Positions 1 through 64,000 of a stretch of DNA of 64,000 nt are shown one piece after another. Source of the stretch: a virus (lineage: Duplodnaviria > Caudoviricetes). The first letter of the stretch is position 1. The number at the start of each line of letters is the position of its first letter. Location of the stretch: the IMG/VR virus record IMGVR_UViG_3300042997_002652, positions 1-64,000 of that record; one strand, written 5' to 3'. Both the position numbers and the translations under genes were made by a program. The notes below the pieces were generated by a model that ran no database searches, was not told where the DNA came from, and saw only the letters and a list, made by a program, of their open reading frames with translations.

Positions 1-1188
1 ACGAAGTGTAAGAGAACCGCCGCTTTGTGCAGAGTAATTAGCACCTACGGCATTACCGCCTCGACCGGCCTCTATACGAATGAATCCACCATCACCACCA
101 AAATCAAGATTGGCTGCGCCACCACGACCGGCTTCAATGATAACATCACCGCCGCTAGAATCACCATCTTCAGCACTATCACCTGCATAGATATTAATGT
201 CACCACCTTCACTGGTAGATCCTATATCACGATCACGGGCTTGTAGTGTAATATCGTCGGCTGAATATAGATTGATATCTGCACCGTTACCAGTAGCACG
301 GTTGTCAAATTCTATTGTATTGGATCCAATAATAATTCCTGGGATGCCAATATTGCCGGTAGCACTGTCAAATGTAAAACCAGAATTAGCACCAAAATTA
401 CCATTGTCATTAAACTGTATTTGTGTATTAGAACCACCAGGTGTACCGTTGCCCCCGCCGGCTACTGCCGCAAATACTCCGTTACCGTACAACACATTAG
501 CATTGCTACCGTTTAGATTTATACTTGCAATGTTTCCCAAAGTACCGATATTGCCGCCAGTTAATTCAATACTATCCATAACAATACTGTTGCCGTTAGC
601 AGTGATTGTAGCATTACCTAGATATAGTGTATTTCCTGTTAGATATAAATCTCTCCACCTATGTGTAGTATTACCTAGGTCAGATGCGTCATCAGTTGCA
701 GGTATTAAATCTGTTAATGCTAGTAAATTAGCAGTAGGCCCGGTGGCGCCTGTTACTCCAGTAGCACCTGCGGCGCCTGTTACTCCGGTCGCACCTGTTA
801 CTCCGGTCGCACCTGCCCCGGGAGATGCCCAAGATAATGCTCCGCTGCCGTTAGTAGATAAAACATAACCTGCTGTTCCGCCGGTGATAGTAACATTACT
901 AACAGGTCCTAAATTTGATAATCCACTTACTGTAAGATTTGCTAGTGTTCCTACTGATGTAATAGCAGGTTGCGCAGCATTACTTACTGTCTGTGCATTG
1001 ATAGCTTGGGCAGCAGCAGCAAAATAAGAGCCGCCTGCTCCACTCAAAATCAAGTTACCTAGTATTTGTAAGTTTGCTTTTTCTGTTGTAGGTGTACCTG
1101 TCATGTTTACTACTGGTACTAATGTAGTATAAGCTATTGAGTTTCCTATATTGTTAAGTGCTGTTATTTTAATACTTGATATGCTCAT
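1..1188 (-). CDS. Tail fibre-like Gly/Asn/Thr-rich virion protein with short collagen-like repeat; 3' end runs off the window (absent from ORF track)
   Basis: Manual translation from ATG at 1188: MSISSIKITALNNIG...YVLSTNGSGALSW...GATGVTGATG...DLGNTTHRWRDLYL...GGSNTQIQFND; open to base 1. Confidence 0.75.
   Translation of the reverse strand, partial: MSISSIKITALNNIGNSIAYTTLVPVVNMTGTPTTEKANLQILGNLILSGAGGSYFAAAAQAINAQTVSNAAQPAITSVGTLANLTVSGLSNLGPVSNVTITGGTAGYVLSTNGSGALSWASPGAGATGVTGATGVTGAAGATGVTGATGPTANLLALTDLIPATDDASDLGNTTHRWRDLYLTGNTLYLGNATITANGNSIVMDSIELTGGNIGTLGNIASINLNGSNANVLYGNGVFAAVAGGGNGTPGGSNTQIQFNDNGNFGANSGFTFDSATGNIGIPGIIIGSNTIEFDNRATGNGADINLYSADDITLQARDRDIGSTSEGGDINIYAGDSAEDGDSSGGDVIIEAGRGGAANLDFGGDGGFIRIEAGRGGNAVGANYSAQSGGSLTLR
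738..816 (-). repeat. Imperfect 9/18-nt tandem repeats encoding a collagen-like (G-X-T)n segment
   Basis: gcacctgttactccggtc-like units; peptide GATGVTGATGVTGAAGATGVTGATGPT. Confidence 0.85.
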
Positions 1189-1203
1189 TTTATTTTCCTG
1201 TTT

Positions 1204-2691
1204 TTATCCTATACGCCAGTTAGTGCTATCACTATATACCGGAACATTGTTAGCCCCGCCTCCGGAAACCATGGCTCCGAAATTTCCTGCTGCTACTAAA
1301 TTACCATCTGTAATAAATGCTCTACTACCTGCTCCTGCAGTAGATGCTGAAGGCAAAGCAGAGTACAATGCTGCGGTAGATTTTACCACCATTCCAACTG
1401 TAACGTTTGCATTTATACTTACAGCATTGGCGGTGTTAGCAATTAATTCAACACCATTATTAAAACGAATATCTGCTTGTTTAAATGGAACATCCAGTCC
1501 AACTAGTCCTAGATTGATCCATTGTAAGTCAAGACCATAATCAAATCCTGAACCACCTGTGCTATTTTTCATGCTTACGCCATAAGCAGCAGTAGCAGTT
1601 GTTAAACCACCGTCACCATCTAAATAAGCAACAACCGCAGCGTCCGCAGTAGTTGTTTGATCGCCCACAACACCAAGCACCCCGGCTTTTATAAAATTAC
1701 TTGCGTTTGTTCCAGTAATTAAGTATTGTCCAGTAACACCGGTTAAATAGTTGCTATTACCAGTTAAGTTAGAACCCGTAATACGACCACGTAAACCCTG
1801 TGCGCTTGCTGGACTATTAGGATCACTGCTTCCAAAAGCAGAACTAACAGTAAGGATTGAACTAGCACCTACAGTAGCACCTGCACCTACTGCATTAGCA
1901 GTTCTCGTGATAGATACACTATTAGCAGCAATGTTGCTAGTTACTATATTACCAGAGAAAGTAACATTGTTTGGTAAGTTAACAGAAATAGTTCCCGCTG
2001 AAGTTACCGGGCTGCTGGCAACTACTAATTGAGAACTTGATATACCTACTGAAGTAACTGCACCTGAACTTGCAGCCGATACAGTAATATTGCCAGTACT
2101 ACCGCTTAATGTTATTCCGGATCCGGCTGATAATCTTGTAACACCCGTATTCGTAACTGTAATGTTACCATTAGAAGTAATAGGGCCGCCGCTTATTTGA
2201 ATTCCTGCTCCTGGTATGAAGCCTACGCTAGTAACAGTACCTGCAATAACATTAGTAGACGCACTTGTTATTCTTCCTGTTGCATCTACTGTTATTGTGG
2301 GATTAGTATATTGAGCAGCAGCTACTCCTGAACTTGCTAAGTTTAAAGTAACATTTCCAAAGTATCCGGTGCCTGTTAAACCAGTACCGGCGATTACTCC
2401 AGTGATCGTACCATTACCACCCCCATTGCCACCTAACGAGTCAATTATGATTGCTCCGTTAGAGTTAGTAAGTATAATGTTATTACCTGCTACTAAGTTA
2501 GCAGATACAGTAATAGCGTTAGCTACGTTGCTTATTGCTATACCGTTACCTGCTAAAGGCGTAGGGCTAGCGTTAGCAAATAAATTAGTAAAATTGTCTT
2601 TAGTTTTATTGAAGGCAGCGTATAGTGAATCACTGCCTGTAGATTCATTAGGGAGCCCTATATTGATTTGTTGTAAACCTTGTATAGCCAT
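1204..2691 (-). CDS. Tail fibre/baseplate-associated structural protein (495 aa)
   Basis: N-terminal INIG-PN-TGSDSLY-AFNK motif typical of T4-like baseplate/fibre proteins; Gly/Ser/Thr beta-repeat body. Confidence 0.65.
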   Translation of the reverse strand: MAIQGLQQINIGLPNESTGSDSLYAAFNKTKDNFTNLFANASPTPLAGNGIAISNVANAITVSANLVAGNNIILTNSNGAIIIDSLGGNGGGNGTITGVIAGTGLTGTGYFGNVTLNLASSGVAAAQYTNPTITVDATGRITSASTNVIAGTVTSVGFIPGAGIQISGGPITSNGNITVTNTGVTRLSAGSGITLSGSTGNITVSAASSGAVTSVGISSSQLVVASSPVTSAGTISVNLPNNVTFSGNIVTSNIAANSVSITRTANAVGAGATVGASSILTVSSAFGSSDPNSPASAQGLRGRITGSNLTGNSNYLTGVTGQYLITGTNASNFIKAGVLGVVGDQTTTADAAVVAYLDGDGGLTTATAAYGVSMKNSTGGSGFDYGLDLQWINLGLVGLDVPFKQADIRFNNGVELIANTANAVSINANVTVGMVVKSTAALYSALPSASTAGAGSRAFITDGNLVAAGNFGAMVSGGGANNVPVYSDSTNWRIG

Positions 2692-2745
2692 TTATATTAG
2701 TCCTGTATGATGTATTTATCATACCTAAATAAAATAGGACACTTG

Positions 2746-3591
2746 TTACATCACAAAGATTTTACCAACAGAACTAGATAGTACATCATCAAACATGTAC
2801 TCCATGTCTCTACCTAATATTTCTGCTGCTTCTCTAGCGTCTTCGTTGTTTTTATATTCAGGTTTCATGTTTAAGTATTGTGAAGGATTGCCCCATACTT
2901 TTCTGCCATAACCTAGATTACCAGGTAATGGTTTAAAAGTTACTTTACCGGTGCCTAAGTATTGAGCAAATATTTCATATAAGAATTCATACGGTCTTTT
3001 TATTTCATTGTTTCTACTACTACGCTGAGTACCGATAGCATTGAACAGAGCATTGTATTCTGGAGTTAAGTCTGATTTCATAGAACCAGATCCACCGTAT
3101 GCTCTGCCTTTATTATAGTATTCATACAGCATAGAGTTAACTTGATTAAAGAAATGTTTTTCTGCTTCTTTCCAAGTACTCCATCCTGTATTTTTACGAA
3201 CACCCGCTTGAATAGCATGACCAAATCTGTGAGCCATGATCCATGGGGTCATTGGCACTTTAGCATCACCTGCATTTCCTACGAAAACTACAGTGATAGC
3301 ATCTTCACTACCTGCGATTATTTTTTGTGCTTGCTCATCGCCAAAGATTTCTTGTAGTTTAGCAGCATCAGCCGGGCCATACTCAGAGTACTTACCAGTA
3401 CCCGATATGTTGCTAAAGAACAGTCTAAAGTCGTAGGGAGTCTTTTCTAAGAATCTTTGTGTCTTTAAGATATTTGTAGGATGAGGCACTAGTTTCTTAT
3501 CAGGTCCTTTGAATGGCCCCGGTTTATTAAAGTCGCCCATGGTGTCATAGCTTTGTAATGGTGCTTCCGTAATAAAATCTGTTGCTCTCAC
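2746..3591 (-). CDS. Hypothetical virion-associated protein with zincin-like HRFGH motif
   Basis: 281-aa ORF; leader MRATDFITE; AHRFGHAI followed by YEFLYEIFAQY. Confidence 0.6.
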   Translation of the reverse strand: MRATDFITEAPLQSYDTMGDFNKPGPFKGPDKKLVPHPTNILKTQRFLEKTPYDFRLFFSNISGTGKYSEYGPADAAKLQEIFGDEQAQKIIAGSEDAITVVFVGNAGDAKVPMTPWIMAHRFGHAIQAGVRKNTGWSTWKEAEKHFFNQVNSMLYEYYNKGRAYGGSGSMKSDLTPEYNALFNAIGTQRSSRNNEIKRPYEFLYEIFAQYLGTGKVTFKPLPGNLGYGRKVWGNPSQYLNMKPEYKNNEDAREAAEILGRDMEYMFDDVLSSSVGKIFVM

Positions 3592-3989
3592 TTTGGATAT
3601 CCTTTAAATCCTTTTACTGGAGATCCTTTATTTGTGTCTAACATTTCGTCACTACCTTGTGAACTTACTGTTTTTATTCCCTTCTTATTAACTTTTTTCA
3701 ATGCTTGTTGAATTACTTGTTTAACATCGGGATCAAAGCTACTTATTATTAAATTAGGTCCCCACTTACTTTGAGCGCGAAACTCTGGAGTTTTATGCGC
3801 ATGTACATTATCATTCCCGCTTTCACCTCGCACTGCTGCTACCGCAAGACCAAAACGATAAATGTCATAAAAATTACTATTGTTTATTTCTGGCATCATA
3901 TAAGTATTTGGTAACGATAACGCTGCTACATCTAGCGCATCATGTACATCTGATAACTGTTGTTCTGTTAAAAACTCTTTAGCTCTCAT
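3588..3989 (-). CDS. Hypothetical protein with MRAKEFLTE leader
   Basis: 133-aa ORF, overlapping start/stop with neighbours. Confidence 0.7.
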   Translation of the reverse strand: MRAKEFLTEQQLSDVHDALDVAALSLPNTYMMPEINNSNFYDIYRFGLAVAAVRGESGNDNVHAHKTPEFRAQSKWGPNLIISSFDPDVKQVIQQALKKVNKKGIKTVSSQGSDEMLDTNKGSPVKGFKGYPK

Positions 3990-4162
3990 CTTTTCTTTAC
4001 TCTTCCTCTAAACCCTTGAGGGAAACTGTCAGTATTTACCGGTCTATTAAACCATTCTGGTGATCCAATCTTATAACTTAGTTGTTCTGTAGTTGATTGT
4101 TCTTTAGTTTCTTTTATACCAGCTATTCTTTTCCACTGTGCTAGTTCTTGATCATGTGTCAT
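3986..4162 (-). CDS. Small hypothetical protein (58 aa), not in ORF track
   Basis: MTHDQELAQWKRIAGIKE...PQGFRGRVKKR; fills the gap exactly, with 4-nt ATGA overlaps on both sides. Confidence 0.65.
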   Translation of the reverse strand: MTHDQELAQWKRIAGIKETKEQSTTEQLSYKIGSPEWFNRPVNTDSFPQGFRGRVKKR

Positions 4163-4713
4163 AAACTCTTACCCCACCTGGTAGATATCACATTCCAGTT
4201 GATAATCTTCCACTGTTCGTTTAAGTACTTTTCTTTGTCAGTTCCATAGTCCAACAAAAATGCATGTTCCCACCAGTCAATGAGTAACAATATATCATCT
4301 CTGACTTCATGATTCTTGATTGTTTTAATCTTGCCGTCGTAGGCCAAGTAAGCCCAACCTGATCCCTGTATAGTCATAGCTTCTTTCAAAAACTCATCTT
4401 TAAAGTTTTCATAACTTTTAAAGTGTTTGTTTATAAAACTTAACACAGGACCATTAGGTTTATTGTTGTTTCTTACTTCACGATACTGAGTGAATAACGT
4501 GTTATGTAAAAATGCTCCTGCGAAATTAAACTCAGGATCTCCTTCACCAGCATTATATCGCGTAGCATAAGCGTGGGCAAGTTTGCCATAGTGTAGTTCT
4601 ATGGTATCTTTACTCATAACGGGACTAACTTCACTATCAGTAAAGTTGCGTTTGATTATCTCAATGTCTTGAGGTTTTGACTTTTGTTCTAATAAATTTA
4701 TAATATCGCGCAT
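4159..4713 (-). CDS. sod: Fe/Mn superoxide dismutase
   Basis: Metal ligands in ELHYGK, FLHNTLF, DWWEHA; GSGWAYL motif. Confidence 0.9.
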   Translation of the reverse strand: MRDIINLLEQKSKPQDIEIIKRNFTDSEVSPVMSKDTIELHYGKLAHAYATRYNAGEGDPEFNFAGAFLHNTLFTQYREVRNNNKPNGPVLSFINKHFKSYENFKDEFLKEAMTIQGSGWAYLAYDGKIKTIKNHEVRDDILLLIDWWEHAFLLDYGTDKEKYLNEQWKIINWNVISTRWGKSL

Positions 4714-4745
4714 AATCTAGTATTTATGATTGTGCGAGAATTAAG

Positions 4746-4964
4746 TTACTTTCGTCTAGTGATTCTTCCACGATTCAAATCATAGGGTGAGCATTCTATT
4801 TCAACTTTGTCACCCATCAAAATTCTTATTTGATTCTGACGCATCTTGCCAGATATGTGTGCGAGAATAGTATGTCCTATTTCAGTCTTGACTTTAAACA
4901 TAGCATTTGGCATAACATCTACTATGTCTCCTTCTAGCTTTACTGTATTGTCTTCTTTGGCCAT
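4746..4964 (-). CDS. infA: Translation initiation factor IF-1
   Basis: 72 aa; PNAMFKV...[35 protein letters not shown] is the IF-1 signature. Confidence 0.95.
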
Positions 4965-4984
4965 ATAAGTGGTTTTTATTGCTC

Positions 4985-5395
4985 CTATTTTTTAATTGTG
5001 TTCCAAATCTTTTCTTTCTCTAAGATATCTTTTTCAAGTTCTCTATACTGTTCGCCTAGTGCTTTTAACTGTTCCCAACGTTCTTCTAAGTCTTTATTAG
5101 GGTGTAAAATAGCTAATCGTTTTTCAATATTATCTATTGCGTCTGCTAAACTTTTACCTTTTATTTTTAGATCACCCTCAATTTCAGCATCACCTTTAAC
5201 ATGTAATGGATTATTACTTGTAATAGTAGTATCCCAACTTGTGTTAATACCATTCCACATTAGTGTTTGCCCTGCCGCACTTAGTGTTTGCCCTGCCGTA
5301 CCGGTGTTGATAGTATAAGGAGACAGCGTGGTACCTGTAGTGTAAATTCCCTGAGCACTGATAGATTCAAGTGATGTAATAGTTTGTTGACTCAT
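4985..5395 (-). CDS. Hypothetical protein, C-terminal coiled coil
   Basis: 136-aa ORF with GGAG RBS. Confidence 0.7.
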
Positions 5396-5583
5396 TTATA
5401 TACCTTTTTAATAAAAATGCGGCCATCTTCTCCTACGCCTATGTCTAGTTCATCACCCTCTTTCCATCCCATTTGTTTTAGTAAATGAGGCGGAATAGGA
5501 AGAATTAAATCTCCTGAGCCGTCGTCGGCTTCGTGAGTAATAGTTTCATAACGTAAATTGTCTTTACCGGGTTGATTGGCCAT
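5392..5583 (-). CDS. AbrB/MazE/SpoVT-like DNA-binding protein
   Basis: LILPIPPHLLKQMGWKEGDELDI swapped-hairpin pattern; TTGACT-17-TATAAT upstream (5590-5618). Confidence 0.7.
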   Translation of the reverse strand: MANQPGKDNLRYETITHEADDGSGDLILPIPPHLLKQMGWKEGDELDIGVGEDGRIFIKKVYK

Positions 5584-5633
5584 GTTGTTATTATATTTAC
5601 TTTAGAATGATAAGTCAATAATAAAAGGTAACA

Positions 5634-6113
5634 TCACCAAGCCCTGCAACTCCAATAACGTGCTTTCCAGCGAGGCCCGGGATTATCACAGTTATGTCTA
5701 GCTCTGAATGATTTTCTACGAGCAGGATTAGACTTTTTTATACGCATGTTTTTATCGCCAAAGTTTACTTTAACTACTTTGCCGTTTGGCTTACGGACAT
5801 AGACCTTCGATTTGGCTACATCTCCAGCCATTGGCTTGCCAAGAGGAACTTTTCTGCCTTGATATTCTGCTTCATCTAAATCTTCAGACTCTAACAACAC
5901 ACCATTAAAGTCTAAAAACTCAAGCATAGATTCATCAGCTTCAACGATAATACCATCTTCAGTAAACCCGACTACGCCAGTTTCAATCACAAAGCTTTCT
6001 GAAAGCTCAATATCAAAACTGTCGTATAAGCTTATTTTAGTATCATCCTCGACACTTAGCTCGTTTATCTTTTTAAAGATATCTCTTATTACATCATTGC
6101 CATCATTGCTCAT
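5634..6113 (-). CDS. Hypothetical protein: acidic N-terminal part plus basic Cys/Trp C-terminal domain
   Basis: LDE|AEYQGRKV...RKSFRARHNCDNPGPRWKARYWSCRAW. Confidence 0.7.
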   Translation of the reverse strand: MSNDGNDVIRDIFKKINELSVEDDTKISLYDSFDIELSESFVIETGVVGFTEDGIIVEADESMLEFLDFNGVLLESEDLDEAEYQGRKVPLGKPMAGDVAKSKVYVRKPNGKVVKVNFGDKNMRIKKSNPARRKSFRARHNCDNPGPRWKARYWSCRAW

Positions 6114-6684
6114 TGTTGTTATCCTTGTTGAAAAAGATTTTTTCTAATCTTTTTATAGTTCTTTCCGCAGCATCAGGTGTTTCATATTCATCTTCATGCT
6201 TAATACCAATACCGCCAGCTTGTTGCCATGCATTAATCTTTTTACCATAATCATCAATCAAGATGTTTGGTCTGCCGCCGTCTAGTGCGTGTTCGTGCTT
6301 GTCATGTTTAAAGATAGCACCTTTAACAGCGTTTGGCGTATACTTTTGTAACCATGCTTGCTTACCCATTATACTAGATTTTGCGTATGGGCCTCTTAGA
6401 GGCGCACTTAAAATAGTATAAGAAATGTTATTACTATTTAGCCAATCTGTGATTTTTTTACCACCTGGTAATTGTTTAAGCTCAGCAAAGAATTCGTAAA
6501 CTGCTTTAGGAGAACTATGTGCTAAACGCTCAATTTCATCTTCAGTTTTTTGTTTAGCTTCTTTATGTGACACTCCAATAGCATCTTGTATTCCACCAGC
6601 AAAATCCACCTGTACACCATCCATGTCAAGAAATACATGCGGCATCTTTTGTGTAGTATTTTCAAACAATTCTTTAATTTTCAT
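6103..6684 (-). CDS. HAD-family 5'(3')-deoxyribonucleotidase
   Basis: FLDMDGV motif I, ILSAP, ILIDD motif; leader MKIKELFE. Confidence 0.85.
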   Translation of the reverse strand: MKIKELFENTTQKMPHVFLDMDGVQVDFAGGIQDAIGVSHKEAKQKTEDEIERLAHSSPKAVYEFFAELKQLPGGKKITDWLNSNNISYTILSAPLRGPYAKSSIMGKQAWLQKYTPNAVKGAIFKHDKHEHALDGGRPNILIDDYGKKINAWQQAGGIGIKHEDEYETPDAAERTIKRLEKIFFNKDNNNEQ

Positions 6685-6692
6685 ATTATTAT

Positions 6693-6929
6693 TTATTCGT
6701 GAACAAGGATAAAGGCAAGATAGTCTTTTTCAGATTCAAAAGAAAAGACATAATCTAAGTTGTATTTGTTAGTTTTATCAAGAATGGCTTTTGTCCAATT
6801 ATAGCTACTAAGACTTGTATCATCATGATAGGACCATTTTTCTTTGCAATTGCGGTAACACCAGTCTAAGACTGATTGAAGTTTTCCAAAAGGAATAGAT
6901 AGTTTAGATTTATAAGTCAGGTTCAGCGT
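6693..6929 (-). CDS. Probable ~78-aa hypothetical protein lacking a canonical start (ACG/ATA/CTG candidates)
   Basis: Open frame ...YKSKLSIPFGKLQSVLDWCYRNCKEKWSY...FSFESEKDYLAFILVHE fills the otherwise empty 6685-6909 gap. Confidence 0.5.
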   Translation of the reverse strand, partial: TLNLTYKSKLSIPFGKLQSVLDWCYRNCKEKWSYHDDTSLSSYNWTKAILDKTNKYNLDYVFSFESEKDYLAFILVHE

Positions 6930-7434
6930 ACTTATGGACCTTAACTCCAGTTTTCTTTAAGAATTCAATACCGTCATTTGAACGATAATCGTGCTTGTAG
7001 TATACATCACTGATACCGGTATTGTAAATGCTTTTAGCACACTCTAAGCAAGGCGAGTGGGTAACGAACAGTGTAGCACCCAGTGTGCTTTCGTTGCTTG
7101 CTGCAACCTTGTCAAGGGCGTTTCTTTCGGCATGCATTGTCTCTGGTTTGGATTTAAGCTTATATCTCATTTCTCTGCCCGCATCAGGTCTGTATTCCTT
7201 GAATGGCCATTCTTCTTCAATATCTTCTGCGTCCAACCACATACCAGCATCAGATTCTAACCATTGTTTTTCCTCACATACATTTTCCCAACCAGAAGGC
7301 ATACCGTTAAAACCCGATGCTAGTATCTGATTACCCTTAACGATAACTGCACCAACATTCAAACGAACAGCATAGCTAAGCTTAGCAGTAAGTTCAGCTA
7401 TTTCCATATAATACTTTACAAACTTTGGTTTCAT
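6910..7434 (-). CDS. dCMP deaminase (Zn-dependent deaminase)
   Basis: HAERNAL and SPCLECAK zinc motifs; GFNGMPSG; probable start MKPKF at 7434. Confidence 0.9.
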   Translation of the reverse strand: MKPKFVKYYMEIAELTAKLSYAVRLNVGAVIVKGNQILASGFNGMPSGWENVCEEKQWLESDAGMWLDAEDIEEEWPFKEYRPDAGREMRYKLKSKPETMHAERNALDKVAASNESTLGATLFVTHSPCLECAKSIYNTGISDVYYKHDYRSNDGIEFLKKTGVKVHKYAEPDL

Positions 7435-7442
7435 AGTATTAT

Positions 7443-7826
7443 TTAAGACTTTAACTCTTCCCACATTTTTTTCTTGTCAAGGTTAACTTTTCTTGTTCTT
7501 TGTATAAAGTAACAAATTACTGCTAATGGTATTACTACTGGCCAACCAACTGCTACTATAAACGGTATGAGAAAAATACTCATTGCTGTCATCAGACAAT
7601 TAACAGGATGTTTGAAGTAAAAGGGATTTATATAAAATCTTATATCTGATAGGTTTGTTATAGTTAAGGTAGGAATGCTAGTAAATTTAGGAATGTCATC
7701 ACCCTTAGCATACCTATATACAAAGTAAATTAATGACAACACAACATAAATCACAGCAAGTGATCCGCTTGTTATTATTGCTAAATCACCAAAAGACTTA
7801 TAAATTTCTAACAAGGGCATATTCAT
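7443..7826 (-). CDS. Hypothetical membrane protein
   Basis: Two hydrophobic segments. Confidence 0.65.
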   Translation of the reverse strand: MNMPLLEIYKSFGDLAIITSGSLAVIYVVLSLIYFVYRYAKGDDIPKFTSIPTLTITNLSDIRFYINPFYFKHPVNCLMTAMSIFLIPFIVAVGWPVVIPLAVICYFIQRTRKVNLDKKKMWEELKS

Positions 7827-8170
7827 TACTCCTTAGGATTAATTTCAAATTCAATTTCATCTAAAACATCACCAGTAACAAACCAAATTTCTTTGTTATT
7901 GTGAGTTACTTTTGCTAGTTCTATTTTTCTTACTTCTAGCAATTTTTCAGCAAGCTCTTCTATTGTTGCGGCTTGACATTGAAAATTGTTTGTTTTCTTG
8001 TCATACAAGTAAACAGTATTACCGTCAATTTCAGTAAACATAGTTGGTATGCTATCGCGTACTTTTTTCTCAATTAGTTTATCTAGTTTCTTTAACTGGT
8101 AGTTAGCAAAAATATTAAGTAAGCATAACACTACTGAAAAGATTATTATAAATGGTATTAACAGTTCCAT
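7826..8170 (-). CDS. Hypothetical protein with N-terminal membrane anchor
   Basis: 114-aa ORF. Confidence 0.7.
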   Translation of the reverse strand: MELLIPFIIIFSVVLCLLNIFANYQLKKLDKLIEKKVRDSIPTMFTEIDGNTVYLYDKKTNNFQCQAATIEELAEKLLEVRKIELAKVTHNNKEIWFVTGDVLDEIEFEINPKE

Positions 8171-8172
8171 AA

Positions 8173-8616
8173 TTAGTCTACTAGATACTCAGTGTGAATA
8201 ATCCAATTGTCGTTTACTAAAAAGCCCCAATCTCTTTTTCTTCTTTTAGGGATAAAAAGAGTTACAGCTGGTTGATTGTTATCTAATTCAAGCCAATGAA
8301 ATTCATGTGCGCCGCGACTAATAATACTACCAAAACCACGCCAAACTACTTGATCTGCTATTACTTTACCTTGACAGAATTGGGGAGTGTGTTCCCAATA
8401 ACCGCCTCTTAAAACGATTGTAGTGTAGTCCCATGGGTGGTCATGATAAACCGGGTCGTCACTTCTTACAATCTTATGCAAAAGTAAATTAAATGGAAAC
8501 GATACCCGATCTTTGAACAAAAGATAATATCGGTGCATGTATTGTTCATGCGATTGACGATCAAGAATAAGACGGTATCTACCTAGTTTGGTCATCAATT
8601 TATGAAAGATGTTCAT
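8173..8616 (-). CDS. Cupin-like protein
   Basis: HDHPWDYTTIVLRGGYWEH and FHWLEL motifs; probable start MNIFHK at 8616. Confidence 0.7.
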   Translation of the reverse strand: MNIFHKLMTKLGRYRLILDRQSHEQYMHRYYLLFKDRVSFPFNLLLHKIVRSDDPVYHDHPWDYTTIVLRGGYWEHTPQFCQGKVIADQVVWRGFGSIISRGAHEFHWLELDNNQPAVTLFIPKRRKRDWGFLVNDNWIIHTEYLVD

Positions 8617-8625
8617 AGTAGCCTT

Positions 8626-8659
8626 AAAAAAGAAAGCGGGTTTTAGAAAGGACCCGCTC
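8626..8659 (-). terminator. Intrinsic terminator downstream of the 8681-8950 gene
   Basis: GCGGGT/ACCCGC stem followed by a U-rich tail on the minus strand. Confidence 0.6.
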
Positions 8660-8680
8660 AAGAACCTTTAGTATCTGCTA

Positions 8681-8950
8681 TTAAACAGTTTCGTTCATTT
8701 CAGCCAATGCGCGGTAACCAGCAGCTACCACTGCGCGACTAGGATTGCCAATGCGATACTTAGTGCTTACACGACCTTTTGTGTCAGTCTTACGGTTAGC
8801 ATATACTGCGTAGCCGTGACGAAGGCGAAGATCGCTTACAGTAGCGGTTGGGTTTGCGATGTTAAATCGTGCTGCAATTTGCTTAGCAGTAAGTTCTTCA
8901 CCGTTTTTAAGCGCCTCTACTAGACGCTGAGTTTTAGTTTCTGTCATCAT
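8681..8950 (-). CDS. Winged helix-turn-helix protein
   Basis: LVEALKNGEELTAKQIAARFNIANPTATVSDLR. Confidence 0.65.
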   Translation of the reverse strand: MMTETKTQRLVEALKNGEELTAKQIAARFNIANPTATVSDLRLRHGYAVYANRKTDTKGRVSTKYRIGNPSRAVVAAGYRALAEMNETV

Positions 8951-9057
8951 TTTTGATTTCCTATTTTATTCGCTGCATTTCGTATAAACCTACAGCGTAT
9001 ACATATAATACAATAGTAAGTATATGAAAGCAATAGAAAAGGTTAATTTTGTTTATT

Positions 9058-9894
9058 TTAGATGTCCAAATACTTAAACTTGTAGTTTTCAGCAATTGGC
9101 TCGTGACCGTGATAACCTCTAGGATTACACACTACGCGAGTATTACCCAACATGTAATCAAATGCATGATGTGTGTGACCATGATACCACTGGGTAATGT
9201 TGCTATCCATGATAACCTCTTCCAAGTTGGTCCTATATGCGCCGTTCATTAAATGTTGGTCTTTATAACATTCAGCTACCGAAAGATCACTAGGAGCGTG
9301 ATGAGTTACTACTACTATTTTTTTGCTAGTATTAGCAACTGTATTTTTTATAAACTCCAAGCTTTTATTATGACGAACGATAACATCATCTGGATGTAAG
9401 CTATGGTATCCATTCTTATCATTTTTAATGATTCTAAAATCACTCATACCCTGCTTGACTTGGTACTTTGTATGCCAATCATTGTTGTTCATGTCAGTCC
9501 AAAGCGTAGCACCAACGAACATAACATCGTCTATTTCTTTAACTTGATCTTCCAAGAAATAGATATTTGCAAACTGATTACATTCCAGTTTCATAGTCTC
9601 AAGTGCTTGATACCACCGACCATGATAAAACTCATGATTACCTGCAATCATGATTACATGCTTGAATTGGCTACTTGCTCGTTCTAGAAAACCTCTGTAC
9701 TTGATAGCTTCTTTTTGTCTATCACCCAACTTGTTGCCAAGATCAATAGAGCGTTGAATAGAGTCGGCGCTATGGTCATAGAGGTACTGGGCGATCATAA
9801 TGTCACCTGCTAAAATTAATACATCAGCACCTTCGTTGGTAAACTCTAAGTCACCAAACTCCAAATGTATGTCACTGGCTAGTGCTATTTTCAT
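9058..9894 (-). CDS. Calcineurin-like metallophosphoesterase
   Basis: SDIH, AGDI, GNHE and HGHTH motifs all intact; probable start MKIAL at 9894. Confidence 0.9.
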   Translation of the reverse strand: MKIALASDIHLEFGDLEFTNEGADVLILAGDIMIAQYLYDHSADSIQRSIDLGNKLGDRQKEAIKYRGFLERASSQFKHVIMIAGNHEFYHGRWYQALETMKLECNQFANIYFLEDQVKEIDDVMFVGATLWTDMNNNDWHTKYQVKQGMSDFRIIKNDKNGYHSLHPDDVIVRHNKSLEFIKNTVANTSKKIVVVTHHAPSDLSVAECYKDQHLMNGAYRTNLEEVIMDSNITQWYHGHTHHAFDYMLGNTRVVCNPRGYHGHEPIAENYKFKYLDI

Positions 9895-9895
9895 A

Positions 9896-10348
9896 TTAGT
9901 TTCTACGCATATTAGCAATATCTACTGCATCTTGTTTAGCAAACACAGGAACCATGTTAGACTTGTGGAGGGTAGCAATACCCAAGAGTTTTTGTTCACC
10001 TGAATATGTTTGCGGTTGTTGCTTTGAACAGACAGCCAAACCAGTACCCGTTATACTAGCGTATGTATTAGCACGGTAAGTTGTCGGGATATTACTCACA
10101 AAGGTTTCTGTTTTCTTTTTCTCTTTAGTTACCCTACCAAATACTTGGTCAACATATTCTTCAAAAGTAATTTTAGCCATGTGCTTGGACTTCAAGAATT
10201 TATTATACTCTTTGAAGTCTTGCACTAGCTGAGCCTGTTTAGCCTTTGTGATTTTTTGCTTGGGCTTGCGTGTACTTAAAGTACATACGCCCTTAATAAG
10301 ATGCATGGTCATAACAAGTATTATAACACCTCTTTGATATGTTTGCAA
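9896..10348 (-). CDS. Hypothetical basic protein (true start probably near 10312)
   Basis: ORF ending GIATLHKSNMVPVF...DIANMRRN. Confidence 0.65.
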   Translation of the reverse strand: MQTYQRGVIILVMTMHLIKGVCTLSTRKPKQKITKAKQAQLVQDFKEYNKFLKSKHMAKITFEEYVDQVFGRVTKEKKKTETFVSNIPTTYRANTYASITGTGLAVCSKQQPQTYSGEQKLLGIATLHKSNMVPVFAKQDAVDIANMRRN

Positions 10349-10650
10349 GTACCTTTGCCAAACTTAAACGCTGGACAAGAGCAGGTACTTTTGTCTGGGT
10401 CCACCCAATAACTGTTGCCCTTGCTACCTTTGATTTCAATCAGTGTTGACTTTACTTGTGCTTTGAAAGGGCTGATCTTTAGTTCTTGAAACTTGCGGCC
10501 ACGCTGGTCTATTCTCATAGGGCGGTTAAGATAAGTAGGCTCAGTTTTACCCATGGGTATGTAAGCCATGATCTTGTCACCATCTAACAGATAGATGTGA
10601 TTGGGCTGGCTTTCCATATCCCAAAGAGTAACTTCTTTAACTGCTATCAT
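10321..10650 (-). CDS. SWIM zinc-finger protein
   Basis: CSCPAFKFGKGTCKH (CxC...CxH). Confidence 0.75.
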   Translation of the reverse strand: MIAVKEVTLWDMESQPNHIYLLDGDKIMAYIPMGKTEPTYLNRPMRIDQRGRKFQELKISPFKAQVKSTLIEIKGSKGNSYWVDPDKSTCSCPAFKFGKGTCKHIKEVL

Positions 10651-10651
10651 A

Positions 10652-10960
10652 TTAGATAAACTCGTTAAGGCTGCTAAAAACTTGAGTAATAAACTTGTGT
10701 TCCAGGATTACAGTTTCGCCTGCATCGCGCTTTACTGCGCCCTTAAACAGGGAAAACCCTTTGTCAACTGTAACATGATGCTGAACTTCACCGCCAAATG
10801 CTACACGGCTGAGTTTGACCACACCGCTTACATTTACCGAATCCATGTAACGACCCTTAACGCGAAGACCTTCCAAGTTCCAGTTCATGTTAGTTCCACT
10901 CCTTTCGGTTATCAGCATTGTCAGCATAGCCCTGCTTGTATGCAGCCACTTCTTCAGCAC
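10652..10960 (-). CDS. Hypothetical protein (true start probably MNWNLEG)
   Basis: ORF track; GGAG RBS before the internal ATG. Confidence 0.55.
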   Translation of the reverse strand: MLKKWLHTSRAMLTMLITERSGTNMNWNLEGLRVKGRYMDSVNVSGVVKLSRVAFGGEVQHHVTVDKGFSLFKGAVKRDAGETVILEHKFITQVFSSLNEFI

Positions 10961-11111
10961 TCATGTCTACTTCTTCAATCTTAGTTGAAGAGTAAGTAGC
11001 ACCAGTAAAGTAATGGGGCGTATAAGGGCGACCGTAAAAAGCATCTGCTGCACCACGATCATAAGCACCACCGTGTCGTGTGAATGGAGTGCGTTTTGAG
11101 TAGTCTGTCAT
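10890..11111 (-). CDS. Hypothetical early protein
   Basis: RHGGAYDRGAADAFYGR; own promoter cassette and AGGAG RBS. Confidence 0.7.
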   Translation of the reverse strand: MTDYSKRTPFTRHGGAYDRGAADAFYGRPYTPHYFTGATYSSTKIEEVDMSAEEVAAYKQGYADNADNRKEWN

Positions 11112-11143
11112 GCTGTTTGCTCCTGTTCGTTGACTATAAAGCT

Positions 11144-11171
11144 ATTATAGCAGATTTGGGCAAGAAGTCAA
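11144..11171 (-). promoter_or_regulatory. Sigma70-type early promoter cassette copy
   Basis: TTGACT-N16-TATAAT with TG extension. Confidence 0.85.
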
Positions 11172-11174
11172 GCC

Positions 11175-11354
11175 TTAATCAAAAAAGTTGCCGGGCTGAC
11201 ATACAAATTCATTCTTACCAGCATCAGCCCATACCATGGGATGCAAATCCAACTTGTCAATAACCTGACGGTTACACATTTCCATCGCCTTACCAATGGA
11301 CTCAGCGGTGAACTCGTAGGTTTCTTTCTTTACATAAAATTTGACTGTAATCAT
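11175..11354 (-). CDS. Small hypothetical protein (59 aa), not in ORF track
   Basis: MITVKFYVKKETYEFTAES...CQPGNFFD; GAGGA RBS; preceded by a -35-only half promoter (11375-11385). Confidence 0.7.
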   Translation of the reverse strand: MITVKFYVKKETYEFTAESIGKAMEMCNRQVIDKLDLHPMVWADAGKNEFVCQPGNFFD

Positions 11355-11385
11355 AATTTGATCCTCTTTATTTTAGTCAAGCCTT

Positions 11386-11742
11386 TTAGATCAGTACTTG
11401 AATTTTGTTGAAACCGAAATCGTCAACCATGTGAAACTCACCGGTTGGATCTTGGATGATATCGCCGACACTGACAGAATGCATACGGTCAAGGCGAACT
11501 ATTTTTGCTTCAGGACCGACATTACCGACATGAAATACTTCATCTAAGTCACTAGCGGCAATTTCACACACGGGGGTAAAGTAGGCGAACATTGATGGTT
11601 CCCACTTAGCAGAACCTTGAAAGCGGATGTCCATTGAAACTTTATATTCGGGGTATTTAACAGCAGCTTCAGCGTGTCCGACTTCATTAACGTAATCGTA
11701 CACTTGTCTTGCAATCTTAAGCTGGTAAACTTTGTATGACAT
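11386..11742 (-). CDS. YodL-like domain protein
   Basis: YKVYQL start; DLDEVFHVGN...MHSVSVGDII. Confidence 0.55.
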   Translation of the reverse strand: MSYKVYQLKIARQVYDYVNEVGHAEAAVKYPEYKVSMDIRFQGSAKWEPSMFAYFTPVCEIAASDLDEVFHVGNVGPEAKIVRLDRMHSVSVGDIIQDPTGEFHMVDDFGFNKIQVLI

Positions 11743-11775
11743 CTAGACTCGCTCCTTTTCTCAATTTGTATAGCT

Positions 11776-11803
11776 ATTATAGCAGAAATTACCCAAATGT
11801 CAA
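11776..11803 (-). promoter_or_regulatory. Sigma70-type early promoter cassette copy
   Basis: TTGACA-N16-TATAAT; the TGA in the -35 is the stop codon of the upstream gene. Confidence 0.85.
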
Positions 11804-12153
11804 GCCTTATTGAACTCCTGAACGTCTTTAATTGCGCTCAATACTTCAGCCAGTGCAGCCAATTCATACTGTTCAATAAGATTTGAAGTTGGTAAAGTAC
11901 TTTGTGCTGGGTACTTGGCTTTATGAATAACGCGATCAGTAACGATAGAAACTATATCGTCACCTTGTTCAATGCTTTCAAGTACTTGTTTTAACACACG
12001 TTCTTTGGCGGCAGCTTGAAAAACTGAAATACCCCAAGTAAGAGTATAAGCAGCATCAACTGCCATTTTAGCAGTAAATTCAGCAATCTCGGCTTGTACG
12101 CTTACCAAGTCACGCTGAAAACGATTAGTGATATACGCTTTTTCTGAAATCAT
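11800..12153 (-). CDS. Hypothetical early protein
   Basis: 117-aa ORF with AAGGAG RBS. Confidence 0.7.
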   Translation of the reverse strand: MISEKAYITNRFQRDLVSVQAEIAEFTAKMAVDAAYTLTWGISVFQAAAKERVLKQVLESIEQGDDIVSIVTDRVIHKAKYPAQSTLPTSNLIEQYELAALAEVLSAIKDVQEFNKA

Positions 12154-12184
12154 TTTACTGCTCCTTTTCTCAATTTGTATAGCT

Positions 12185-12212
12185 ATTATAGCATATTTGG
12201 GTAAGAAGTCAA
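12185..12212 (-). promoter_or_regulatory. Sigma70-type early promoter cassette copy
   Basis: TTGACT-N16-TATAAT; 34 nt (12160-12193) identical to 11751-11784. Confidence 0.85.
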
Positions 12213-12252
12213 GCCTTTGGGTGAAATAATTTTCCTAAGGAAATCAGTGCTT

Positions 12253-12522
12253 TTATACAGTCTGAGTTACAGTAACATCACCTTCATACACAGTTACTTT
12301 CAGTCCAGGTCCCAGATTCCGAATCTGAGCGGCTATAGTATTCGCCTCAGCTTTGCTGATGTCCGGGGTCCAGGGACCAGTCCTGGTTGACCGATTATCA
12401 TAAACGCGATATTTATACCCGCGATAATCACCGTAGTTAAAGTTGTCTCTGCGAGTTTTGGCAACTGTCAGACCGGTAACATTTTTGATGATACGGTTAA
12501 TTGCTGATGCGTAACTTTTCAT
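12253..12522 (-). CDS. Hypothetical early protein
   Basis: 89-aa ORF. Confidence 0.65.
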   Translation of the reverse strand: MKSYASAINRIIKNVTGLTVAKTRRDNFNYGDYRGYKYRVYDNRSTRTGPWTPDISKAEANTIAAQIRNLGPGLKVTVYEGDVTVTQTV

Positions 12523-12557
12523 GTCTGATTTCTTCGTGTTGTTTGCTATATGTAGTT

Positions 12558-12585
12558 ATTATAGCACATTTGGGCAAAGAGTCAA
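12558..12585 (-). promoter_or_regulatory. Sigma70-type early promoter cassette copy
   Basis: TTGACT-N16-TATAAT. Confidence 0.85.
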
Positions 12586-12631
12586 GCCTTTGGCTAAGAT
12601 ATTTTCTATTATTTTAAAGAAACCACTAAGC

Positions 12632-12815
12632 TAAGTTGTTGATTTATAAAGAGATTTTTAACAAAGAATCAATAGCTTACGTTACCTGCTCAACATCTAG
12701 GATACTTATGTGAGTGTTGATGCTGCTGTAAAAAAGAAAAACCTGAAACTGTAATGAAATCAATCACTTACAGTTTCAGGTTATGTTTAGCAATCCTAAT
12801 AAAATCAATGACTTA
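12632..12815. promoter_or_regulatory. Cluster of four IHF-consensus boxes in the largest non-coding gap
   Basis: WATCAANNNNTTR at 12632-12644 (reverse), 12667-12679, 12758-12770, 12803-12815. Confidence 0.65.
12740..12782. repeat. Perfect 15-bp inverted repeat with 13-nt loop
   Basis: aacctgaaactgtaa-tgaaatcaatcac-ttacagtttcaggtt. Confidence 0.9.
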
Positions 12816-12820
12816 GTTGG

Positions 12821-13036
12821 TTACCAAGTTTCCTTGATCTGATCAACGATATTTTTAAAAGTGGGTGCTGTTTCTTTAATCTGATTTCTTATAATCCCAA
12901 CCATGGCCTTTGCTGTTTCCCAAAGCACCTCAGCAACAATCAGTAGTAACAGAAAGGGAGCAGCACACAATGCCATCAAAATAATAAGAGGTCTGCGTAC
13001 CCAAGGGTTTTCCATATCAGGAAAATAGTTGTTCAT
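12821..13036 (-). CDS. Hypothetical membrane protein
   Basis: Single long hydrophobic segment. Confidence 0.6.
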   Translation of the reverse strand: MNNYFPDMENPWVRRPLIILMALCAAPFLLLLIVAEVLWETAKAMVGIIRNQIKETAPTFKNIVDQIKETW

Positions 13037-13257
13037 ATATCCTCACTTTGTTTATTTGTTATACCAAATTTAATGTATTTATACCATATTCTTTCGTGCA
13101 TGTAGTACCATACTGTAGCAGTTACTAACTTTGCTCCTCCCAGTATCGCACCTAATTCAAAACTACCAGTTACTAACCATGCAATTAGTAAACTGTCAAT
13201 TGAACCTATTATTCGCCAACTTATAGCTTTGGCAACATGCCTACGCTTTAGGATCAT
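13033..13257 (-). CDS. DUF2061-like membrane protein
   Basis: RHVAKAISWRIIGS...YYMHERIW. Confidence 0.75.
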   Translation of the reverse strand: MILKRRHVAKAISWRIIGSIDSLLIAWLVTGSFELGAILGGAKLVTATVWYYMHERIWYKYIKFGITNKQSEDI

Positions 13258-13499
13258 TTAATATCAAAATGTCTTTTAATCGCAGCACTACATTCTTTGG
13301 CAAATATAGCAGTAGGTGCTTGGTCATGTAGAAAACTTCCACCGTCCACAACATTTACACATTCTTTCACAATCAACTCGGCGAACTGTTCCATCTGTTC
13401 GTAACTTCCACCAATTGAGTATCTACCCACAGTGATGTCATCGCCAAAATCCGCCAACACATTTGCTTGTTTAGCAATTTCTAAAATTCGTTCGTTCAT
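13254..13499 (-). CDS. Hypothetical protein (MNERILEIAKQA type)
   Basis: Probable start at 13499; EQFAELIVKEC motif. Confidence 0.7.
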   Translation of the reverse strand: MNERILEIAKQANVLADFGDDITVGRYSIGGSYEQMEQFAELIVKECVNVVDGGSFLHDQAPTAIFAKECSAAIKRHFDIK

Positions 13500-13556
13500 C
13501 GCTTTATCACATCCAATTCCATAATTAAAACTATCCTCGCATAATACCAATGTTTT

Positions 13557-14615
13557 TTATTTGTTTTCATCTTTTTTCCATTTGTTAATTATTTCAATAA
13601 AAGTTGTATTAGATTGTAATTGTTGGTACATCTGCTTAGCCAAATCATAATGTTCATTGGGGCCCGGATGAACGTAGTCTCTTGCTATCGTTTGAACAAA
13701 CAAATTTTCATATAGCGTTTTGTCTCGTAGATGAGCATCAATGTAGTGATTCTGTAATTCTTCAGGTATAGAACAATCTATATTTGTATCTTCGGTGTGA
13801 GCGGCTATATTATAAGCACTAAGGTCATTACCCCAAAAACTAAAGAACCACGGTATATTTTTAGATTGTAAAAAATATTTGATGAACAGTAGACTACGAA
13901 AACAGTCATGGTATAATTGTCTGTAGTTAATATTTTTTGTCATCGCTTCGTGAGCTGCTGTCGCGATGTGCGATGCGCCGGGACGCAAATAACCTAAATA
14001 ATGCCAAATATACGGTATATTTTTATCGTCAGTTATTATTAATTCTTTTCTAGTAACAGGTGGAAATAAAAAATAAACCATATCAGGACTAGCATTATCA
14101 TGCTCAATTGCAGTATACACATATCGTATAGCTGCATCTAAGCTTCTACCTCCCTTCCCTAAATTTAATTTTGCTATAGGTGCACTAATTTGTGTGCAAA
14201 TCATGTCAGTCAAAAAACTATGCCAAATGTGGTCTTCCGGCAAGCCAATCCCTTCAGTTAATGAGCATCCACTTACCATCAAAGTTTTATATTTTCGGGC
14301 ATCTTCAAATTCTGAAGGGGCGCAACCTGCGCGATGCCCTCTAGAGGTATAGGAATATACTATGTCATTTTCGCCATATGTTTTATTACTCGGCACTAAA
14401 GCATTCTTTAAGGAGTTTTTTCTGAATGTCTGTTCATCATCCCTTGTACAGTACCATTTAAATGACGTAAGAGCTTCCCCAAATGTTGTAAAATCATACC
14501 AATTCCAAAGATTTACTCTATTAGCTGGATAGGGACATGTTTTTGGTAATCTTGCTACACTACTGCTGTCCCGGACATTTGCTTGTTCAGCAAGTTCTCT
14601 AATTCGTTCGTTCAT
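13557..14615 (-). CDS. SGNH/GDSL hydrolase-like protein
   Basis: VSGCSLTEG block I, NLGKGGRS block II, DYVHPG block V. Confidence 0.65.
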   Translation of the reverse strand: MNERIRELAEQANVRDSSSVARLPKTCPYPANRVNLWNWYDFTTFGEALTSFKWYCTRDDEQTFRKNSLKNALVPSNKTYGENDIVYSYTSRGHRAGCAPSEFEDARKYKTLMVSGCSLTEGIGLPEDHIWHSFLTDMICTQISAPIAKLNLGKGGRSLDAAIRYVYTAIEHDNASPDMVYFLFPPVTRKELIITDDKNIPYIWHYLGYLRPGASHIATAAHEAMTKNINYRQLYHDCFRSLLFIKYFLQSKNIPWFFSFWGNDLSAYNIAAHTEDTNIDCSIPEELQNHYIDAHLRDKTLYENLFVQTIARDYVHPGPNEHYDLAKQMYQQLQSNTTFIEIINKWKKDENK

Positions 14616-14851
14616 CGTTTTAACACATCCACTAAGTGTATTTGATCGTAAGCTACTTTAGCAGCTTCGTTTAGTTTGTTTAAATAAGTAGCATAATCAT
14701 GTGCCCTGCGCGTTTGTGTTTCTTTATCATAAAGATCACCAAAAGGAAACACAGCGGCATGCGGTCTACCTTCACTGACATCACGAGCATCAGATACTAC
14801 TATCCAATCACCTCTGTTGTTGATCCAAACTTTAAATACGCGATTACTCAT
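14612..14851 (-). CDS. Hypothetical protein
   Basis: 79-aa ORF, coupled overlaps. Confidence 0.65.
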   Translation of the reverse strand: MSNRVFKVWINNRGDWIVVSDARDVSEGRPHAAVFPFGDLYDKETQTRRAHDYATYLNKLNEAAKVAYDQIHLVDVLKR

Positions 14852-15114
14852 TAGTGAATCCTCTCTTCATCCTCAAACGCCACAAACTTACCAGCGTCAA
14901 TCAGGTTTTCAATTTCAGTGTCAATAGCATCCAGTTCAGGCATTTCAAATTCTAGTTTACCTAATTCAGATAAAAAATCAATCACAGAGTCTTCAGCACC
15001 TTGCGGAATAACGATCACTCGTGGCTCACTTTTATCAAGATGATCATAGTTACCTTCAGCAGCCTGTTCTATCATTTGTTTTAGTATATCACGCCAATCC
15101 ATTTTCTCACTCAT
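14851..15114 (-). CDS. Hypothetical acidic protein
   Basis: 87-aa ORF. Confidence 0.65.
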   Translation of the reverse strand: MSEKMDWRDILKQMIEQAAEGNYDHLDKSEPRVIVIPQGAEDSVIDFLSELGKLEFEMPELDAIDTEIENLIDAGKFVAFEDEERIH

Positions 15115-15532
15115 AAGTCCAGCCCAATACCTTCTTTAGTTTATTCTTTACTAAAAGATTGGGCATTCTAACACGCTTAGTGTCTTCAAAGCCCATCATA
15201 ACTCCGACTTCTGCTACTGCCCCGCTACGGCACAATCCAGCATGGCAATGTACTATCACATGGCGTTTGTAGAACAAAGCAAGTTCCAAGATTTCTATGA
15301 TCTCCAGAGCCTGAGCATCTGTGATCAGCTTTTTGGGCACGAAAGGAAATTCTCCAGCGCCCTCGTTGTCTTCAGCATCATGAAACTGAAAATGGTGCTT
15401 GGCAACATAGCTATGCGCAGTAACAGGAGCAGGGGTACCTGGATCAGTAATCTGAATCAGATAGCTATCACCAGGATGAGGGTAGTCACCTGACTCAGCT
15501 TGTGCGTAAGATATGTTGATGATTTTGGGCAT
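15107..15532 (-). CDS. Protein-tyrosine/dual-specificity phosphatase-like protein
   Basis: VHCHAGLCRS (CX5R) P-loop. Confidence 0.85.
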   Translation of the reverse strand: MPKIINISYAQAESGDYPHPGDSYLIQITDPGTPAPVTAHSYVAKHHFQFHDAEDNEGAGEFPFVPKKLITDAQALEIIEILELALFYKRHVIVHCHAGLCRSGAVAEVGVMMGFEDTKRVRMPNLLVKNKLKKVLGWTYE

Positions 15533-15795
15533 TAAAATGCTACCTTTTGCTTTTCAACATCACGAAAGTTTACCTGAAATTTCATCATTTTCAAGTAGCC
15601 GTGAGTACCGCAGAGTCGCACATGTTTCTCTAAACCATAATATTCATGTGCAAAAGTTTTAATCGTGATCCAGGGAATCAATTCTTGATTGGCGTTCAGA
15701 TCCAGATCAATAGATGTAATCTCTCCACGCATGGTACCTGCATGACACTCCCAGCGTACACGATCACCTACACGGATATCAGTAACATTGCTCAT
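15532..15795 (-). CDS. Hypothetical protein
   Basis: 87-aa ORF. Confidence 0.65.
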   Translation of the reverse strand: MSNVTDIRVGDRVRWECHAGTMRGEITSIDLDLNANQELIPWITIKTFAHEYYGLEKHVRLCGTHGYLKMMKFQVNFRDVEKQKVAF

Positions 15796-16028
15796 TATCT
15801 TGCTCCTCTAGTGTATGATTTTACTGAATCAATTAACTTTTTTGCTTCAGATTTATTTTTAACAAGTATCATGCTGTGATTCATAATGCCAAAAACATTT
15901 TTCTTATCTTTTGTCTCTAGCCAACATGCAGCATCGGCCACAACCAGCCATCCGTGCTGTTTTTTACGAGCCACTGCAATCCTACGCTTCCCATCAAAAG
16001 CAACCAGTGTATTATCTTTGATGGTCAT
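15795..16028 (-). CDS. Hypothetical early protein
   Basis: 77-aa ORF, AAGGAG RBS, own promoter. Confidence 0.65.
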   Translation of the reverse strand: MTIKDNTLVAFDGKRRIAVARKKQHGWLVVADAACWLETKDKKNVFGIMNHSMILVKNKSEAKKLIDSVKSYTRGAR

Positions 16029-16059
16029 CTGTCTTGCTCCTTTCGTTGACTATAAGATA

Positions 16060-16087
16060 ATTATACACTATCTGGGTAGAATGTCAA
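16060..16087 (-). promoter_or_regulatory. Sigma70-type early promoter cassette copy
   Basis: TTGACA-N16-TATAAT; -35 TGA is the stop of the 16084-16578 gene. Confidence 0.85.
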
Positions 16088-16578
16088 GCCGCGTTAAGCT
16101 CTTTCAAAGCTTTGCAAGTATCATTATATCCCAGAACACGCCCGTCCCTGAAGGTATATGAAACATCGTAGTTTGCGCGTTCGCCACCGGTCTGCATATC
16201 ATACTGCTCGGTTTTAAAAGCAACTTCCTGACGCATATATCCGTATGCGTCATTCATAACAGTGCGCCTAGCGACCCAGCGACCCTGCTCATAGAACAGT
16301 TCAAACGGGGTTTCCCATTCTTCGCACACAGTAGCATCATCGTCCATGATTGACCAATCAATCACATACTCTTGAAAACTCTCGTTGCTAGTCTCAACCA
16401 AAGACTTAAGAGTAGGAATACCCGTATCCTTGATCTTGAGAACTTGCGTAACCGTGAGATTGGGTACTACATAAGTGTCGCCGCCCTTGCACTTCCAATG
16501 CTGCGGGCACTCACCTTTACCGTCCCAATCATGCGCACCGTAGTTTTCACGAACTTGAGTCTGAATTACGAGTTTCAT
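16084..16578 (-). CDS. Hypothetical early protein
   Basis: MKLVIQTQVRENYGAHDWDG...WKCKGG. Confidence 0.75.
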   Translation of the reverse strand: MKLVIQTQVRENYGAHDWDGKGECPQHWKCKGGDTYVVPNLTVTQVLKIKDTGIPTLKSLVETSNESFQEYVIDWSIMDDDATVCEEWETPFELFYEQGRWVARRTVMNDAYGYMRQEVAFKTEQYDMQTGGERANYDVSYTFRDGRVLGYNDTCKALKELNAA

Positions 16579-16608
16579 TTGTTGCTCCTTTTCGTTGACT
16601 ATATGATT

Positions 16609-16678
16609 AGTATACAGTATTTGGGTAAAGAGTCAAGCCTTTGGCTGAAAATAAAACTCTTTGAAAATCAACAACTTA
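16609..16678 (-). promoter_or_regulatory. Early promoter cassette plus upstream IHF box
   Basis: TTGACT-N16-TATACT (16609-16636); AATCAACAACTTA at 16666-16678. Confidence 0.85.
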
Positions 16679-17050
16679 CATTGACCAATACGTTTCCGAA
16701 GCAGGGGAGCAGCACAGCGGGGTATCAGCGCGTTCCTGAAACTCTTTACCTGACATAAGATTTTTGCGAGTAACCATACGAGCACCGCCATAGCTATTAT
16801 AGCTGCGAATTCGGCTCTGACGGTTGCAGCGAATAACTTGAATATCAACTTTTTCATTCAAAGCATTTTTGGCTTTCATGTAGGTAGACATATCACAGTC
16901 TTCCTCAAGAAACACGTTATCGCCCTTGGTATAGCTGTAATGAGTAATTTTGTCAGCAATATCAAGACGTTCCAATTCGCTATAAGGAACGCGCAACCAA
17001 CCATGACCGGGATCAGAGTAGAACTGAAACTTGCTTTTTGCTTTAGACAT
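16676..17050 (-). CDS. Hypothetical early protein
   Basis: FYSDPGHGWLRVP...FLEEDCD. Confidence 0.75.
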   Translation of the reverse strand: MSKAKSKFQFYSDPGHGWLRVPYSELERLDIADKITHYSYTKGDNVFLEEDCDMSTYMKAKNALNEKVDIQVIRCNRQSRIRSYNSYGGARMVTRKNLMSGKEFQERADTPLCCSPASETYWSM

Positions 17051-17080
17051 TTCGCGCTCCTTTTCGTTGACTATGAAGTA

Positions 17081-17108
17081 ATTATAGCAGGTTTGGGTAA
17101 GAAGTCAA
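17081..17108 (-). promoter_or_regulatory. Sigma70-type early promoter cassette copy
   Basis: TTGACT-N16-TATAAT; -35 TGA is the stop of the upstream gene. Confidence 0.85.
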
Positions 17109-17575
17109 GCCTTTTTACTAACTATCTGAACCCGGTTGGTGTAGTTATTGAATTCTTGTTCGGTCAGCTCTTTGCCGTTGATATACCACTCACAACTGCC
17201 ATTAGCCCATTCACGAGCAGGGCCGTCTACGCGGTGCCGTTTATCGTTGACATACCACGCGCGGTCTCCGTTAGTACATTCCACAGCAGGCCCGTCTGTG
17301 CGGTGACGTTTGCCGTCGACTACCCAAAAACGGCTACTAGCATATTCGCAAGCAGGGCCGTTTTCGCGGTGAAGTTTGCCGTTGAAGTACCAAACGCGGA
17401 CCCCGGTAGTATATTCGAAAGCAGGGCCATCTGTTCTGTGTGGTTTGCCGTTTACCCACCAAGCACGATAGCCATTAACCCCTTCGATAGCAGGGCCGTC
17501 TTCGCGGTGACGTTTGCCATTGACATACCAAAAACGGTCGCCGTTGTCATGTACTTTTACTTGATATTTTTTCAT
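17105..17575 (-). CDS. Repeat protein with five 22-23-aa WxVNGKxHRxDGPA units (MORN-variant-like)
   Basis: 66-69-nt tandem units 17218-17530; probable start MKKYQ at 17575. Confidence 0.8.
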   Translation of the reverse strand: MKKYQVKVHDNGDRFWYVNGKRHREDGPAIEGVNGYRAWWVNGKPHRTDGPAFEYTTGVRVWYFNGKLHRENGPACEYASSRFWVVDGKRHRTDGPAVECTNGDRAWYVNDKRHRVDGPAREWANGSCEWYINGKELTEQEFNNYTNRVQIVSKKA

Positions 17576-17608
17576 GCATTCGTGCTCCTTTTCGTTGACT
17601 ATGTGTAT

Positions 17609-17678
17609 ATAATAGCACATTATACCCAAATGTCAAGCCTTTGGGTAAAAATAAAACTCTAATAAAATCAATGACTTA
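17609..17678 (-). promoter_or_regulatory. Early promoter cassette plus upstream IHF box
   Basis: TTGACA-N16-TATTAT (17609-17636); AATCAATGACTTA at 17666-17678. Confidence 0.85.
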
Positions 17679-17722
17679 CGAAAACTCATAAATAATCTTT
17701 ATCTTTCAAGGAGTTATGCAAT

Positions 17723-18094
17723 ATGCTAGTACACAAACATTTGATTATTAGAGCAGAAATTAATAACCCACCCCGTGACCCTGAATGGGTTATTAACTGG
17801 TTAAAAGAGTTGACAGGTAAAATTGGTATGAAAATCTGCATGGGACCTATCAGCGCATATGTTGACGTTCCCGGCAATAGAGGGGTAACTGCGGTTGTAG
17901 TAATTGAAACTAGTCATATGGCTATACATGTTTGGGATGAGGGAAGTCCTAGTTTGATTCAAATGGATGTGTACACTTGTGGCCAGTTAGATACCGATAT
18001 TATCTTTAAAGAACTAGAACAGTTTGAACCAGTTAAACTAGAATACAAGTATCTAGACAGAGAACATGGATTAACAGAAATCTCTGTTAACTAG
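17723..18094 (+). CDS. speD: S-adenosylmethionine decarboxylase proenzyme family protein
   Basis: GVTAVVVIETSHMAIHVWDE and DVYTCG motifs. Confidence 0.8.
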   Translation: MLVHKHLIIRAEINNPPRDPEWVINWLKELTGKIGMKICMGPISAYVDVPGNRGVTAVVVIETSHMAIHVWDEGSPSLIQMDVYTCGQLDTDIIFKELEQFEPVKLEYKYLDREHGLTEISVN

Positions 18095-18476
18095 TAACTC
18101 GTTTATAGTCAAACCATCCCAAAACTTCTGCACCTGAAATCTTTTGTTCTTTAAGAGTATTCAGGTGCTTTTCTATGTATCTAAAAAGAAAGCCATGCAT
18201 ATCTCTTTGTTCATGCTCTTTTCTTCCATCTAGTATGTGATCCCATTTACCTAATGTTTCAAACGCATTAGCATAGTAAAGTTTTCGGTAGTTAAGATTT
18301 AATTCTCGCCTCATCTCTGGAGTAGGATAAATGTTTAACAATGTACCGCCAAAACAAAGAGCCATTTTATGAGGCATTACTATACCATTCCAATATACAA
18401 TATAATCATCGCATTGTGGAACGTATTTTAAAACTGGTCTATTATCTAACAAACTCCAAGCTTTTTCTGCTGACAT
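18087..18476 (-). CDS. Hypothetical protein
   Basis: 129-aa ORF. Confidence 0.65.
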   Translation of the reverse strand: MSAEKAWSLLDNRPVLKYVPQCDDYIVYWNGIVMPHKMALCFGGTLLNIYPTPEMRRELNLNYRKLYYANAFETLGKWDHILDGRKEHEQRDMHGFLFRYIEKHLNTLKEQKISGAEVLGWFDYKRVTS

Positions 18477-18484
18477 GTTAACCC

Positions 18485-19183
18485 CTAAAGTGTATTGTCG
18501 TAATCATCAGCACCAGCAAAATCCCAAGAAGAATCTTTAAATTCTTGAATAGCTTCTATTGTACCCTCTACAGGATTAAATCCATAAGTCCAATACTTGA
18601 TTAATCTTTTAGGCGCTTGTTTAGTAATATGATTAAATCTAAGTGAATGACTATTAATATCCTTAACAGTCATTTCACCTAAAATCCATTCGTTACCAGT
18701 TGTAGCTACTTGACATACACTAATGTCAAAGTGATCAATAACTTCTTTAATAGTGTCAAAATACTTACAAGTAATTATTTGTACTTTCCAATTTTTATTA
18801 TTTGCATTTATATTAAACGTACATGCGTTATCCGTTTTTATAACTACATGCGAATGACCATGGCTATAGTCCGACAATCCAATATGTTTAATATAGTCTA
18901 TTAGCTTTTCTGCTTGTTTTTCATTTTTACAAAAAACATCTATGTCGCTGTGTTCACCAACTGGAATATTTTGAAACCAACGTAAACAAGCTCCACCTGC
19001 AATCCAAGGGCCTTTATCTATATCAGGGTTAATAACATTGACGGGCAATTGATCATCAGGATGAACTGTTTGATATTTACATAGTGAACCCAGTTCTTTT
19101 TTCGCTCGTTTTGGCTCACTAAAGATTGAATCTTCTTGGTTCCACGGGATTGCGATTACATTAGACCATATGCTCATTTTCAT
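18485..19183 (-). CDS. Nucleotidyltransferase of the CCA/poly(A) polymerase head type
   Basis: WIAGGACLR...SDIDVF and FDISVCQ motifs. Confidence 0.7.
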   Translation of the reverse strand: MKMSIWSNVIAIPWNQEDSIFSEPKRAKKELGSLCKYQTVHPDDQLPVNVINPDIDKGPWIAGGACLRWFQNIPVGEHSDIDVFCKNEKQAEKLIDYIKHIGLSDYSHGHSHVVIKTDNACTFNINANNKNWKVQIITCKYFDTIKEVIDHFDISVCQVATTGNEWILGEMTVKDINSHSLRFNHITKQAPKRLIKYWTYGFNPVEGTIEAIQEFKDSSWDFAGADDYDNTL

Positions 19184-19770
19184 TACCTCTTAGTAACTAC
19201 TTCGTCTGCTAGTCCATATTCAACAGCTTCGGCAGCAGACATAAAAAAGTCTCGCTCCATGTCCTTAGCTAATTCTTCAAACGTTTTATTTTTACTGTTA
19301 TGCTTGACATAGATTTCAGTAAGAGACTTCTTCATTGCCAAGATTTCTTTTACTTGAATTTCCATATCAGTTGCTTGACCACGAGCACCTCCGGAGGGCT
19401 GATGAACCATATGACGAGCATTGGGCAGAATTTTACGTTTACCAGGAGAACCAGCTTGTGCTAAAAGTGATCCCATTGAACAGGATTGTCCCATTACAAT
19501 AGTGTTCACATCTGGTTTGATAAACTGAATTGTATCGTAAATAGCCATGCCTGCAGTAACAGAGCCGCCGGGAGAATTTATATAAAGAAAGATGTCTTTG
19601 TCCGGATCTTCTGATTCCAGAAACAAAAGCTGGGCTACAATCAAGTTAGCCATTTGATCATGAACTTCACCTTCAAGTAGTATTACCCGATCTTTTAACA
19701 AACGTGAATAAATGTCGTAACTACGTTCACCGCGTGAAGTTTGTTCAATTACAATGGGAATCAATGCCAT
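19183..19770 (-). CDS. clpP: ATP-dependent Clp protease proteolytic subunit
   Basis: [14 protein letters not shown]; YINSPGGSV; catalytic Ser (SMGS), His (MVHQP), Asp (RDFFM). Confidence 0.97.
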
Positions 19771-19845
19771 AAAAAATCCTCTTAGTTATATTATGTGAGA
19801 TTCTATAATACACTAAGAGGATTAGTAAATCAATATAAATGGTGA

Positions 19846-21381
19846 TTACTTGCGTTTGGCTCTACCCACATCACCTGTTTTTGTCTTGTCTTTTTCAGGT
19901 CTAGTAGCTCTGCCAGTTGCGATTTGTTTTGCTGCCTTATCTAGTTTTACTTCGGGTTTCTTGCCTGCAGCACTTGCAGTTTCTTCACTATCTTCTTTTG
20001 GAACTCCCGCTCCTTTGTCTATCTTAAAGGTAAAGTTTCCTTTTATGCCTGTACTGTAATAAGTTTTACCAGCAGAAAGATAAACACCTTTAATAGAATC
20101 TCCTGGATACACAGTGTTGAATTCTTGTAGAGTCCAAGTATCTTTACCTTCTTTGGCTTTAGTATAAACTTGAACTAATGCGCCGTTGTTTAAGATATCA
20201 GATGCAGCTTTTGGAAAGTCAGTATTATCGTTAACTTTATCTGCTGCTTTGTGTGCTACTTCTGCTAATAAATGAAAATATAAACTAGTGTTTTCAGGAG
20301 TTTTAGTTCCTCTGTTCAACGCCATTTTCTTTAATCGTGATGATATGTCCACACTGTCTATATCGTTTAAGTTTATAGGAGCCATATTTTTTAAGTCTTC
20401 TATTTGACTAGCTTCTTTGGCATTGATAATACCAAATTTTACTCCTAACATCAAAGGGGCACCTGATTGTCCTTCTCTTTTAATATCTTCTAATAAACCA
20501 ATAGTTTCTTGATGCTTTCTTATTAATCTACTACCTGCTGGAGTTTGTTTCATTTCTTCAACACTATCTAACAAGTTTTTAACACTTGCTTTAGCCCCAG
20601 CCCCGCCTTTAGTACTTATTTTTATAATCTTACCTTGAGGATTGGTTAGAATGCTATCACTAAGTCCAGCAGTTTTACTAGTATCAAACGTGATAAGAGT
20701 ATCAGCAAATGATCCATCCATGAACACTTCGGCAGCTTCACCTGCGTTACCTGTATAGTTTCCAGTTTGTAGTGCCATTGGTTGTAAAATCTCGCAGAAG
20801 TAATCTCTAAACGCACTAAAGCTTACATCACTAGGAGCAGTAAAATGCAATGGTAGTTTTTCACCATTAGCTATTCTTCGTGCCACTGTATATAGAGGAT
20901 TGTCTGTACCTAAACTAGTAGCTAGTTGATTTATGATATCGTCTGAAGTTAAATCAATCTTGTCAGATAATAAATCTTGTGGTGATAAACCTGCTTGTGC
21001 TTTAGCAGCAGCTTTACCTGCAAAAGAGTAATCTCCTATTTTGTTAGGGAAAAAATTACTAGTTAAGTTTGGTTTTATCTGCTCAAAATATTTACCAAAA
21101 TATAATTCACCTTGATCTGAAGAAAAAGATGCAATAGCAAATCCGCCAGATTTCGCTGAAGGTGAGTTCGTCCACTGAACTTCAATACCATCCGTAACTT
21201 GATTTACTGTTTGCTCAAGTTCTTCTTTGGTTAGTTTTCCGCCACCTTCAGGAAAAAACTGTATACTATTGAATACTATTTGGTCATTTTCTGAATTGCG
21301 GAAAACGTCTCCGGGCTTTCTACCCGCTAGACCAGTTGATTCGGTTAATAATTCTAATGTGTTTAATAAGTTTCTAATCAT
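19846..21381 (-). CDS. Hypothetical 511-aa protein, possible PD-(D/E)xK-like nuclease fold, with LLTE leader
   Basis: GLSDSILTNPQGKIIKISTKGG; TAAATA upstream. Confidence 0.55.
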   Translation of the reverse strand: MIRNLLNTLELLTESTGLAGRKPGDVFRNSENDQIVFNSIQFFPEGGGKLTKEELEQTVNQVTDGIEVQWTNSPSAKSGGFAIASFSSDQGELYFGKYFEQIKPNLTSNFFPNKIGDYSFAGKAAAKAQAGLSPQDLLSDKIDLTSDDIINQLATSLGTDNPLYTVARRIANGEKLPLHFTAPSDVSFSAFRDYFCEILQPMALQTGNYTGNAGEAAEVFMDGSFADTLITFDTSKTAGLSDSILTNPQGKIIKISTKGGAGAKASVKNLLDSVEEMKQTPAGSRLIRKHQETIGLLEDIKREGQSGAPLMLGVKFGIINAKEASQIEDLKNMAPINLNDIDSVDISSRLKKMALNRGTKTPENTSLYFHLLAEVAHKAADKVNDNTDFPKAASDILNNGALVQVYTKAKEGKDTWTLQEFNTVYPGDSIKGVYLSAGKTYYSTGIKGNFTFKIDKGAGVPKEDSEETASAAGKKPEVKLDKAAKQIATGRATRPEKDKTKTGDVGRAKRK

Positions 21382-21393
21382 AATGTATTTATC

Positions 21394-21894
21394 TTAACAC
21401 TTATCTAATCGTTGATATCTAAACCATCTTTTCATGCCGCTTGATCTTTTCAATACAAGTCCGTATTTAGCAAGTTGTTTTCTAAATGTATAGAAACTAG
21501 GACCATGACTCATTACGGGGTATTTGCCTTCTAAATGTCTTGTTTTACTGTACACATCCCATTGATACTGATGAGCCATTTCGTGTGCTAATGTGTTTAT
21601 TAGCCATTGTTTACAATACCATTTATCAGACAGTCTTATTTTACATTGGGAACTTTTCTTTTTAGGATTGAATCCAGTAGACATACACATACCCCAGTAT
21701 CCTCTACAATGACTTTTTACTTCTAACTTAGCAGGCGGTAATTCGTTGTTGAAAATTTCTTCATTGATAATGTTATAAAGTTCTCTTACTTCTCTTTTGG
21801 TAGTTCTATATGATAGCTTTTTTTGCAAGACAAGACTTGGAAGAGGTTCAGACATTAGTAGCATTAGTTTAGAAGTCATGCAATTATTTATCAA
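21394..21894 (-). CDS. SprT-like zinc metalloprotease
   Basis: TLAHEMAHQY and SHGPSF motifs. Confidence 0.8.
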   Translation of the reverse strand: MINNCMTSKLMLLMSEPLPSLVLQKKLSYRTTKREVRELYNIINEEIFNNELPPAKLEVKSHCRGYWGMCMSTGFNPKKKSSQCKIRLSDKWYCKQWLINTLAHEMAHQYQWDVYSKTRHLEGKYPVMSHGPSFYTFRKQLAKYGLVLKRSSGMKRWFRYQRLDKC

Positions 21895-21942
21895 TATAAA
21901 AATACAAAGTATGCAATAATTAACTAAATATAGTTTTAGGAG

Positions 21943-22425
21943 ATGATCTTTATGATTATAGAAAGTATTATTGGTATCGTAGTAATAGGAGCAGTTGCAT
22001 ATTTGTTTTGGAAAAGCAACAAAGATGCACCCAGTACTGATTTAAACAATGACGGAAAAACTGATATAAAAGATTTTTTTGTAGCTTTAGAAAAATCTGT
22101 ATCAGGCTTAGCATCAGTAGCTGATGTTAACAAAGATGGAAAAGTAGATGTAGATGACGCTAAAGTAGTTGTTGAAACTGTTAAGACTAAAATTAGTGAA
22201 ACAGTAGAAAAAGGCAAAACGGTTGCAAAAAAGATTAAGAAATCTACACCAGAAGTTAAACCCGAACCTGCTGCTACTCCCAAAAGAGCTAGAAACAACG
22301 GGAAACTTGTTGCTGACAACCCTGCTACCCCTGAAGTAAATGAAGCTTGGGAAGGCGGCAAAGCACCAGAAAAGAAACCAAAACCCAAGAAGCCAAAAAA
22401 GCCTAAAATGACCGTAGTAAAATAA
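21943..22425 (+). CDS. Membrane-anchored protein with EF-hand/dockerin-like DxNxDG repeats and Lys/Pro-rich tail
   Basis: N-terminal TM; DLNNDGKTDIKD and DVNKDGKVDVDD. Confidence 0.65.
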   Translation: MIFMIIESIIGIVVIGAVAYLFWKSNKDAPSTDLNNDGKTDIKDFFVALEKSVSGLASVADVNKDGKVDVDDAKVVVETVKTKISETVEKGKTVAKKIKKSTPEVKPEPAATPKRARNNGKLVADNPATPEVNEAWEGGKAPEKKPKPKKPKKPKMTVVK

Positions 22426-22428
22426 ATT

Positions 22429-23124
22429 ATGGAAATAGGGTTTGATGTAATTAGTGATCTTTGTCTGTCCCCTAACGATAATTTCAAGTGGACAAACAAA
22501 GCAACTAGCTTGTATTGCATTGTTGCAGGTAACATAAGTTCTGATACTAGAACTATCATTCAAACATTAGGTCATCTTGCTAAGTACTACCAGGGAGTTT
22601 TTTATATTCCTGGTAGATTAGAATATGAAGGCTTTGATGATGTTGAAATGAGAACTGAAGAGTTGGCAGCAATATGTAATCATTTGGATCATGTAGCAAT
22701 ACTTTATCATAATGTAGCCATGATAGATGGTGTTGCAATAGTGGGTGTAAATGGATGGGGTAACTTAACTGAAGAGTATAGTATTCCTAACATTCAACGG
22801 TTGCATGAACGAGAAGATGATTTACTATACCTTTATAAAACCATAGAAAGACTACAAGTACATTTAGATGTTAAAAAAATATTTATAGCTTCTAGTGCTG
22901 TTCCTAGAAAAGATTTATATTTCGGTCAACTTCCTGAGTATATAGACACTATGCCTACGCTAAGCTCATGTGCTCAGTATGATACAGAAAAAAAGATGTC
23001 TAATTGGGTGTTTGGTACGTATGAAAACGTAGTTGACATTACGATTGATAATGTCAACTACGTTAACAACCCTTATTTTAAATCAAGAAATTATTGGGCC
23101 AAACGAGTAACTATTAAGATATAA
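22429..23124 (+). CDS. Metallophosphoesterase-fold protein with degenerate active site
   Basis: SDLC, AGNI, PGRLE in place of SDxH, GD, GNHE. Confidence 0.6.
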   Translation: MEIGFDVISDLCLSPNDNFKWTNKATSLYCIVAGNISSDTRTIIQTLGHLAKYYQGVFYIPGRLEYEGFDDVEMRTEELAAICNHLDHVAILYHNVAMIDGVAIVGVNGWGNLTEEYSIPNIQRLHEREDDLLYLYKTIERLQVHLDVKKIFIASSAVPRKDLYFGQLPEYIDTMPTLSSCAQYDTEKKMSNWVFGTYENVVDITIDNVNYVNNPYFKSRNYWAKRVTIKI

Positions 23125-23430
23125 TTACTGTTCGCTTTCTACTTTGATCTGAAGTGGAAATCCCTGTGATCTAGCATCAAGAGTTACTTCAATGCCGCGC
23201 TGCTCAGCAATTTCATAAGGTAGCACTGCTACTACTGCACTTCCAATCTCATGAATTTTTTGAGTTATGGTAGACGCAGTATCTGGATTGTAATTAAAAT
23301 ACTCAATAAGTGAAGATATAACAAATTCCATAGATGTTACATTATCATTCATATAAATAATTTTAAACAAAGGCGGTTCTTTTAAACTAGTGTTGGGTTT
23401 GATTTTACTGTTTATTTCTGCATTTGGCAT
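23125..23430 (-). CDS. clpS: Clp protease adaptor ClpS
   Basis: PPLFKIIYMNDNVTSMEFV...IHEIGSAVVAVLPYEIAE...FPL. Confidence 0.93.
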   Translation of the reverse strand: MPNAEINSKIKPNTSLKEPPLFKIIYMNDNVTSMEFVISSLIEYFNYNPDTASTITQKIHEIGSAVVAVLPYEIAEQRGIEVTLDARSQGFPLQIKVESEQ

Positions 23431-23488
23431 TTCGTATTACCTCTTGTAAAAGCAGCCAGCAAAACACTGACTGCGTATGTTTATATTA

Positions 23489-23944
23489 CTATTTATTGTA
23501 AGCAATAGCAATTGTCTTGGGCTTTTGTTCTTCTGGAATTTCACGTTTTAAGTAAATAGCAAGAATTCCCAATTCAAGATTCGCATTTACAATTTCTACA
23601 TGATCAGCTAGTTTAAACTCACGCTTAAAGTATCTGCTACTAATTCCTTTATGTAGAACTTTATAACTAACATCATCTTCATGAACTGGTATCAGTGGGT
23701 TACCTTCTATCACTAAAAAGTTTTTATCCTTAGTAACTTTTAAGTTTTCTGGTCCAAAACCAGCTACAGCCAATGAAATTGAAAACTCATCTTCATTGAT
23801 TTGAGTTATGTTATATGGAGGGTAGTTATCAGTTTGTTTAGAATCTAGTCTAAACAGTTCGTCAAAGACTGAATCAAACCCGATTGCGAATTTGTGTATT
23901 GAGGGAATATCGGTGGAACGAAGGGTTAAAGTTTTGCTTGTCAT
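23489..23944 (-). CDS. ibpA: Small heat-shock protein (Hsp20/IbpA family)
   Basis: IGFD, NYPPYNI, LAVAGF, LHKGISSRYFKREF, NLELGIL. Confidence 0.93.
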   Translation of the reverse strand: MTSKTLTLRSTDIPSIHKFAIGFDSVFDELFRLDSKQTDNYPPYNITQINEDEFSISLAVAGFGPENLKVTKDKNFLVIEGNPLIPVHEDDVSYKVLHKGISSRYFKREFKLADHVEIVNANLELGILAIYLKREIPEEQKPKTIAIAYNK

Positions 23945-24006
23945 AGTAGTCTCCTTAAGTTAAGCAAGATTTTTTAATGTAGACCTGACCATTCAGCATC
24001 TACATT
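23945..24006 (-). promoter_or_regulatory. ROSE-like RNA thermometer in the hsp20 5' UTR
   Basis: UCUUGCUU pairs with the SD AAGGAGA leaving a bulged G (23950-23969); upstream hairpin 23976-24006. Confidence 0.6.
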
Positions 24007-24045
24007 AGTATTTATTATACATGATTGCGTAAAAAAATATATCTT

Positions 24046-25257
24046 TTAGGGAAAATAAAGTTCTTTTGGATCTAAGACCATGTCTTGTGTAATTACTAAA
24101 TCCTTAATACCATTTGTTACATAGTGCGATATATGAAACATATGCGGTAATAACACTTTTTCTATTTCACTGTGTAATCCCCTCGCTCCAGTTTTAAGAA
24201 TGATACAATTTTCTGCAAGTTGATCTATTGCTTCTGTAGTAAATCTTAAATCTATACCGTCTAATGAAAAAATATACTTATACTGTTCTATGAAACTGTT
24301 CTTGAGTTGTGTTAGTATTCTTATCAACTCAGGTTTATCTAATTGTTCTAATGTTACAGTAGTTGTAAATCTACCTATAAATTCTGGTATCATTCCAAAC
24401 TTAATTAAGTCTTCGGGAGTAACCAAACTTTGGTCAATAATATTATCTTTTGATTTTACTTCAGCACCAAATCCAATTGATGACCCTTGTACTCTACTTC
24501 TTAGTATATCACTCAAACCACTAAAAGCTCCGCCGGCAATGAACAAAATATTTTTTGTATCTACTTCTATTGTATCACTGTTTGGATTCTTTCTTTTACC
24601 TGAAGCACTTACGCGACATTTCGTGCCTTCTACAAGTTTGAGCAATGCTTGTTGTACACCTTCACCAGAAACGTCACGAGTAATACTAGTGCTTTCTCCT
24701 TTTCTAGCTATCTTGTCTATTTCATCAATAAACACTATTCCTCTTTCAGCAATAGAAACATCTCCGTCAGCTATTGCCAATAACATTGATATCATACTTT
24801 CTACGTCATCACCTACATAACCTGCTTCAGTTAAGCTAGTAGCATCAGCAACCACGAAAGGCACATTAAGATACTTAGCAACTGATTTAGCAAGTAATGT
24901 TTTACCGCTGCCAGTTGGACCTATCATTAATACATTACTTTTTGCTATTTCAATATCTTCAGGAGGTTCGTTATTGATTCTTTTATAATGGTTTGTTATT
25001 GCAACACTAATTGCGATTTTTGCTCGGTCTTGCCCTATAACATGATTATCTAAATGCTTTTTTATACTGTAAGCATCTGCTTTTTTTGCTTTACTTTCTA
25101 TTATAGTTGGATTGTTTTCTTCTACTATAAGTTGGTTACATAACTCAATACAGTCGCTACATATAGCAACGTTATCACTTACTATCAATTTGGTAACTAA
25201 ATCTTTATGATTATTACAAAACGAACAATAAGACAATTTATTTTCTGACATGAACAC
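24046..25257 (-). CDS. clpX: ATP-dependent Clp protease ATP-binding subunit ClpX
   Basis: CSFC...CSDC zinc domain; GPTGSGKT; EAGYVGDDVE; FIDEIDKI; RDVSGEGVQQALLK; TGARGL. Confidence 0.97.
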   Translation of the reverse strand: MFMSENKLSYCSFCNNHKDLVTKLIVSDNVAICSDCIELCNQLIVEENNPTIIESKAKKADAYSIKKHLDNHVIGQDRAKIAISVAITNHYKRINNEPPEDIEIAKSNVLMIGPTGSGKTLLAKSVAKYLNVPFVVADATSLTEAGYVGDDVESMISMLLAIADGDVSIAERGIVFIDEIDKIARKGESTSITRDVSGEGVQQALLKLVEGTKCRVSASGKRKNPNSDTIEVDTKNILFIAGGAFSGLSDILRSRVQGSSIGFGAEVKSKDNIIDQSLVTPEDLIKFGMIPEFIGRFTTTVTLEQLDKPELIRILTQLKNSFIEQYKYIFSLDGIDLRFTTEAIDQLAENCIILKTGARGLHSEIEKVLLPHMFHISHYVTNGIKDLVITQDMVLDPKELYFP

Positions 25258-25284
25258 ATGATCCCTTAGATAATGATATTTATG

Positions 25285-26820
25285 TTAAGAATTATGAGTG
25301 CTTAAGTATTCTTCTATTTGATTCCTTTCCTGATCAGAAAGAAGCTCAGCATCGTACTCTCCGCTGTCTATTTTTTCAACTAGATATTTGATGTATTCTT
25401 GGTCATAAAGATATGTTGCTGTAAGACTTTTATTTATTTCAATCCATTTGTTACCATCAAACCTAAATACTCTATTAGGTAATGTGTCTACTCTAACAAA
25501 TATATCTTTCTTTTTTGCCATTTTAGGAAATTGAATACCAAAGCTAGAATGTGGCATTACTGAATCTGGTCTAATAGTAAACAAATCAGGTTTTATTTCT
25601 TTTAACGCATCTTTTTGAAAAAGTTGTTTATTATATTCTATGTACCCGTCACCTACATCATGTAGTGGAGTAACTCCTTCAGTGATTATATCTTTAGTAG
25701 TTATTAAAGTTTTTTTTATGGCTGATTCTGTGATAACTTGTGCTGCATCATCTACACTAGAAGGTTGATCTTGTACACTTGTGATGATATCAATTGCCCC
25801 TGCTGGTTGTAAAGGTACAATATCTCGTTCAGTTGTTTCTGCGACTGTCTCTTGTAAATCGTCTGTTCTTTCAAGATAGATTGATTCTGTTCCAGATTCT
25901 GGTTGTTCATTGCTGCTGGATGTGCTTGTATCGGAGGTAATGGGTGGTTCGGGGATATCTGTTGTATCGCTGACATTGTTGGAATCCTCTTTAACATTTA
26001 ATACTTCCTCAGTATTTACTGGTTCTTCTAATATAAGAGTGGGTTCTTCTACTAGTGGAGCAGAAACTAAGTCTTGTTTTTTTCTATTTACTAATGTGTA
26101 ATTAGCAGCCATTAACAAAAGAATAGCCATTGGATCAAATACAAATATAAACGCAATGATAACCCATCTAACAGCTTCTTCGGTTCTATCCTGCCCGTCA
26201 TTATATATTAATTCTGCTATATATTTTATAGGACCAACTTCTAATTCAATGGCTCGTAGCTGTTGCGATAGTTCTAGTTTTTGATCTTCTAACCCGTCTA
26301 ATTCTGTTTGTGCTGTATCAATAGTTTGACGTAGTAATTCTCGCTGCTCAGCTTGTGATTCTCTAACTGCTATGGCTCCGTCTGGTCCTCTGATACGATC
26401 AAAATTAATTAATGCTTGAACACTTTGATCTAGTTGTGAAATAACTTGTTCAGCATCAGTAATTCTAGACTGCTCTCTAGTAATTTGTTGGTCAAGTCTT
26501 TCAATTTGGATTTCATTATTTGCTACTGGGCTAGTTTGTTCTAAGTGTGCTTTAGATAACAATCCAAAGATACCCATTGAAGTTAGCAACATAGCAATTA
26601 ATACTAATGGTGCCATTGCGTACTTGATTTTAGTAGGTTCATTCCAATTTCTATATAACCAACTAATTCCAACTACTTTGCCTAGTTCAATAACAGCACC
26701 CATAACTAAGGCAAATTGAGGCATGCCAGCAAAGATAGCAATGATACCATATATGGCAAAAACTGCCGCAACAGTTGCCATTGATAGTGCGGTTAATAAG
26801 GTGATTATAGCCATGAACAT
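25285..26820 (-). CDS. Hypothetical membrane protein (TM helices, coiled coil, acidic linker, C-terminal domain)
   Basis: 511-aa ORF with several hydrophobic segments. Confidence 0.75.
   Translation of the reverse strand: MFMAIITLLTALSMATVAAVFAIYGIIAIFAGMPQFALVMGAVIELGKVVGISWLYRNWNEPTKIKYAMAPLVLIAMLLTSMGIFGLLSKAHLEQTSPVANNEIQIERLDQQITREQSRITDAEQVISQLDQSVQALINFDRIRGPDGAIAVRESQAEQRELLRQTIDTAQTELDGLEDQKLELSQQLRAIELEVGPIKYIAELIYNDGQDRTEEAVRWVIIAFIFVFDPMAILLLMAANYTLVNRKKQDLVSAPLVEEPTLILEEPVNTEEVLNVKEDSNNVSDTTDIPEPPITSDTSTSSSNEQPESGTESIYLERTDDLQETVAETTERDIVPLQPAGAIDIITSVQDQPSSVDDAAQVITESAIKKTLITTKDIITEGVTPLHDVGDGYIEYNKQLFQKDALKEIKPDLFTIRPDSVMPHSSFGIQFPKMAKKKDIFVRVDTLPNRVFRFDGNKWIEINKSLTATYLYDQEYIKYLVEKIDSGEYDAELLSDQERNQIEEYLSTHNS
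25752..25976 (-). CDS. Candidate overprinted 74-aa ORF nested out of frame in the linker of the 511-aa gene
   Basis: GAGGA RBS 8 nt before ATG; MSAIQQISP...LYLYNQQGQLISSQVYKINLLV. Confidence 0.4.
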   Translation of the reverse strand: MSAIQQISPNHPLPPIQAHPAAMNNQNLEQNQSILKEQTIYKRQSQKQLNEILYLYNQQGQLISSQVYKINLLV

Positions 26821-26827
26821 AATGTAT

Positions 26828-27037
26828 TTAGTCTTTTTCTACTTCAAAAAGATGCCCATAAGTACCAATAAACTCATTAAGCTCCATTATTAGTTTTCTA
26901 GGAATGCCTGGACCTTGTTGTATATGGTAAGTGACTAGATGTAACTCTTCATTACGACTTTTTACTTGTATGACTTCAATAGAGTCACCGTCTTCAAATT
27001 GGTGTTTGATACCAACTATATTATCTTTCGTTAGCAC
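26828..27037 (-). CDS. Hypothetical protein
   Basis: 69-aa ORF. Confidence 0.65.
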   Translation of the reverse strand: MLTKDNIVGIKHQFEDGDSIEVIQVKSRNEELHLVTYHIQQGPGIPRKLIMELNEFIGTYGHLFEVEKD

Positions 27038-27377
27038 GATAGTTTCCTTTTTCTGGTATTACATGGCGAACTCCGCCGCGAGGATCTTTCATGTCACCAT
27101 ACCGTCTAGGTATTAGATGTACATGTGGATACATAACTGTTTGTCCAGCAGCAGTTCCTATATTCTGTCCTATATTGTATCCGTCGCAATAATCTTCTAA
27201 AACCCAACGTTCTCCCCATTCATATGCTTCTTGCCAGCATAAGACTAAGTTATCTACCATATTTACTTTTGGTACAAAAAGAAGATGACCTTCTGTTACT
27301 GGAAAGCCATCTTTAAACACTACATAATCTTCAGTTTCGTAGACCTTTTCAGTCCACGGTGTTTCATTTATTTTCAT
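27021..27377 (-). CDS. HIT-family nucleotide hydrolase
   Basis: DGFPVTEGHLLFVPK; GQTVMYPHVHLIPRR. Confidence 0.9.
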   Translation of the reverse strand: MKINETPWTEKVYETEDYVVFKDGFPVTEGHLLFVPKVNMVDNLVLCWQEAYEWGERWVLEDYCDGYNIGQNIGTAAGQTVMYPHVHLIPRRYGDMKDPRGGVRHVIPEKGNYRANER

Positions 27378-28708
27378 TATACCCCTTGTTTGGCTTCTTC
27401 AAAGATTTGCTTGATTTTAACAAAGTCATCGGCTTCAGTCTTATCCAGTCTTTCTTCTACAAGACGGGGCAAGAACAGTGCCGCAATATCGTTAGACTCC
27501 ATGATAGAGTTGGCACGAACGGTAATGATTTTCTTGTCAATCCATTCATCACGTTCTCCATTGATACGCTCACGATCTTTATCTGAAATACCAGAAACGT
27601 TTACACGCAGTTTGCCGTCACTACTTTCAGCAGCAATAGAACCAAACAAGTGAGCATTCTTGCCGTTACCTGGATTGAACCCGCGAACGATCAAGTCTAC
27701 TTCAGCTTCAATTTTCAGTTTGATTTGATCTTTAGAAGTTTTGTCTTCCCAAATAGCGTTTGGATTCTTGATCACCGTACCTTCAATACCGTGTGAAGTC
27801 ATATCAACATAATGCTTAAATGCTTCATCAAGTGAATAGACGATCTTGGTAGGGATAACATCTACAAATTTACCTTTGATGTTTTGGATAGCAGCAAAAC
27901 GGTCTTTGTACCTGGTTTTGTTTTTGCCATCAGCAATAGCATCACTTACTGGTACGCGATCCCATACATAGTAAAAGGGCTTTTGATTAGCTTCAAAACA
28001 TCCGCCCTTTAACACACTGTTCAAGACACCATTACCCAGCTCACGGGGCATTACTTTACCATCTTCAAGTACCAACAATTCACCGTGATAGCAGTAACCT
28101 TCATCAGCTACGTTGACAAACTCCTGAATAAAGTCTTTGAATTCGGTGTTAGCAAAAAGAGTGCCATTGCGGCTAGTAATCTTGGTAATAAGATCGGGAT
28201 ACAGATAAATGTTAGCAAACATCCCGTCTGCTTTTTCTTGCGAATAAACACCAGCTTTCCAATCAAAGTTAGCAATATTGCTGCCTTTCATTAGAGAGCA
28301 ACGCATGTAGGGATATTCAGGAATAGTGTTGGGAAACATTTTGTTGATTGTAGCAACACTGATACCGCAACGCAGATCGCCCTTGATCATGTTGATGGCT
28401 ATAGTGGCTTCTTCTGCTGTCAAAGTATTGAGCATAGCTTCAACTTCAGCACGAGCAGCATTACCTGTGACACTTCTGCTGGTCAGACGATCAAGCAATG
28501 TTTCTACTTGATCCCAAATATTAACCAGTGTGTTAGTACCTACAGAAGTTTGTTCCATTTTCTTGATGCCGTAAACATACTCAGGAGAGTAAGCACGGTT
28601 AAGCAAACGAATGAACTTAGGTTCTTGTTTACCAAACTCATTAACTTTACTTTCTTTGAACAAACGACTTTGATCGGAATTTATTACTTCAATGAAATTA
28701 GAAAACAT
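27377..28708 (-). CDS. ATP-dependent DNA ligase (T4 gp30-like)
   Basis: QEKADG motif I; HGEL; EGTVIK; KLK; LFLPR. Confidence 0.92.
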   Translation of the reverse strand: MFSNFIEVINSDQSRLFKESKVNEFGKQEPKFIRLLNRAYSPEYVYGIKKMEQTSVGTNTLVNIWDQVETLLDRLTSRSVTGNAARAEVEAMLNTLTAEEATIAINMIKGDLRCGISVATINKMFPNTIPEYPYMRCSLMKGSNIANFDWKAGVYSQEKADGMFANIYLYPDLITKITSRNGTLFANTEFKDFIQEFVNVADEGYCYHGELLVLEDGKVMPRELGNGVLNSVLKGGCFEANQKPFYYVWDRVPVSDAIADGKNKTRYKDRFAAIQNIKGKFVDVIPTKIVYSLDEAFKHYVDMTSHGIEGTVIKNPNAIWEDKTSKDQIKLKIEAEVDLIVRGFNPGNGKNAHLFGSIAAESSDGKLRVNVSGISDKDRERINGERDEWIDKKIITVRANSIMESNDIAALFLPRLVEERLDKTEADDFVKIKQIFEEAKQGV

Positions 28709-28736
28709 AACAGATCCTTAACTAAGTAGAAATTCT

Positions 28737-28764
28737 ATTATACAGGAATTACAAGAAATGTCAA
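28737..28764 (-). promoter_or_regulatory. Sigma70-type promoter for ligase
   Basis: TTGACA-N16-TATAAT. Confidence 0.8.
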
Positions 28765-28772
28765 GTACTAAC

Positions 28773-29165
28773 TTAGTGAATTTGCTCTATATAAAACGGC
28801 CCCGGAACTAAAAGTTTGGGTACACTAATTTCCCATCCCTGGTCTGCGTACTGCATAGTAGATTCTAAGAGATCAGATGCTCTTGCTTTTTCCCAAGTCC
28901 ATTCAATCGTTTCTTTTTCTATAGCAGTAAAATTACCAGAATATGTAAACTTAGTGCCTTGAAGGTTACCAGGATTATGTTTGCTATAACTGGTATCAAT
29001 GGTCCAGTCTTTTTCCTCACTATAAGGGAGTTCTAATGCGCTAGCAACAAAACCCATATCTGATGAATACGTATCTATTACTTGCCAACGTCTATTTGTA
29101 CTTGCTTGATACGCTTGAACAAAAATAGAAACTGTATTACCTTGTTTGGAACCTACTGTAAACAT
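28773..29165 (-). CDS. Hypothetical protein
   Basis: 130-aa ORF. Confidence 0.6.
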   Translation of the reverse strand: MFTVGSKQGNTVSIFVQAYQASTNRRWQVIDTYSSDMGFVASALELPYSEEKDWTIDTSYSKHNPGNLQGTKFTYSGNFTAIEKETIEWTWEKARASDLLESTMQYADQGWEISVPKLLVPGPFYIEQIH

Positions 29166-29503
29166 TAATTACTCTCCCTAAGTTTTCTTACTAGATTTTC
29201 ATTGCGAAGGTCTTGCTCTTTTCTTTCTCGTTTTTTGTCGTTCAGCTTTCCTATAACCATGCTGTCATAGTTTCTAGCCCACTCAATACCGCGAAGCCAT
29301 ATTTTAAGGTCTTCAATTTCACCCACGAATAGTTCAGCATCGCGTGAATATACAGGAAGAGCCTCGTTATCTTTAGGAAACAAGGATACCACATCACCAC
29401 GGCCGCCGCGGTACTCGTGTTTAGAGTGACCCAAACGAAATCCCAGTTTATCGCAATTTTCTTTAAGCCTTTCTATTTCTAAGATTAAACTATAACCTGA
29501 CAT
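29165..29503 (-). CDS. Hypothetical protein
   Basis: 112-aa ORF behind its own promoter. Confidence 0.7.
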   Translation of the reverse strand: MSGYSLILEIERLKENCDKLGFRLGHSKHEYRGGRGDVVSLFPKDNEALPVYSRDAELFVGEIEDLKIWLRGIEWARNYDSMVIGKLNDKKRERKEQDLRNENLVRKLRESN

Positions 29504-29533
29504 TATAAATCTCTTTAGAGTTTAAGATTATTA

Positions 29534-29561
29534 ATTATACACTGAAAACAAACGTTGTCAA
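29534..29561 (-). promoter_or_regulatory. Sigma70-type promoter
   Basis: TTGACA-N16-TATAAT. Confidence 0.8.
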
Positions 29562-29764
29562 TCGGATTTGGTAACAGCTTTATGAAAGTGTAGCATATAA
29601 TCATACGAGGTTTCATGTTTACAAACATTTACACATTTAACCACATGATTAGCTAAATGTGTAGAACTTGTGTACATTACCAATTTATCAAACATGGTAT
29701 CAATAACGGAGTAATATTTTACTCCGTTAGGATTAAAGCTAATTTCAATCATTCCCCTATTCAT
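29558..29764 (-). CDS. Hypothetical protein
   Basis: 68-aa ORF. Confidence 0.55.
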   Translation of the reverse strand: MNRGMIEISFNPNGVKYYSVIDTMFDKLVMYTSSTHLANHVVKCVNVCKHETSYDYMLHFHKAVTKSD

Positions 29765-29871
29765 TTAAACAGATTAGTTACTAACTGATATGTAGTAATA
29801 GGGGCAATCAGTACAAACATTGAAATTATAAAAAAAGTATAAAGTATTACTGATTTGATCTTTTTTAACAC
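29761..29871 (-). CDS. Small hydrophobic peptide (36 aa), not in ORF track
   Basis: GAGGA RBS then GTG; MLKKIKSVILYTFFIISMFVLIAPITTYQLVTNLFK; TGA overlaps the next ATG. Confidence 0.45.
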   Translation of the reverse strand: MLKKIKSVILYTFFIISMFVLIAPITTYQLVTNLFK

Positions 29872-29908
29872 TTATCTATCCTCACATTGAGCAAAAGCAG
29901 ATTAAACT

Positions 29909-30079
29909 TCAATCTGCATACTCAAACTGATCTTCTAATGTACTCAACTTTTGTTCTAAGGACTCATGTGATTTCATCTCAACTTCACACATATAGTCGT
30001 TTTCTGAGTAATATTCGTACAAAACAGCACGAAGTACTTGCAGTTCATCAAAACTTAACTCTACAGTGTTCTTGCTCAT
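29909..30079 (-). CDS. Small acidic hypothetical protein (56 aa), not in ORF track
   Basis: AGGAG RBS; MSKNTVELSFDELQVLRAVLYEY...FEYAD; directly behind an early promoter. Confidence 0.7.
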   Translation of the reverse strand: MSKNTVELSFDELQVLRAVLYEYYSENDYMCEVEMKSHESLEQKLSTLEDQFEYAD

Positions 30080-30113
30080 GTGCTACTCTCCTGTTTCATC
30101 AATTTATACAGTT

Positions 30114-30183
30114 AGTATAGCACATTCTACCCAAATGTCAAGCCTTTGGGTAAAATAAAAACTCTTTATAAATCAACAACTTA
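30114..30183 (-). promoter_or_regulatory. Early promoter cassette plus upstream IHF box
   Basis: TTGACA-N16-TATACT (30114-30141); AATCAACAACTTA at 30171-30183; 27 nt identical to 17624-17650. Confidence 0.85.
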
Positions 30184-30393
30184 CTAAGGGGTGTAAGTAA
30201 GCTCCATTCCAAACTTGTTCCCTATATAGTGTTTTCCAGTATTCATCAGCACGATTTTCTCGTTGGCCAAGTATATAGTAATAGCTTTGTTCGTCATTTC
30301 TGCAACTTCTACTTCAACCTTTTTACCGGTATTGGTGTTAGTTACAGTAATAGTTTTGGGGCGGTTATCGCCAAACTTAGTATTAGGTCTCAT
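30184..30393 (-). CDS. Hypothetical protein
   Basis: 69-aa ORF. Confidence 0.65.
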   Translation of the reverse strand: MRPNTKFGDNRPKTITVTNTNTGKKVEVEVAEMTNKAITIYLANEKIVLMNTGKHYIGNKFGMELTYTP

Positions 30394-30818
30394 AGTAGTT
30401 TACTCTCAATATCAGCTTCCCATAATGCTTTGGCGTCTTCTAAAGCATTGTGTAAAAGTTTGCTGTTCACGGCACTTAAATCTCTACGCACTTCACAAGT
30501 AAAATTAGGTATGTTCAACATAATACCCGGGCCAGTAATTATTGCCGCACAAAAGTGTGCGATATCTTCAGGCCAATCCGCAATTAAGTGTAAACTAGTA
30601 AATTCGTTTAAGAATCCAAATAACTTCATTCTAAAGATATGCTCAGGTACAGGATCTTTGTTCAATATAGGCATAACATTTTGTGCTACCCAAGATTTTG
30701 GATTAGTACATTCTAAGACTTCATAAAATTCTGATCCATCCTCAGCCACTAATGCCATAGAAATAAGTTCACCCTTAAACTCGTTAAACTCTGTGTCAAT
30801 ATAAATTCTCACTTGCAA
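30390..30818 (-). CDS. DEDDh 3'-5' exonuclease-like protein
   Basis: IDTEF and HNALEDA motifs. Confidence 0.8.
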   Translation of the reverse strand: MQVRIYIDTEFNEFKGELISMALVAEDGSEFYEVLECTNPKSWVAQNVMPILNKDPVPEHIFRMKLFGFLNEFTSLHLIADWPEDIAHFCAAIITGPGIMLNIPNFTCEVRRDLSAVNSKLLHNALEDAKALWEADIESKLL

Positions 30819-31183
30819 TCTACCTCAATGTTTCTAATCCATCGTTTCACACAATCAACAAGCACATGCTTTTGTGTGATGTTTTTGTATCCCAAAGGAG
30901 ACCAATCATCCGTTTCTAGCATGGTTTTTACTGTACTATAGTCTAGAACAGGAATGCTTTCCTCACCTGCCATCCACATAGCCAAATACTGATCTTCTCT
31001 TTTTTCAGATTTATCTCCGCCCATTGAGTGCCAAAAGATATACCAATCGCTTATTTCAGCATCTGGAGTTTTATTTTCTTTACACCACTTTTCAGTAGCT
31101 TCTAAACCGTCACCGATAAGAGCAATATATTCTTTATCAGTTAACTCACAGTTAATGATACTACCCCAACGAACATAACTCAT
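30809..31183 (-). CDS. Hypothetical protein
   Basis: 124-aa ORF. Confidence 0.65.
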   Translation of the reverse strand: MSYVRWGSIINCELTDKEYIALIGDGLEATEKWCKENKTPDAEISDWYIFWHSMGGDKSEKREDQYLAMWMAGEESIPVLDYSTVKTMLETDDWSPLGYKNITQKHVLVDCVKRWIRNIEVDCK

Positions 31184-31443
31184 TTTAGTTTTTCTTCAGC
31201 TACTAATTTTTCATAGTCATGAAAAAGATTTTCAAACTTGATTTGGTATAATGTGAAAAGACCTAGTAGAGCATTTTGCATTTCGTTTTCATCTTTATAC
31301 AACCGTTCACAATGGTAAACTGCTTTTAAGTCATCAACAACTTGCCAGCATTCTTGTATCTTTTGTTCTAGGTCGAATTTATCCATTATGTGTTTCTTTT
31401 GCTTGTTGTTCATGATTGCGTCTAACGAATTCTTGATAGTCAT
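31180..31443 (-). CDS. Hypothetical protein
   Basis: 87-aa ORF. Confidence 0.65.
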   Translation of the reverse strand: MTIKNSLDAIMNNKQKKHIMDKFDLEQKIQECWQVVDDLKAVYHCERLYKDENEMQNALLGLFTLYQIKFENLFHDYEKLVAEEKLK

Positions 31444-31446
31444 ACG

Positions 31447-31512
31447 CTTGTTGACTCAACCGATTACGAGACCTAACCCTTCGGTCTCGAAGTTTTAAAT
31501 CAGTGGCAGTTG
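31447..31512. other. Intergenic structured element (nested stems plus 11-bp odd palindrome)
   Basis: cgagacc/ggtctcg stem; gttgactcaac palindrome. Confidence 0.45.
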
Positions 31513-31526
31513 GCTTTTTAAAAAAG

Positions 31527-31898
31527 TTAATCAGTTTTTCTTTCATGTTTCTTCTCAAAGTTATTAATAGAGTTTTCTACTGCTTGAATCCAATTTTTAG
31601 CAGCTTGTGGTTTCAGTAAAATTTCATGCTCTTGTTTATTAAGACCAGTAAACAAAATACTAGCAGCTTGCTTAACGCGATCCCAAAAACTTTTCGGGAA
31701 CTTGTTGTACATAGTCAAATAGAAGCTAACACTGATATCTGGAATATCGTCCCATTGTTTTTCTACTTCTATTCTAGTGTCTACCGCATGATTGTGACTA
31801 GTACATTCACACTCAATACGATAACATACTGAGTCACTAAATTCTTGTATTTTGGATATACCTGTTGCTGGCTTTTCTGCTTTCATACCTAATCCCAA
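31527..31898 (-). CDS. Hypothetical protein
   Basis: 123-aa ORF; CECTSH motif. Confidence 0.65.
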   Translation of the reverse strand: MGLGMKAEKPATGISKIQEFSDSVCYRIECECTSHNHAVDTRIEVEKQWDDIPDISVSFYLTMYNKFPKSFWDRVKQAASILFTGLNKQEHEILLKPQAAKNWIQAVENSINNFEKKHERKTD

Positions 31899-32623
31899 AG
31901 TCCTCTGTAGTGCTTAGCGAACAGTCTCAAACCATTTTGAATACGATCATTTACTTTTTTCATACCTTCATGATCAATAGTGAAAGTATCGTTTTCACCT
32001 TTAATCATTTCATACAAACCGTCTTCGCGTTTTACTGTAAGAGTTTCGTGGTTGCCGGAGTAAAACTCATGTTCCCAATCATCGTCTACTAGCTTTTCAA
32101 AAGCCCAGATCATTTCATCAAGCGCGTAATCCCAACGCTTAAAATGGTTGTCGTCAGTATCCCAATCGTTTTCCTTTGCAGGGGCTGATGTACTCTTTAG
32201 TTCGTCAGGTACATCTTCATCGTCAACAAACGGTGCACCATGCGTAGTGTCTTTTAGTTGCTTAAGCATGGGCAAAATAATCATGCTTAAAGTATGATCA
32301 ACGCTCCAAGTATCCCAGGGATCAATTTGAATCTTGATCACACGCTCACCTTGTAGTTTAGCTATTAGGCTCAAGGCGCCGCAGATTAGTTTAGAGACCC
32401 AAGTTTGCTTGCGTTCTTCTTTACCAAACATAGGTCTTTTTTCACCTACTTCAGGCTCAGACTCTACATAACCATATGCTAGCCACTCGCCAAAGTCGTG
32501 TACCCAATCTGGCTTACGTTTGAAGCCGTATTCGTCTTTTACTGGCTTAGCCCAAAAGCAAAGAAGTTCTGCTAACTGATATGGCCCAAAGTAATCCTTG
32601 TACTTTCCTATTTTTATTTTCAT
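31889..32623 (-). CDS. Conserved-looking phage hypothetical protein
   Basis: IDPWDTWSVDHTLSMIILPMLKQL...RWDYALDEMIWAF...GLRLFAKHYRGLWD. Confidence 0.75.
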   Translation of the reverse strand: MKIKIGKYKDYFGPYQLAELLCFWAKPVKDEYGFKRKPDWVHDFGEWLAYGYVESEPEVGEKRPMFGKEERKQTWVSKLICGALSLIAKLQGERVIKIQIDPWDTWSVDHTLSMIILPMLKQLKDTTHGAPFVDDEDVPDELKSTSAPAKENDWDTDDNHFKRWDYALDEMIWAFEKLVDDDWEHEFYSGNHETLTVKREDGLYEMIKGENDTFTIDHEGMKKVNDRIQNGLRLFAKHYRGLWD

Positions 32624-33288
32624 TTAATCCCCGTTCTTACGTTGCTTAATCTAGTAGTTTCGTGTTTGGTATATTGATCAATAAATAGTGCCTTAACAAT
32701 AGCATTAGCAGTTACTACACTATTAACACCAATTAGTCTTTTATTCTTAGTAGAGTATGTAATCATTTTATTATCAGTAGTAATAGCAGTTATATAATGT
32801 CTTTCCCATTCTTCAGAATAATATGACTTTATAATCTTAAAGTTAACTTGTACTTTGTCGCCTTCTAAACCCACATAACTATGGTTACATTCTCTTACTT
32901 GTCTAAACTGTTCGTCTTTTAACTGTTCTCTGATTACAGCATGAGGTGCTGAGGCAATATACGCAATATTTTTATCAGTAAGTTTTAACTCATCATCGGA
33001 TGCCAAGTTGATCAGCTTTTTAAAATAGTCATGTAGCTTATCTTCAGATAGCATTTTAAAAAGCATACCTTTTAGATAATTGCGAACTTCTGTACCATCT
33101 TTAATACTTTGTTCACTGATTTTGTCAGTGTTGAATGCGTAAAATTGAATCAGTTCTCGGTTAGCTTGTTTACCCTGATGATCTTCTGAATATGTAATAT
33201 CTTCAGGTTTTAAGTAACCGTTATTAATGCTAAGTGCCTGACAACTAGCACCCCAAATAAGTTCAACTGTGATATCAGGCATGTTCAT
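32620..33288 (-). CDS. Hypothetical protein, possible C-terminal OB-fold
   Basis: 222-aa ORF. Confidence 0.65.
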   Translation of the reverse strand: MNMPDITVELIWGASCQALSINNGYLKPEDITYSEDHQGKQANRELIQFYAFNTDKISEQSIKDGTEVRNYLKGMLFKMLSEDKLHDYFKKLINLASDDELKLTDKNIAYIASAPHAVIREQLKDEQFRQVRECNHSYVGLEGDKVQVNFKIIKSYYSEEWERHYITAITTDNKMITYSTKNKRLIGVNSVVTANAIVKALFIDQYTKHETTRLSNVRTGIK

Positions 33289-33292
33289 TTTG

Positions 33293-33466
33293 TTAGCCTA
33301 GTAGTGTATTAGATTCGTCTATGTGAACCAGTACTTTTTTCGCTTCTTGTTTAGCTATAGCGGAAATAAGCCTAAGTGCTTGATAAAGTTCTTTATCAGA
33401 CTTGGGCTCTTTGATTTCTTTAACAGCAGCTTCCAAAACTCTTGCAATACGATCATTTACCATCAT
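33293..33466 (-). CDS. Hypothetical protein (probable start MMVNDR at 33466)
   Basis: GAGG RBS before 33466; the 5' extension in the ORF track overlaps the upstream small gene. Confidence 0.55.
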   Translation of the reverse strand: MMVNDRIARVLEAAVKEIKEPKSDKELYQALRLISAIAKQEAKKVLVHIDESNTLLG

Positions 33467-33608
33467 GGTCTGCACCTCGTGATTTAAGCTTGACTTTGCT
33501 TTCTCTACGCAAAGCTTTGAAAGTCTTGCCATGCGCTACTGATTGCTTGTTAGAGCGTATCATAGCTAATACAACATGATTTCTGGGTTTCATTTTCTTG
33601 TCGCTCAT
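33453..33608 (-). CDS. Small basic protein (51 aa), not in ORF track
   Basis: MSDKKMKPRNHVVLAMIRSNKQSVAHGKTFKALRRESKVKLK...; first ATG after the promoter. Confidence 0.65.
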   Translation of the reverse strand: MSDKKMKPRNHVVLAMIRSNKQSVAHGKTFKALRRESKVKLKSRGADHDGK

Positions 33609-33625
33609 AATCTAATATATATGCT

Positions 33626-33694
33626 ATTATAGCATAAACGGACAATAAGTCAAGCCTTTTTGCGAAATAAAACCTTAGTTAAAACAATAACTTA
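33626..33694 (-). promoter_or_regulatory. Early promoter plus near-consensus IHF box
   Basis: TTGACT-N16-TATAAT (33626-33653); AAACAATAACTTA at 33682-33694. Confidence 0.8.
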
Positions 33695-33696
33695 CG

Positions 33697-34140
33697 TTAA
33701 TTGACAGATAAAGTTACGGGGATCAAGCTTCCTACTACTGGGCTAAAGCTTCTGTACACGGTGTGATAGCTACCATTTACGTCAACTGTTACTTTGTACT
33801 GAGAAACTTGTTGTACAGTAAAGGGTTCACTCACGCATTGATTTCTAGTTACTGTTCTGTCACCTGCTTGATTTTGCCCTATAGCTGCACCAGTTACAGC
33901 ACCAACCGCTGTTGCGATATCTCTACCTGAGCCTCCGCCAACTTGATTACCAAGGGCTGCACCAATTGCGCCACCTAGCAAAGTGCCGCCGATTGATCTG
34001 CGAGTTTCTGTTACAGGAGCGCATACTTCACGATGCTGAGTACTCGTGGTATACACCGGTTCAGTAGCAACTACTTTTGCATCAACAGCAAATACATTAA
34101 AACTTACCATTGCAAGTACTAAAAACAAAAACGCTTTCAT
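33697..34140 (-). CDS. Secreted glycine-zipper 2TM protein (YcfJ/SlyB-like)
   Basis: Signal peptide; GGTLLGGAIGAALGNQVGGGSGRDIATAVGAVTGAAIG. Confidence 0.8.
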   Translation of the reverse strand: MKAFLFLVLAMVSFNVFAVDAKVVATEPVYTTSTQHREVCAPVTETRRSIGGTLLGGAIGAALGNQVGGGSGRDIATAVGAVTGAAIGQNQAGDRTVTRNQCVSEPFTVQQVSQYKVTVDVNGSYHTVYRSFSPVVGSLIPVTLSVN

Positions 34141-34206
34141 GTCTATCTCCTATGTGTTATACTATAGTACTATTTATTCTATCCAATATACAACTATTTT
34201 GGGTAA

Positions 34207-34371
34207 TTATCTACCCCTACCAGTTCGCTTTACTACGCCCTGGCTTGAATGTCCTTTTTGCGGTTTTGGCTTATTACCTTTTTGATATGAATTATTGCTT
34301 GTTTTCATCTTGTTAAGCATTTCACCATAAACACTGTTTTTTACTACTTTTTTGTTTTCATTGTCGCTCAT
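34207..34371 (-). CDS. Small basic hypothetical protein
   Basis: Probable start MSDNENKK at 34371. Confidence 0.6.
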   Translation of the reverse strand: MSDNENKKVVKNSVYGEMLNKMKTSNNSYQKGNKPKPQKGHSSQGVVKRTGRGR

Positions 34372-34376
34372 ACTAT

Positions 34377-34784
34377 TCACCTCACTGAGTCTAAGTATTC
34401 TTGTAGTGTACCGTATATGGTCATCCACATTGCTATTTTATCATCATAAATTATGATTTCAGGTTCTGTTTTTACATCTTTATTTAATTTGATAATATAA
34501 AAAGGACATTTTATCTTTTTACTTAAAGATAAGGTATAACTGTTAGGATTGTTTAAAATACTAGTATAATCGGTTTTGTTTGTAAATAATGGAAACTTAT
34601 AATGTGCTATATTAGCTTCTGTAAATGCTTCGTATCCGTCATCTTTCAACCTTAAGCTCTGCCCACCTCTGCCACTTACCCACCATTTGAACATTGATTG
34701 TTCAACCGTAAAACTACGATGTTTACTATGCTCAGGTAGTTCTTTAAATACAGCTTCAGTGATTTCTAACTTGGTGTTACTCAT
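34377..34784 (-). CDS. Hypothetical protein
   Basis: 135-aa ORF. Confidence 0.7.
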   Translation of the reverse strand: MSNTKLEITEAVFKELPEHSKHRSFTVEQSMFKWWVSGRGGQSLRLKDDGYEAFTEANIAHYKFPLFTNKTDYTSILNNPNSYTLSLSKKIKCPFYIIKLNKDVKTEPEIIIYDDKIAMWMTIYGTLQEYLDSVR

Positions 34785-35076
34785 CTGAATCGGGGTAAAC
34801 TTGTCTACCAGAGTTCATAAAGACTACAGTGAACTTATTAGTTTTAAACTGCGTATTAAGCTTTTTACATAAGTTTCTTGCGTGACCTGGATTAGAAAAA
34901 CTAGTTTTCTTGTATTTAGGTACCGTATCGTTAGACAAGTAATGTGAGGATTTTAAATTGATAGGTTGACCATCTAACACAACAGCCCATATACCCGCAG
35001 CTTCTACGATTTGATCACATTTGTATGTTTGTTTGTCAACTATTTCCATTAATACTTTTGGTTGAGACCTGCTCAC
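34777..35076 (-). CDS. Hypothetical protein
   Basis: 99-aa ORF; KYKKTSFSNPGHA motif. Confidence 0.7.
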   Translation of the reverse strand: MSRSQPKVLMEIVDKQTYKCDQIVEAAGIWAVVLDGQPINLKSSHYLSNDTVPKYKKTSFSNPGHARNLCKKLNTQFKTNKFTVVFMNSGRQVYPDSDE

Positions 35077-35273
35077 TTAAACGACCCACCTGTTAGTTCT
35101 ACTTGGATTACTTCGTCTTTCTTTTGTTCGCTTGTTAGTAGATGTAGGTCAGCTAACAGCTTTGCTATATCATCTCTTAAACCCCTAGCCTCTTGCATGG
35201 AAATTACTACATCTTTGTTTTGCTTTGATTCCATTGCAGATATTTTATCTATAAATCTTTTTATATGTATCAT
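35073..35273 (-). CDS. Hypothetical protein
   Basis: 66-aa ORF. Confidence 0.65.
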   Translation of the reverse strand: MIHIKRFIDKISAMESKQNKDVVISMQEARGLRDDIAKLLADLHLLTSEQKKDEVIQVELTGGSFK

Positions 35274-35728
35274 CTACTATTTAGTACTTGATTTGCTTGG
35301 ATTTCAGATGTAAATGGACCGTGATACTCATAACGCTGAATAAAGATGTATTTCGGGCAAAAAAGTACTTGTATGACACCGTTTTGATTTACAACAAACC
35401 ATCCAGCAACATGAAAACATTTACTCTTAGGTGAAGTAGTGAATAAGTGCAGCTTTCGCTTAACATCCATTACTGAGTTATATACTTTATTAGTAGTTGG
35501 ATACTCAGGATATGGATGATTTTGTTTAGATTTTAGATTTTTTATAGATTGAAAAATAATCTTGGTTTTTTGTTTGATATCGTCAGTACTAGCAAAATGC
35601 AAATTAGTACCATTTAATTTTACATCAAAGCCATTTTGGTCGGCAACAACGTTACCAACCTTTTTGTCACCGTCAGTGACAACCCAATACTGATTTTTTA
35701 TAATAGGTTTTGCGATCAAGTCTGACAT
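35270..35728 (-). CDS. Hypothetical protein
   Basis: 152-aa ORF. Confidence 0.7.
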   Translation of the reverse strand: MSDLIAKPIIKNQYWVVTDGDKKVGNVVADQNGFDVKLNGTNLHFASTDDIKQKTKIIFQSIKNLKSKQNHPYPEYPTTNKVYNSVMDVKRKLHLFTTSPKSKCFHVAGWFVVNQNGVIQVLFCPKYIFIQRYEYHGPFTSEIQANQVLNSR

Positions 35729-35729
35729 A

Positions 35730-36191
35730 CTACTCCTTTTGTTGTTCTTTTGTTAATGCCCATACTGTTATAAAGTGGTCATATGCTAATTTTACTGCAG
35801 GAACTTCAAACATCTTTTCTACTTCTTGTTCTAATGCTTTGATACCTGCTTTTGCTGCATCTGTCGCTGAAGCACCGTGAATCGCAAAATCTTGATCAGC
35901 AAAGCTTTGTTTAAGCTCTTGCCAAAGCTCACGCTGTCGTTCAGTAATAGGCTGTTGCTTTGGTTTGTATTCCATAGCTTTAACGATAGCACTACTCATA
36001 CTATCTTCGGCGTACTTACCTGCTGCCAGCATTGGTGCAAACATGGGATCAACATCATACATGTATGAAGTCGTACCCGGTCGACATACAACAAGAGTTG
36101 TTCCTTTAGGGAAAGCATCCATTAACTCTGAATCATACTCTTTTACTGGCTTGTAACGTTTACCTACTTTTTCGTAAAATATTTTCTTCAT
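35730..36191 (-). CDS. Hypothetical protein
   Basis: 153-aa ORF. Confidence 0.7.
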   Translation of the reverse strand: MKKIFYEKVGKRYKPVKEYDSELMDAFPKGTTLVVCRPGTTSYMYDVDPMFAPMLAAGKYAEDSMSSAIVKAMEYKPKQQPITERQRELWQELKQSFADQDFAIHGASATDAAKAGIKALEQEVEKMFEVPAVKLAYDHFITVWALTKEQQKE

Positions 36192-36415
36192 GACTTTAAC
36201 TCTTCCATCATTAATCGTTTAGACCGTTCGTTAAGTTCATGCTCTTCACGTTTAATCATATGCGGAGCCATGATAGTAACATATTCTAAGATGGCTTCTT
36301 TACCCTCTTCAGTAAGATGACAATACTCTGAAGAGTAACTCTGGTAGTAAAAAGACTTGTCTTTCAAAATCTCCATCAATCCAGCATAAACTTGTTTCTC
36401 AAGCGGCGTTTTCAT
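36188..36415 (-). CDS. Hypothetical protein
   Basis: 75-aa ORF. Confidence 0.6.
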   Translation of the reverse strand: MKTPLEKQVYAGLMEILKDKSFYYQSYSSEYCHLTEEGKEAILEYVTIMAPHMIKREEHELNERSKRLMMEELKS

Positions 36416-37409
36416 AAAGAGTACCTTTGTAAGGTGAATTCAACCAACGAGCATAAGTTTCAGCTTGTTCACTGATTTTGTTAAGCTCATATTTTCCTGC
36501 AAATTTCATAAAGTGAACACCAACCTGCGGTATGTGATCAAGCTTTACTGTATCATGAATAGTTGTATCAACTTGCTGTTTGATATCTTCAGGCTGTGCT
36601 GTTAAATCAATCAAGATACGGTTACGTTCGTAATCATCACGTACTCTACGTTCAACACCAAGATGATCTGTCCACTTTTGCAGCATCATGTTGTTCCAGT
36701 TAAAACCCTTCTTGTCACTGTCAGCAAATGCTTCTATCAAGCCAACTTTGTTTTTGCTACCTTTAGTTCTAACACCGGGATATGCTGAAAACACGTTATC
36801 AGTAGCATCACCGCGCATACACTTTTCAAACAAGATAAACTGTGGATCGTCTAGTCCTTTATGCTGCTTAGTTTTCTTGTCAATCACTGGACGATCACGA
36901 TCATCGTAGTAACCACTAAGTGTGATCAACTGATTAGTAATACCATTGTACTGCTTTACATTTTCAGTAATCAGTTGAATAAAGTCAGTATCCGAAGAAA
37001 CAATAATGTGTTGATCATTTGGATGCAAGTGAATGAAACGTGCAATGATATCATCTGCTTCAGCTACGGGATTTCTGATAACTGAACAGTTTGTTTTCTC
37101 ACGCAAGTATACTGTCAGAGCCTCATAAGTATCCCAAAACATTTTGTTTTCTTCTACTTCGGATTCAGTCATTGCAGACTCATCAAGCTTTCTGTTAGCT
37201 TTATATGGCTTGTAGAAATCTTTACGCCAAGACCTGCCTTCTAAACAAAATACCACATGATCAATACCATGTCGCTTTACAACTTGATTGACTGAAGCCA
37301 GTGTAAGATGTAGTGCCATACCAATCTTTTGCCAAGTATCGGCATTACGCGATGCTACGTGACGGGCACGAAAGAAAGTGTTAGCAGTGTCTACAAGTGC
37401 GTATTTCAT
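36399..37409 (-). CDS. rnh: T4 RNase H-like 5'-3' exonuclease (FEN family)
   Basis: LVDTAN; EADDIIA; VSSDTDF; GDATDNV motifs. Confidence 0.9.
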   Translation of the reverse strand: MKYALVDTANTFFRARHVASRNADTWQKIGMALHLTLASVNQVVKRHGIDHVVFCLEGRSWRKDFYKPYKANRKLDESAMTESEVEENKMFWDTYEALTVYLREKTNCSVIRNPVAEADDIIARFIHLHPNDQHIIVSSDTDFIQLITENVKQYNGITNQLITLSGYYDDRDRPVIDKKTKQHKGLDDPQFILFEKCMRGDATDNVFSAYPGVRTKGSKNKVGLIEAFADSDKKGFNWNNMMLQKWTDHLGVERRVRDDYERNRILIDLTAQPEDIKQQVDTTIHDTVKLDHIPQVGVHFMKFAGKYELNKISEQAETYARWLNSPYKGTLYENAA

Positions 37410-37504
37410 TTATTAATCCAAAGTTATAGTAAGTTTTTATATAGTAGCATATTTAAATATAATAGCAAGATAAAAGGGCAAAAACAACACGAATAAGACA
37501 ACCA

Positions 37505-37945
37505 CTACAAGAAAGTTTCTATAAAATCCCAGTATTCGGGCATAGACGGATCTCTGTATGGATTACCTTTGTAACCATGCCATATTCTTGTTTTGTGCCC
37601 GGCACGATAATTTTTCACCGTAATTCCTTTTAGTTTTGAATGACCGTAACCATGCTCTTTTCGTATTCTTTCTTTGGTATCATCTTCCGGGTATTCAACC
37701 GCATTTATTCCTAGAATTTCGTAATGTTCCAGCGTATGAAGAGGATAATATGAATCGTCTTTTACCCATGATAAAAACCTATCATGGTCCGCACAATAAA
37801 TAGCAGGGCGGTGTAACCAGTCACAGTATGTTTCTTTTATTATAAGTCTGCAATTCAAATGCTCTTTATTTTTTTGTAGTGTATTGAGTATAAAAAGTTC
37901 AATCTCAGATAAACCTTCTACCCATTTTTGTGTAACTCCTATCAT
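37505..37945 (-). CDS. Hypothetical protein
   Basis: 146-aa ORF. Confidence 0.6.
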   Translation of the reverse strand: MIGVTQKWVEGLSEIELFILNTLQKNKEHLNCRLIIKETYCDWLHRPAIYCADHDRFLSWVKDDSYYPLHTLEHYEILGINAVEYPEDDTKERIRKEHGYGHSKLKGITVKNYRAGHKTRIWHGYKGNPYRDPSMPEYWDFIETFL

Positions 37946-37955
37946 AATAAAATCT

Positions 37956-38072
37956 TCAACTCACCTCTGCCCGGCCATCGCCGATATTTTTAGTTTGAAT
38001 TACTCGTATTTGGGATCGTATGTCCTAGTATGCTGGTTGATATTCATGCATTCTAACATTACATTTTTGTAT
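37956..38072 (-). pseudogene. Degenerate duplicate of the 3' end of the 39701-40144 gene
   Basis: 37958-38011 matches 39703-39756 at 48/54 nt; encodes IRVIQTKNIGDGRAEVS*; upstream part broken by a stop and a frameshift. Confidence 0.8.
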
Positions 38073-38108
38073 CAGCAGGTATACTTATTTACCCACGTGA
38101 TATGTTAC

Positions 38109-39116
38109 CTATAAATTATCAAGCCTAGAATATACTACAGTGTTATCGCTACTTTTTGCGTTTTTGTTAAGTGTTTGATTACTTTGTCTTTTACTACTTG
38201 CTACTGTAAGAATATCCGAAATTTGATATCCAAATTCTTTATGATACTTTTCAACATCAACGTTCATATCACGATTTTTAACCTTTCCCACATTCCAGCA
38301 GCTAACTCCATTTTCATTAAGGTGAACTAATCCTAACCTAATAACTTCTCTCAAAAAATCGTCAGCCCAATCTTGATACGTAGACATGTTTTTAATACTT
38401 TGAGTATCTTCGTGTACATACACTTCTAAATCAAAATAGGGAGGACTGGTAAGCACCATATCAACTTTAGGAATGTTATAACGTGACATATTTCTAGCAT
38501 CATCACATATTAACGTGACCTTATCTTGGATTCCGAGAAAGTTTACAATCTTTATTAGATTGTTATATGTTGTAGTGTTTGGTTCAAACCCAATGTAGTT
38601 AGCACCATAGCTGACTGTACCTAACATTCTACCTCCCCAACCTGCACAAGGGTCTAAAACATATTTAGGTTTGTATTTAATACATGTCAGTTTCATCATT
38701 TGAGGACGATACATTGTGTTTTTTGTCATACCACAGCAAAAGTAAATTCCCCGTTTTATCTCACTCAAATACGGAGTACTATGGCTCTTGCGGTTCCAAC
38801 GTAAAATCTTTTCTAAGTTCTTAGCCGTCCATAGACTTTTGTAACTTGTGCCAGTTGCGCTCTCAATATCGTAAAAGTTGGGACAAAAGTGTTCGCTCAA
38901 CTTCATACCTAGGCGACTAGTAGAATTGATACTATCTTCTGTAGTAGTCCAATCGCAAAGCTTTTTCCAATCCTTTCTCATATCTTCATCAGTATAAGAA
39001 AAGTAAAAACTAGTCTGCTCAAGTTCTAGGGCAAGCATGGGTAATGCTGCTTCAAAATCAGCATCACTCATGTTTCTAGTAGAATGTCGTTTGTTTAAAA
39101 TATCACGTAAGAGCAT
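38109..39116 (-). CDS. Amino (N4-C/N6-A) DNA methyltransferase
   Basis: LDPCAGWGGR (motif I) then LTSPPY (motif IV); probable start at 39116 overlapping the upstream stop. Confidence 0.85.
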   Translation of the reverse strand: MLLRDILNKRHSTRNMSDADFEAALPMLALELEQTSFYFSYTDEDMRKDWKKLCDWTTTEDSINSTSRLGMKLSEHFCPNFYDIESATGTSYKSLWTAKNLEKILRWNRKSHSTPYLSEIKRGIYFCCGMTKNTMYRPQMMKLTCIKYKPKYVLDPCAGWGGRMLGTVSYGANYIGFEPNTTTYNNLIKIVNFLGIQDKVTLICDDARNMSRYNIPKVDMVLTSPPYFDLEVYVHEDTQSIKNMSTYQDWADDFLREVIRLGLVHLNENGVSCWNVGKVKNRDMNVDVEKYHKEFGYQISDILTVASSKRQSNQTLNKNAKSSDNTVVYSRLDNL

Positions 39117-39699
39117 TATATCTCTTTTTAAGCATATCAAAGTGCGGCTTAGATATGCTATTTGTTTCGGCAATGAGATTTTCGTTTAGATACTTAATCT
39201 GCAAGCTATCATGATCATAATTCTTGTAACCGAATTCACATACTACTCTTTTGCCAATCCTGGCGCTATCAACTCTCGTCTTGAGTTTGGGCTTAATTAC
39301 CTCGTACGGAATTTCAATGACATACAGGAATCTCCCTTCATGAAAACCGGCGCAAATAACATCACACCCGTCCTTCTTATCCAGCAATTCATTTGTCATA
39401 TCATTGAAATTGCCACTATTGGCACCGATCTTTTGACCTTCAACGATAAACTTAGGCTTAACCTCTTTTTGCTTGCCTGTTAGAGGACAGTAGCCATCCA
39501 TGCCATGCTTTTCCGTATATGAAGTATAATTTAGCATACGCAGTACCATTGCCTCTCTAAGCGTTGATGAATTATTATCACTTAGCATAGCCAACAACAA
39601 ATTGCGATATCCTGGATCTAAATTTTCAAATACGCTATCATTTCCTAAGGCATATTGGATAGCAAGGTCAATATTTTCGTCTGAAAGTAAATTTTTCAT
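39103..39699 (-). CDS. Putative type II restriction endonuclease (PD-(D/E)xK)
   Basis: HGMDG-x9-EVK pattern; translationally coupled to the methyltransferase. Confidence 0.5.
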   Translation of the reverse strand: MKNLLSDENIDLAIQYALGNDSVFENLDPGYRNLLLAMLSDNNSSTLREAMVLRMLNYTSYTEKHGMDGYCPLTGKQKEVKPKFIVEGQKIGANSGNFNDMTNELLDKKDGCDVICAGFHEGRFLYVIEIPYEVIKPKLKTRVDSARIGKRVVCEFGYKNYDHDSLQIKYLNENLIAETNSISKPHFDMLKKRYNALT

Positions 39700-39700
39700 C

Positions 39701-40144
39701 TTAACTCACCTCTGTCCTTCCATCACCGATATCTTTAGTTTGAATTACTCGCATTTGTTGAGCGCGAGTGTCTGGATCTGCTTGTTGCTGTTCATACATT
39801 TCTAGTACTACGTTTCTGCATACTTGTGTAAACCAACGATCTACGATATCTGCATCAGTATCGTCAGGTTTCATTTTGTACCCAGCTTTAATTAAGTTTA
39901 ACACAAACTTATCGTTCCAGTCAAGATCAAATGAACCATTATTAATATCATTTGGATCAACATCAACTTTCAAAATATTGATATATGGGTCACCTTTTGC
40001 GGTTGCTTGTTCTTTTGCGCTTAGTGTGGGTTCAACTGGTTTAGGTTTTTTAGCTCTAGGCTTTGGTTCTTTAACAGGTTTTTCTACTGGCTGCTCTGGT
40101 TGTGCTTCAGCTTTCTTAAATAGATTTTTCAGTTTATCAAACAT
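39701..40144 (-). CDS. Hypothetical protein
   Basis: Probable start MFDKLK at 40144; GSFDLDWNDKFV...DRWF motif. Confidence 0.7.
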   Translation of the reverse strand: MFDKLKNLFKKAEAQPEQPVEKPVKEPKPRAKKPKPVEPTLSAKEQATAKGDPYINILKVDVDPNDINNGSFDLDWNDKFVLNLIKAGYKMKPDDTDADIVDRWFTQVCRNVVLEMYEQQQADPDTRAQQMRVIQTKDIGDGRTEVS

Positions 40145-41156
40145 TAGTTTTCTCCTTAATGTATGTATCGTATAATGCAAAGCTAGCAAGGTTTTTTGCT
40201 TTGCTTTCGCACAGCATGTCGGCCCACTCATTGTGAGTTATAGCCCAATCATTAACCGCTGTGTTCCAATAGTAATCAGAATGAGCGCGAAGGTGTTGTT
40301 TTTTGTGCCCAGTTTCTAATAGTGTAGTAAGATTGGGTAGTGTGTTTTTACAATGATTAACTAAGTAATCTTCGCGTGAAACACTATAATGAATAACAGG
40401 TCTAACACCGCGCCAAGAATCAATCACTCGCTTGATACGATCATCTGTAGCTTCAATATACTCACCTGTTTTCACCCAATGATGATGAATATCTAGGACT
40501 AGTGCAACATGATCTGCAAGCTCAAGTGAAGCATCCAATCCCCATGTCATTTCGTCATTTTCAATAGTGATCATGTTTCTTGCTTCAGGAGACAAACGAG
40601 GCAAAACGTCAATAATACCTTGAGGACCTTTTCTGCCAGAGATATGCACATTGATCTTAAAGTCTTGAAACTGTTTGCCATAGCCCATCATGCGAGCCAT
40701 ATCAACATGATATTCAAATTCTCTAATAGAGTTTTCTACTATAGAGGGAGTTTCCGAAGCTAGCACTGTAAACTGACCGGGGTGAAATGAAAGTCTAACG
40801 TTATGCTTTCTAGCAGTTTCACCAATGGGCGCAAATAGTTGCTCCATGCGCTTTACTACGTCAGGCAGTTTGTAAAAGTATTGCCAATCTTCGTGAGTGT
40901 AGGCTGTCATCATGTCGCTCGTCAACCTCACAATTCTAAGCTCAAGTGGAAGTTTAGCAACACGCATAACAAGATTATGTGTGTGTTTGATGTTAGTTTC
41001 CATTACTTCCCACATTTTGCGTTCAGCTACATTCTTGCCCACTTTTTTCAAGTAAGTAAGAGTAGTGCCGCCAGTGTTAAGACCTTCAACACTTTCAACA
41101 AGACCTTTCTTGTTGATTGCTACAAATTTACACGCAAATCCAATCTTTTTGATCAT
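40137..41156 (-). CDS. uvsE: UV damage endonuclease (UvsE/UvdE)
   Basis: IGFACK; RLSFHPGQFTVLAS; ITIENDE; LDIHHH; IHYS; AHSD; MLCESKAK. Confidence 0.92.
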   Translation of the reverse strand: MIKKIGFACKFVAINKKGLVESVEGLNTGGTTLTYLKKVGKNVAERKMWEVMETNIKHTHNLVMRVAKLPLELRIVRLTSDMMTAYTHEDWQYFYKLPDVVKRMEQLFAPIGETARKHNVRLSFHPGQFTVLASETPSIVENSIREFEYHVDMARMMGYGKQFQDFKINVHISGRKGPQGIIDVLPRLSPEARNMITIENDEMTWGLDASLELADHVALVLDIHHHWVKTGEYIEATDDRIKRVIDSWRGVRPVIHYSVSREDYLVNHCKNTLPNLTTLLETGHKKQHLRAHSDYYWNTAVNDWAITHNEWADMLCESKAKNLASFALYDTYIKEKTNV

Positions 41157-41188
41157 TGTAGATACCCAGTATAATGATAGACTAGTTA

Positions 41189-41216
41189 AGTATACACGGT
41201 TATTTAGAAATGTCAA
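41189..41216 (-). promoter_or_regulatory. Sigma70-type promoter for uvsE
   Basis: TTGACA-N16-TATACT. Confidence 0.75.
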
Positions 41217-41259
41217 TAGATTTGATGAGAAAGGGGTATATTATTATACCCCTTACATA

Positions 41260-42528
41260 TCAATGCTTTAAGAGTAGGGTACTTAGTACGCCCTGAGAGT
41301 TTGCTGTTAGATCGGGTTCACCGGGAGCAATGATAACATTCCATATATTGTTTATAGAATCTTTACCCTTTTTCTCCCATTCATCATAGCTAAGAATAGT
41401 ATTTTTATTTAAACCGTATTTAATTGCTAGTCTGTCTTTAAGAGTATCTAATGTTCCTGGCTGAAGTTGCCATTGTCCACTTGGTCCCTTTTCCAACTTT
41501 CCGTCTTTCTTGAGCAACAAATCTTTGAATAATTCGTCGGGAACAATTCTAGAGTTCTTTGTTTTTTCTAAGTTAGGATCAGTTGCTTTAACTTGTCTTT
41601 CTTGTTGTTTACTAGCACCCTCACTCCAGTTTATCATAAAGTTGTCTGGTTTCTTTCCTAATGCTGCTCCAGCGATTTTAGTGTAAGCATAGAAATTAAC
41701 ATCAGGTATAGATTGAGCCATTTTAAATGCCAAATCCATATACTGCGGACTAAAGAAATCCCCAGCATCGTGCCATCTAATAGTAACACGATATCCGTTT
41801 TTATCTCCTAAACGTTTTTCTTTTTCAATTTCGGTTTTCAATTGATTAAAGAACCCGTCTGGATCATTTAACAAATATGTTAATATTCTACCATCGCTTA
41901 TCCATGCGTTCTTGAACTGAATCTTTCCGCCTTTCATAGCAAAACAATCAACTTTACATGATCCAGCACCCGGACATGTATTTACGATAATCAATTTATT
42001 ATCTGATTCATCAACTGCGATACCAGTTAACGCAGCAAAACCAACGTTAAAGAACTGTTCTAGTTCTCCGCTGGAGTGTTTCATTTTTTCGTTTTCTTTT
42101 AACAGTTCTTTTGGTCTTTGAGACAACACATCAATAACTTTCTTTTCGTCATATCTGTTACCCGCCGCATCGTAATATTCTATTACGCTAGATCGGTGCA
42201 TGTATGGTAATTTATATCTATCTGTCTTTTCTTTACCCGATACATACTTTTCAATACCTTTCTTATCTACTTTAGGATTACCTTGTTTATCTAAGTCAGG
42301 TGTTCCTATGATTCTTTTCATATAATCTTGAAATTCTTGATCACCAAATTCTCTAGAAGGAGCCGAGAGTTTCGTAGCTTCGTCTACAACTTCATCTTCC
42401 GAAATCTCGTCATCACTTAGTTCAGCTTGTACGAATTCTTCTGGTGACATTATCTCTACGCCAGCAGTTGACCCCGGAAGCGACTCTGCCGCTTCATTAA
42501 TAATATCTAAAAGTTTTCTAAAATCCAT
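41260..42528 (-). CDS. Gp88-like protein with three-Cys cluster
   Basis: TCPGAGSCKVDCFA; RWHDAGDF; FYAYTK; leader MDFRKLLDIINE. Confidence 0.65.
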   Translation of the reverse strand: MDFRKLLDIINEAAESLPGSTAGVEIMSPEEFVQAELSDDEISEDEVVDEATKLSAPSREFGDQEFQDYMKRIIGTPDLDKQGNPKVDKKGIEKYVSGKEKTDRYKLPYMHRSSVIEYYDAAGNRYDEKKVIDVLSQRPKELLKENEKMKHSSGELEQFFNVGFAALTGIAVDESDNKLIIVNTCPGAGSCKVDCFAMKGGKIQFKNAWISDGRILTYLLNDPDGFFNQLKTEIEKEKRLGDKNGYRVTIRWHDAGDFFSPQYMDLAFKMAQSIPDVNFYAYTKIAGAALGKKPDNFMINWSEGASKQQERQVKATDPNLEKTKNSRIVPDELFKDLLLKKDGKLEKGPSGQWQLQPGTLDTLKDRLAIKYGLNKNTILSYDEWEKKGKDSINNIWNVIIAPGEPDLTANSQGVLSTLLLKH

Positions 42529-42550
42529 AATAAGTTACCTGTCAGTTGTA

Positions 42551-43393
42551 CTATTTATCTAAAGTAAGCAGTTGTTCAACAGTATACAACTCTACCATAT
42601 ACGGTGAAACATTTTCTAATACACTTGATGGTAAGTCCCCTTTCCTCCTAGAACCTTCTTTAACTTTAAAGTCACAGTTGTTTACTTGTTTAAATATATC
42701 AACCATTTCTCTTACAGTGTGACCGATCCCGTGCCCTAAGCTTTCTACTTTGTTACTAGGAGTTTCAATAGCTAACTTTAATGCAGTACATATTTCCATA
42801 ACATGTACATAATCTCTAACCGCTGTACCGTCCCATGATTCTCTATAGTCAGTACCAAAGATAGTAAACTCATCAGTGTCTCGTGCTTTCATTAAATTAT
42901 ACATTAAGCCGTCAGGATTAGTTGGCTTGATACCATAATGACTACCGATCACATTATAAAATCTAAAAATAGTATAATCCATTGGCTTGTGTACAGTACA
43001 CATTTCTCTTACACAATCTTCTGCTGCCCGTTTACTAATACCATATGCTGATTCACACCCAACCGCTGCTCCAGTAGATGCAAATATAAAGTTGTTAGTT
43101 GGTATTTTATTCATTACATTTGTTGTACCATTTAGGTTAGTAAAATAGTACAGCATAGGCATTTGTTCACTTTCCCCTACATTAACTAATGCTGCTAAGT
43201 GAATAACAGCGTCATATGGTTCAGTTTGATCTGGGATAGTAAACAGTCTAGTAATGTCTACTTGATAAAACTTTTTGATAGGTACTTGAGGTTCTTTAAC
43301 ATCTAAACCATGTATTTCATATTCGTTTTCTAATAGTTTGCAAAGATGTGAACCAATATACCCTGAGCAACCTGTAATTAAAATCTTTTTCAT
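42551..43393 (-). CDS. galE: NAD-dependent nucleotide-sugar epimerase/dehydratase (GalE-like)
   Basis: ITGCSGYIGSH; HLAA; YGISK; RDYVHV. Confidence 0.85.
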   Translation of the reverse strand: MKKILITGCSGYIGSHLCKLLENEYEIHGLDVKEPQVPIKKFYQVDITRLFTIPDQTEPYDAVIHLAALVNVGESEQMPMLYYFTNLNGTTNVMNKIPTNNFIFASTGAAVGCESAYGISKRAAEDCVREMCTVHKPMDYTIFRFYNVIGSHYGIKPTNPDGLMYNLMKARDTDEFTIFGTDYRESWDGTAVRDYVHVMEICTALKLAIETPSNKVESLGHGIGHTVREMVDIFKQVNNCDFKVKEGSRRKGDLPSSVLENVSPYMVELYTVEQLLTLDK

Positions 43394-44745
43394 TATAATC
43401 CTTCAAATAATGCATTTGGTGTATCATCTGTTGGTACAAAAGTTAAATCTTTTGTTAACCATGTATCTTGATCTGTATATATTACTCTAAACTTGTGTTT
43501 ATTAGATAATACGCTTTCAAAGTCCTCTCTTGCTATTTGTGTTCTGTTGAGGTCTTTTATATAGTCTTTGTAATTTACGGTTTCGTAAGTGTTTATCTTA
43601 GCTGTATTAGTTTTTGCTTGTTTAGCTTTAAAGTCAACTAACAACTGTTCCCAGCCTTCTGCAACTTGATCATCTAACGATCTGACGTAATCCAAAGCTT
43701 CAGGAAGTTGATTAATACCAGCTAACGCCAAGATATATTCATGTGCTTGTGATAAACTTGTTTTATGATAGAATTTGCTATCAAAGTTATCTGACCAATC
43801 TTGAGTATCTAGAACTACGCAAGGCATGTGTCCTAAACATTCTAAAAAGGCAAACGGATAGTTTTCTCTTAAACTAGGCATGAAAAATATTTTAGAACTT
43901 TTAATAAAGTCTACTTTTTCACTACCCACTATACCTGCTTTTATTTGATAGTCTGTTATACCTGCTTCTTTAAAAGCTTTTTCAAACTTTTTAGCACCGT
44001 TGGAATTAGTCATTACTTTGCAGGGTAACTTACACTCTTTCATCACTTTAATATATGCTTCAGGGTTTTTACCTTCTTCCCATCTGCCGATAAACAACAC
44101 ACCCGATTTAGTTCCTGCATAGGGTTCTAGTAATTGTCTTTCGCTCATTGGCATTTTTAACAGCTTACAATTAGTAGAACCATGTTTGGTTAATTCGTTG
44201 ATATTTTTTTGACTTTGTGTTCCTATAATAATATCACTAAACTCCATGTGCTTGTTATAGAAGTTGTGATAACTTGATAGAAAAACATCACTACCTTGTG
44301 TTTCTCTAAAGATCATACTGTGTAAATGAGTATAGAACACGATTGGTATGTAGCTGTTTAGAGTCATTGCATAAGCAGCAGACATTGCTTCCTGTGTGTT
44401 ACATATTAGCATATCATAAATGTTTGTTTCAAACCCGATAATAATAGATTTGCGAAAGTTTACTATCTTTTCAAAGTTAATAGTATCACTAAATGCAAAT
44501 GTATTAGTATGGTCAGTGTATCTAAGGTTGTCTGAAGGATAAACAATGTTTGCACCTAATGACTGCAACAGTTCACTAAACTCGTTAGTAGGTTTTTTAT
44601 CTACGATGATATCAACTTTCCATTGTAGTCTTGCACACATTTCAGTAAAACCTTTAGCAAACTGGCCTATCCCGCCGTGAGGGATAAGATGCTGGTCGCT
44701 TATTAAAAATCCAATTCTTTTGTTATATGTTTTTATGTTCCCCAC
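43393..44745 (-). CDS. GT-B glycosyltransferase (GT4-like)
   Basis: PHGGIGQF; FIGRWEEGKNP; ENYPFAFLE (E-x7-E). Confidence 0.85.
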   Translation of the reverse strand: MGNIKTYNKRIGFLISDQHLIPHGGIGQFAKGFTEMCARLQWKVDIIVDKKPTNEFSELLQSLGANIVYPSDNLRYTDHTNTFAFSDTINFEKIVNFRKSIIIGFETNIYDMLICNTQEAMSAAYAMTLNSYIPIVFYTHLHSMIFRETQGSDVFLSSYHNFYNKHMEFSDIIIGTQSQKNINELTKHGSTNCKLLKMPMSERQLLEPYAGTKSGVLFIGRWEEGKNPEAYIKVMKECKLPCKVMTNSNGAKKFEKAFKEAGITDYQIKAGIVGSEKVDFIKSSKIFFMPSLRENYPFAFLECLGHMPCVVLDTQDWSDNFDSKFYHKTSLSQAHEYILALAGINQLPEALDYVRSLDDQVAEGWEQLLVDFKAKQAKTNTAKINTYETVNYKDYIKDLNRTQIAREDFESVLSNKHKFRVIYTDQDTWLTKDLTFVPTDDTPNALFEGL

Positions 44746-45578
44746 CTATTCCCAAAAAGCGGGATATGAAGTCTATCGCTGTATCTTAATCCATGTTTCA
44801 TAGCTAGTTCAGCTACCCGTTGATTGTTTAACCTATATACGCTTTCTACGCCACCGATTGGCATCAAGTAAACAGGACCTTTGAACCCTTCTTTTCTATA
44901 CAATTCAGTTACTTCTATAGCTTCCATAGCATCTTCATCGGTTGCTATAACAAACTTTAAGTAAGTGTATCCTGCATTTTGATAATCTACAACGATTTCG
45001 GGAATAATAGCATCTTCACGTTTTTCACCTGAACAACTTAATTTAGGACTTACTGAAAATGTGATTTCTCTATCCCAATGCTGAGCCGCCCACTCATTCC
45101 TTAAGTAATGTCTAAACTCTTTAAACAATGGTTGTGTGCCATTAGTTTCAAACGTAATCTCTTTTAATGATTGCATCTTTGGATGATTTAATAAGTCAGG
45201 ATAAGATCGTTGCCACCCTAACAAAGGTTCACCACCAGTAATAACCAAATGTTCGTCACGCCATTCTTTAAATGGCAACAGATTAACTATTGCTTCAGCA
45301 ATCGCATCAGTAGTAAGTTTAGGGGATAAGTGTTTAAAGTTTACATCCCAGCTTGCGTAACTGTCACAACCAGTCGTAACTAATGGCAAGTCATTATAGT
45401 TTTTATAGCTTTTAGGATGAATTAGATTTCTTTCGTTACTGATTTCACCTTTAGGCATACCAAATCCTGAACAAGTGAAGTTGCAACCAAATGTTCGTAA
45501 GAATACACTTGGTACACCAGTATATCTGCCTTCTCCTTGTACTGAATAAAATAGTTCGCTGATCTTTATATTAGACAT
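44733..45578 (-). CDS. queE: 7-carboxy-7-deazaguanine synthase (radical SAM)
   Basis: ELFYSVQGEG; FLRTFGCNFTC...GCDS; ITGGEP; ETNGT; SVSPK; RLHI. Confidence 0.93.
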   Translation of the reverse strand: MSNIKISELFYSVQGEGRYTGVPSVFLRTFGCNFTCSGFGMPKGEISNERNLIHPKSYKNYNDLPLVTTGCDSYASWDVNFKHLSPKLTTDAIAEAIVNLLPFKEWRDEHLVITGGEPLLGWQRSYPDLLNHPKMQSLKEITFETNGTQPLFKEFRHYLRNEWAAQHWDREITFSVSPKLSCSGEKREDAIIPEIVVDYQNAGYTYLKFVIATDEDAMEAIEVTELYRKEGFKGPVYLMPIGGVESVYRLNNQRVAELAMKHGLRYSDRLHIPLFGNRWGT

Positions 45579-45774
45579 TTGTATCTCGTTTAGTTTTCAG
45601 GGTCGGGTTCTCTACCGGTCTGCATGATAACTGACTATCACACAAACCGTATCTAGTAGTTTCTGTTATTATCTCATAACCGTTGTAAATTACAACCTTT
45701 TCGGTAGTTTCTGTTTCTAAAAACTTTTTAAAAGAACCAAGTGTGTCCCATTTTAACTTTTTGGGTACATACAT
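45571..45774 (-). CDS. Hypothetical protein
   Basis: 67 aa from MYVPKK; TAATG overlap with the PRTase stop. Confidence 0.6.
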   Translation of the reverse strand: MYVPKKLKWDTLGSFKKFLETETTEKVVIYNGYEIITETTRYGLCDSQLSCRPVENPTLKTKRDTNV

Positions 45775-46322
45775 TACTTCCACCAGTTTTCCCAAGAAAA
45801 CTCTATCCAAGAATCTTCTTCAGCTTTGTTAATAGACAAAGAAGTATAGGCTATATCTTTAAAGTCGCTGGCTTCATTGTTTATCAATGTAGCAAACTTT
45901 ACATTATGATTCCATACTGTATCCCAGGCATACCTTTCATTTGGCATACATGACGATTCCCAGTCTTTCTTAATCCATTTGATAGTTTCACCCGTATCAT
46001 TGATATCATCTACAATCAAGATATTCTTTCTACGTGATACGTCCCAACGTGACTTTTCAGTTTGTCTTATTTCAGTTGACAAGTAGCCAAAAGCATGTTC
46101 AGGCATCCAAGCATTACACTCTTGTTGCGCATGGTCTCTTAAACTAACTCGCAATGTTTCCATTGGCACATTATAATACTGACTGATTAAAAGTGCAGGA
46201 AGTAAACCACCTCGCGTAATACCCACAACGTAGTCAGGTTTATATCCAGACAAAGTTATTTGTCTGATGATATCCATAGTCATTTTTTGTACATCTGAGT
46301 TTGATAACGTTACTGTGTTCAT
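45774..46322 (-). CDS. Type I purine phosphoribosyltransferase (Gpt/Hpt-like)
   Basis: VVGITRGGLLPA; ILIVDDINDTGET PRPP-binding motif; WIEFSWE. Confidence 0.85.
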   Translation of the reverse strand: MNTVTLSNSDVQKMTMDIIRQITLSGYKPDYVVGITRGGLLPALLISQYYNVPMETLRVSLRDHAQQECNAWMPEHAFGYLSTEIRQTEKSRWDVSRRKNILIVDDINDTGETIKWIKKDWESSCMPNERYAWDTVWNHNVKFATLINNEASDFKDIAYTSLSINKAEEDSWIEFSWENWWK

Positions 46323-46323
46323 A

Positions 46324-46788
46324 TTATCCTTCATAAATTGCTGAGTTAGCATCATGTTCAAATACTTCTACGCTTTTAACAGATACTGTTTTGTTTAATA
46401 ATGTGCCTGCTTTTTGGCTTTCGTCTAAAATTTGCGTCATTTTCTTAAAAGCCATTTCAGCAAATCGTTCACATCCAACTGCTGGAACAATTCGCAAATC
46501 AGCTACATGTGTGGGCAAATTCTTTAACTGTTCAAGTTCGGGATCATCTTCAGCTACTAACAAAGTATGATCAAACATGTGTTCTAGCCACTGTTTAAAT
46601 TCTTTAAGCCCGCCAAAATCCATGACCCAGTTTCTTTCATCCAAGCTTTCACATTCAAAGATGATTTTAACACCTATTGAATAGCCATGAAGTAGCGAAC
46701 AATGACTATGAGTAGAACGCCACTGTCTAAAGCAACAGCTTAGTCCCCTGTCATTACCATATGTTTTTGTACTATAAAACTTACCCAT
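46324..46788 (-). CDS. queD: 6-carboxy-5,6,7,8-tetrahydropterin synthase
   Basis: HSHCSLLHGY; WVMDFGGLK; FDHT; VFEH. Confidence 0.9.
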   Translation of the reverse strand: MGKFYSTKTYGNDRGLSCCFRQWRSTHSHCSLLHGYSIGVKIIFECESLDERNWVMDFGGLKEFKQWLEHMFDHTLLVAEDDPELEQLKNLPTHVADLRIVPAVGCERFAEMAFKKMTQILDESQKAGTLLNKTVSVKSVEVFEHDANSAIYEG

Positions 46789-47245
46789 TCTTTCTCTCCG
46801 ATTCTGTTACTCGTTTACGTAAACTACTAGAGCTAAAACTATGATTTCTTTTATTATAAATGATTTCTATGTCAATTGCAAGACAATATTCTTTACCAGT
46901 GAAATCTTTGTCCATGTACTCTGCTCCCAATATACGAACATCTACTGGAAGTATTTTTAGTAAATCAAGCAAGTCTTGTTCAGTTTGGTATACCACAACT
47001 TCATCTACAAACCTACATGAACTTAATTGTATCTGTCGTTCAACGATACTTTGTACTGGTTTGTTTTTGGTGTCAGGTCTATCTATAGTTGGATCAGTTT
47101 GTAATCCAGCGATCAGGTAGTCGCAGTGATTTTTAGCTTCAGCTAACATTGCTATGTGTCCGGCATGAAGAAGGTCAAAAGCAGAAAATACTATGCCTAT
47201 CTTTTTTCCTTCTTCTTTTAATTGTCTAATTACATTAAAGATCAT
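46781..47245 (-). CDS. Cytidylyltransferase (TagD-like)
   Basis: AFDLLHAGH; RPDTKNKPVQ; FSSSSLR. Confidence 0.85.
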   Translation of the reverse strand: MIFNVIRQLKEEGKKIGIVFSAFDLLHAGHIAMLAEAKNHCDYLIAGLQTDPTIDRPDTKNKPVQSIVERQIQLSSCRFVDEVVVYQTEQDLLDLLKILPVDVRILGAEYMDKDFTGKEYCLAIDIEIIYNKRNHSFSSSSLRKRVTESERKNG

Positions 47246-47928
47246 TTCTGAGGTTTTCCCATTCGTGCAATGCTTAGAAACTCTGCTCTTGCTGCTGGAT
47301 CAGTTTTGAAACCTCCACCTAATTTACAAGTTACTGTGCTTGACCCAGTGTCTTCAACACCGCGGCTCTTAACACAATAATGCTGTGCATCTATCATAAC
47401 AGCAACATGTTCAGTTTCTAAAATATAGGAAAGTGCATGGAATACTTGTTCAGTCAGTCTTTCTTGGATCTGAGGACGCTTACTGAAATACTCAACAATC
47501 CGATTGATCTTTGAAAGACCCAGAACCTTTTCCTGGGGTACGTATGCTACAGTAGCAAGACCATCAATGATTACAAAGTGATGTTCACAATTAGATTGTA
47601 CGTTTACGTTGCGTTCAACGACCATTTCGTCATAGCCCATTTTGTTTGCAACAGTAGTACATTTTGGGAATGCATCATAGTCTAGACCCCAAAAGATTTC
47701 ATTAACATACATCTTAGCAACACGCTTGGGCGTTTCTATAAGACTGTCATCAGATAAATTTAACCCGAGGGCTTGCATAATATCGGTAAACTTAGCTTCA
47801 ATGATTTCAATTTTGTCTGTGCGACTTAGATTGTTTTCAACTTGAGGAGTTTCAACTCCCATTTTGACTAGATATTTGTGTATCTTTTGACCCAACTCTG
47901 GATCACATTTTACTTTATTAAATGACAT
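47242..47928 (-). CDS. folE: GTP cyclohydrolase I
   Basis: ETPKRVAKMY; CEHHF; RPQIQERLT; HYCVKSRG. Confidence 0.97.
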   Translation of the reverse strand: MSFNKVKCDPELGQKIHKYLVKMGVETPQVENNLSRTDKIEIIEAKFTDIMQALGLNLSDDSLIETPKRVAKMYVNEIFWGLDYDAFPKCTTVANKMGYDEMVVERNVNVQSNCEHHFVIIDGLATVAYVPQEKVLGLSKINRIVEYFSKRPQIQERLTEQVFHALSYILETEHVAVMIDAQHYCVKSRGVEDTGSSTVTCKLGGGFKTDPAARAEFLSIARMGKPQK

Positions 47929-47934
47929 TTATAT

Positions 47935-48003
47935 TCTCCTTTTGAAAGCATCTAACGTTAATGCTCAACGACCTTTCGGTATTTGCTACCTTTGTGTAGC
48001 AAA
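47935..48003 (-). promoter_or_regulatory. Three-hairpin structured leader upstream of folE
   Basis: UUUGCUAC/GUAGCAAA, ACC-GAAA-GGU and AGCAU/AUGCU stems ending next to the AAGGAG RBS. Confidence 0.45.
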
Positions 48004-48008
48004 GATAT

Positions 48009-49112
48009 TTATCTCTTGTCAAGAAACACCGAATTAAATTGTTTGTTCACTCTAACAAATGTTGTACACTTTGACAAGTCTTTTAGGCTCGTTGCACCAA
48101 CATAAGTACAAGTACTGCGAACCCCACCTAAGATATCTTGTACTGTTTTAGCTACTGGACCTTTGTATGGAACCTTAACAGTCCTACCTTCTGAACTACG
48201 ATATTCTGCTACCCCGCCATGATGTTTAGTCATAGCAGTATCGGAACTCATACCATAAAACTGAACAAACTGCTTCTTTTCTTCAAGCTTTCCCAAACGA
48301 TTACCGGTTTCAGGGTCAAAGATTATTTGATTGGTTTCGTATACTTCTTCAATTATTTCTCCGCCACCTTCTGTGTGACCAGCAAGCATACCGCCTAGCA
48401 TTACAAAATCTGCGCCACCGCCGAATGCTTTTGCTATATCACCAGGACAAGTACAACCACCATCAGCAATGATATGACCGCCCAAACCGTGTGCTGCGTC
48501 CGCGCATTCAATAATGGCTGATAGTTGAGGATACCCAACACCTGTTTGAATACGAGTAGTGCAAACACTACCAGGACCAATACCCACTTTAACAATGTCT
48601 GCTCCACGTAAAATTAACTCCTGTGTCATATCTGCGGTAACTACATTACCTGCAATAATAGTTTTAGTTGGACATAATTTTCTAACTTTAGCAACAAACT
48701 CACCAAAGTGTTCTGAATATCCGTTAGCTATATCAATACAAATAAACTGTATCATGTCAGGATACTTATAAAGAATACTTTGTAACTTTGTAAAGTCACG
48801 ATCACTAGTACCAGTACTGATAGCAGTATTGTAAGAAAAGAATTTTGAAAAATTATCTTCCAAATCTTCTAAAGAATAACTTTTAACTAAGCAAGTAATC
48901 ATATTATATCCAGCAAGCGCAACTGCTATGTCAAAAGTACCAACACCATCCATGTTTGCAGCTAGGATAGGCACACCAGTCCAATTTGCGTTACTGTGCT
49001 TGAACTGATAAGTTCTTTCCAAACTTACTTCTTTTCTGCTAGACAGTGTTGATCTTTTTGGACGGATTAGAACATCACTGAAATCTAGTTTTACTTCATT
49101 TTCAATACGCAT
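48009..49112 (-). CDS. guaC: GMP reductase
   Basis: [16 protein letters not shown]; DIANGYSE; GPGSVCTTR; ADGGC; FYGMSS; RSSEG. Confidence 0.95.
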
Positions 49113-49113
49113 A

Positions 49114-50313
49114 TTAGTACTTGTTTTCCTTTGTGTGTTTTCTATAATCTGTAGACATACGTAACCATTGCTCGCCTTTGCCTTCTATGATGTCACAAAT
49201 TCTATCAACAGTTTTGTCTGTCCAATCACTGATTTTGCCCATGTTTTTATGAGGTTTATCCAACAAAGATTCTAGTTTGCTGATCATATCTTCTATAGAC
49301 CAGGGCACATACATTCTTTCATGATCGTTAGCAAATACTTCAGGGAAAGAACGATACGCAGGGAATAAGACATTACATCCTAGTGCGTCAGCTTCACTTA
49401 CAGTATTACTAGTCCAATCTTGTAGTGCAGTATTAACTAAAACTCTAGAGTCTGTGAGTAAACGATAGTACTCATTTTTAGACAAGTTTTCATAAATCGT
49501 AAGCAACTTTTCTTCTTGCATAGCTCTAGCCATATCAACAAATTCTTGTTTGTTACTACGCAACGTTGAGCCTGTAAATATAGAAAATTCTATTTCACCA
49601 AACATTTCTTTGGGATATTTAGCATACCATTCTTTGATTAACTGAAGATAAAAGTCTGGATTCTTTTCTTGATCCCAACGTGAAGAAAAGCATACGCGCA
49701 TTTTGCGTTTATTGAATAAGATTAGGTTATGATCTACACGTTCTCTAACTTCTTGCTTATTAAATGCTAAACCAGATACGTTGTAAATGTTTGCAGTCCA
49801 TCCTGCTACTTTCATGTGTGCTACCATTTCTTCGTTTGATGCTAATACAGCACCTTTAGAAATAGAAACAATAGTGTTGACCATTTGTTCGTATTCGCTC
49901 ATCCACTTTTGCATACCCCAAACATGAACAAAGTCATCTGGATCAATAGTTTGTGCTAAACAGCGAACAAAGATACGAGGTCTTAGATTTTCTGGCACTT
50001 GAGTGATAATATATCCCAAGCTTTCAAAACCGGGCTGAAACATATCTTCAAAGTAAATTACGTCTTCATTTGTTACTTCACCCTGCTGCATCATACGAAC
50101 CAAGTTCATCATTTGACTCATAGCAAAGTAACTACGTCCGTGTGCATCTAAAACTTGACCTACTACAATTTGGTTAGAGTCATCAAGAGTTTCGCCCGGA
50201 ACATAAACTACTTTCATCCTTCTATGATCAAATACTCGCTTGTTCCATTCAGTTAATTGAAGTGTGTACCTTGCTTCGTAACTTTCAAGCCCCATGTAAA
50301 ACAGTTTTTGCAT
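49114..50313 (-). CDS. GT-B glycosyltransferase (GT4-like) within the deazaguanine cluster
   Basis: [11 protein letters not shown]; [11 protein letters not shown] (D-x7-E); YRSFPE. Confidence 0.8.
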
Positions 50314-50331
50314 TCTATCCTCTTTATTAGT

Positions 50332-50361
50332 AAAGAATGGGCTTGAAAGCCCATTCTTTTT
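50332..50361. terminator. Bidirectional-type intrinsic terminator
   Basis: aaagaatgggc-ttgaaa-gcccattcttt. Confidence 0.8.
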
Positions 50362-50366
50362 AGATT

Positions 50367-50594
50367 TTATCGTGATCCCGAAAGTCTTTCAAGTTGCTGA
50401 GCCCACTGATCTTTTACTTCCTTGCCAGTTAGTAGCTTGCCGTATTGACGCCAGACATAGCTACGATTGCTGTACAAGTCAGCTTCATCAAACCGGTACC
50501 CATACTCTCTACAGAAATTTCTATATTTATCCAAATCATCAAAAACTTTCTGAGTACGCGGATTAGGTTTAATATTGTTAGTTGAACGTGACAT
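50367..50594 (-). CDS. Hypothetical protein
   Basis: 75-aa ORF. Confidence 0.7.
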   Translation of the reverse strand: MSRSTNNIKPNPRTQKVFDDLDKYRNFCREYGYRFDEADLYSNRSYVWRQYGKLLTGKEVKDQWAQQLERLSGSR

Positions 50595-50664
50595 AAATAA
50601 AATTACTCCAATAAGTAATTAAGGTTAAAGTTAAGTTGTTTGAGAAAATTTTATACACTTATTC

Positions 50665-51108
50665 TCATCGTGTTAAGCAATTATATTCTATTTCACAACC
50701 GTTTTCATTATCTTCGGCAACAGAGATTACTATTTTTCTCCCAGAATAACGAGTTGCAATTACTTCGTACAAATCATCAGCAATCATTTCGCAACTTTTA
50801 TGATTAAGTTCCAAAACACTATTCTTATACTGATTTTCTAACCAGCGTTTGAATTGGATAAATTCAATATCTCGGTCATTATGGAAAACTTGAATAGCTA
50901 CCTTAAAGTAGAAAATATGTCTATGAGGCCAACCTAAAAAGCTAACATCATACTCATCTTTAGTTTTTAGATTAGGATCAGTGCTAGCATCAGGATAACA
51001 ATGAATACCTTCCTTTTGAAAAGTTACCCAAATCATACGAGTAGCCTTATTTTTGATTTGATTTCTTTGTTCTATCATAGCTATTTCTCTTTGATTAACT
51101 GCACTCAT
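50665..51108 (-). CDS. dpdL: QueD-like T-fold paralog, probable CDG decarboxylase (DpdL-like)
   Basis: LGWPHRHIF fits LxxxHRHxF; RDIEFIQFKRWL; SCEMIA; VAEDNENG. Confidence 0.65.
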   Translation of the reverse strand: MSAVNQREIAMIEQRNQIKNKATRMIWVTFQKEGIHCYPDASTDPNLKTKDEYDVSFLGWPHRHIFYFKVAIQVFHNDRDIEFIQFKRWLENQYKNSVLELNHKSCEMIADDLYEVIATRYSGRKIVISVAEDNENGCEIEYNCLTR

Positions 51109-51314
51109 CTATCATCACCGTAATCCAATCGTTCATGAGTTTCTTCCCATTCTTCTTTTATAAGTCTAGACAGTTCCAAAGAGTACTCATTTTTTTGCTT
51201 TTGCATTTCAACAAGTTTTTGTTTATTGTAATTCTCGTCTTTCATAGCTGCTTGTATCAGAGTAGTAAGACGGTTAATATTTTCTCGCACAAACTGAATT
51301 CTACTTTTATTCAT
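51105..51314 (-). CDS. Hypothetical coiled-coil protein
   Basis: 69-aa ORF. Confidence 0.65.
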   Translation of the reverse strand: MNKSRIQFVRENINRLTTLIQAAMKDENYNKQKLVEMQKQKNEYSLELSRLIKEEWEETHERLDYGDDR

Positions 51315-51327
51315 ATCTTTTCTCTTG

Positions 51328-52884
51328 TTAACTAATACTAAATAAATCAGGATTACCCCACTGCGGTAATACTTTCTTTTCTAACTTATCTATTACCATT
51401 TTATCATGAAGGTCATCACCCTCAAAATTATCCGTAAGTGTAGTCATGTTGTTTACTGCTTTCTTACCAGAAAAGCCCTGACTTCCTGACTGCATTTGCA
51501 TCCAAAACTTGTTATACTGTTCAATAGTATCTAAACTTTCTTGTCTAGTTTTTTTACTAAAGATTTCATCTACGATGTCATTAAAGTGTTTGGGTTCAAA
51601 CTTGTTCATAATCATTTTTGGCATAATGCCCTGCTCGTACCTACGATTAGCTTCTTGAACAGCATAGATGTGTTGATACACATTATGGGCTTGAACTAGT
51701 GTATAACTCAAAGTATCCCAACTTGTTTTAGTTTCTTTACCATGCTGTCCCAAAAAGCCATGACCCCTATAACACAAGTCCTTAATAAGCATTTTATCAG
51801 TTACAGGAGAATCAGTAAATATTTTATGGATGCCGTCAGCTAAAACTGCGTCACTAAACTTTCTATTATCTGTATCATAGTTTTTATTTTCAGCAGTTTT
51901 TTCCATTGAATAGGACCATTTCTTATCATGTTCAATAGAATTATTAAAGTAAACCAAACCTTTTGCTGCTGCGAAAAACGGGCTAGCACAGTCAAATGTA
52001 ATTTGCAAGTTTGGATTGTGATACTTTCTAACTGCACGTTGAATGTCAGTAAACAGAACCGCATACTCTAAGATACTAGTACCCAAACAGTGAATAAGAT
52101 CGTGTTTACCTGTTTCTAGTAATCCATCGTAAATCATGTTTACTATACGTTTGAGCATCAAGTGAATGTCAATTTTATTCTGACCACCAAACGCCCAACC
52201 GTTAAAGTGATTAGTTGGATATACTTTTGGATCACAGTACTTTTTCATTTCAGCATACCATTCATCACTTTGAGTATGAGTTAATCCTTGAAGTACGTTT
52301 AATAACTTACATTCGCCTGTTCTGTTATTGATAAAATACTCATTGTTGATATGAGTAGCTGCAACAGCTTGTTCTATTGTAGAAATACCGTGCTTGTCAA
52401 GTAAGTGTTTGTTTCTAAGAGTTTGAGTAGGAACGTCAAGACACATACCATAGTCCATATAAGTATCCATCCATTTTAGTACTAGTTGACGCTGCTTCAT
52501 AGCTTTAGGACAGTTAGGATCTTTCCAATCAGCTGGCCATTGCCCCTTCATAATCTGAAATCCACCTGAGTCGCCTAACATGAAAGTACCCTTTTCACGC
52601 TTTCTGATAATTGACTCACTTGGATCATCTTTAGTAATGTCTAGATTAGCGTGACCTGCAGAATACAAGCCCCATTTGTACTTGTACAAACCCTGAGTAG
52701 AGTTCAAGAAGTTAAGTGGTTCTACGTCACCATTAAACCCTTGAGGAATTCTAGCAGCATCAAAGTACTGCTCACCTTCTCGTTGTTTGCCTAATCCTGC
52801 GATAAAGAATGAAGACACTGCCGGTAAGAACAGTGCCCATTCTGGATTGTGTGCGTTAGTAAGATTATGCTGGATCTGATCCAT
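51328..52884 (-). CDS. dpdA: TGT-superfamily guanine transglycosylase (DpdA-like, possibly DpdA3 type)
   Basis: DSGGFQ, LDVP, VLQG, AFGG, HCLG, FDCAS and HN motifs in TGT order; no obvious C-terminal CxCxxC zinc site. Confidence 0.8.
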   Translation of the reverse strand: MDQIQHNLTNAHNPEWALFLPAVSSFFIAGLGKQREGEQYFDAARIPQGFNGDVEPLNFLNSTQGLYKYKWGLYSAGHANLDITKDDPSESIIRKREKGTFMLGDSGGFQIMKGQWPADWKDPNCPKAMKQRQLVLKWMDTYMDYGMCLDVPTQTLRNKHLLDKHGISTIEQAVAATHINNEYFINNRTGECKLLNVLQGLTHTQSDEWYAEMKKYCDPKVYPTNHFNGWAFGGQNKIDIHLMLKRIVNMIYDGLLETGKHDLIHCLGTSILEYAVLFTDIQRAVRKYHNPNLQITFDCASPFFAAAKGLVYFNNSIEHDKKWSYSMEKTAENKNYDTDNRKFSDAVLADGIHKIFTDSPVTDKMLIKDLCYRGHGFLGQHGKETKTSWDTLSYTLVQAHNVYQHIYAVQEANRRYEQGIMPKMIMNKFEPKHFNDIVDEIFSKKTRQESLDTIEQYNKFWMQMQSGSQGFSGKKAVNNMTTLTDNFEGDDLHDKMVIDKLEKKVLPQWGNPDLFSIS

Positions 52885-53220
52885 TATTGTCCTTTAGTAG
52901 TATTTTTACTATCTGTATCTTTTCTTCAATATCAGCTTTTTGTTTTAAAAGATCAGCAAAAGTGGGATTGTCTTTTAATTTTTCTATTGCTTTTTCTTCT
53001 GCCATTTTTTACTGGCCCAGTCCATAATCATTCGTGTGTTATAGTCAATATCTATATTAACTGTAGATGATATTTTATACCAAGACGAACCATCGTAAAC
53101 TTCCATATCTGTCCCGTTATATCTAACCATGCCAGCACTATGATTATTCAAACTTACATACGGGCCTGAAGAGCCGCCAGTACTTAATAATCCCAAACCT
53201 GTTGCTATCTTTGTAATCAT
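52865..53220 (-). pseudogene. Hypothetical gene apparently split by a -1 frameshift in an A6 run near 53005
   Basis: Frame 1 stops at WASKKWQKKKQ*; the -1 frame continues MAEEKAIEKLKDNPTFADLL...KILLKDNNGSDPA*. Confidence 0.5.
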
Positions 53221-53951
53221 TTTGACATTGCAGGAAGAATGTAAGAGTACACAGCTAAGCCTGAATCTACTGTGATTTCAGCAGCACCCTGATCAGAGAT
53301 TTTAACTGTTTTATCGCCGGGCAAGTCCATGATAGAAAGAAACACTTTTACAGGCCATTGCCAAGCTTTGGTCATAGTACCAGTTACACCTGCATGAAAC
53401 ACAAAGTTACCTGAGTGAGTAGAAGGATCACCAAAATAAATTTTCAAGTTTCCGCTTTCTGTTTTAGTTGAAAACGTTACTTCTTCACTGTTAGCAGAAG
53501 CTTGCATTTTCAAACGCATAATACCAGCTACTGTGGGTTCAAATTCTACGTTCCAAGCTGCACCCTTAAATGTAACAGTTTTTACTTTGCTTTCTACAAT
53601 TTCTTTAGACATAAGTCTGTAATCATTTACAAAGTCGTTATTCTTTGTAGCAAAGTGAATAGTAGTAGGAACGTCTTCACTATCTCTTGTTTCTCTAACA
53701 ACACTGATAGAAGCATTTTCGTCATACTCAGCTTCAAAACCTAAAATAGTTTTAAGCTTGCCTAGATTGGGCATACCAAAAGTACCAATAGCATCAGCGA
53801 TTGGATGCTTAAAAGTGCCACTGATAATAACGGTCTTATCTTCTGCCATTGCTTCGATCTTAGTAACTTGATCAGTGCCTGTTACTTTTACTAACTCCAC
53901 TACTCCCAAGCCATGTGTATGCTGGATCAAATCTTGTAAAAAATCTTTCAT
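53217..53951 (-). CDS. Putative DNA polymerase sliding clamp/processivity factor
   Basis: 244 aa, two-domain alpha/beta pattern, immediately downstream of polB; assignment rests on size and position. Confidence 0.5.
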   Translation of the reverse strand: MKDFLQDLIQHTHGLGVVELVKVTGTDQVTKIEAMAEDKTVIISGTFKHPIADAIGTFGMPNLGKLKTILGFEAEYDENASISVVRETRDSEDVPTTIHFATKNNDFVNDYRLMSKEIVESKVKTVTFKGAAWNVEFEPTVAGIMRLKMQASANSEEVTFSTKTESGNLKIYFGDPSTHSGNFVFHAGVTGTMTKAWQWPVKVFLSIMDLPGDKTVKISDQGAAEITVDSGLAVYSYILPAMSK

Positions 53952-54032
53952 TTTATTTCCTCTTGTATGAAATTATTTAGGTATTTCTATTATGTATAAT
54001 ATAGGATTTTATTGCGTTTGTCAACTGTTCGT

Positions 54033-56735
54033 TCAACCAAAAGAAAACAAACTATCAAATGTAGTATTTGTGTCTGTGTTACTTTTCAAGTCCCAGTTTA
54101 GTACACCTAATAGGTTTTCAATCTTTTTATCTACTAGTGTAGTTTCCATTAATGAGTCATCAAACGGTAATTGTTTGAACCAATCTGGAAGTCTAAGCTC
54201 ATCTGTAGGATAAGCAATGGAAGTGAATCCTAACGGATTGGTTTTAAGCTTACACACAACAACTTTCATACCATCTAAAATAGTCATAGAATAATTGTCG
54301 CTATGTGCCTTTTTAAGAAAGTTCCAATTGATAGCTGCACGAACATGCCCCGGCATAGTAGCCTTACCTTTTTTACTTCTAGCTTCTAGTTCGCCGTAAA
54401 AAGTAAGCTTGTTTACTGACTTAGGAGAACCCTTAGTCCAACTAGGCTGTTCGGATAGTTCTCGCTTAAAATCTTTGATACGTTCTATAATATCTTCTTT
54501 GGACTTATTGCTTAGAACCATAGTAAGAACGTCTAGTAAAAACTTTTGAATATATTTAGGCGTATCTGATCTTTTTAGTTCAAGACCCATAGCTTTAATA
54601 TCACCCGTTTTACCATTTACGTCTTTACGCTTGCCTTCTTTGTCATAGATATTTACCGCATAACGCTTTTTCTTGATAAACAAGCCCACGTCACCTATGA
54701 TTTCTCTGCCACCTTTAATGATAGCACCGTTCTTTCTTGGACAATGACATGCACGTTCCATGAACCCGGGAAAGCTATCGTTAACTTGATCAGCAATATT
54801 ATCATATAATTGGACAACTAGTTCTTTGTTCCATTCCATCTTACCTGCGTTAACTTCTTGCTCAATAATAGGCCAAGCTGAAAAATAACCTGAGTCGGTA
54901 TCAGAGTATATCATAGATTCGCCTTCATGATTGTAAGCACCTGTTATAATCTCATTGATCTGAGAATTCATGTGCTTAACAATTTGTCTACCAGTTAAAG
55001 TAACTGACTGACCCAATCGTTTGTCATAGAACCTACAGTGTTCATTTAAGAGTGCACCATAAGCAGAGTTAAGCAAAATCTTTCTTACCAACTGTCGCTT
55101 GTCATAATACTCTTTATCTGTTTCAGTAGTAGCTTCTTTTAGTTTTTTCTGCAAGTCTTTACGTTCAGCATACCAACGAGTAAGTAGACCGGGAATAACA
55201 CCTTCTTGATCACTTCTAAATATAGTACCATTAGCTGATAACATATACGGACTGTGTGAATCAAAAATCATTTTCCATATTTCAGCAGCAGACATTTCTT
55301 GTGATCTACCATCTTCAAAGTCAACAATAAGCATTGTGCCGCGTTCTTGATTCATTACTGAAGTATATTCTAGTGAACCAAACAATCCTTCCCAAAGCAA
55401 TGAACTCATGTCAAGTTCATCATCTTCGTCATAGTTTCGCTTTTCTTTAGCTAGTTCCATTGCTCTATCGTGTAAGAACTTTTCAGTATGTGTTTGTCTA
55501 ATTTGCCCTACAATTGTTTCTGGGGCCATGTTCAAAGCACGAATTGTTGAAGGATACAGTGAGTTAATATCTATAGCTCCCACCCAGTAATGCAATCCTT
55601 TCTTTGGTTGGGCAACATAAGCACCAGCAGCAGCCATTTCGCCTGAATGACCTCTTTGCTTATCTGGCACGATAAGACCTCTAGCATGTGCTTCATTATA
55701 GATAGCCATTTCAATCATAGCTACTGAACCCATTACTGTTGGTAACAATACTGTATTTTCGTGTGCTAGTTGATTAGCCAACTCTAAGAATTTTAGCTTG
55801 TTGTGAATCTTTACTACAAGCATAGTGTCTTGGCGGTTATATCTAATGAATTCTTTGAAGTCACGATTGTATAGTTGATCTAGTGTGCCTTCATATGGAG
55901 TTTTTGTTTCACCAACTTCCATTTCCCCGATAGCATCTAACGAGTAACTGTGTCTGGATTCATAGTTGTACTTTTTATACAACTGAAGATAGTCCATATG
56001 AATTCTACCTACTAAGTCATATGTTTGTTCTTCTTTACCAAATCGTTCGTAAGTTCTTGGTTTAGGTAATTGCCCCATTAAACAGAACTTTCTAGTATCA
56101 TCTTTACTCATGATCTTAGTTACTCTGTTTACTATATATGGAATATCAAATCCTTCTGAGTTCCATCCTGTTAACACATCAGCATCTTCAATTATTTGAA
56201 AGAAAGTTTCAAACATTTCTATTTCACTACGAAACAAAAAAGTGTTTGGAAATTCTGCTACTAGCTCTTGTGCTGTTTCGTCTGTTATGTGTTTAGGTGG
56301 AATAGCCAAACATATAAGTTGATCTAACCAATCCAAGTACAATGCAATTGCTGTCACTGGACTAAAAGGATCACTAGTAGGCGCGTATCCGCGTTCTGGG
56401 GAAAAATCAACCTCAATGTCAAAAAACGCTGTGTGAAGTTTTGGAGCTTCTACACCTAAATAGTTGTCAGATAAACATCTAAAAACAGTGTTAACATCGC
56501 TTTCAAATAACTTCTTACCCGAGTGTATACGCTTTTCTTTTTCAAATTCGCTTTTCTTTCTAGTAGAAAACCTACTTAAAGAGTCACGATAGATAGAACG
56601 ATACTTGCCTTTAGAGTCGGGATAATAAAATACATAGTTAGCAGGGAACTCCTGATAGCTTCTAGTGCCATCAGAAGTTCTTTCTATCACATGTATGCGA
56701 TCATTTTTTGCATCATTGATTGCATCAACATACAT
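54033..56735 (-). CDS. Family B DNA polymerase (T4 gp43-like)
   Basis: Exo FDIEVD, GWNSEGFDIPY, YNRQD; pol DINSLYPS, KILLNSAYG, YSDTDS, KKRYA; probable start MYVDA at 56735. Confidence 0.97.
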   Translation of the reverse strand: MYVDAINDAKNDRIHVIERTSDGTRSYQEFPANYVFYYPDSKGKYRSIYRDSLSRFSTRKKSEFEKEKRIHSGKKLFESDVNTVFRCLSDNYLGVEAPKLHTAFFDIEVDFSPERGYAPTSDPFSPVTAIALYLDWLDQLICLAIPPKHITDETAQELVAEFPNTFLFRSEIEMFETFFQIIEDADVLTGWNSEGFDIPYIVNRVTKIMSKDDTRKFCLMGQLPKPRTYERFGKEEQTYDLVGRIHMDYLQLYKKYNYESRHSYSLDAIGEMEVGETKTPYEGTLDQLYNRDFKEFIRYNRQDTMLVVKIHNKLKFLELANQLAHENTVLLPTVMGSVAMIEMAIYNEAHARGLIVPDKQRGHSGEMAAAGAYVAQPKKGLHYWVGAIDINSLYPSTIRALNMAPETIVGQIRQTHTEKFLHDRAMELAKEKRNYDEDDELDMSSLLWEGLFGSLEYTSVMNQERGTMLIVDFEDGRSQEMSAAEIWKMIFDSHSPYMLSANGTIFRSDQEGVIPGLLTRWYAERKDLQKKLKEATTETDKEYYDKRQLVRKILLNSAYGALLNEHCRFYDKRLGQSVTLTGRQIVKHMNSQINEIITGAYNHEGESMIYSDTDSGYFSAWPIIEQEVNAGKMEWNKELVVQLYDNIADQVNDSFPGFMERACHCPRKNGAIIKGGREIIGDVGLFIKKKRYAVNIYDKEGKRKDVNGKTGDIKAMGLELKRSDTPKYIQKFLLDVLTMVLSNKSKEDIIERIKDFKRELSEQPSWTKGSPKSVNKLTFYGELEARSKKGKATMPGHVRAAINWNFLKKAHSDNYSMTILDGMKVVVCKLKTNPLGFTSIAYPTDELRLPDWFKQLPFDDSLMETTLVDKKIENLLGVLNWDLKSNTDTNTTFDSLFSFG

Positions 56736-56736
56736 A

Positions 56737-57000
56737 TTACTGGACCCTGCCAACAGTCTCCAGAATCGTGTTTAAATCTTCATGATCTTGATTAGTTTGT
56801 GTAAGTGATGACTTGTATGCAGTCTTTACTGCCCGTTTTAGTACGGATGGCTTGATATCTAGCTCTTCTGCAATAGCTTTTATCGTATCCGATAATCCGC
56901 CGTTAAGCGTTTCTATCTCATTTAATACTGAAAGACCCTCATTTATAATCTGGGTCAATTTAGTTTTTTCGTCTTGATTAAATACTCTACCGTTTGACAT
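56737..57000 (-). CDS. GapR/T4 DsbA-like dsDNA-binding protein
   Basis: LSDTIKAIAEELDIKPSVLKRAVKTAYK. Confidence 0.55.
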   Translation of the reverse strand: MSNGRVFNQDEKTKLTQIINEGLSVLNEIETLNGGLSDTIKAIAEELDIKPSVLKRAVKTAYKSSLTQTNQDHEDLNTILETVGRVQ

Positions 57001-57106
57001 ATGATCTCCTGTTGTTGTGTAGTATATATGTGTGAATTCTGTAGGACAGAATTTTTCTTAGACTGTTAGTATAGTCTAAATTATTGAATTATCAATCTAA
57101 TTGGTA

Positions 57107-57631
57107 TTATTCAAAGATATGTGGGTTGGCAGCACCGTATATTTTTATTAGTTTGCCAGCCATCATGTCAGCCATTGCTTCTATCGGTGATCCCGGATAA
57201 CTTGAATCGGGTTTAATCATATCTAGGTCGTGTTGTTTTACATGTACTAGTTCGTGGAAGGTAGTTCTTAAAATATCTACTAAGTTTCTGTTTTTAGCAT
57301 AAATCCAAATCTTACCTGATCCAGGTACGTGTCCACCAGTATGATGATTGCCTTGCGCTTCATCAGTATCCATGCTTAGTTCAATTGCGGGTATTTTTGT
57401 GATGTTAAGTTTTTTACAAATCCATTCTACTGCTTTAGCTACTTCAGCAGCTTTGTTATCATCAATTTCTTCATCCAAGCTTTGTATTGCTTTTTTAGCT
57501 ATATTTCTTTCTTTTTTAGCATTTTTTACAAGTTTATCTAGAACACTGTATCTATGTTTATCTAAGGTAGGCAAACCGTATGCTGGATTTTCTTGAACTG
57601 TATTTTCTATAATAAACTCTTTTGCTCTCAT
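57107..57631 (-). CDS. Zincin-like metallopeptidase with MRAKEFIIE leader
   Basis: TFHELVHVKQ and IEAMAD. Confidence 0.7.
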   Translation of the reverse strand: MRAKEFIIENTVQENPAYGLPTLDKHRYSVLDKLVKNAKKERNIAKKAIQSLDEEIDDNKAAEVAKAVEWICKKLNITKIPAIELSMDTDEAQGNHHTGGHVPGSGKIWIYAKNRNLVDILRTTFHELVHVKQHDLDMIKPDSSYPGSPIEAMADMMAGKLIKIYGAANPHIFE

Positions 57632-57646
57632 AATAACTCAGTATTT

Positions 57647-57728
57647 GGTGCTACACTTTGACTTATGGGGTAGCGAATCCTTCAGTCGCGTAGTAGCTCA
57701 CGCACATAACCCCAACGGTCCCTGGGTA
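57647..57728 (-). ncRNA. Candidate structured RNA (pseudoknot-capable), family unknown
   Basis: GC-rich island in AT-rich intergenic DNA; UGGGGU/ACCCCA, GCGUG/UACGC, loop GCUAC complementary to downstream GUAGC. Confidence 0.35.
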
Positions 57729-57731
57729 TGT

Positions 57732-57920
57732 TCACTTCATTTCTTTAATCGTACCAATAACAGCATCAGTAATGCCATATTGTTGTTTCATTAATTGCCT
57801 AGCCATAAACAAGTTTTGCGCAGTTACAGTAACATCCATATTACCAGTATAACCCGGTTGCTTTACAAACACCCGGGCAATGTACATTTTATATGGTTGT
57901 ACAACGTCTGCTACTTTCAT
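57732..57920 (-). CDS. Hypothetical protein
   Basis: 62-aa ORF. Confidence 0.65.
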   Translation of the reverse strand: MKVADVVQPYKMYIARVFVKQPGYTGNMDVTVTAQNLFMARQLMKQQYGITDAVIGTIKEMK

Positions 57921-58471
57921 TAATTATAATAAGTGGGGCCGCCACTTTTGCTAGGTGCCATATTATCATAAGGTGATTTTGGTCTTGCTTGTCCCTTAAA
58001 GAACTTAACAATTTTATCAAAACCTTCTTTGTTTTGGCCACCAACATTTTGCATAGTTTCTTTATTTGCCGGCATAACTGTTTCATACTTGCGCAAAAAC
58101 AAGTTAATATCTTCTACCGGTAATTTAGCTTTAGAGCCATCTTTAAAACTAATAGCATAGTTTCCATCAACGTCAAGTGCTGACCGTAGTTGCATAACCA
58201 AGTGCTTTACTTTGTCTTGATCGGCATCAGCAACCGGTTCGTCTTCATCCCAATCGTCAATTTCTCTGTTTTTTGCTTCGTTAGTAGGAGTGTGCGTAAC
58301 ATCAGCTAAGTAAACAGCAATACCAGCAGTAGACTTCAAGCCCCACTTTTCAGCAGCTTTTTTAGCAGCGCCATAGCTTGAACTAGCAGTACATTCATAC
58401 GTACCTTTTTTAACATGAACACACACGTAAGGGCGTTCTGCGTTTTCTAATAAAACTTCTTGGATTTTCAT
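57920..58471 (-). CDS. Hypothetical protein with MKIQEVLLE leader
   Basis: 183-aa ORF; internal TNE site separates two segments. Confidence 0.7.
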   Translation of the reverse strand: MKIQEVLLENAERPYVCVHVKKGTYECTASSSYGAAKKAAEKWGLKSTAGIAVYLADVTHTPTNEAKNREIDDWDEDEPVADADQDKVKHLVMQLRSALDVDGNYAISFKDGSKAKLPVEDINLFLRKYETVMPANKETMQNVGGQNKEGFDKIVKFFKGQARPKSPYDNMAPSKSGGPTYYN

Positions 58472-58497
58472 ATTAAGTTCCTTTATTAATTTAGTAT

Positions 58498-58941
58498 TTA
58501 TGCTCTATCTGTTTTTAATGTGCTGTTTAACTGCCAAGACCATTTTTCATGTGCATCTAGTCTTTCAGCTAAAAAGTTCATAATACCTTGTTTGTTCTCT
58601 TGCTCTGCGGATTTGAAGCAAGTATTCAAAAGATCAATAAGTTTTAAATTGTCTTGATAAATTTCAGCTATCATTAATTGGGCACGGGGTATCTTTAGCT
58701 GATCTTCTATTATACACAGTTCTGCCATTCGTGTAAAGCTTCCGGGAGCGTAACTGCCCAAAGTTCTTACATATTCTGCTGTTTGGTCAATGGCATTGTC
58801 AAACACATCTTCATAGATTTTCCCAAAAAACTTGTGATATTGGGGAAAGTCTGGTCCCTCTACATTCCAATGAAAATTTTGGGCTTTTATAGCAAAGCCA
58901 TAACAACTTGCTAATAATACTTTTAAATCATCTGATAACAT
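58498..58941 (-). CDS. dps: Dps/ferritin-like DNA protection protein
   Basis: NFHWNVEGPDFPQYHKFFGKIYED; DQTAEYVRTLG; HEKWSWQL. Confidence 0.9.
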   Translation of the reverse strand: MLSDDLKVLLASCYGFAIKAQNFHWNVEGPDFPQYHKFFGKIYEDVFDNAIDQTAEYVRTLGSYAPGSFTRMAELCIIEDQLKIPRAQLMIAEIYQDNLKLIDLLNTCFKSAEQENKQGIMNFLAERLDAHEKWSWQLNSTLKTDRA

Positions 58942-58943
58942 TT

Positions 58944-59333
58944 TTATTCCTCAATATCGTCTAAGTTTATAAACTTAATAGGTTGTTTACTTTTTACTGC
59001 TGCTAACGCTCTGTGATTACCATCAATAATTCTACCGTCAGCAATAACGATTATTTGATTTGCAAGATTTTGTTTAGCATATGTTTTGACTAACTTCTGT
59101 TGATAGCTGTCCATGATATCATATAACTCATCTACGTGTTCTATTCTGTACTGTCCTTTTAGTAATATTTCTAATTTATAAGGTTGCATAGTTTGAATTT
59201 CATGTTGAGTATTCAATTCACTATTAGTAACATATTCCCAAAAAGCTTCGTCACGATCGGGGAAATCATTTTGATAAACTTGATTTAAAGAAGTAGTATC
59301 TTCTTTAAGAGTTATGAATTCGCGGGCTCTCAT
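58944..59333 (-). CDS. ParB/Srx-like domain protein with MRAREFIT leader
   Basis: IVIADGRIIDGNHRALAA. Confidence 0.7.
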   Translation of the reverse strand: MRAREFITLKEDTTSLNQVYQNDFPDRDEAFWEYVTNSELNTQHEIQTMQPYKLEILLKGQYRIEHVDELYDIMDSYQQKLVKTYAKQNLANQIIVIADGRIIDGNHRALAAVKSKQPIKFINLDDIEE

Positions 59334-59833
59334 TTCTTATCTCTAGTACTCTTAGTAGGCACGTTCTTTGCCTTACCTTGTCTTTCAGGATTTGGATCTT
59401 GTCTACGCTTTCTGCTAGCAGCACTTGCTCTACCTTTTTTACCTAAAGACTGTGCTTTCTTTTGCGGTAAGCATTTTGGCTTACCTTCACCTTCACTGCC
59501 CCTAGCACATGAGCCTCTGATTTTACCGTCAGGACCAAATCTAACCCACTTTTCTTTAAACCATTTACGCAAGTCTTCTTCTAGTTGTTCTTCGCTAGTT
59601 TCATCTATACTTTCTTTTGGCACACAGTTAGGAACCATTTTGCCACTTTTCTTTTTCATACCCACTTGTTTGTATGTATCCCAACATGCTTCATCAAGCT
59701 GGTCAACTTCTTCATCAGTCTTTTTTCTGCCCTGACAATGTGCTTTTTGGCTAAAGCCTTTTGGATTACTACAGTTGATAGAGCGTTTATATTTCTCGCT
59801 CCAAGCTTCTGTTATAAACTCACCAGCTCTCAT
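59330..59833 (-). CDS. Basic multi-module virion protein with MRAGEFITE leader
   Basis: Three Cys-containing basic modules separated by acidic LDE/LEE linkers. Confidence 0.7.
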   Translation of the reverse strand: MRAGEFITEAWSEKYKRSINCSNPKGFSQKAHCQGRKKTDEEVDQLDEACWDTYKQVGMKKKSGKMVPNCVPKESIDETSEEQLEEDLRKWFKEKWVRFGPDGKIRGSCARGSEGEGKPKCLPQKKAQSLGKKGRASAASRKRRQDPNPERQGKAKNVPTKSTRDKK

Positions 59834-62373
59834 TTGCTTTTATTACCCCAATTACTAGCGCCAACTTTGCGGCACTTTACTAACGCACCTGAAGCATACG
59901 CACTTGGCCAAACTTTGTAGCGCGATTTTACTTTATGATAGCAAGCATCTTTATTGCCTTCTTCGTTTAGTTCGCTTTCTGCTACTAGCTTACCGCCGCA
60001 TTCGGGGCACTTATCAGTATTTTCTGTAACTAATGTTGCTTTGTAGTTTTTATTAGGTAAACGAATAAGTTGATATGAATTTCCTTTTAAATCTTTTCGT
60101 TGCATCATTTTTGGGCCGTGACTTGCCGCATCATACGCAACTTCTGCACCAAAATGTTTTTGTAGTGATGCTGAATCGTGTTCTTGATCAGTATTTTCTG
60201 TTACACTTTCGTTTTTAGGTTCCCAGTATCTTCCTTTACCCAACATATTATCTTGATAACCATACCACTTACCTGATTTACTTTGTTTTAATCCTGCACG
60301 ACTAGCATCAGTTTCTTTTCCTGCTGGTACATTGTAAAAAAACATACCTTTAGGTTTGTTATAAGTTTTGCGTGTTTCGTGACCTAACTCATGTTCCATT
60401 TCTCTACGCTTGAAGTCGCGTTTGCTCATTGAACCCCAATCATCATTCTGTTCGTTCTGAATACCTCGCATGATAGAACTTTCAAAACTAGGAACGATTG
60501 GTTTGTCGTCTGCGCCCATTACTTCGCCTTTACCTAATGACAAACGAGTTTTATGATTTTCTATTCTTCTTTCTAGTTCTTTAATTTTAGCTTGATCATT
60601 TTGCTGTGCAGCCATTTGATGATACTTGATAAGTGTTTGTAGTTGAGGACTATTGCTATACACTTGTTGTGCTTGCTGCTGTCCTATTCCCCAAAGAGAA
60701 GCTAACAGTGCTGTACCTGCTAATACTTTTCCTATTACTCCTTCGGACATTTCTCTGTCCATCATGGTTAATGTATCATAGTCAATATAAAAGTCTGTGT
60801 CTGGGTCATATGCCAAACCAGCTTTTGGATCGTAGTAATATACTTTACCGTTTCTTGCTCTGAATGGCCCTTCTAAGCCTTGTCTTTCTTGATATTTTTC
60901 ACGATCAATGTTTGGTAGTATACGGTAGCCTTCCGCCATATCTTGATCAACAGATTCTATTTTTAATCTCTTACTGATATAATCATGTTGTGCTAATAGT
61001 CCACTCCATCTTTCTCTAGAGCTAAAACTTTCATCTTTATCTTGGCGCAACTTATTTATTTCTCTTTTAGTCTGTTCAAGTTGTTGTTGAAGTTTTATTC
61101 TTTCTTCTGGAGATGGTGGTGTTGCTTTAAATGCAGGTTTTACAGGTTGTTTTTCCCCTGGCTGTCTAATTTTTGCGTTCATGCCCATTGATTTTGCCAT
61201 ACTAGCAAAATCATCTGCTAATCCTTCCCCTACGCCGCCGCCAGCAATAACTCCGCCGGTCATTTCATCAAAACGGCGCTGATATGAATTAGCACTTGTA
61301 GAATATCTAGAACCTATTGTTTTCATACCTTCGCCGGCTAACAATAAATCATACATTAGTTTTATAACTTGCATGGGCGAAAACAAACTATCAATTCTAT
61401 TATAAAAGTAATCTATTTTTTCAGGTTTCATTCTACGATCAGGGAAACCTTTTATTAATTCTCTTGCTCTAGCTTTAATAGTTTCTAAATCTTTTATTTT
61501 TTCTAATTGTTTAATATCGTCTATACTAAAGTTATCTCTTTTGCCTTCAATGGTGTCTTCACTTAGTTGTTTATGTTCTAAATACTCACGAACAGTGTTT
61601 AAGTAATCATTTGCTTTGATAATCTTTTCTTGAACCCAACCTTCAATACCCACTTCTTCGGGAATGTCTTTGATCAGTTCATATATCTTTTTAGCATTCT
61701 TATTAGATTGAAACAAGTCACTCTTTGCCATTTCAACTTCGTGATCAGTACGGTCTTTTGCTTTTGGAATAAATCCAGGCTTGATACGATTTCCTTGACC
61801 AGGAACAATGATAATGTCTTCTTCATCAAGTTTGGCTTCTGATAAGTCTTGGTTCCAGTCTTTTGTCCATTTTGCGACTTTATTAGCATCACCCATATGA
61901 TATCCATATTCTATACCAAACACATAATTTCCTGCATATACGACCCATCCATCGTACTCAGGGTCTTTACCTTGAACCATAGCGTAATCATCTGTATCAA
62001 TGCCTTGTAAACCAACTAAGGATTTAATCCATTTTTTACCTAGTTGTTGTATTTGGAAAGGTCCTTGCCATCCTCGACTTTTTAAGATTTCAACTAGCTT
62101 TTCACTACCAAAGTTTTTACGTGTATATGGTGAGTCAGGTATTGTTAACCTGTTACTAGCTTCTGAAACATCTTGCTCTTGAGATTCTTTAACTGATTTA
62201 CTGTTAGCAAACTTTTCATTAGTCTTTTTGCCAGTTAATAAGTTGCCGCCTTTTTCGTTAGGATAAATTCCTTTACCGCGTGTTTGTGTTTTGCCTACAG
62301 GTGTAGCAACAGTAGCTATAGCCCCTGAAGTAGTTGATTCTGTGAATTGTTTGCTGTTCATAATGAAATCCAT
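59830..62373 (-). CDS. 847-aa mosaic protein, probable head-processed polyprotein
   Basis: About ten segments punctuated by (V/L/M)xE sites; leader MNSKQFTE. Confidence 0.7.
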   Translation of the reverse strand: MDFIMNSKQFTESTTSGAIATVATPVGKTQTRGKGIYPNEKGGNLLTGKKTNEKFANSKSVKESQEQDVSEASNRLTIPDSPYTRKNFGSEKLVEILKSRGWQGPFQIQQLGKKWIKSLVGLQGIDTDDYAMVQGKDPEYDGWVVYAGNYVFGIEYGYHMGDANKVAKWTKDWNQDLSEAKLDEEDIIIVPGQGNRIKPGFIPKAKDRTDHEVEMAKSDLFQSNKNAKKIYELIKDIPEEVGIEGWVQEKIIKANDYLNTVREYLEHKQLSEDTIEGKRDNFSIDDIKQLEKIKDLETIKARARELIKGFPDRRMKPEKIDYFYNRIDSLFSPMQVIKLMYDLLLAGEGMKTIGSRYSTSANSYQRRFDEMTGGVIAGGGVGEGLADDFASMAKSMGMNAKIRQPGEKQPVKPAFKATPPSPEERIKLQQQLEQTKREINKLRQDKDESFSSRERWSGLLAQHDYISKRLKIESVDQDMAEGYRILPNIDREKYQERQGLEGPFRARNGKVYYYDPKAGLAYDPDTDFYIDYDTLTMMDREMSEGVIGKVLAGTALLASLWGIGQQQAQQVYSNSPQLQTLIKYHQMAAQQNDQAKIKELERRIENHKTRLSLGKGEVMGADDKPIVPSFESSIMRGIQNEQNDDWGSMSKRDFKRREMEHELGHETRKTYNKPKGMFFYNVPAGKETDASRAGLKQSKSGKWYGYQDNMLGKGRYWEPKNESVTENTDQEHDSASLQKHFGAEVAYDAASHGPKMMQRKDLKGNSYQLIRLPNKNYKATLVTENTDKCPECGGKLVAESELNEEGNKDACYHKVKSRYKVWPSAYASGALVKCRKVGASNWGNKSK

Positions 62374-62417
62374 AAGTGATATGTATATTTATCAAATCTG
62401 TAAATTTATAGAACAAT

Positions 62418-62442
62418 AAAAAAGGGGCCTAAGCCCCTTTTT
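62418..62442. terminator. Bidirectional intrinsic terminator
   Basis: aaaaaaggggc-ctaa-gcccctttttt-type symmetric stem with A/T tracts. Confidence 0.85.
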
Positions 62443-62456
62443 ATGTCAAAATATTA

Positions 62457-63350
62457 TTATTTTACTTCATTTCCTGCTTGATCTACCAGTTTCATTCCTT
62501 TAGCTTTTTGTGCTTCTAGATACATAGGTCCAATAGTATTCAACAAATGGTCTTGATTTTCCTGGCAGAAGGTATAAGTACCTGTGTGTCTTAACAAAAC
62601 TCGTTTGTCAACCCAAATTCTACCACCTAGATCACGCCAATTTTCACACATAGTCCAGTCTTCTGAATAATATCTGTTTTGCCTTACTGCTGTGTCAAAG
62701 TAAGTTTTCAAGTACTTGTCATATTTAGGGTCAAGACCAATATCATTCTTATACTGCTTCACAGCAGGATGTCCGTTCATTTTTTCAAATACATGCTTCT
62801 TGGTTAATAAAAATCCAGTACCTGCTTTACTTACTTCTTGTAAACCATCGGCGCCTTCTTCTGCTCCATCAAACCCGTTTACTACCCATTTAATTGGCAT
62901 AGTTTTCATCGGGTAAAGTCCACCGATTACATCTACATCTCTGTTTAATAGAACCAGTAGATGCCATGGCTCCCAACCAATATCAGCGTCAATAAACATC
63001 AAGTGAGATGATTCAGGCATTTCTAAGAACTTGGCAGTCAGTGTATTTCTAGCTCTGCTAATTAGCGACTCGTTTACCATTGTCTCAAGAGTCCAGTCAA
63101 TGCCTAACTGTCTAGCAGTGTTAGCCCACTTGATATAACTCATGAATGTAGATTCTGTTAACATGCCACCGTAGCAGGGCATTGCCAAATGTGCTCTTGT
63201 AGTTCTTAAAAAATCTACATTGACTTGAACTTGATTTTGTGCGGGAGCTTCAGTGCCGCCGATGCTTGCTGCTTGTGGTGCTTTATCAGCTAGTTCCTGA
63301 ACTGCTTCTACTGGAATAGCTTTGTCTTGATTTGTTTTACGTTTTGCCAT
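62457..63350 (-). CDS. GT-A (family 2-like) glycosyltransferase
   Basis: AMPCYGG; ESLISRARN; FIDADIGW (DxD); GTGFLL; SEDW; HTG. Confidence 0.75.
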   Translation of the reverse strand: MAKRKTNQDKAIPVEAVQELADKAPQAASIGGTEAPAQNQVQVNVDFLRTTRAHLAMPCYGGMLTESTFMSYIKWANTARQLGIDWTLETMVNESLISRARNTLTAKFLEMPESSHLMFIDADIGWEPWHLLVLLNRDVDVIGGLYPMKTMPIKWVVNGFDGAEEGADGLQEVSKAGTGFLLTKKHVFEKMNGHPAVKQYKNDIGLDPKYDKYLKTYFDTAVRQNRYYSEDWTMCENWRDLGGRIWVDKRVLLRHTGTYTFCQENQDHLLNTIGPMYLEAQKAKGMKLVDQAGNEVK

Positions 63351-63402
63351 GTTATCCTCTTCAAATAAGTAATATTATTTACTATCTGAAGAGGACATCA
63401 AA

Positions 63403-63987
63403 TTATTTTTCTGAGATATAATCTGTAGATTCGTTAACTTGACTTATATCAATAGAACGATTTTTAGCTATAGGTCTGTTACCTTGCTTGGTTTTAAAGT
63501 TTTCATATTCAACTAATGCTTTTAACATGTTTTCTACTACACCAGCTTCGTACAGTGAATGATACAAATTGCTGTATCTTTTTTCTTTGATCATTTCTAC
63601 CATACTAGAAAACTTTCTTGTTAAGTTAGATAAAAGTGATTGTTCATCCCAAGTACCCATACCGCCGTCTGGTACAATCAAATGACCTTGTTCTGGATCG
63701 TTAATAAGAGTTGCTTCTTCAACATCCATTGACTCAAACTGATCTCTATCACTAGCCACTCTTCTTTCGCTTCCCTGACTTGGAAAACTATTACTTGATG
63801 AATTATTATTCTGTGTATTACTCTGTTTCTGTTTGGCTACTTTTGCAGCGGCCATATCTTGTGCTTTTGCTTTAATACGATTTAAGTCTCTTCTATCTAA
63901 AACAAAACCGTCTTCATTCTCTGCGCGATCAACCAATGCTTCATAATACTGTTTAGTTAGTTGCGTATACTGTTGTATGTTATCCAT
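63403..63987 (-). CDS. Hypothetical protein
   Basis: 194-aa ORF with a low-complexity linker and VEE/VNE sites. Confidence 0.65.
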   Translation of the reverse strand: MDNIQQYTQLTKQYYEALVDRAENEDGFVLDRRDLNRIKAKAQDMAAAKVAKQKQSNTQNNNSSSNSFPSQGSERRVASDRDQFESMDVEEATLINDPEQGHLIVPDGGMGTWDEQSLLSNLTRKFSSMVEMIKEKRYSNLYHSLYEAGVVENMLKALVEYENFKTKQGNRPIAKNRSIDISQVNESTDYISEK

Positions 63988-64000
63988 ATCAGAAGTTTGA

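Follow-up and report, generated by a model that had tools for sequence, protein, structure and literature searches.

A Gpt-like phosphoribosyltransferase and a GMP reductase accompany phage DpdL-type 7-deazaguanine clusters and may recycle displaced guanine

A small phosphoribosyltransferase (PRT) is an ancestral and near-universal component of DpdL-type 7-deazaguanine clusters in phages, where it is often joined by a GMP reductase, GuaC. We consider it modestly probable that the PRT is a guanine sink and recycler, returning guanine to GMP and GTP, with GuaC carrying GMP on to IMP. Phage 7-deazaguanine DNA modification has been described as base synthesis plus a transglycosylase, DpdA (PMC10516641); in the literature that we searched, we found no mention of the fate of the displaced guanine and no paper linking a Gpt-like PRT or GuaC to phage deazaguanine clusters.

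The window analysed here comprises the first 64,000 nucleotides of a 267-kb virus record (~76% complete; G+C ~36%), and the genes of the cluster lie on its minus strand. An initial annotation had placed a type I PRTase between queE and queD and guaC directly upstream of folE, and the ORF list bears out both placements. The Gpt-like type I PRT (45774..46361; Pfam PF00156 Pribosyltran, 46.8 bits) follows a gene for QueD, of the 6-carboxytetrahydropterin synthase family (PTPS; 46324..46788; PF01242, 69.2 bits). Its listed start is a TTG at 46361; as read from the sequence, the probable start is an ATG at 46322, one base past the queD stop and preceded by AAGGA, which gives a protein of 182 aa. 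On its other side lies a QueE-like radical SAM enzyme (CDG synthase; 44733..45578), below cut-off with both TIGR03365 (57 bits) and TIGR04322 (47 bits) and syntenic with the annotated QueE of phages BUCT-ZZ01 and PA5oct. A 79-aa ORF (45571..45810) spans the PRT–queE junction, overlapping the 3' end of one gene and the 5' end of the other; it has no family match in Pfam and PHROG searches and is kept in the closest contigs only. GuaC, a type 1 GMP reductase (48009..49112; NF003470, 559.9 bits, cut-off 397), and FolE, GTP cyclohydrolase I (47242..47928; NF006824, 316.5 bits, cut-off 202), are separated by an 80-nt gap in which a terminator-like scan marked a hairpin (47982..48003, no strand assigned), such sites being no more numerous in the region than in shuffled sequence. 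The guaC start codon directly adjoins the stop codon of the gene before it, which encodes a GT-B glycosyltransferase of the GT1 family (49114..50313; PF00534, 26.1 bits). A small cytidylyltransferase-like nucleotidyltransferase resembling RfaE domain II (46781..47245; PF01467, 46.1 bits; phrog_7878 match) falls below the TIGR02199 cut-off at 81.6 bits. Further along are a DpdL-like protein, the proposed CDG decarboxylase (50665..51108; phrog_17812 match; tblastn E 8e-7 to Cellulophaga phage phiST, 59% identity to PA5oct), a DpdA-like transglycosylase (51328..52884) and, at the head of the conserved neighbourhood, a family B DNA polymerase, PolB (54033..56753; PF00136, 139.7 bits; PF03104, 79.7 bits).

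The placement of the PRT is not due to chance, since 62 of the 66 viral contigs recovered via the PRT alone carry FolE, QueD or QueE within 10 kb, and since the PRT is present in every one of 40 complete clusters in an unbiased sample from another clade, recovered via its transglycosylase. The family is nearly absent from prokaryotes (four MAG contigs in a scan of 185,579 prokaryote genomes), and a tblastn search of 50,697 phage records gave matches only in BUCT-ZZ01, the phiST group and PA5oct, each of which also has a DpdL-like gene. The cultured Pseudomonas phage PA5oct has a syntenic cluster, whose PRT-like gene, EST35_0321, is listed as a hypothetical protein. The PRT-bearing phages are jumbo phages, widespread and aquatic; that of the window is giant and uncultured.

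Within the window's own subclade, the PRT is absent from 14 of 21 complete, otherwise intact clusters. All 14 also lack GuaC and keep the DpdA-like and DpdL-like proteins, FolE, QueD and QueE; both genes, dispensable in such closely related clusters, therefore appear to be helpers and not the insertion route. Unrelated cargo occupies the same slots in PRT-less sister clusters (an aldolase, a kinase, a BAX inhibitor and an FAD oxidoreductase). GuaC without the PRT was not seen among the deazaguanine clusters examined, and most PRT-bearing clusters lack GuaC, a co-variation that offers too few independent pairs for a sign test and in which whole-cassette recombination could mimic joint losses.

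By its sequence, the PRT belongs to a phage-specific family resembling Gpt and the archaeal GpT enzymes. A family profile compared with the PDB matched 1vdm (1e-26), 4z1o (2e-22) and E. coli XGPRT (3e-14), 6-oxopurine PRTs with which the phage protein aligns end to end. We counted residue conservation over 117 distinct sequences, of which 108–109 are readable at the motif positions, the remainder being gaps. The RGG PPi loop is kept (R50 invariant, G51-G52 invariant or nearly so), and in the PRPP motif DD..D(T/S)G residues D118, D119, D122, T/S123 and G124 are all invariant; the third Asp of this motif contacts purine N7 in 6-oxopurine PRTs. The stacking Trp, W185, which aligns with the W of WIEQPWD (1a98) and WIVFPWEE (1vdm), is likewise invariant, as is the C-terminal Glu. 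The base site and its loop depart from this pattern. The Lys that hydrogen-bonds the purine 6-oxo (O6) group, K115 in Gpt, is present in 1vdm, 4z1o and 1a98 alike, whereas at the aligned position of the phage family 99 of 108 sequences have Asn (Asn162) and nine, including phiST, have Lys; the loop Tyr of characterised relatives is Arg in 97 of 101 family sequences, followed by an invariant Asp. These substitutions may have altered the specificity of the enzyme. Scores fall below the equivalog level for both XPRT (NF006613, 35.1 bits versus 138) and HGPRT (TIGR01203, 21.6 bits versus 150), and the window's PRT has two extra insertions relative to XGPRT and the archaeal PRTs. A search for PRT-FolE fusions among longer proteins yielded only two long forms, both unrelated.

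GuaC, by the same kind of evidence, is a canonical GMP reductase. It scores 536 bits with TIGR01305 (cut-off 492), matches human GMPR1 (2ble) at E 6e-137 with ~65% identity to human GMPR, and, aligned to human GMPR1 and GMPR2, conserves the catalytic Cys and Thr in GPGSVCTTR and the Glu in SEG; the alignment to 2ble also reveals a 21-aa insertion. The gene occupies at least five different positions beside deazaguanine clusters, overlapping the PRT start in contigs L054, L063 and L064, and in a weakly supported tree one bacterial GuaC branches between two phage groups, a pattern that hints at repeated recruitment.

The proposed source of the free guanine is the DpdA-like protein. It has no match to Pfam PF01702 (TGT), yet its AF2 model (pLDDT 80.5, pTM 0.83) retrieved bacterial TGT for all of the top 50 Foldseek matches (best E 2e-7), and its DSGGFQ motif is invariant at D105, S106, G107, G108 and Q110. 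Every record of sufficient length contains this protein, including those in which the PRT is distant from it, and among such records we found no PRT system without a transglycosylase. The sole QueC candidate, a 231-aa PP-loop protein 190 kb away, reaches 30 bits where the equivalog cut-off is 150, and we do not take it for QueC. We also considered a 244-aa gene adjoining PolB as a nucleotide enzyme and rejected it: PDB and Pfam searches gave no match, and mass spectrometry identifies the homologue in PA5oct as a virion protein.

Families, catalytic residues, synteny and gene presence or absence are observed; what the enzymes act on, which way the flux runs and what the phage gains we infer, as follows. 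FolE, QueD and QueE would make 7-carboxy-7-deazaguanine (CDG), which the DpdL-like protein would decarboxylate, yielding the 7-deazaguanine base independently of QueC. The TGT-fold enzyme would then insert this base into replicated DNA in exchange for guanine, each exchange freeing one guanine, and the Gpt-like PRT would most likely combine the released guanine with PRPP to give GMP. In so doing it would take away a poorly soluble product that competes with 7-deazaguanine for the DpdA-like enzyme, and the recycled guanine would re-enter the GTP pool from which FolE draws. NADPH-dependent GuaC could move part of the GMP to IMP, able to feed adenine nucleotides, as would suit a genome of ~36% G+C. 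From length, completeness and G+C we estimate that a genome of ~350 kb with every G swapped would release ~1.3e5 guanines, millimolar per burst; guanine is soluble to micromolar levels only.

The initial annotation had offered two inferences, which are partly supported: the first, that the PRT recycles DpdA-released guanine and GuaC rebalances the pools, fits best, and the second is disfavoured. The first agrees with a canonical GuaC, an N7-directed Asp in the PRT, a TGT-fold enzyme that is always present, and the dispensability of the PRT and GuaC. Several points weigh against it. With recycling there is no net surplus of guanine, so that a need for GuaC is not self-evident; the PRT carries the base-site and loop substitutions and scores far below the XPRT equivalog cut-off; and TubE, from a cluster that likewise contains FolE, QueD, QueE and a GMP reductase homologue, ribosylates CDG. 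Moreover, full replacement by this type of DpdA has never been reconstituted (PMC10516641).

It is unlikely that the PRT and GuaC are generic auxiliary metabolic genes that boost or rebalance host-scavenged purines in a cargo hot spot, with no specific tie to released guanine. GuaC is auxiliary in several large phages whose neighbouring genes include no annotated Que gene, unrelated cargo fills the same slots in PRT-less sister clusters, and contig L026, a 62.6-kb fragment without a Que gene, has PRT and GuaC amid GGACT, FNR-like, NadE and NifU genes. This account must contend with a PRT family essentially confined to phages with DpdL-type clusters, located inside the operon and present in all 40 of the clusters from one clade, and with a DpdA-like gene in the same record wherever the record is long enough.

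The second of the initial inferences had the PRT loading 7-deazaguanine onto PRPP while GuaC drains GMP. In its full form, the PRT would ribosylate 7-deazaguanine or CDG, GuaC would deplete GMP, host kinases and the phage's ribonucleotide reductase would produce 7-deaza-dGTP, and PolB would incorporate the analogue; we regard such a pre-replicative route as quite improbable. TubE shows that a Gpt-like PRT can act on CDG, the PRT is translationally coupled to queD, its family bears the Lys-to-Asn and Tyr-to-Arg substitutions, and the phage does encode its own ribonucleotide reductase and PolB; in addition, an ADG nucleoside was reported in CP220-infected cells, and activity of DpdA3 could not be demonstrated (PMC10516641). 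On the other side stand the 14 close relatives whose clusters keep everything but the PRT and GuaC, the constant presence of a TGT-fold enzyme with DSGGFQ, and the invariant N7-directed Asp. Searches of the 267-kb, ~76% complete record with the Pfam families PF00625 (guanylate kinase) and PF00709 (PurA/PurZ), HD-type dGTPases being outside their scope, gave no match, and the only MazG found (94271-94480) lies 45 kb from the cluster. A drain on GMP would also set GuaC in competition with FolE for guanine nucleotides, FolE's own substrate.

Very improbable is a tubercidin-like branch, in which the PRT makes the 7-deazaguanine ribonucleotide, the DpdL-like protein takes the decarboxylase role of TubF, and GuaC acts as TubD, turning 7-deaza-GMP into 7-deaza-IMP, so as to give 7-deazahypoxanthine or 7-deazaadenine nucleotides for DNA or as a toxic metabolite: five enzyme types are common to the tub cluster, GuaC never occurs without the PRT, and TubD reduces plain GMP too, which makes a canonical-looking GuaC compatible, but GuaC is canonical in sequence and also occurs by itself in unrelated phages such as XacN1 and Cr30, whose surroundings have no annotated Que genes, the record has no PurA match and the cluster no Nudix- or HAD-type partner, most PRT-bearing clusters lack GuaC, and 7-deazaadenine is not known to us from natural DNA.

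If the PRT is indeed a guanine recycler, it would close a stoichiometric loop from guanine through GTP to deazaguanine, and it could account for the complete replacement of guanine in some phages, given that free guanine dissolves poorly and competes with the base being inserted. A nucleotide-level route, if true, would overturn the view of all these modifications as post-replicative, and the gene set shared with the tubercidin pathway keeps that route in contention. As PA5oct is cultured and has a syntenic cluster, the question is directly testable.

Comparison with known systems places the phage genes among several partial counterparts. The dZ (2-aminoadenine) phages with PurZ, DatZ and MazZ offer a conceptual likeness only, that of nucleotide-pool enzymes beside replication genes; here the record yielded no PurZ/PurA homologue nor, in searches that did not extend to HD-type enzymes, a dGTP-specific hydrolase, and it has a base-exchange enzyme in their stead. 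XacN1 (Xanthomonas), Cr30 (Caulobacter) and Stenotrophomonas phages have the same type of GuaC at 40–46% identity; theirs stands alone, whereas here it is tied to the deazaguanine cluster, always with the PRT. The PRT itself resembles E. coli XGPRT (Gpt; PDB 1A95-1A98), P. horikoshii 1VDM and S. solfataricus GpT-2 4Z1O in size (~150–180 aa), in its RGG loop, its acidic PRPP motif with third Asp and its 5'-phosphate DTG-x-T loop, and in a C-terminal W-x-x-x-P-W-(E/D) hood with the stacking Trp. It differs from them in having Asn for the O6-binding Lys and Arg for the loop Tyr, with the invariant Asp, and in forming a phage-specific family embedded in a DNA-modification operon.

The Cellulophaga phage phiST has a DpdL-type dDG system of FolE, QueD, QueE, DpdL and DpdA3 (PMC10516641). 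It shares with the window a QueC-independent pathway with a DpdL homologue, and it encodes a related PRT, gp064; unlike the window's, this PRT adjoins RNase H and ribonucleotide reductase, outside the que operon. The same paper names neither a PRT nor GuaC, and it regards every phage deazaguanine as inserted after replication (PMC10516641).

A parallel in gene content comes from the Streptomyces tubercidin and toyocamycin pathways (TubC/A/B/E/D; ToyD/B/C/H/E), in which TubE, a Gpt-like PRT of ~190 aa, ribosylates CDG, and TubD, a GMP reductase homologue, also reduces plain GMP (PMC6112128). The phage cluster, like the tub cluster, brings together GCH I, QueD, QueE, a small purine-type PRT and a GMP reductase homologue. 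TubE was aligned by its authors to 4Z1O, its closest solved structure (PMC6112128), which ranks second among the solved relatives of the phage PRT; in sequence, the link to TubE and ToyH is an indirect one, through this shared structure. By this analogy, a TubE-like PRT might ribosylate CDG or 7-deazaguanine, so that aquatic jumbo phages would make 7-deazapurine nucleotides (with GuaC, 7-deaza-IMP and 7-deaza-AMP) for pre-replicative incorporation or as a host-directed antimetabolite, a proposal to which we give low credence. Unlike the tub cluster, the phage cluster lacks a Nudix or HAD phosphatase, carries a DpdL-like protein rather than the UbiD decarboxylase, can dispense with the PRT and GuaC in sister clusters, and adds a TGT-fold DNA transglycosylase.

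The deazaguanine cluster occupies the minus strand of the window, which spans the opening 64 kb of an IMG/VR phage record 267 kb long, with an estimated completeness of 76% and a G+C content of about 36%. In gene order, PolB (54033-56753) heads the cluster, followed by a conserved 244-aa protein (53217-53951), a 518-aa DpdA-like transglycosylase (51328-52884), a DpdL-like protein (50665-51108), a GT1 glycosyltransferase (49114-50313), the GMP reductase GuaC (48009-49112), FolE (47242-47928), a small nucleotidyltransferase (46781-47245), QueD (46324-46788), a type I phosphoribosyltransferase (PRT; listed ORF 45774-46361), a 79-aa ORF, QueE (44733-45578), and finally a second GT1 and a GalE-like epimerase. 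The ORF list and family matches thus place the PRT between queE and queD, and guaC upstream of folE, exactly as the initial annotation had them. From the sequence, the most likely start of the PRT is the ATG at 46322, which follows the queD stop by 1 base and has AAGGA five bases before it; the guaC start directly abuts the glycosyltransferase stop, and the 80-nt gap between guaC and folE contains a hairpin. A second hairpin (50332-50359), a perfect 12-bp palindrome lying between the glycosyltransferase gene and a 75-aa ORF, may terminate transcription in both directions and split the cluster into separate transcription units. The record also encodes, some 190 kb past the cluster, a 231-aa PP-loop ATPase (G000:C1:239415-240110; L001:1024-1719, plus strand), whose C-terminus matches Pfam QueC at 39 bits over profile positions 145-209 only and which scores 30 bits against a QueC equivalog cut-off of 150. 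A divergent QueC-like enzyme is one possibility and another kind of PP-loop enzyme a second, a distinction relevant to whether the phage truly lacks QueC.

The PRT family comprises 2,427 database proteins (E <= 0.001) and is nearly missing from one-per-species prokaryote genomes, where it appears on 4 MAG contigs only. Its profile aligns end to end with the Pyrococcus horikoshii purine PRT (1vdm; 1e-26), Sulfolobus solfataricus GpT-2 (4z1o; 2e-22) and Escherichia coli XGPRT (3e-14). In 117 distinct phage sequences, the invariant features are the RGG loop, D118, D119, D122-(T/S)-G, W185 and E191; D122 corresponds to the Asp through which 6-oxopurine PRTs contact N7 of the purine. At two positions, however, the family departs from all three solved relatives: Asn162 occupies the O6-binding Lys position in 99 of 108 sequences, and Arg75, followed by an invariant Asp, the loop Tyr position in 97 of 101. 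These differences, together with a score of 35 bits against the Gpt equivalog cut-off of 138, mark the PRT by its sequence as a Gpt relative rather than a Gpt equivalog, and the two substitutions may leave room for altered specificity.

GuaC scores above the cut-offs of both NCBIfam equivalogs for GMP reductase (560 versus 397; 536 versus 492). Aligned to human GMPR1 and GMPR2 (E 1e-136), it keeps GPGSVCTTR, the phosphate-binding loops and the SEG glutamate, differing solely by a 21-residue insertion (residues about 257-278) that is also an insertion relative to bacterial GMP reductase, is common to a 354-375-aa phage GuaC group and is absent from a 347-352-aa group. Its relatives number thousands of database proteins; the best 120 of these are 66-96% identical, and several of those 120 sit on contigs of 290-360 kb, indicating that GuaC is an established jumbo-phage gene. 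It also occurs alone in XacN1, Xoo-sp13, Stenotrophomonas phages and Cr30, and across related contigs it is found at no fewer than five distinct sites beside the cluster, overlapping the PRT start in three records (L054, L063 and L064). One bacterial GuaC branches, with weak support, between two phage groups.

Searches of Pfam, PHROG and PDB with the DpdA-like sequence returned no match. For its AF2 model (pLDDT 80.5, pTM 0.83), every one of the 50 best Foldseek matches is a bacterial tRNA-guanine transglycosylase, and the protein carries a DSGGFQ motif with invariant D, S, G, G and Q. Where the PRT lies far from the cluster, the DpdA-like gene was found elsewhere on the same record. The model points to a probable base-exchange enzyme, always present in records large enough to judge.

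We then compared cluster content across phages. FolE, QueD or QueE lies within 10 kb of the PRT on 62 of 66 viral contigs found through and confirmed for the PRT, most of which share the order PolB, 244-aa gene, DpdA-like, DpdL-like, then PRT with FolE and QueE. The 244-aa protein (67% mean column identity, 55 invariant columns) always occupies the PolB/DpdA-like interval; it has no match in Pfam or PDB and falls in phrog_12062 (function unknown). Within the window's DpdA-like family, the PRT is present in 7 of 21 complete clusters and missing from 14; GuaC accompanies it in 3 of the 7 and is missing from all 14, and a search for the PRT throughout the available sequence of the PRT-less records, up to 171 kb, found none. 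A sample from a different DpdA-like clade has the PRT in 40 of 40 complete clusters and GuaC in 15. On the 47-row DpdA-like tree, 24 rows carry the PRT alone, 9 both genes, 14 neither and 0 GuaC alone, with PRT loss limited to the window's 19-row clade; a sign test of co-variation on this tree lacks statistical power, and an exchange of cassettes by recombination could pass for joint loss. Unrelated cargo fills the same slots in PRT-less records. Three sister clusters lacking both genes (L102:18484-19284; L106:11853-13203; L152:18073-19887) carry, between nucleotidyltransferase/QueD and QueE, such genes as a P-loop kinase with a nucleotidyltransferase tail, a class II aldolase, a BAX-inhibitor membrane protein, a GNAT and a DAO-type FAD oxidoreductase, which makes the operon a hot spot for accessory genes. 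Another jumbo-phage fragment (L026:5650-15308) has PRT and GuaC in an island they share with NifU-like, GGACT, ferredoxin-reductase-like and NAD synthase genes, with no Que genes within its 62.6-kb record.

That the exchange enzyme is always there, while PRT and GuaC can be lost with the rest of the cluster intact, indicates that the two are helpers rather than the insertion route. Of the two roles initially proposed, this supports guanine salvage, which we favour with somewhat better than even confidence. In the simplest role, base exchange would free guanine, the sole exchange product without another handler; the PRT would convert it to GMP, serving at once as a sink and as a recycler for the FolE substrate, and GuaC would reduce GMP to IMP. 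We estimate that about 1.3e5 guanines would come free from a 36% G+C genome of about 350 kb, millimolar per burst; guanine is soluble only to micromolar levels. The other proposed role, a pre-replicative supply of 7-deaza nucleotides, fares worse and, even taken jointly with a tubercidin-like variant, seems unlikely. It is hard to reconcile with the PRT-less sister clusters, and its expected partners are missing: neither guanylate kinase nor PurA/PurZ was found in the 267-kb record (about 76% complete), and MazG lies distant from the cluster. The Asn162 and Arg75 substitutions nonetheless leave room for a changed specificity, and the Streptomyces tubercidin pathway offers a precedent, combining GCH I, QueD, QueE, a CDG-specific Gpt-like PRT (TubE, aligned to 4Z1O by its authors) and a GMP reductase homologue also active on GMP (PMC6112128). 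The enzyme types are the same as in the phage cluster, and TubE may be likened to the PRT through gene set and 4Z1O.

Cui et al. 2023 state that all phage deazaguanines are post-replicative, report that DpdA3 activity could not be shown, and nowhere mention a PRT or GMP reductase (PMC10516641); our literature search found no published description of the PRT/GuaC pairing with deazaguanine. The GuaC linkage, the presence/absence pattern, the two family-specific substitutions and Pseudomonas phage PA5oct as a test system are new in this analysis. Among cultured phages, Synechococcus phage BUCT-ZZ01 has consecutive QueE, PRT, unknown gene, QueD and FolE, and the dDG phage Cellulophaga phiST encodes a related PRT at another genomic location. 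PA5oct, whose PolB gene is split by a homing endonuclease, carries a syntenic 244-aa homologue (identified by MS as a virion protein), DpdA-like, GT-like, DpdL-like, PRT-like and QueE genes (L247, MK797984.1 221902-228313), all but QueE annotated as hypothetical or structural. Its PRT-like protein, a divergent 144 aa annotated as hypothetical, differs from the window's family in lacking the C-terminal Trp hood and in bearing KGG in place of RGG.

Follow-up and report, generated by a model that had tools for sequence, protein, structure and literature searches.

Probable QueC-independent, DpdL-type 7-deazaguanine DNA-modification cassette beside the DNA polymerase gene of an uncultured giant phage

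The window analyzed here is a stretch of 64,000 nt from a viral record of 266,967 bases, the completeness of which is estimated at 76%. Its source is an uncultured giant phage, in which the deazaguanine genes are located beside the gene for its DNA polymerase (Table 1). We found that FolE, QueD, and QueE are encoded in one operon together with a homologue of DpdL and a protein of 518 aa with a transglycosylase (TGT) fold. The presence of these three biosynthetic enzymes in the operon makes the pathway complete as far as CDG. The order polB-clamp-TGT-DpdL is retained in 54/54 and 37/37 related contigs, and also in family members that are only 27-30% identical. The clamp-like gene always lies between polB and the TGT gene, upstream of the latter in 54 of 54 relatives. 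The gene for the small conserved protein of 75 aa was kept in all 37 loci that reach far enough; its product showed no family match in Pfam or PHROG and no similarity to the ORF in the equivalent position of the cultured phage PA5oct. A megablast search of the locus against cultured phages returned no match.

Several further genes are embedded in this string. The divergent QueE carries a 34-residue insert between the second and third cluster cysteines, and it shares the invariant residues C32, C36, and C71 with QueE proteins of other phages. Two glycosyltransferases (GT399 and GT450), the GalE-like epimerase, and a nucleotidyltransferase that resembles RfaE domain II and TagD are interleaved with the cassette. 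GT399 was found near tRNA-queuosine mannosyltransferase-like clusters in the ESM Atlas (score 0.97), which we take as a lead only; neither GT399 nor its homologues were matched by Pfam QTMAN_N, even with a limit of E 10. About half of the relatives encode GMP reductase, which co-varies with the Gpt-like PRTase (10 loci contain both genes, 12 contain neither, and 2 contain GMP reductase alone).

Table 1 Features of the cassette in the window, together with the distant QueC-like gene (the latter in record coordinates).
Feature	Position	Strand	Remarks
Family B DNA polymerase (polB)	54033..56753	-	Heads the gene string
Sliding-clamp-like protein, 244 aa	53217..53951	-	Matches the clamp annotated in phage Phosso (35% identity, E 5e-40)
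TGT-fold protein, 518 aa, candidate DNA guanine transglycosylase	51328..52884	-	DpdA-like, long, zinc-free
69-aa ORF between TGT and DpdL	51105..51314	-	Poorly conserved; found in 16/80 related loci
DpdL homologue, 147 aa, proposed CDG decarboxylase	50665..51108	-	QueD-like T-fold; phrog_17812, E 2e-31
Small conserved protein, 75 aa	50367..50594	-	Always after DpdL in close relatives
GT399, GT-B/GT4-like glycosyltransferase, 399 aa	49114..50313	-	Pfam Glycos_transf_1, E 7e-6
GMP reductase	48009..49112	-	NF003470, 560 bits; optional cassette member
FolE, GTP cyclohydrolase I	47242..47928	-	PF01227, E 4e-61
Cytidylyltransferase-like nucleotidyltransferase, 154 aa	46781..47245	-	PF01467, E 7e-12; TIGR02199, E 5e-23
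QueD, CPH4 synthase	46324..46788	-	PF01242, E 4e-19; phrog_2389, E 9e-40
Gpt-like (xanthine/guanine) PRTase, 195 aa	45774..46361	-	PF00156, E 2.5e-12; NF006613, E 9e-9; optional cassette member
QueE, CDG synthase, divergent	44733..45578	-	Five QueE NCBIfam models, E 2e-15 to 1e-9, all below the trusted cut-off
GT450, second glycosyltransferase, GT1-type, 450 aa	43393..44745	-	PF00534, E 2e-6; after QueE in relatives
GalE-like NAD-dependent sugar epimerase	42551..43393	-	TIGR01179, E 2e-47, below cut-off
QueC-like PP-loop protein, 231 aa	239,415-240,110 of the record		Next to an HNH endonuclease, at a distance of about 190 kb from the cassette

The first-pass annotation had noted both catalytic Asp motifs in the 518-aa protein and no obvious zinc-binding motif. 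A script located DSGGFQ at residues 105-110 and FDC at residues 297-299, and it found no CxCxxC, seven cysteines being present. In an alignment of 59 family sequences, D105, S106, G108, D150, P152, H265, G268, and D298 are invariant, which indicates that these motifs are not due to chance. The three active-site aspartates, D105, D150, and D298, are thus retained in all 59 sequences, and the corresponding three residues are said to be invariant in TGT and DpdA (PMC10164549). The structural zinc site CxCxxC...H is conserved in TGT and bacterial DpdA (PMC10164549), whereas none of the 59 aligned family members contains CxCxxC. In hhalign, the DSGG and SYDS segments of the family are aligned to the equivalent segments of DpdA2 and GR7B; the related GR7B protein retains the three-Cys motif, and non-Cys residues occupy these positions in the 518-aa protein. 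In the AF2 model (pLDDT 89.7), residues 12-427 form the TGT core, and residues 470-518 are of low confidence. Foldseek matched the model to the TGTs of Z. mobilis and human (E about 3e-7), and VIA gave Z scores of 18-19.4 to bacterial, archaeal, and human TGT over about 300 residues (rmsd about 4.5 A). Bacterial DpdA was absent among the 50 VIA matches listed, which has no bearing either way. At the sequence level, nothing was found in Pfam, PHROG, or NCBIfam, no curated TGT model matched, and neither phmmer nor the 59-sequence profile detected TGT among PDB sequences; the fold is visible solely through structure and profile-profile comparison. Predicted structure and family alignment together support the assignment of the long protein as a TGT-fold enzyme with catalytic Asp residues. 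Its family comprises 824 clusters at 50% identity, and 168 relatives were found in IMG/VR.

The initial reading had also hinted at DpdA3 and, by way of DpdA3, at a near-complete replacement of G; neither was borne out. Against DpdA3 of phiST (CGPG_00065), BLASTP gave no match, hhalign reached 55.8% over 81 columns, and Foldseek gave an E value of 1e-2; the family HMM of the 518-aa protein found nothing in phiST. DpdA1, represented by DpdA of phage 9g, was likewise rejected (0.6% in hhalign), and the family HMM found nothing in 9g. Comparison with DpdA2-like long forms yielded 94-98.7% in hhalign. DpdA2 of nt-1 (YP_008125322) was aligned at 94% (E 1.5e-7 over 167 columns) and matched in Foldseek with an E value of 2e-9; the family HMM did not recover this protein and reached the homologue of ACP17 weakly (E 1e-8). 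Judged by sequence, the 518-aa TGT is best placed in a separate long family that is closest to DpdA2-like forms and remotely related to nt-1 DpdA2. Identities of 12-16% are too low for a reliable DpdA1-4 tree. Since the TGT is not a DpdA3, complete replacement cannot be borrowed from that subfamily.

The 147-aa protein carries LGWPHRHIF at residues 58-66, as the first reading had stated and a script confirmed. This LxxxHRHxF motif aligns with the CxxxHGH motif of QueD and replaces it, and DpdL and QueD have H62, E107, and E132 as invariant residues in common. In tblastn searches, the protein matched DpdL of ACP17 (50% identity, E 2e-34) and phiST (32.5% identity, E 8e-7), the latter exactly on CGPG_00067, which was named DpdL by Cui et al. 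2023 (PMC10516641). With its AF2 model (pLDDT 80.8) as query, Foldseek returned E. coli QueD and SCO6650 (E about 4e-4, TM 0.70, probability 1.0). No sequence match to Pfam PTPS was obtained, and a profile of DpdL relatives found no match among PDB sequences. The matches to named DpdL proteins, the family motif, and the QueD-like fold identify the protein as a DpdL homologue, of which a 90%-identity protein search returned at least 8,000 matches. Decarboxylation of CDG by DpdL has been demonstrated for no member, and no dDG was obtained when dpdL and dpdA from phiST and ACP17 were co-expressed in E. coli. The authors suggest that other enzymes may be needed for dDG, and they describe DpdL as a small T-fold model that binds the free base (PMC10516641).

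The predicted lack of QueC, QueF, and Gat-QueC in the window was confirmed. The single match of Pfam QueC in the entire record lies beyond the window, at 239,535-240,086; Pfam QueF gave only a sub-threshold cross-match on FolE, and no SGGxDS PP-loop was present in window ORFs of at least 120 aa. The search of the rest of the record proposed at the outset thus revealed a divergent QueC-like PP-loop gene and no canonical QueC. Both SGGLDS and a C-terminal CGxCxxC occur in its 231-aa product, which reaches 39 bits with Pfam QueC (cut-off 22), covering model positions 145-209 only. With TIGR00364 it scores 30.3 bits against a cut-off of 150.3 and thus falls short of a full-length match above the trusted cut-off, and among solved (PDB) structures its best relative is Cap9 rather than QueC. 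In IMG/VR, 2 relatives of this protein were found, compared to 168 for the TGT. The protein has no match in five long related contigs, in which the QueC model gives generic PP-loop N-terminal matches only, and it is absent from PA5oct and every DpdL-bearing cultured phage checked. The only homologue in a cultured phage was found in RsoM2USA, the genome of which is devoid of FolE. Stand-alone QueC-like phage proteins of such type have already been set apart (Hutinet et al. 2019), and the evidence says that the gene is accessory. Canonical QueC was found in none of 80 related loci, and Pfam QueC detected nothing in PA5oct, ACP17, Phosso, and phiST (control nt-1, E 6e-54). FolE, QueD, QueE, and a DpdA-like TGT are encoded without canonical QueC in this record, which is 76% complete.

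A comparable gene set is known from phiST, which encodes FolE, QueD, QueE, DpdL, and DpdA3 without QueC, and in which all G is replaced by dDG (PMC10516641). As in our phage, this QueC-less set lies beside polymerase genes and includes a homologous T-fold DpdL with LxxxHRHxF, and a TGT-superfamily enzyme is the presumed inserter in both. However, the transglycosylase of phiST is a DpdA3 of 259 aa that is unrelated at the sequence level to the 518-aa protein, and its cluster contains a MazG-like gene and no glycosyltransferase, whereas the cassette described here adds two glycosyltransferases, a nucleotidyltransferase, an epimerase, and, optionally, a PRTase and a GMP reductase. The closest cultured relative of the cassette is that of the Pseudomonas jumbo phage PA5oct (Wroclawvirus; EST35_0311-0324), with the order polB-clamp-like-long TGT-GT-DpdL-PRTase-QueE. 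The TGT of PA5oct is 34% identical (HMM E 6e-155) and its DpdL 59% identical; its QueE contains the same cluster insert, and QueC is absent. PA5oct differs in that FolE is located elsewhere and in that its cassette showed neither a GMP reductase nor a cytidylyltransferase. Its DNA resists cleavage at G-containing restriction sites, which the authors read as modified G (PMC12191111); in the literature searched, we found no publication on the chemical identity of this modification. DpdA2 of nt-1 and the ACP17 homologue are long phage TGT-like proteins as well (424-464 aa), which are also missed by Pfam TGT and share the core DSGG...D...H.LG...SYDS with the 518-aa protein, the relationship being remote (hhalign 94-96.5%). 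ACP17 pairs its DpdA2-type protein with DpdL and a GT399 homologue, whereas nt-1 has QueC and inserts preQ0 and G+. Phage 9g shows the same polB-clamp-DpdA order. Bacterial DpdA (S. Montevideo) and tRNA-guanine transglycosylases have in common with the 518-aa protein the TIM-barrel TGT fold and the three invariant active-site aspartates.

The best explanation, which we consider probable, is that the locus represents a QueC-independent, DpdL-type cassette for 7-deazaguanine modification of DNA. FolE, QueD, and QueE would convert GTP to CDG (7-carboxy-7-deazaguanine), from which the DpdL homologue is predicted to remove the carboxyl group, yielding DG (7-deazaguanine). The 518-aa enzyme would exchange guanine in phage DNA for DG by double displacement, in which D298 would be the nucleophile and D105 the general acid/base, whereas D150 would read the edge of the base. 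The synteny with polB and the clamp and the restriction resistance of PA5oct suggest guanine in DNA as its substrate; this target is presumed, as are the nature of the inserted base and the degree of replacement. In loci that encode them, the Gpt-like PRTase and GMP reductase may serve to recycle the released guanine. Most likely, the DNA carries a 7-deazaguanine core. Regarding the original prediction of unsubstituted dDG, the QueC-independent route to 7-deazaguanine in DNA remains the best reading, but the term unsubstituted is not assured, because GT399 follows DpdL in 37/37 relatives and has homologues next to DpdL in ACP17 (E 3e-14) and PA5oct (E 1e-12), and Phosso contains an annotated glycosyltransferase in this place. 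Several points speak against the proposed route: the TGT lacks the zinc site and matches no curated TGT model, the incomplete record contains a QueC-like gene and the host may supply QueC, and a plain dDG pathway has no use for the glycosyltransferases, the nucleotidyltransferase, and the epimerase.

These sugar genes suggest another, more tentative reading, in which dDG is an intermediate and GT399 would glycosylate the base or the DNA carrying it, being supplied by the nucleotidyltransferase, the GalE-like epimerase, and GT450. The constancy of GT399 beside DpdL and the occurrence of the nucleotidyltransferase in 23 of 24 informative relatives are in line with such a role, as is the absence of a glycosyltransferase from the cluster of phiST, the only phage proven to have plain dDG. 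The failure of ACP17 dpdL and dpdA to give dDG in E. coli, with extra enzymes suggested (PMC10516641), points in the same direction. END nucleases, which are directed at hypermodified DNA, restrict PA5oct, but these nucleases also hit non-glycosylated deazaguanine phages (PMC12191111). Moreover, DG has no obvious hydroxyl to glycosylate, no glycosylated deazaguanine in DNA was reported in the literature searched, and the sugar genes could instead have another target, for example glycosylation of the host envelope or the virion.

We consider it unlikely that QueC activity is provided by the 231-aa protein, the host, or the missing quarter of the genome, such that CDG is converted to ADG or preQ0 and inserted by the TGT. 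The motifs of the protein, its Pfam score above cut-off, the incompleteness of the record, and the finding that Campylobacter phages reach ADG via a QueC homologue (PMC10516641) would fit this scenario; the partial Pfam match, the low TIGR00364 score, the kinship to Cap9, the remote location and rarity of the gene, its absence from related contigs and PA5oct, the lack of FolE in RsoM2USA, and the separate standing of such proteins argue against it, and it leaves DpdL without a role. Insertion of CDG itself (dCDG), with DpdL acting afterwards on DNA or doing something else, appears quite improbable: DpdA3 may insert CDG according to the authors, and VH7D DpdA2 inserts it weakly, but phiST DNA contains dDG and no dCDG, and the model of DpdL is that of a T-fold binding the free base (PMC10516641). 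A pre-replicative replacement, in which the PRTase makes a deazaguanine nucleotide for the polymerase and GMP reductase drains the GMP pool, is highly improbable. It would account for the co-variation of these two genes inside the cassette and for the PRTase in the cassette of PA5oct, but about half of the relatives are devoid of both genes, whereas the TGT is present in every one; the cassette showed neither a dedicated kinase nor a dGTPase, and the forms with and without the pair may simply be two clades. The most remote reading is that the TGT-like protein acts on tRNA or protein, like Cap10-type TGT-like enzymes, and not on DNA. Its best solved structural matches are tRNA TGTs and the QueC-like protein resembles Cap9; however, the PDB is dominated by tRNA TGT entries, no TGT sequence model matched, the nearest named relatives are phage DpdA2-type proteins, the gene is fixed next to polB and the clamp, and the DNA of PA5oct is restriction-resistant (PMC12191111).

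The type of pathway described for this cassette is already known, and its TGT belongs to a large unnamed zinc-free family. DpdL-type 7-deazaguanine DNA has been proven in one small group only, phiST and two close relatives. Here, the QueC-less logic is combined with a different, unnamed transglycosylase family and fixed beside replisome genes in an abundant uncultured giant-phage lineage, in which the zinc site of TGT appears to be dispensable for a whole subfamily. A combined proposal, which we consider doubtful, would make the 518-aa protein the founding member of a large zinc-free DpdA subfamily linked to replisome genes, with glycosylated 7-deazaguanine in DNA as the result of a glycosyltransferase that is associated with DpdL in unrelated phages (this lineage, PA5oct, ACP17, and Phosso). 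If true, such a base, none being described in the literature searched, would be the purine counterpart of T4 glucosyl-hmC. The conserved sugar transferase may also explain why dpdL and dpdA did not suffice for dDG in E. coli. With PA5oct and ACP17, cultured relatives are available in which the chemistry is directly measurable, and the cassette offers a gene-level explanation for the modified G of PA5oct.

The gene string listed below is best read as a cassette for DpdL-type, QueC-independent 7-deazaguanine DNA modification by a new zinc-free family of transglycosylases (TGTs). Every gene around the cassette lies on the minus strand. The parent IMG/VR virus record has 266,967 bases and a completeness estimate of 76%, and the window covers its first 64 kb. 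Re-examination of the sequence confirmed what the first-pass annotation had observed, namely the motifs of the 147-aa and 518-aa proteins, the absence of CxCxxC and the lack of QueC and QueF in the window. Since QueE is present, synthesis up to 7-carboxy-7-deazaguanine (CDG) is fully encoded. In the proposed pathway, FolE, QueD, and QueE would provide CDG, DpdL would carry out its proposed decarboxylation, and the 518-aa TGT would exchange the base in DNA with release of guanine. In this QueE, an insertion of about 34 residues separates cluster cysteines two and three (CX3CX34C), a layout shared with QueE of phage PA5oct but not with those of ACP17, phiST, and 9g.

Gene string of the cassette in window coordinates, in gene order
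Feature	Position	Strand	Remark
Family B DNA polymerase (polB)	54033-56753	-	head of gene string
244-aa clamp-like protein	53217-53951	-	35% identity to annotated sliding clamp of phage Phosso
78-aa ORF	between clamp-like and 518-aa genes	-	
518-aa protein	51328-52884	-	TGT fold
69-aa ORF	between 518-aa and 147-aa genes	-	
147-aa protein	50665-51108	-	DpdL homologue
75-aa ORF	50367-50594	-	after DpdL; without family match
GT399, GT1-type glycosyltransferase	49114-50313	-	after 75-aa ORF
GMP reductase (GMPR)	48009-49112	-	after GT399
FolE	after GMPR	-	
Cytidylyltransferase-like nucleotidyltransferase	after FolE	-	
QueD	after nucleotidyltransferase	-	
Gpt-like phosphoribosyltransferase (PRTase)	45774-46361	-	after QueD
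79-aa ORF	between PRTase and QueE	-	
QueE	44733-45578	-	divergent; after 79-aa ORF
GT450, second glycosyltransferase	after QueE	-	
GalE-like epimerase	after GT450	-	last gene in listed string

The 147-aa protein has no match in Pfam or NCBIfam; it matches phrog_17812, and tblastn found homologues in 29 cultured phages, including DpdL of ACP17 (50% identity) and CGPG_00067 of phiST (32.5%, E 8e-7), the gene that Cui et al. 2023 named DpdL (PMC10516641). Their criteria were the change of QueD CxxxHGH to LxxxHRHxF, co-occurrence with DpdA, FolE, QueD, and QueE, and absence of QueC (PMC10516641). The motif reads LGWPHRHIF (residues 58-66) and is in register in an alignment with DpdL and QueD proteins, in which H62, E107, and E132 are invariant. 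The AlphaFold model (pLDDT 80.8) resembles PTPS-fold proteins (E about 4e-4, TM 0.70), E. coli QueD among them. Homology to CGPG_00067, the motif and the QueD-like modelled fold thus bear out the earlier assignment of this QueD paralog as a DpdL, the proposed CDG decarboxylase. Co-expression of dpdL and dpdA in E. coli yielded no dDG, the unsubstituted 7-deazaguanine nucleoside, in the hands of Cui et al. (PMC10516641).

For the 518-aa protein, sequence-family libraries and PDB sequence searches returned nothing. Its confident AlphaFold model (pLDDT 89.7) resembles tRNA-guanine transglycosylases (Foldseek E about 3e-7; VIA Z 18-19.4 across about 300 residues), marking it as a TGT-fold enzyme. 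Both catalytic Asp motifs are present (DSGGFQ, residues 105-110; FDC, 297-299). D105, S106, G108, D150, P152, H265, G268, and D298 are invariant among 59 aligned family members, which are 26-40% identical to the query, so the motifs are not a chance occurrence. The three invariant Asp correspond to those described in TGT and DpdA as general acid/base, base-edge reader, and nucleophile (PMC10164549). In contrast, the structural CxCxxC...H zinc site conserved in both TGT and DpdA (PMC10164549) is missing from the family, CxCxxC being found in 0/59 members.

The family was placed by aligning its profile against named transglycosylases with hhalign. The GR7B type scored highest (probability 98.7%, E 4e-16), with the three-Cys motif of the TGT-domain protein from Vibrio phage GR7B facing non-Cys residues of our family, followed by the 424-aa protein of ACP17 (96.5%), itself a DpdA2 (37% identity, E 1e-50, to nt-1 DpdA2), nt-1 DpdA2 (94.0%, E 1.5e-7), phiST DpdA3 (55.8%), and 9g DpdA1 (0.6%). 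Foldseek against viral models agreed (nt-1 DpdA2, E 2e-9; phiST DpdA3, E 1e-2), and the family HMM detected PA5oct (E 6e-155) and ACP17 (E 1e-8) but nothing in nt-1, 9g, or phiST. DpdA3 identity, which the first-pass annotation had considered, was therefore rejected. Together these searches argue for a separate, long, zinc-free family that appears remotely allied to DpdA2. It comprises 824 clusters at 50% identity (E 1e-3 or better) and more than 6,400 at 90%; the literature searched offered no name for this family. DpdL thus occurs with no fewer than three transglycosylase types, namely DpdA3 (phiST), DpdA2 (ACP17), and the present family (PA5oct). The complete replacement of G associated with DpdA3 cannot be transferred to this phage. 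The zinc motif is retained in another family of long TGT-like proteins from phages (GR7B, jumbo phages of P. putida and Xanthomonas, and Motura); Burkholderia phage BCSR5 encodes one such protein about 4 kb away from a DpdL homologue (record 11602-16819).

Gene order was compared across 80 related IMG/VR loci, counting those reaching far enough. The TGT comes after polB and the clamp-like gene in 54/54 loci and is followed by DpdL, the 75-aa ORF, and GT399 in 37/37; longer loci continue with FolE, nucleotidyltransferase, QueD, QueE, GT450, and epimerase. The placement after polB and clamp-like gene extends to family members at only 27-30% identity, and in phage 9g polB and clamp are followed by an unrelated DpdA1. 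Two observations point to DNA as the target: the gene position is fixed, and PA5oct DNA resists restriction at G-containing sites (PMC12191111). The recurring order of polB, sliding clamp, and DpdA-type gene hints at a functional tie of base exchange to the replisome, and the 75-aa protein may be a pathway partner.

QueF and FolE are fellow T-fold proteins, and the Pfam QueF model gave only a sub-threshold cross-match on FolE in the window. Among window ORFs of 120 aa or more, none has an SGGxDS PP-loop, and the only match of the Pfam QueC model in the record, at 239,535-240,086, falls beyond the window. This match belongs to a 231-aa ORF (record 239,415-240,110), so a QueC-like gene does exist in the rest of the record. 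It has SGGLDS, a C-terminal Cys motif, and a score above the Pfam cut-off, but is unlikely to be the missing QueC. The match is limited to model positions 145-209, the TIGR00364 score of 30 bits falls below the cut-off of 150, the closest solved relative is Cap9, a CBASS protein, and an HNH endonuclease gene adjoins the ORF. The same search of IMG/VR relatives returned 2 for this ORF versus 168 for the TGT, five long related contigs had no match, and the one cultured-phage homologue is in RsoM2USA, whose genome lacks FolE. Moreover, no QueC match turned up in PA5oct, ACP17, Phosso, or phiST (control nt-1, E 6e-54), and stand-alone QueC-like phage proteins form another subfamily in Hutinet et al. 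2019. We thus read the ORF as a probable accessory gene, rare among relatives. As a further caveat, QueC may be supplied by the host or by the missing quarter of the genome.

PRTase and GMPR are optional, co-varying parts of the cassette: across related contigs both are present in 10 and absent in 12, with GMPR alone in 2. Guanine set free during base exchange may be salvaged through them; their optional status fits this role better than a nucleotide-level route, although presence and absence may also reflect two clades.

A homologue of GT399 lies next to DpdL in both ACP17 (E 3e-14) and PA5oct (E 1e-12); Phosso has an annotated glycosyltransferase there, matched by annotation and position. 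The nucleotidyltransferase is kept in 23/24 relatives. Judged by co-occurrence, GT399, nucleotidyltransferase, epimerase, and GT450 look like a sugar-activation and transfer kit, which a plain dDG reading leaves unexplained; the cluster of phiST, a proven dDG phage, contains no glycosyltransferase. We found no report of glycosylated deazaguanine in the literature searched. Bacterial clusters labelled tRNA-queuosine alpha-mannosyltransferase are among the ESM Atlas feature neighbours of GT399 (score 0.97); since Pfam QTMAN_N has no match to GT399, this kinship is only a lead. Downstream of the cassette, window positions 38109-41216 encode a 354-aa DNA N4/N6-methylase-like protein and a UvdE-like UV-damage endonuclease.
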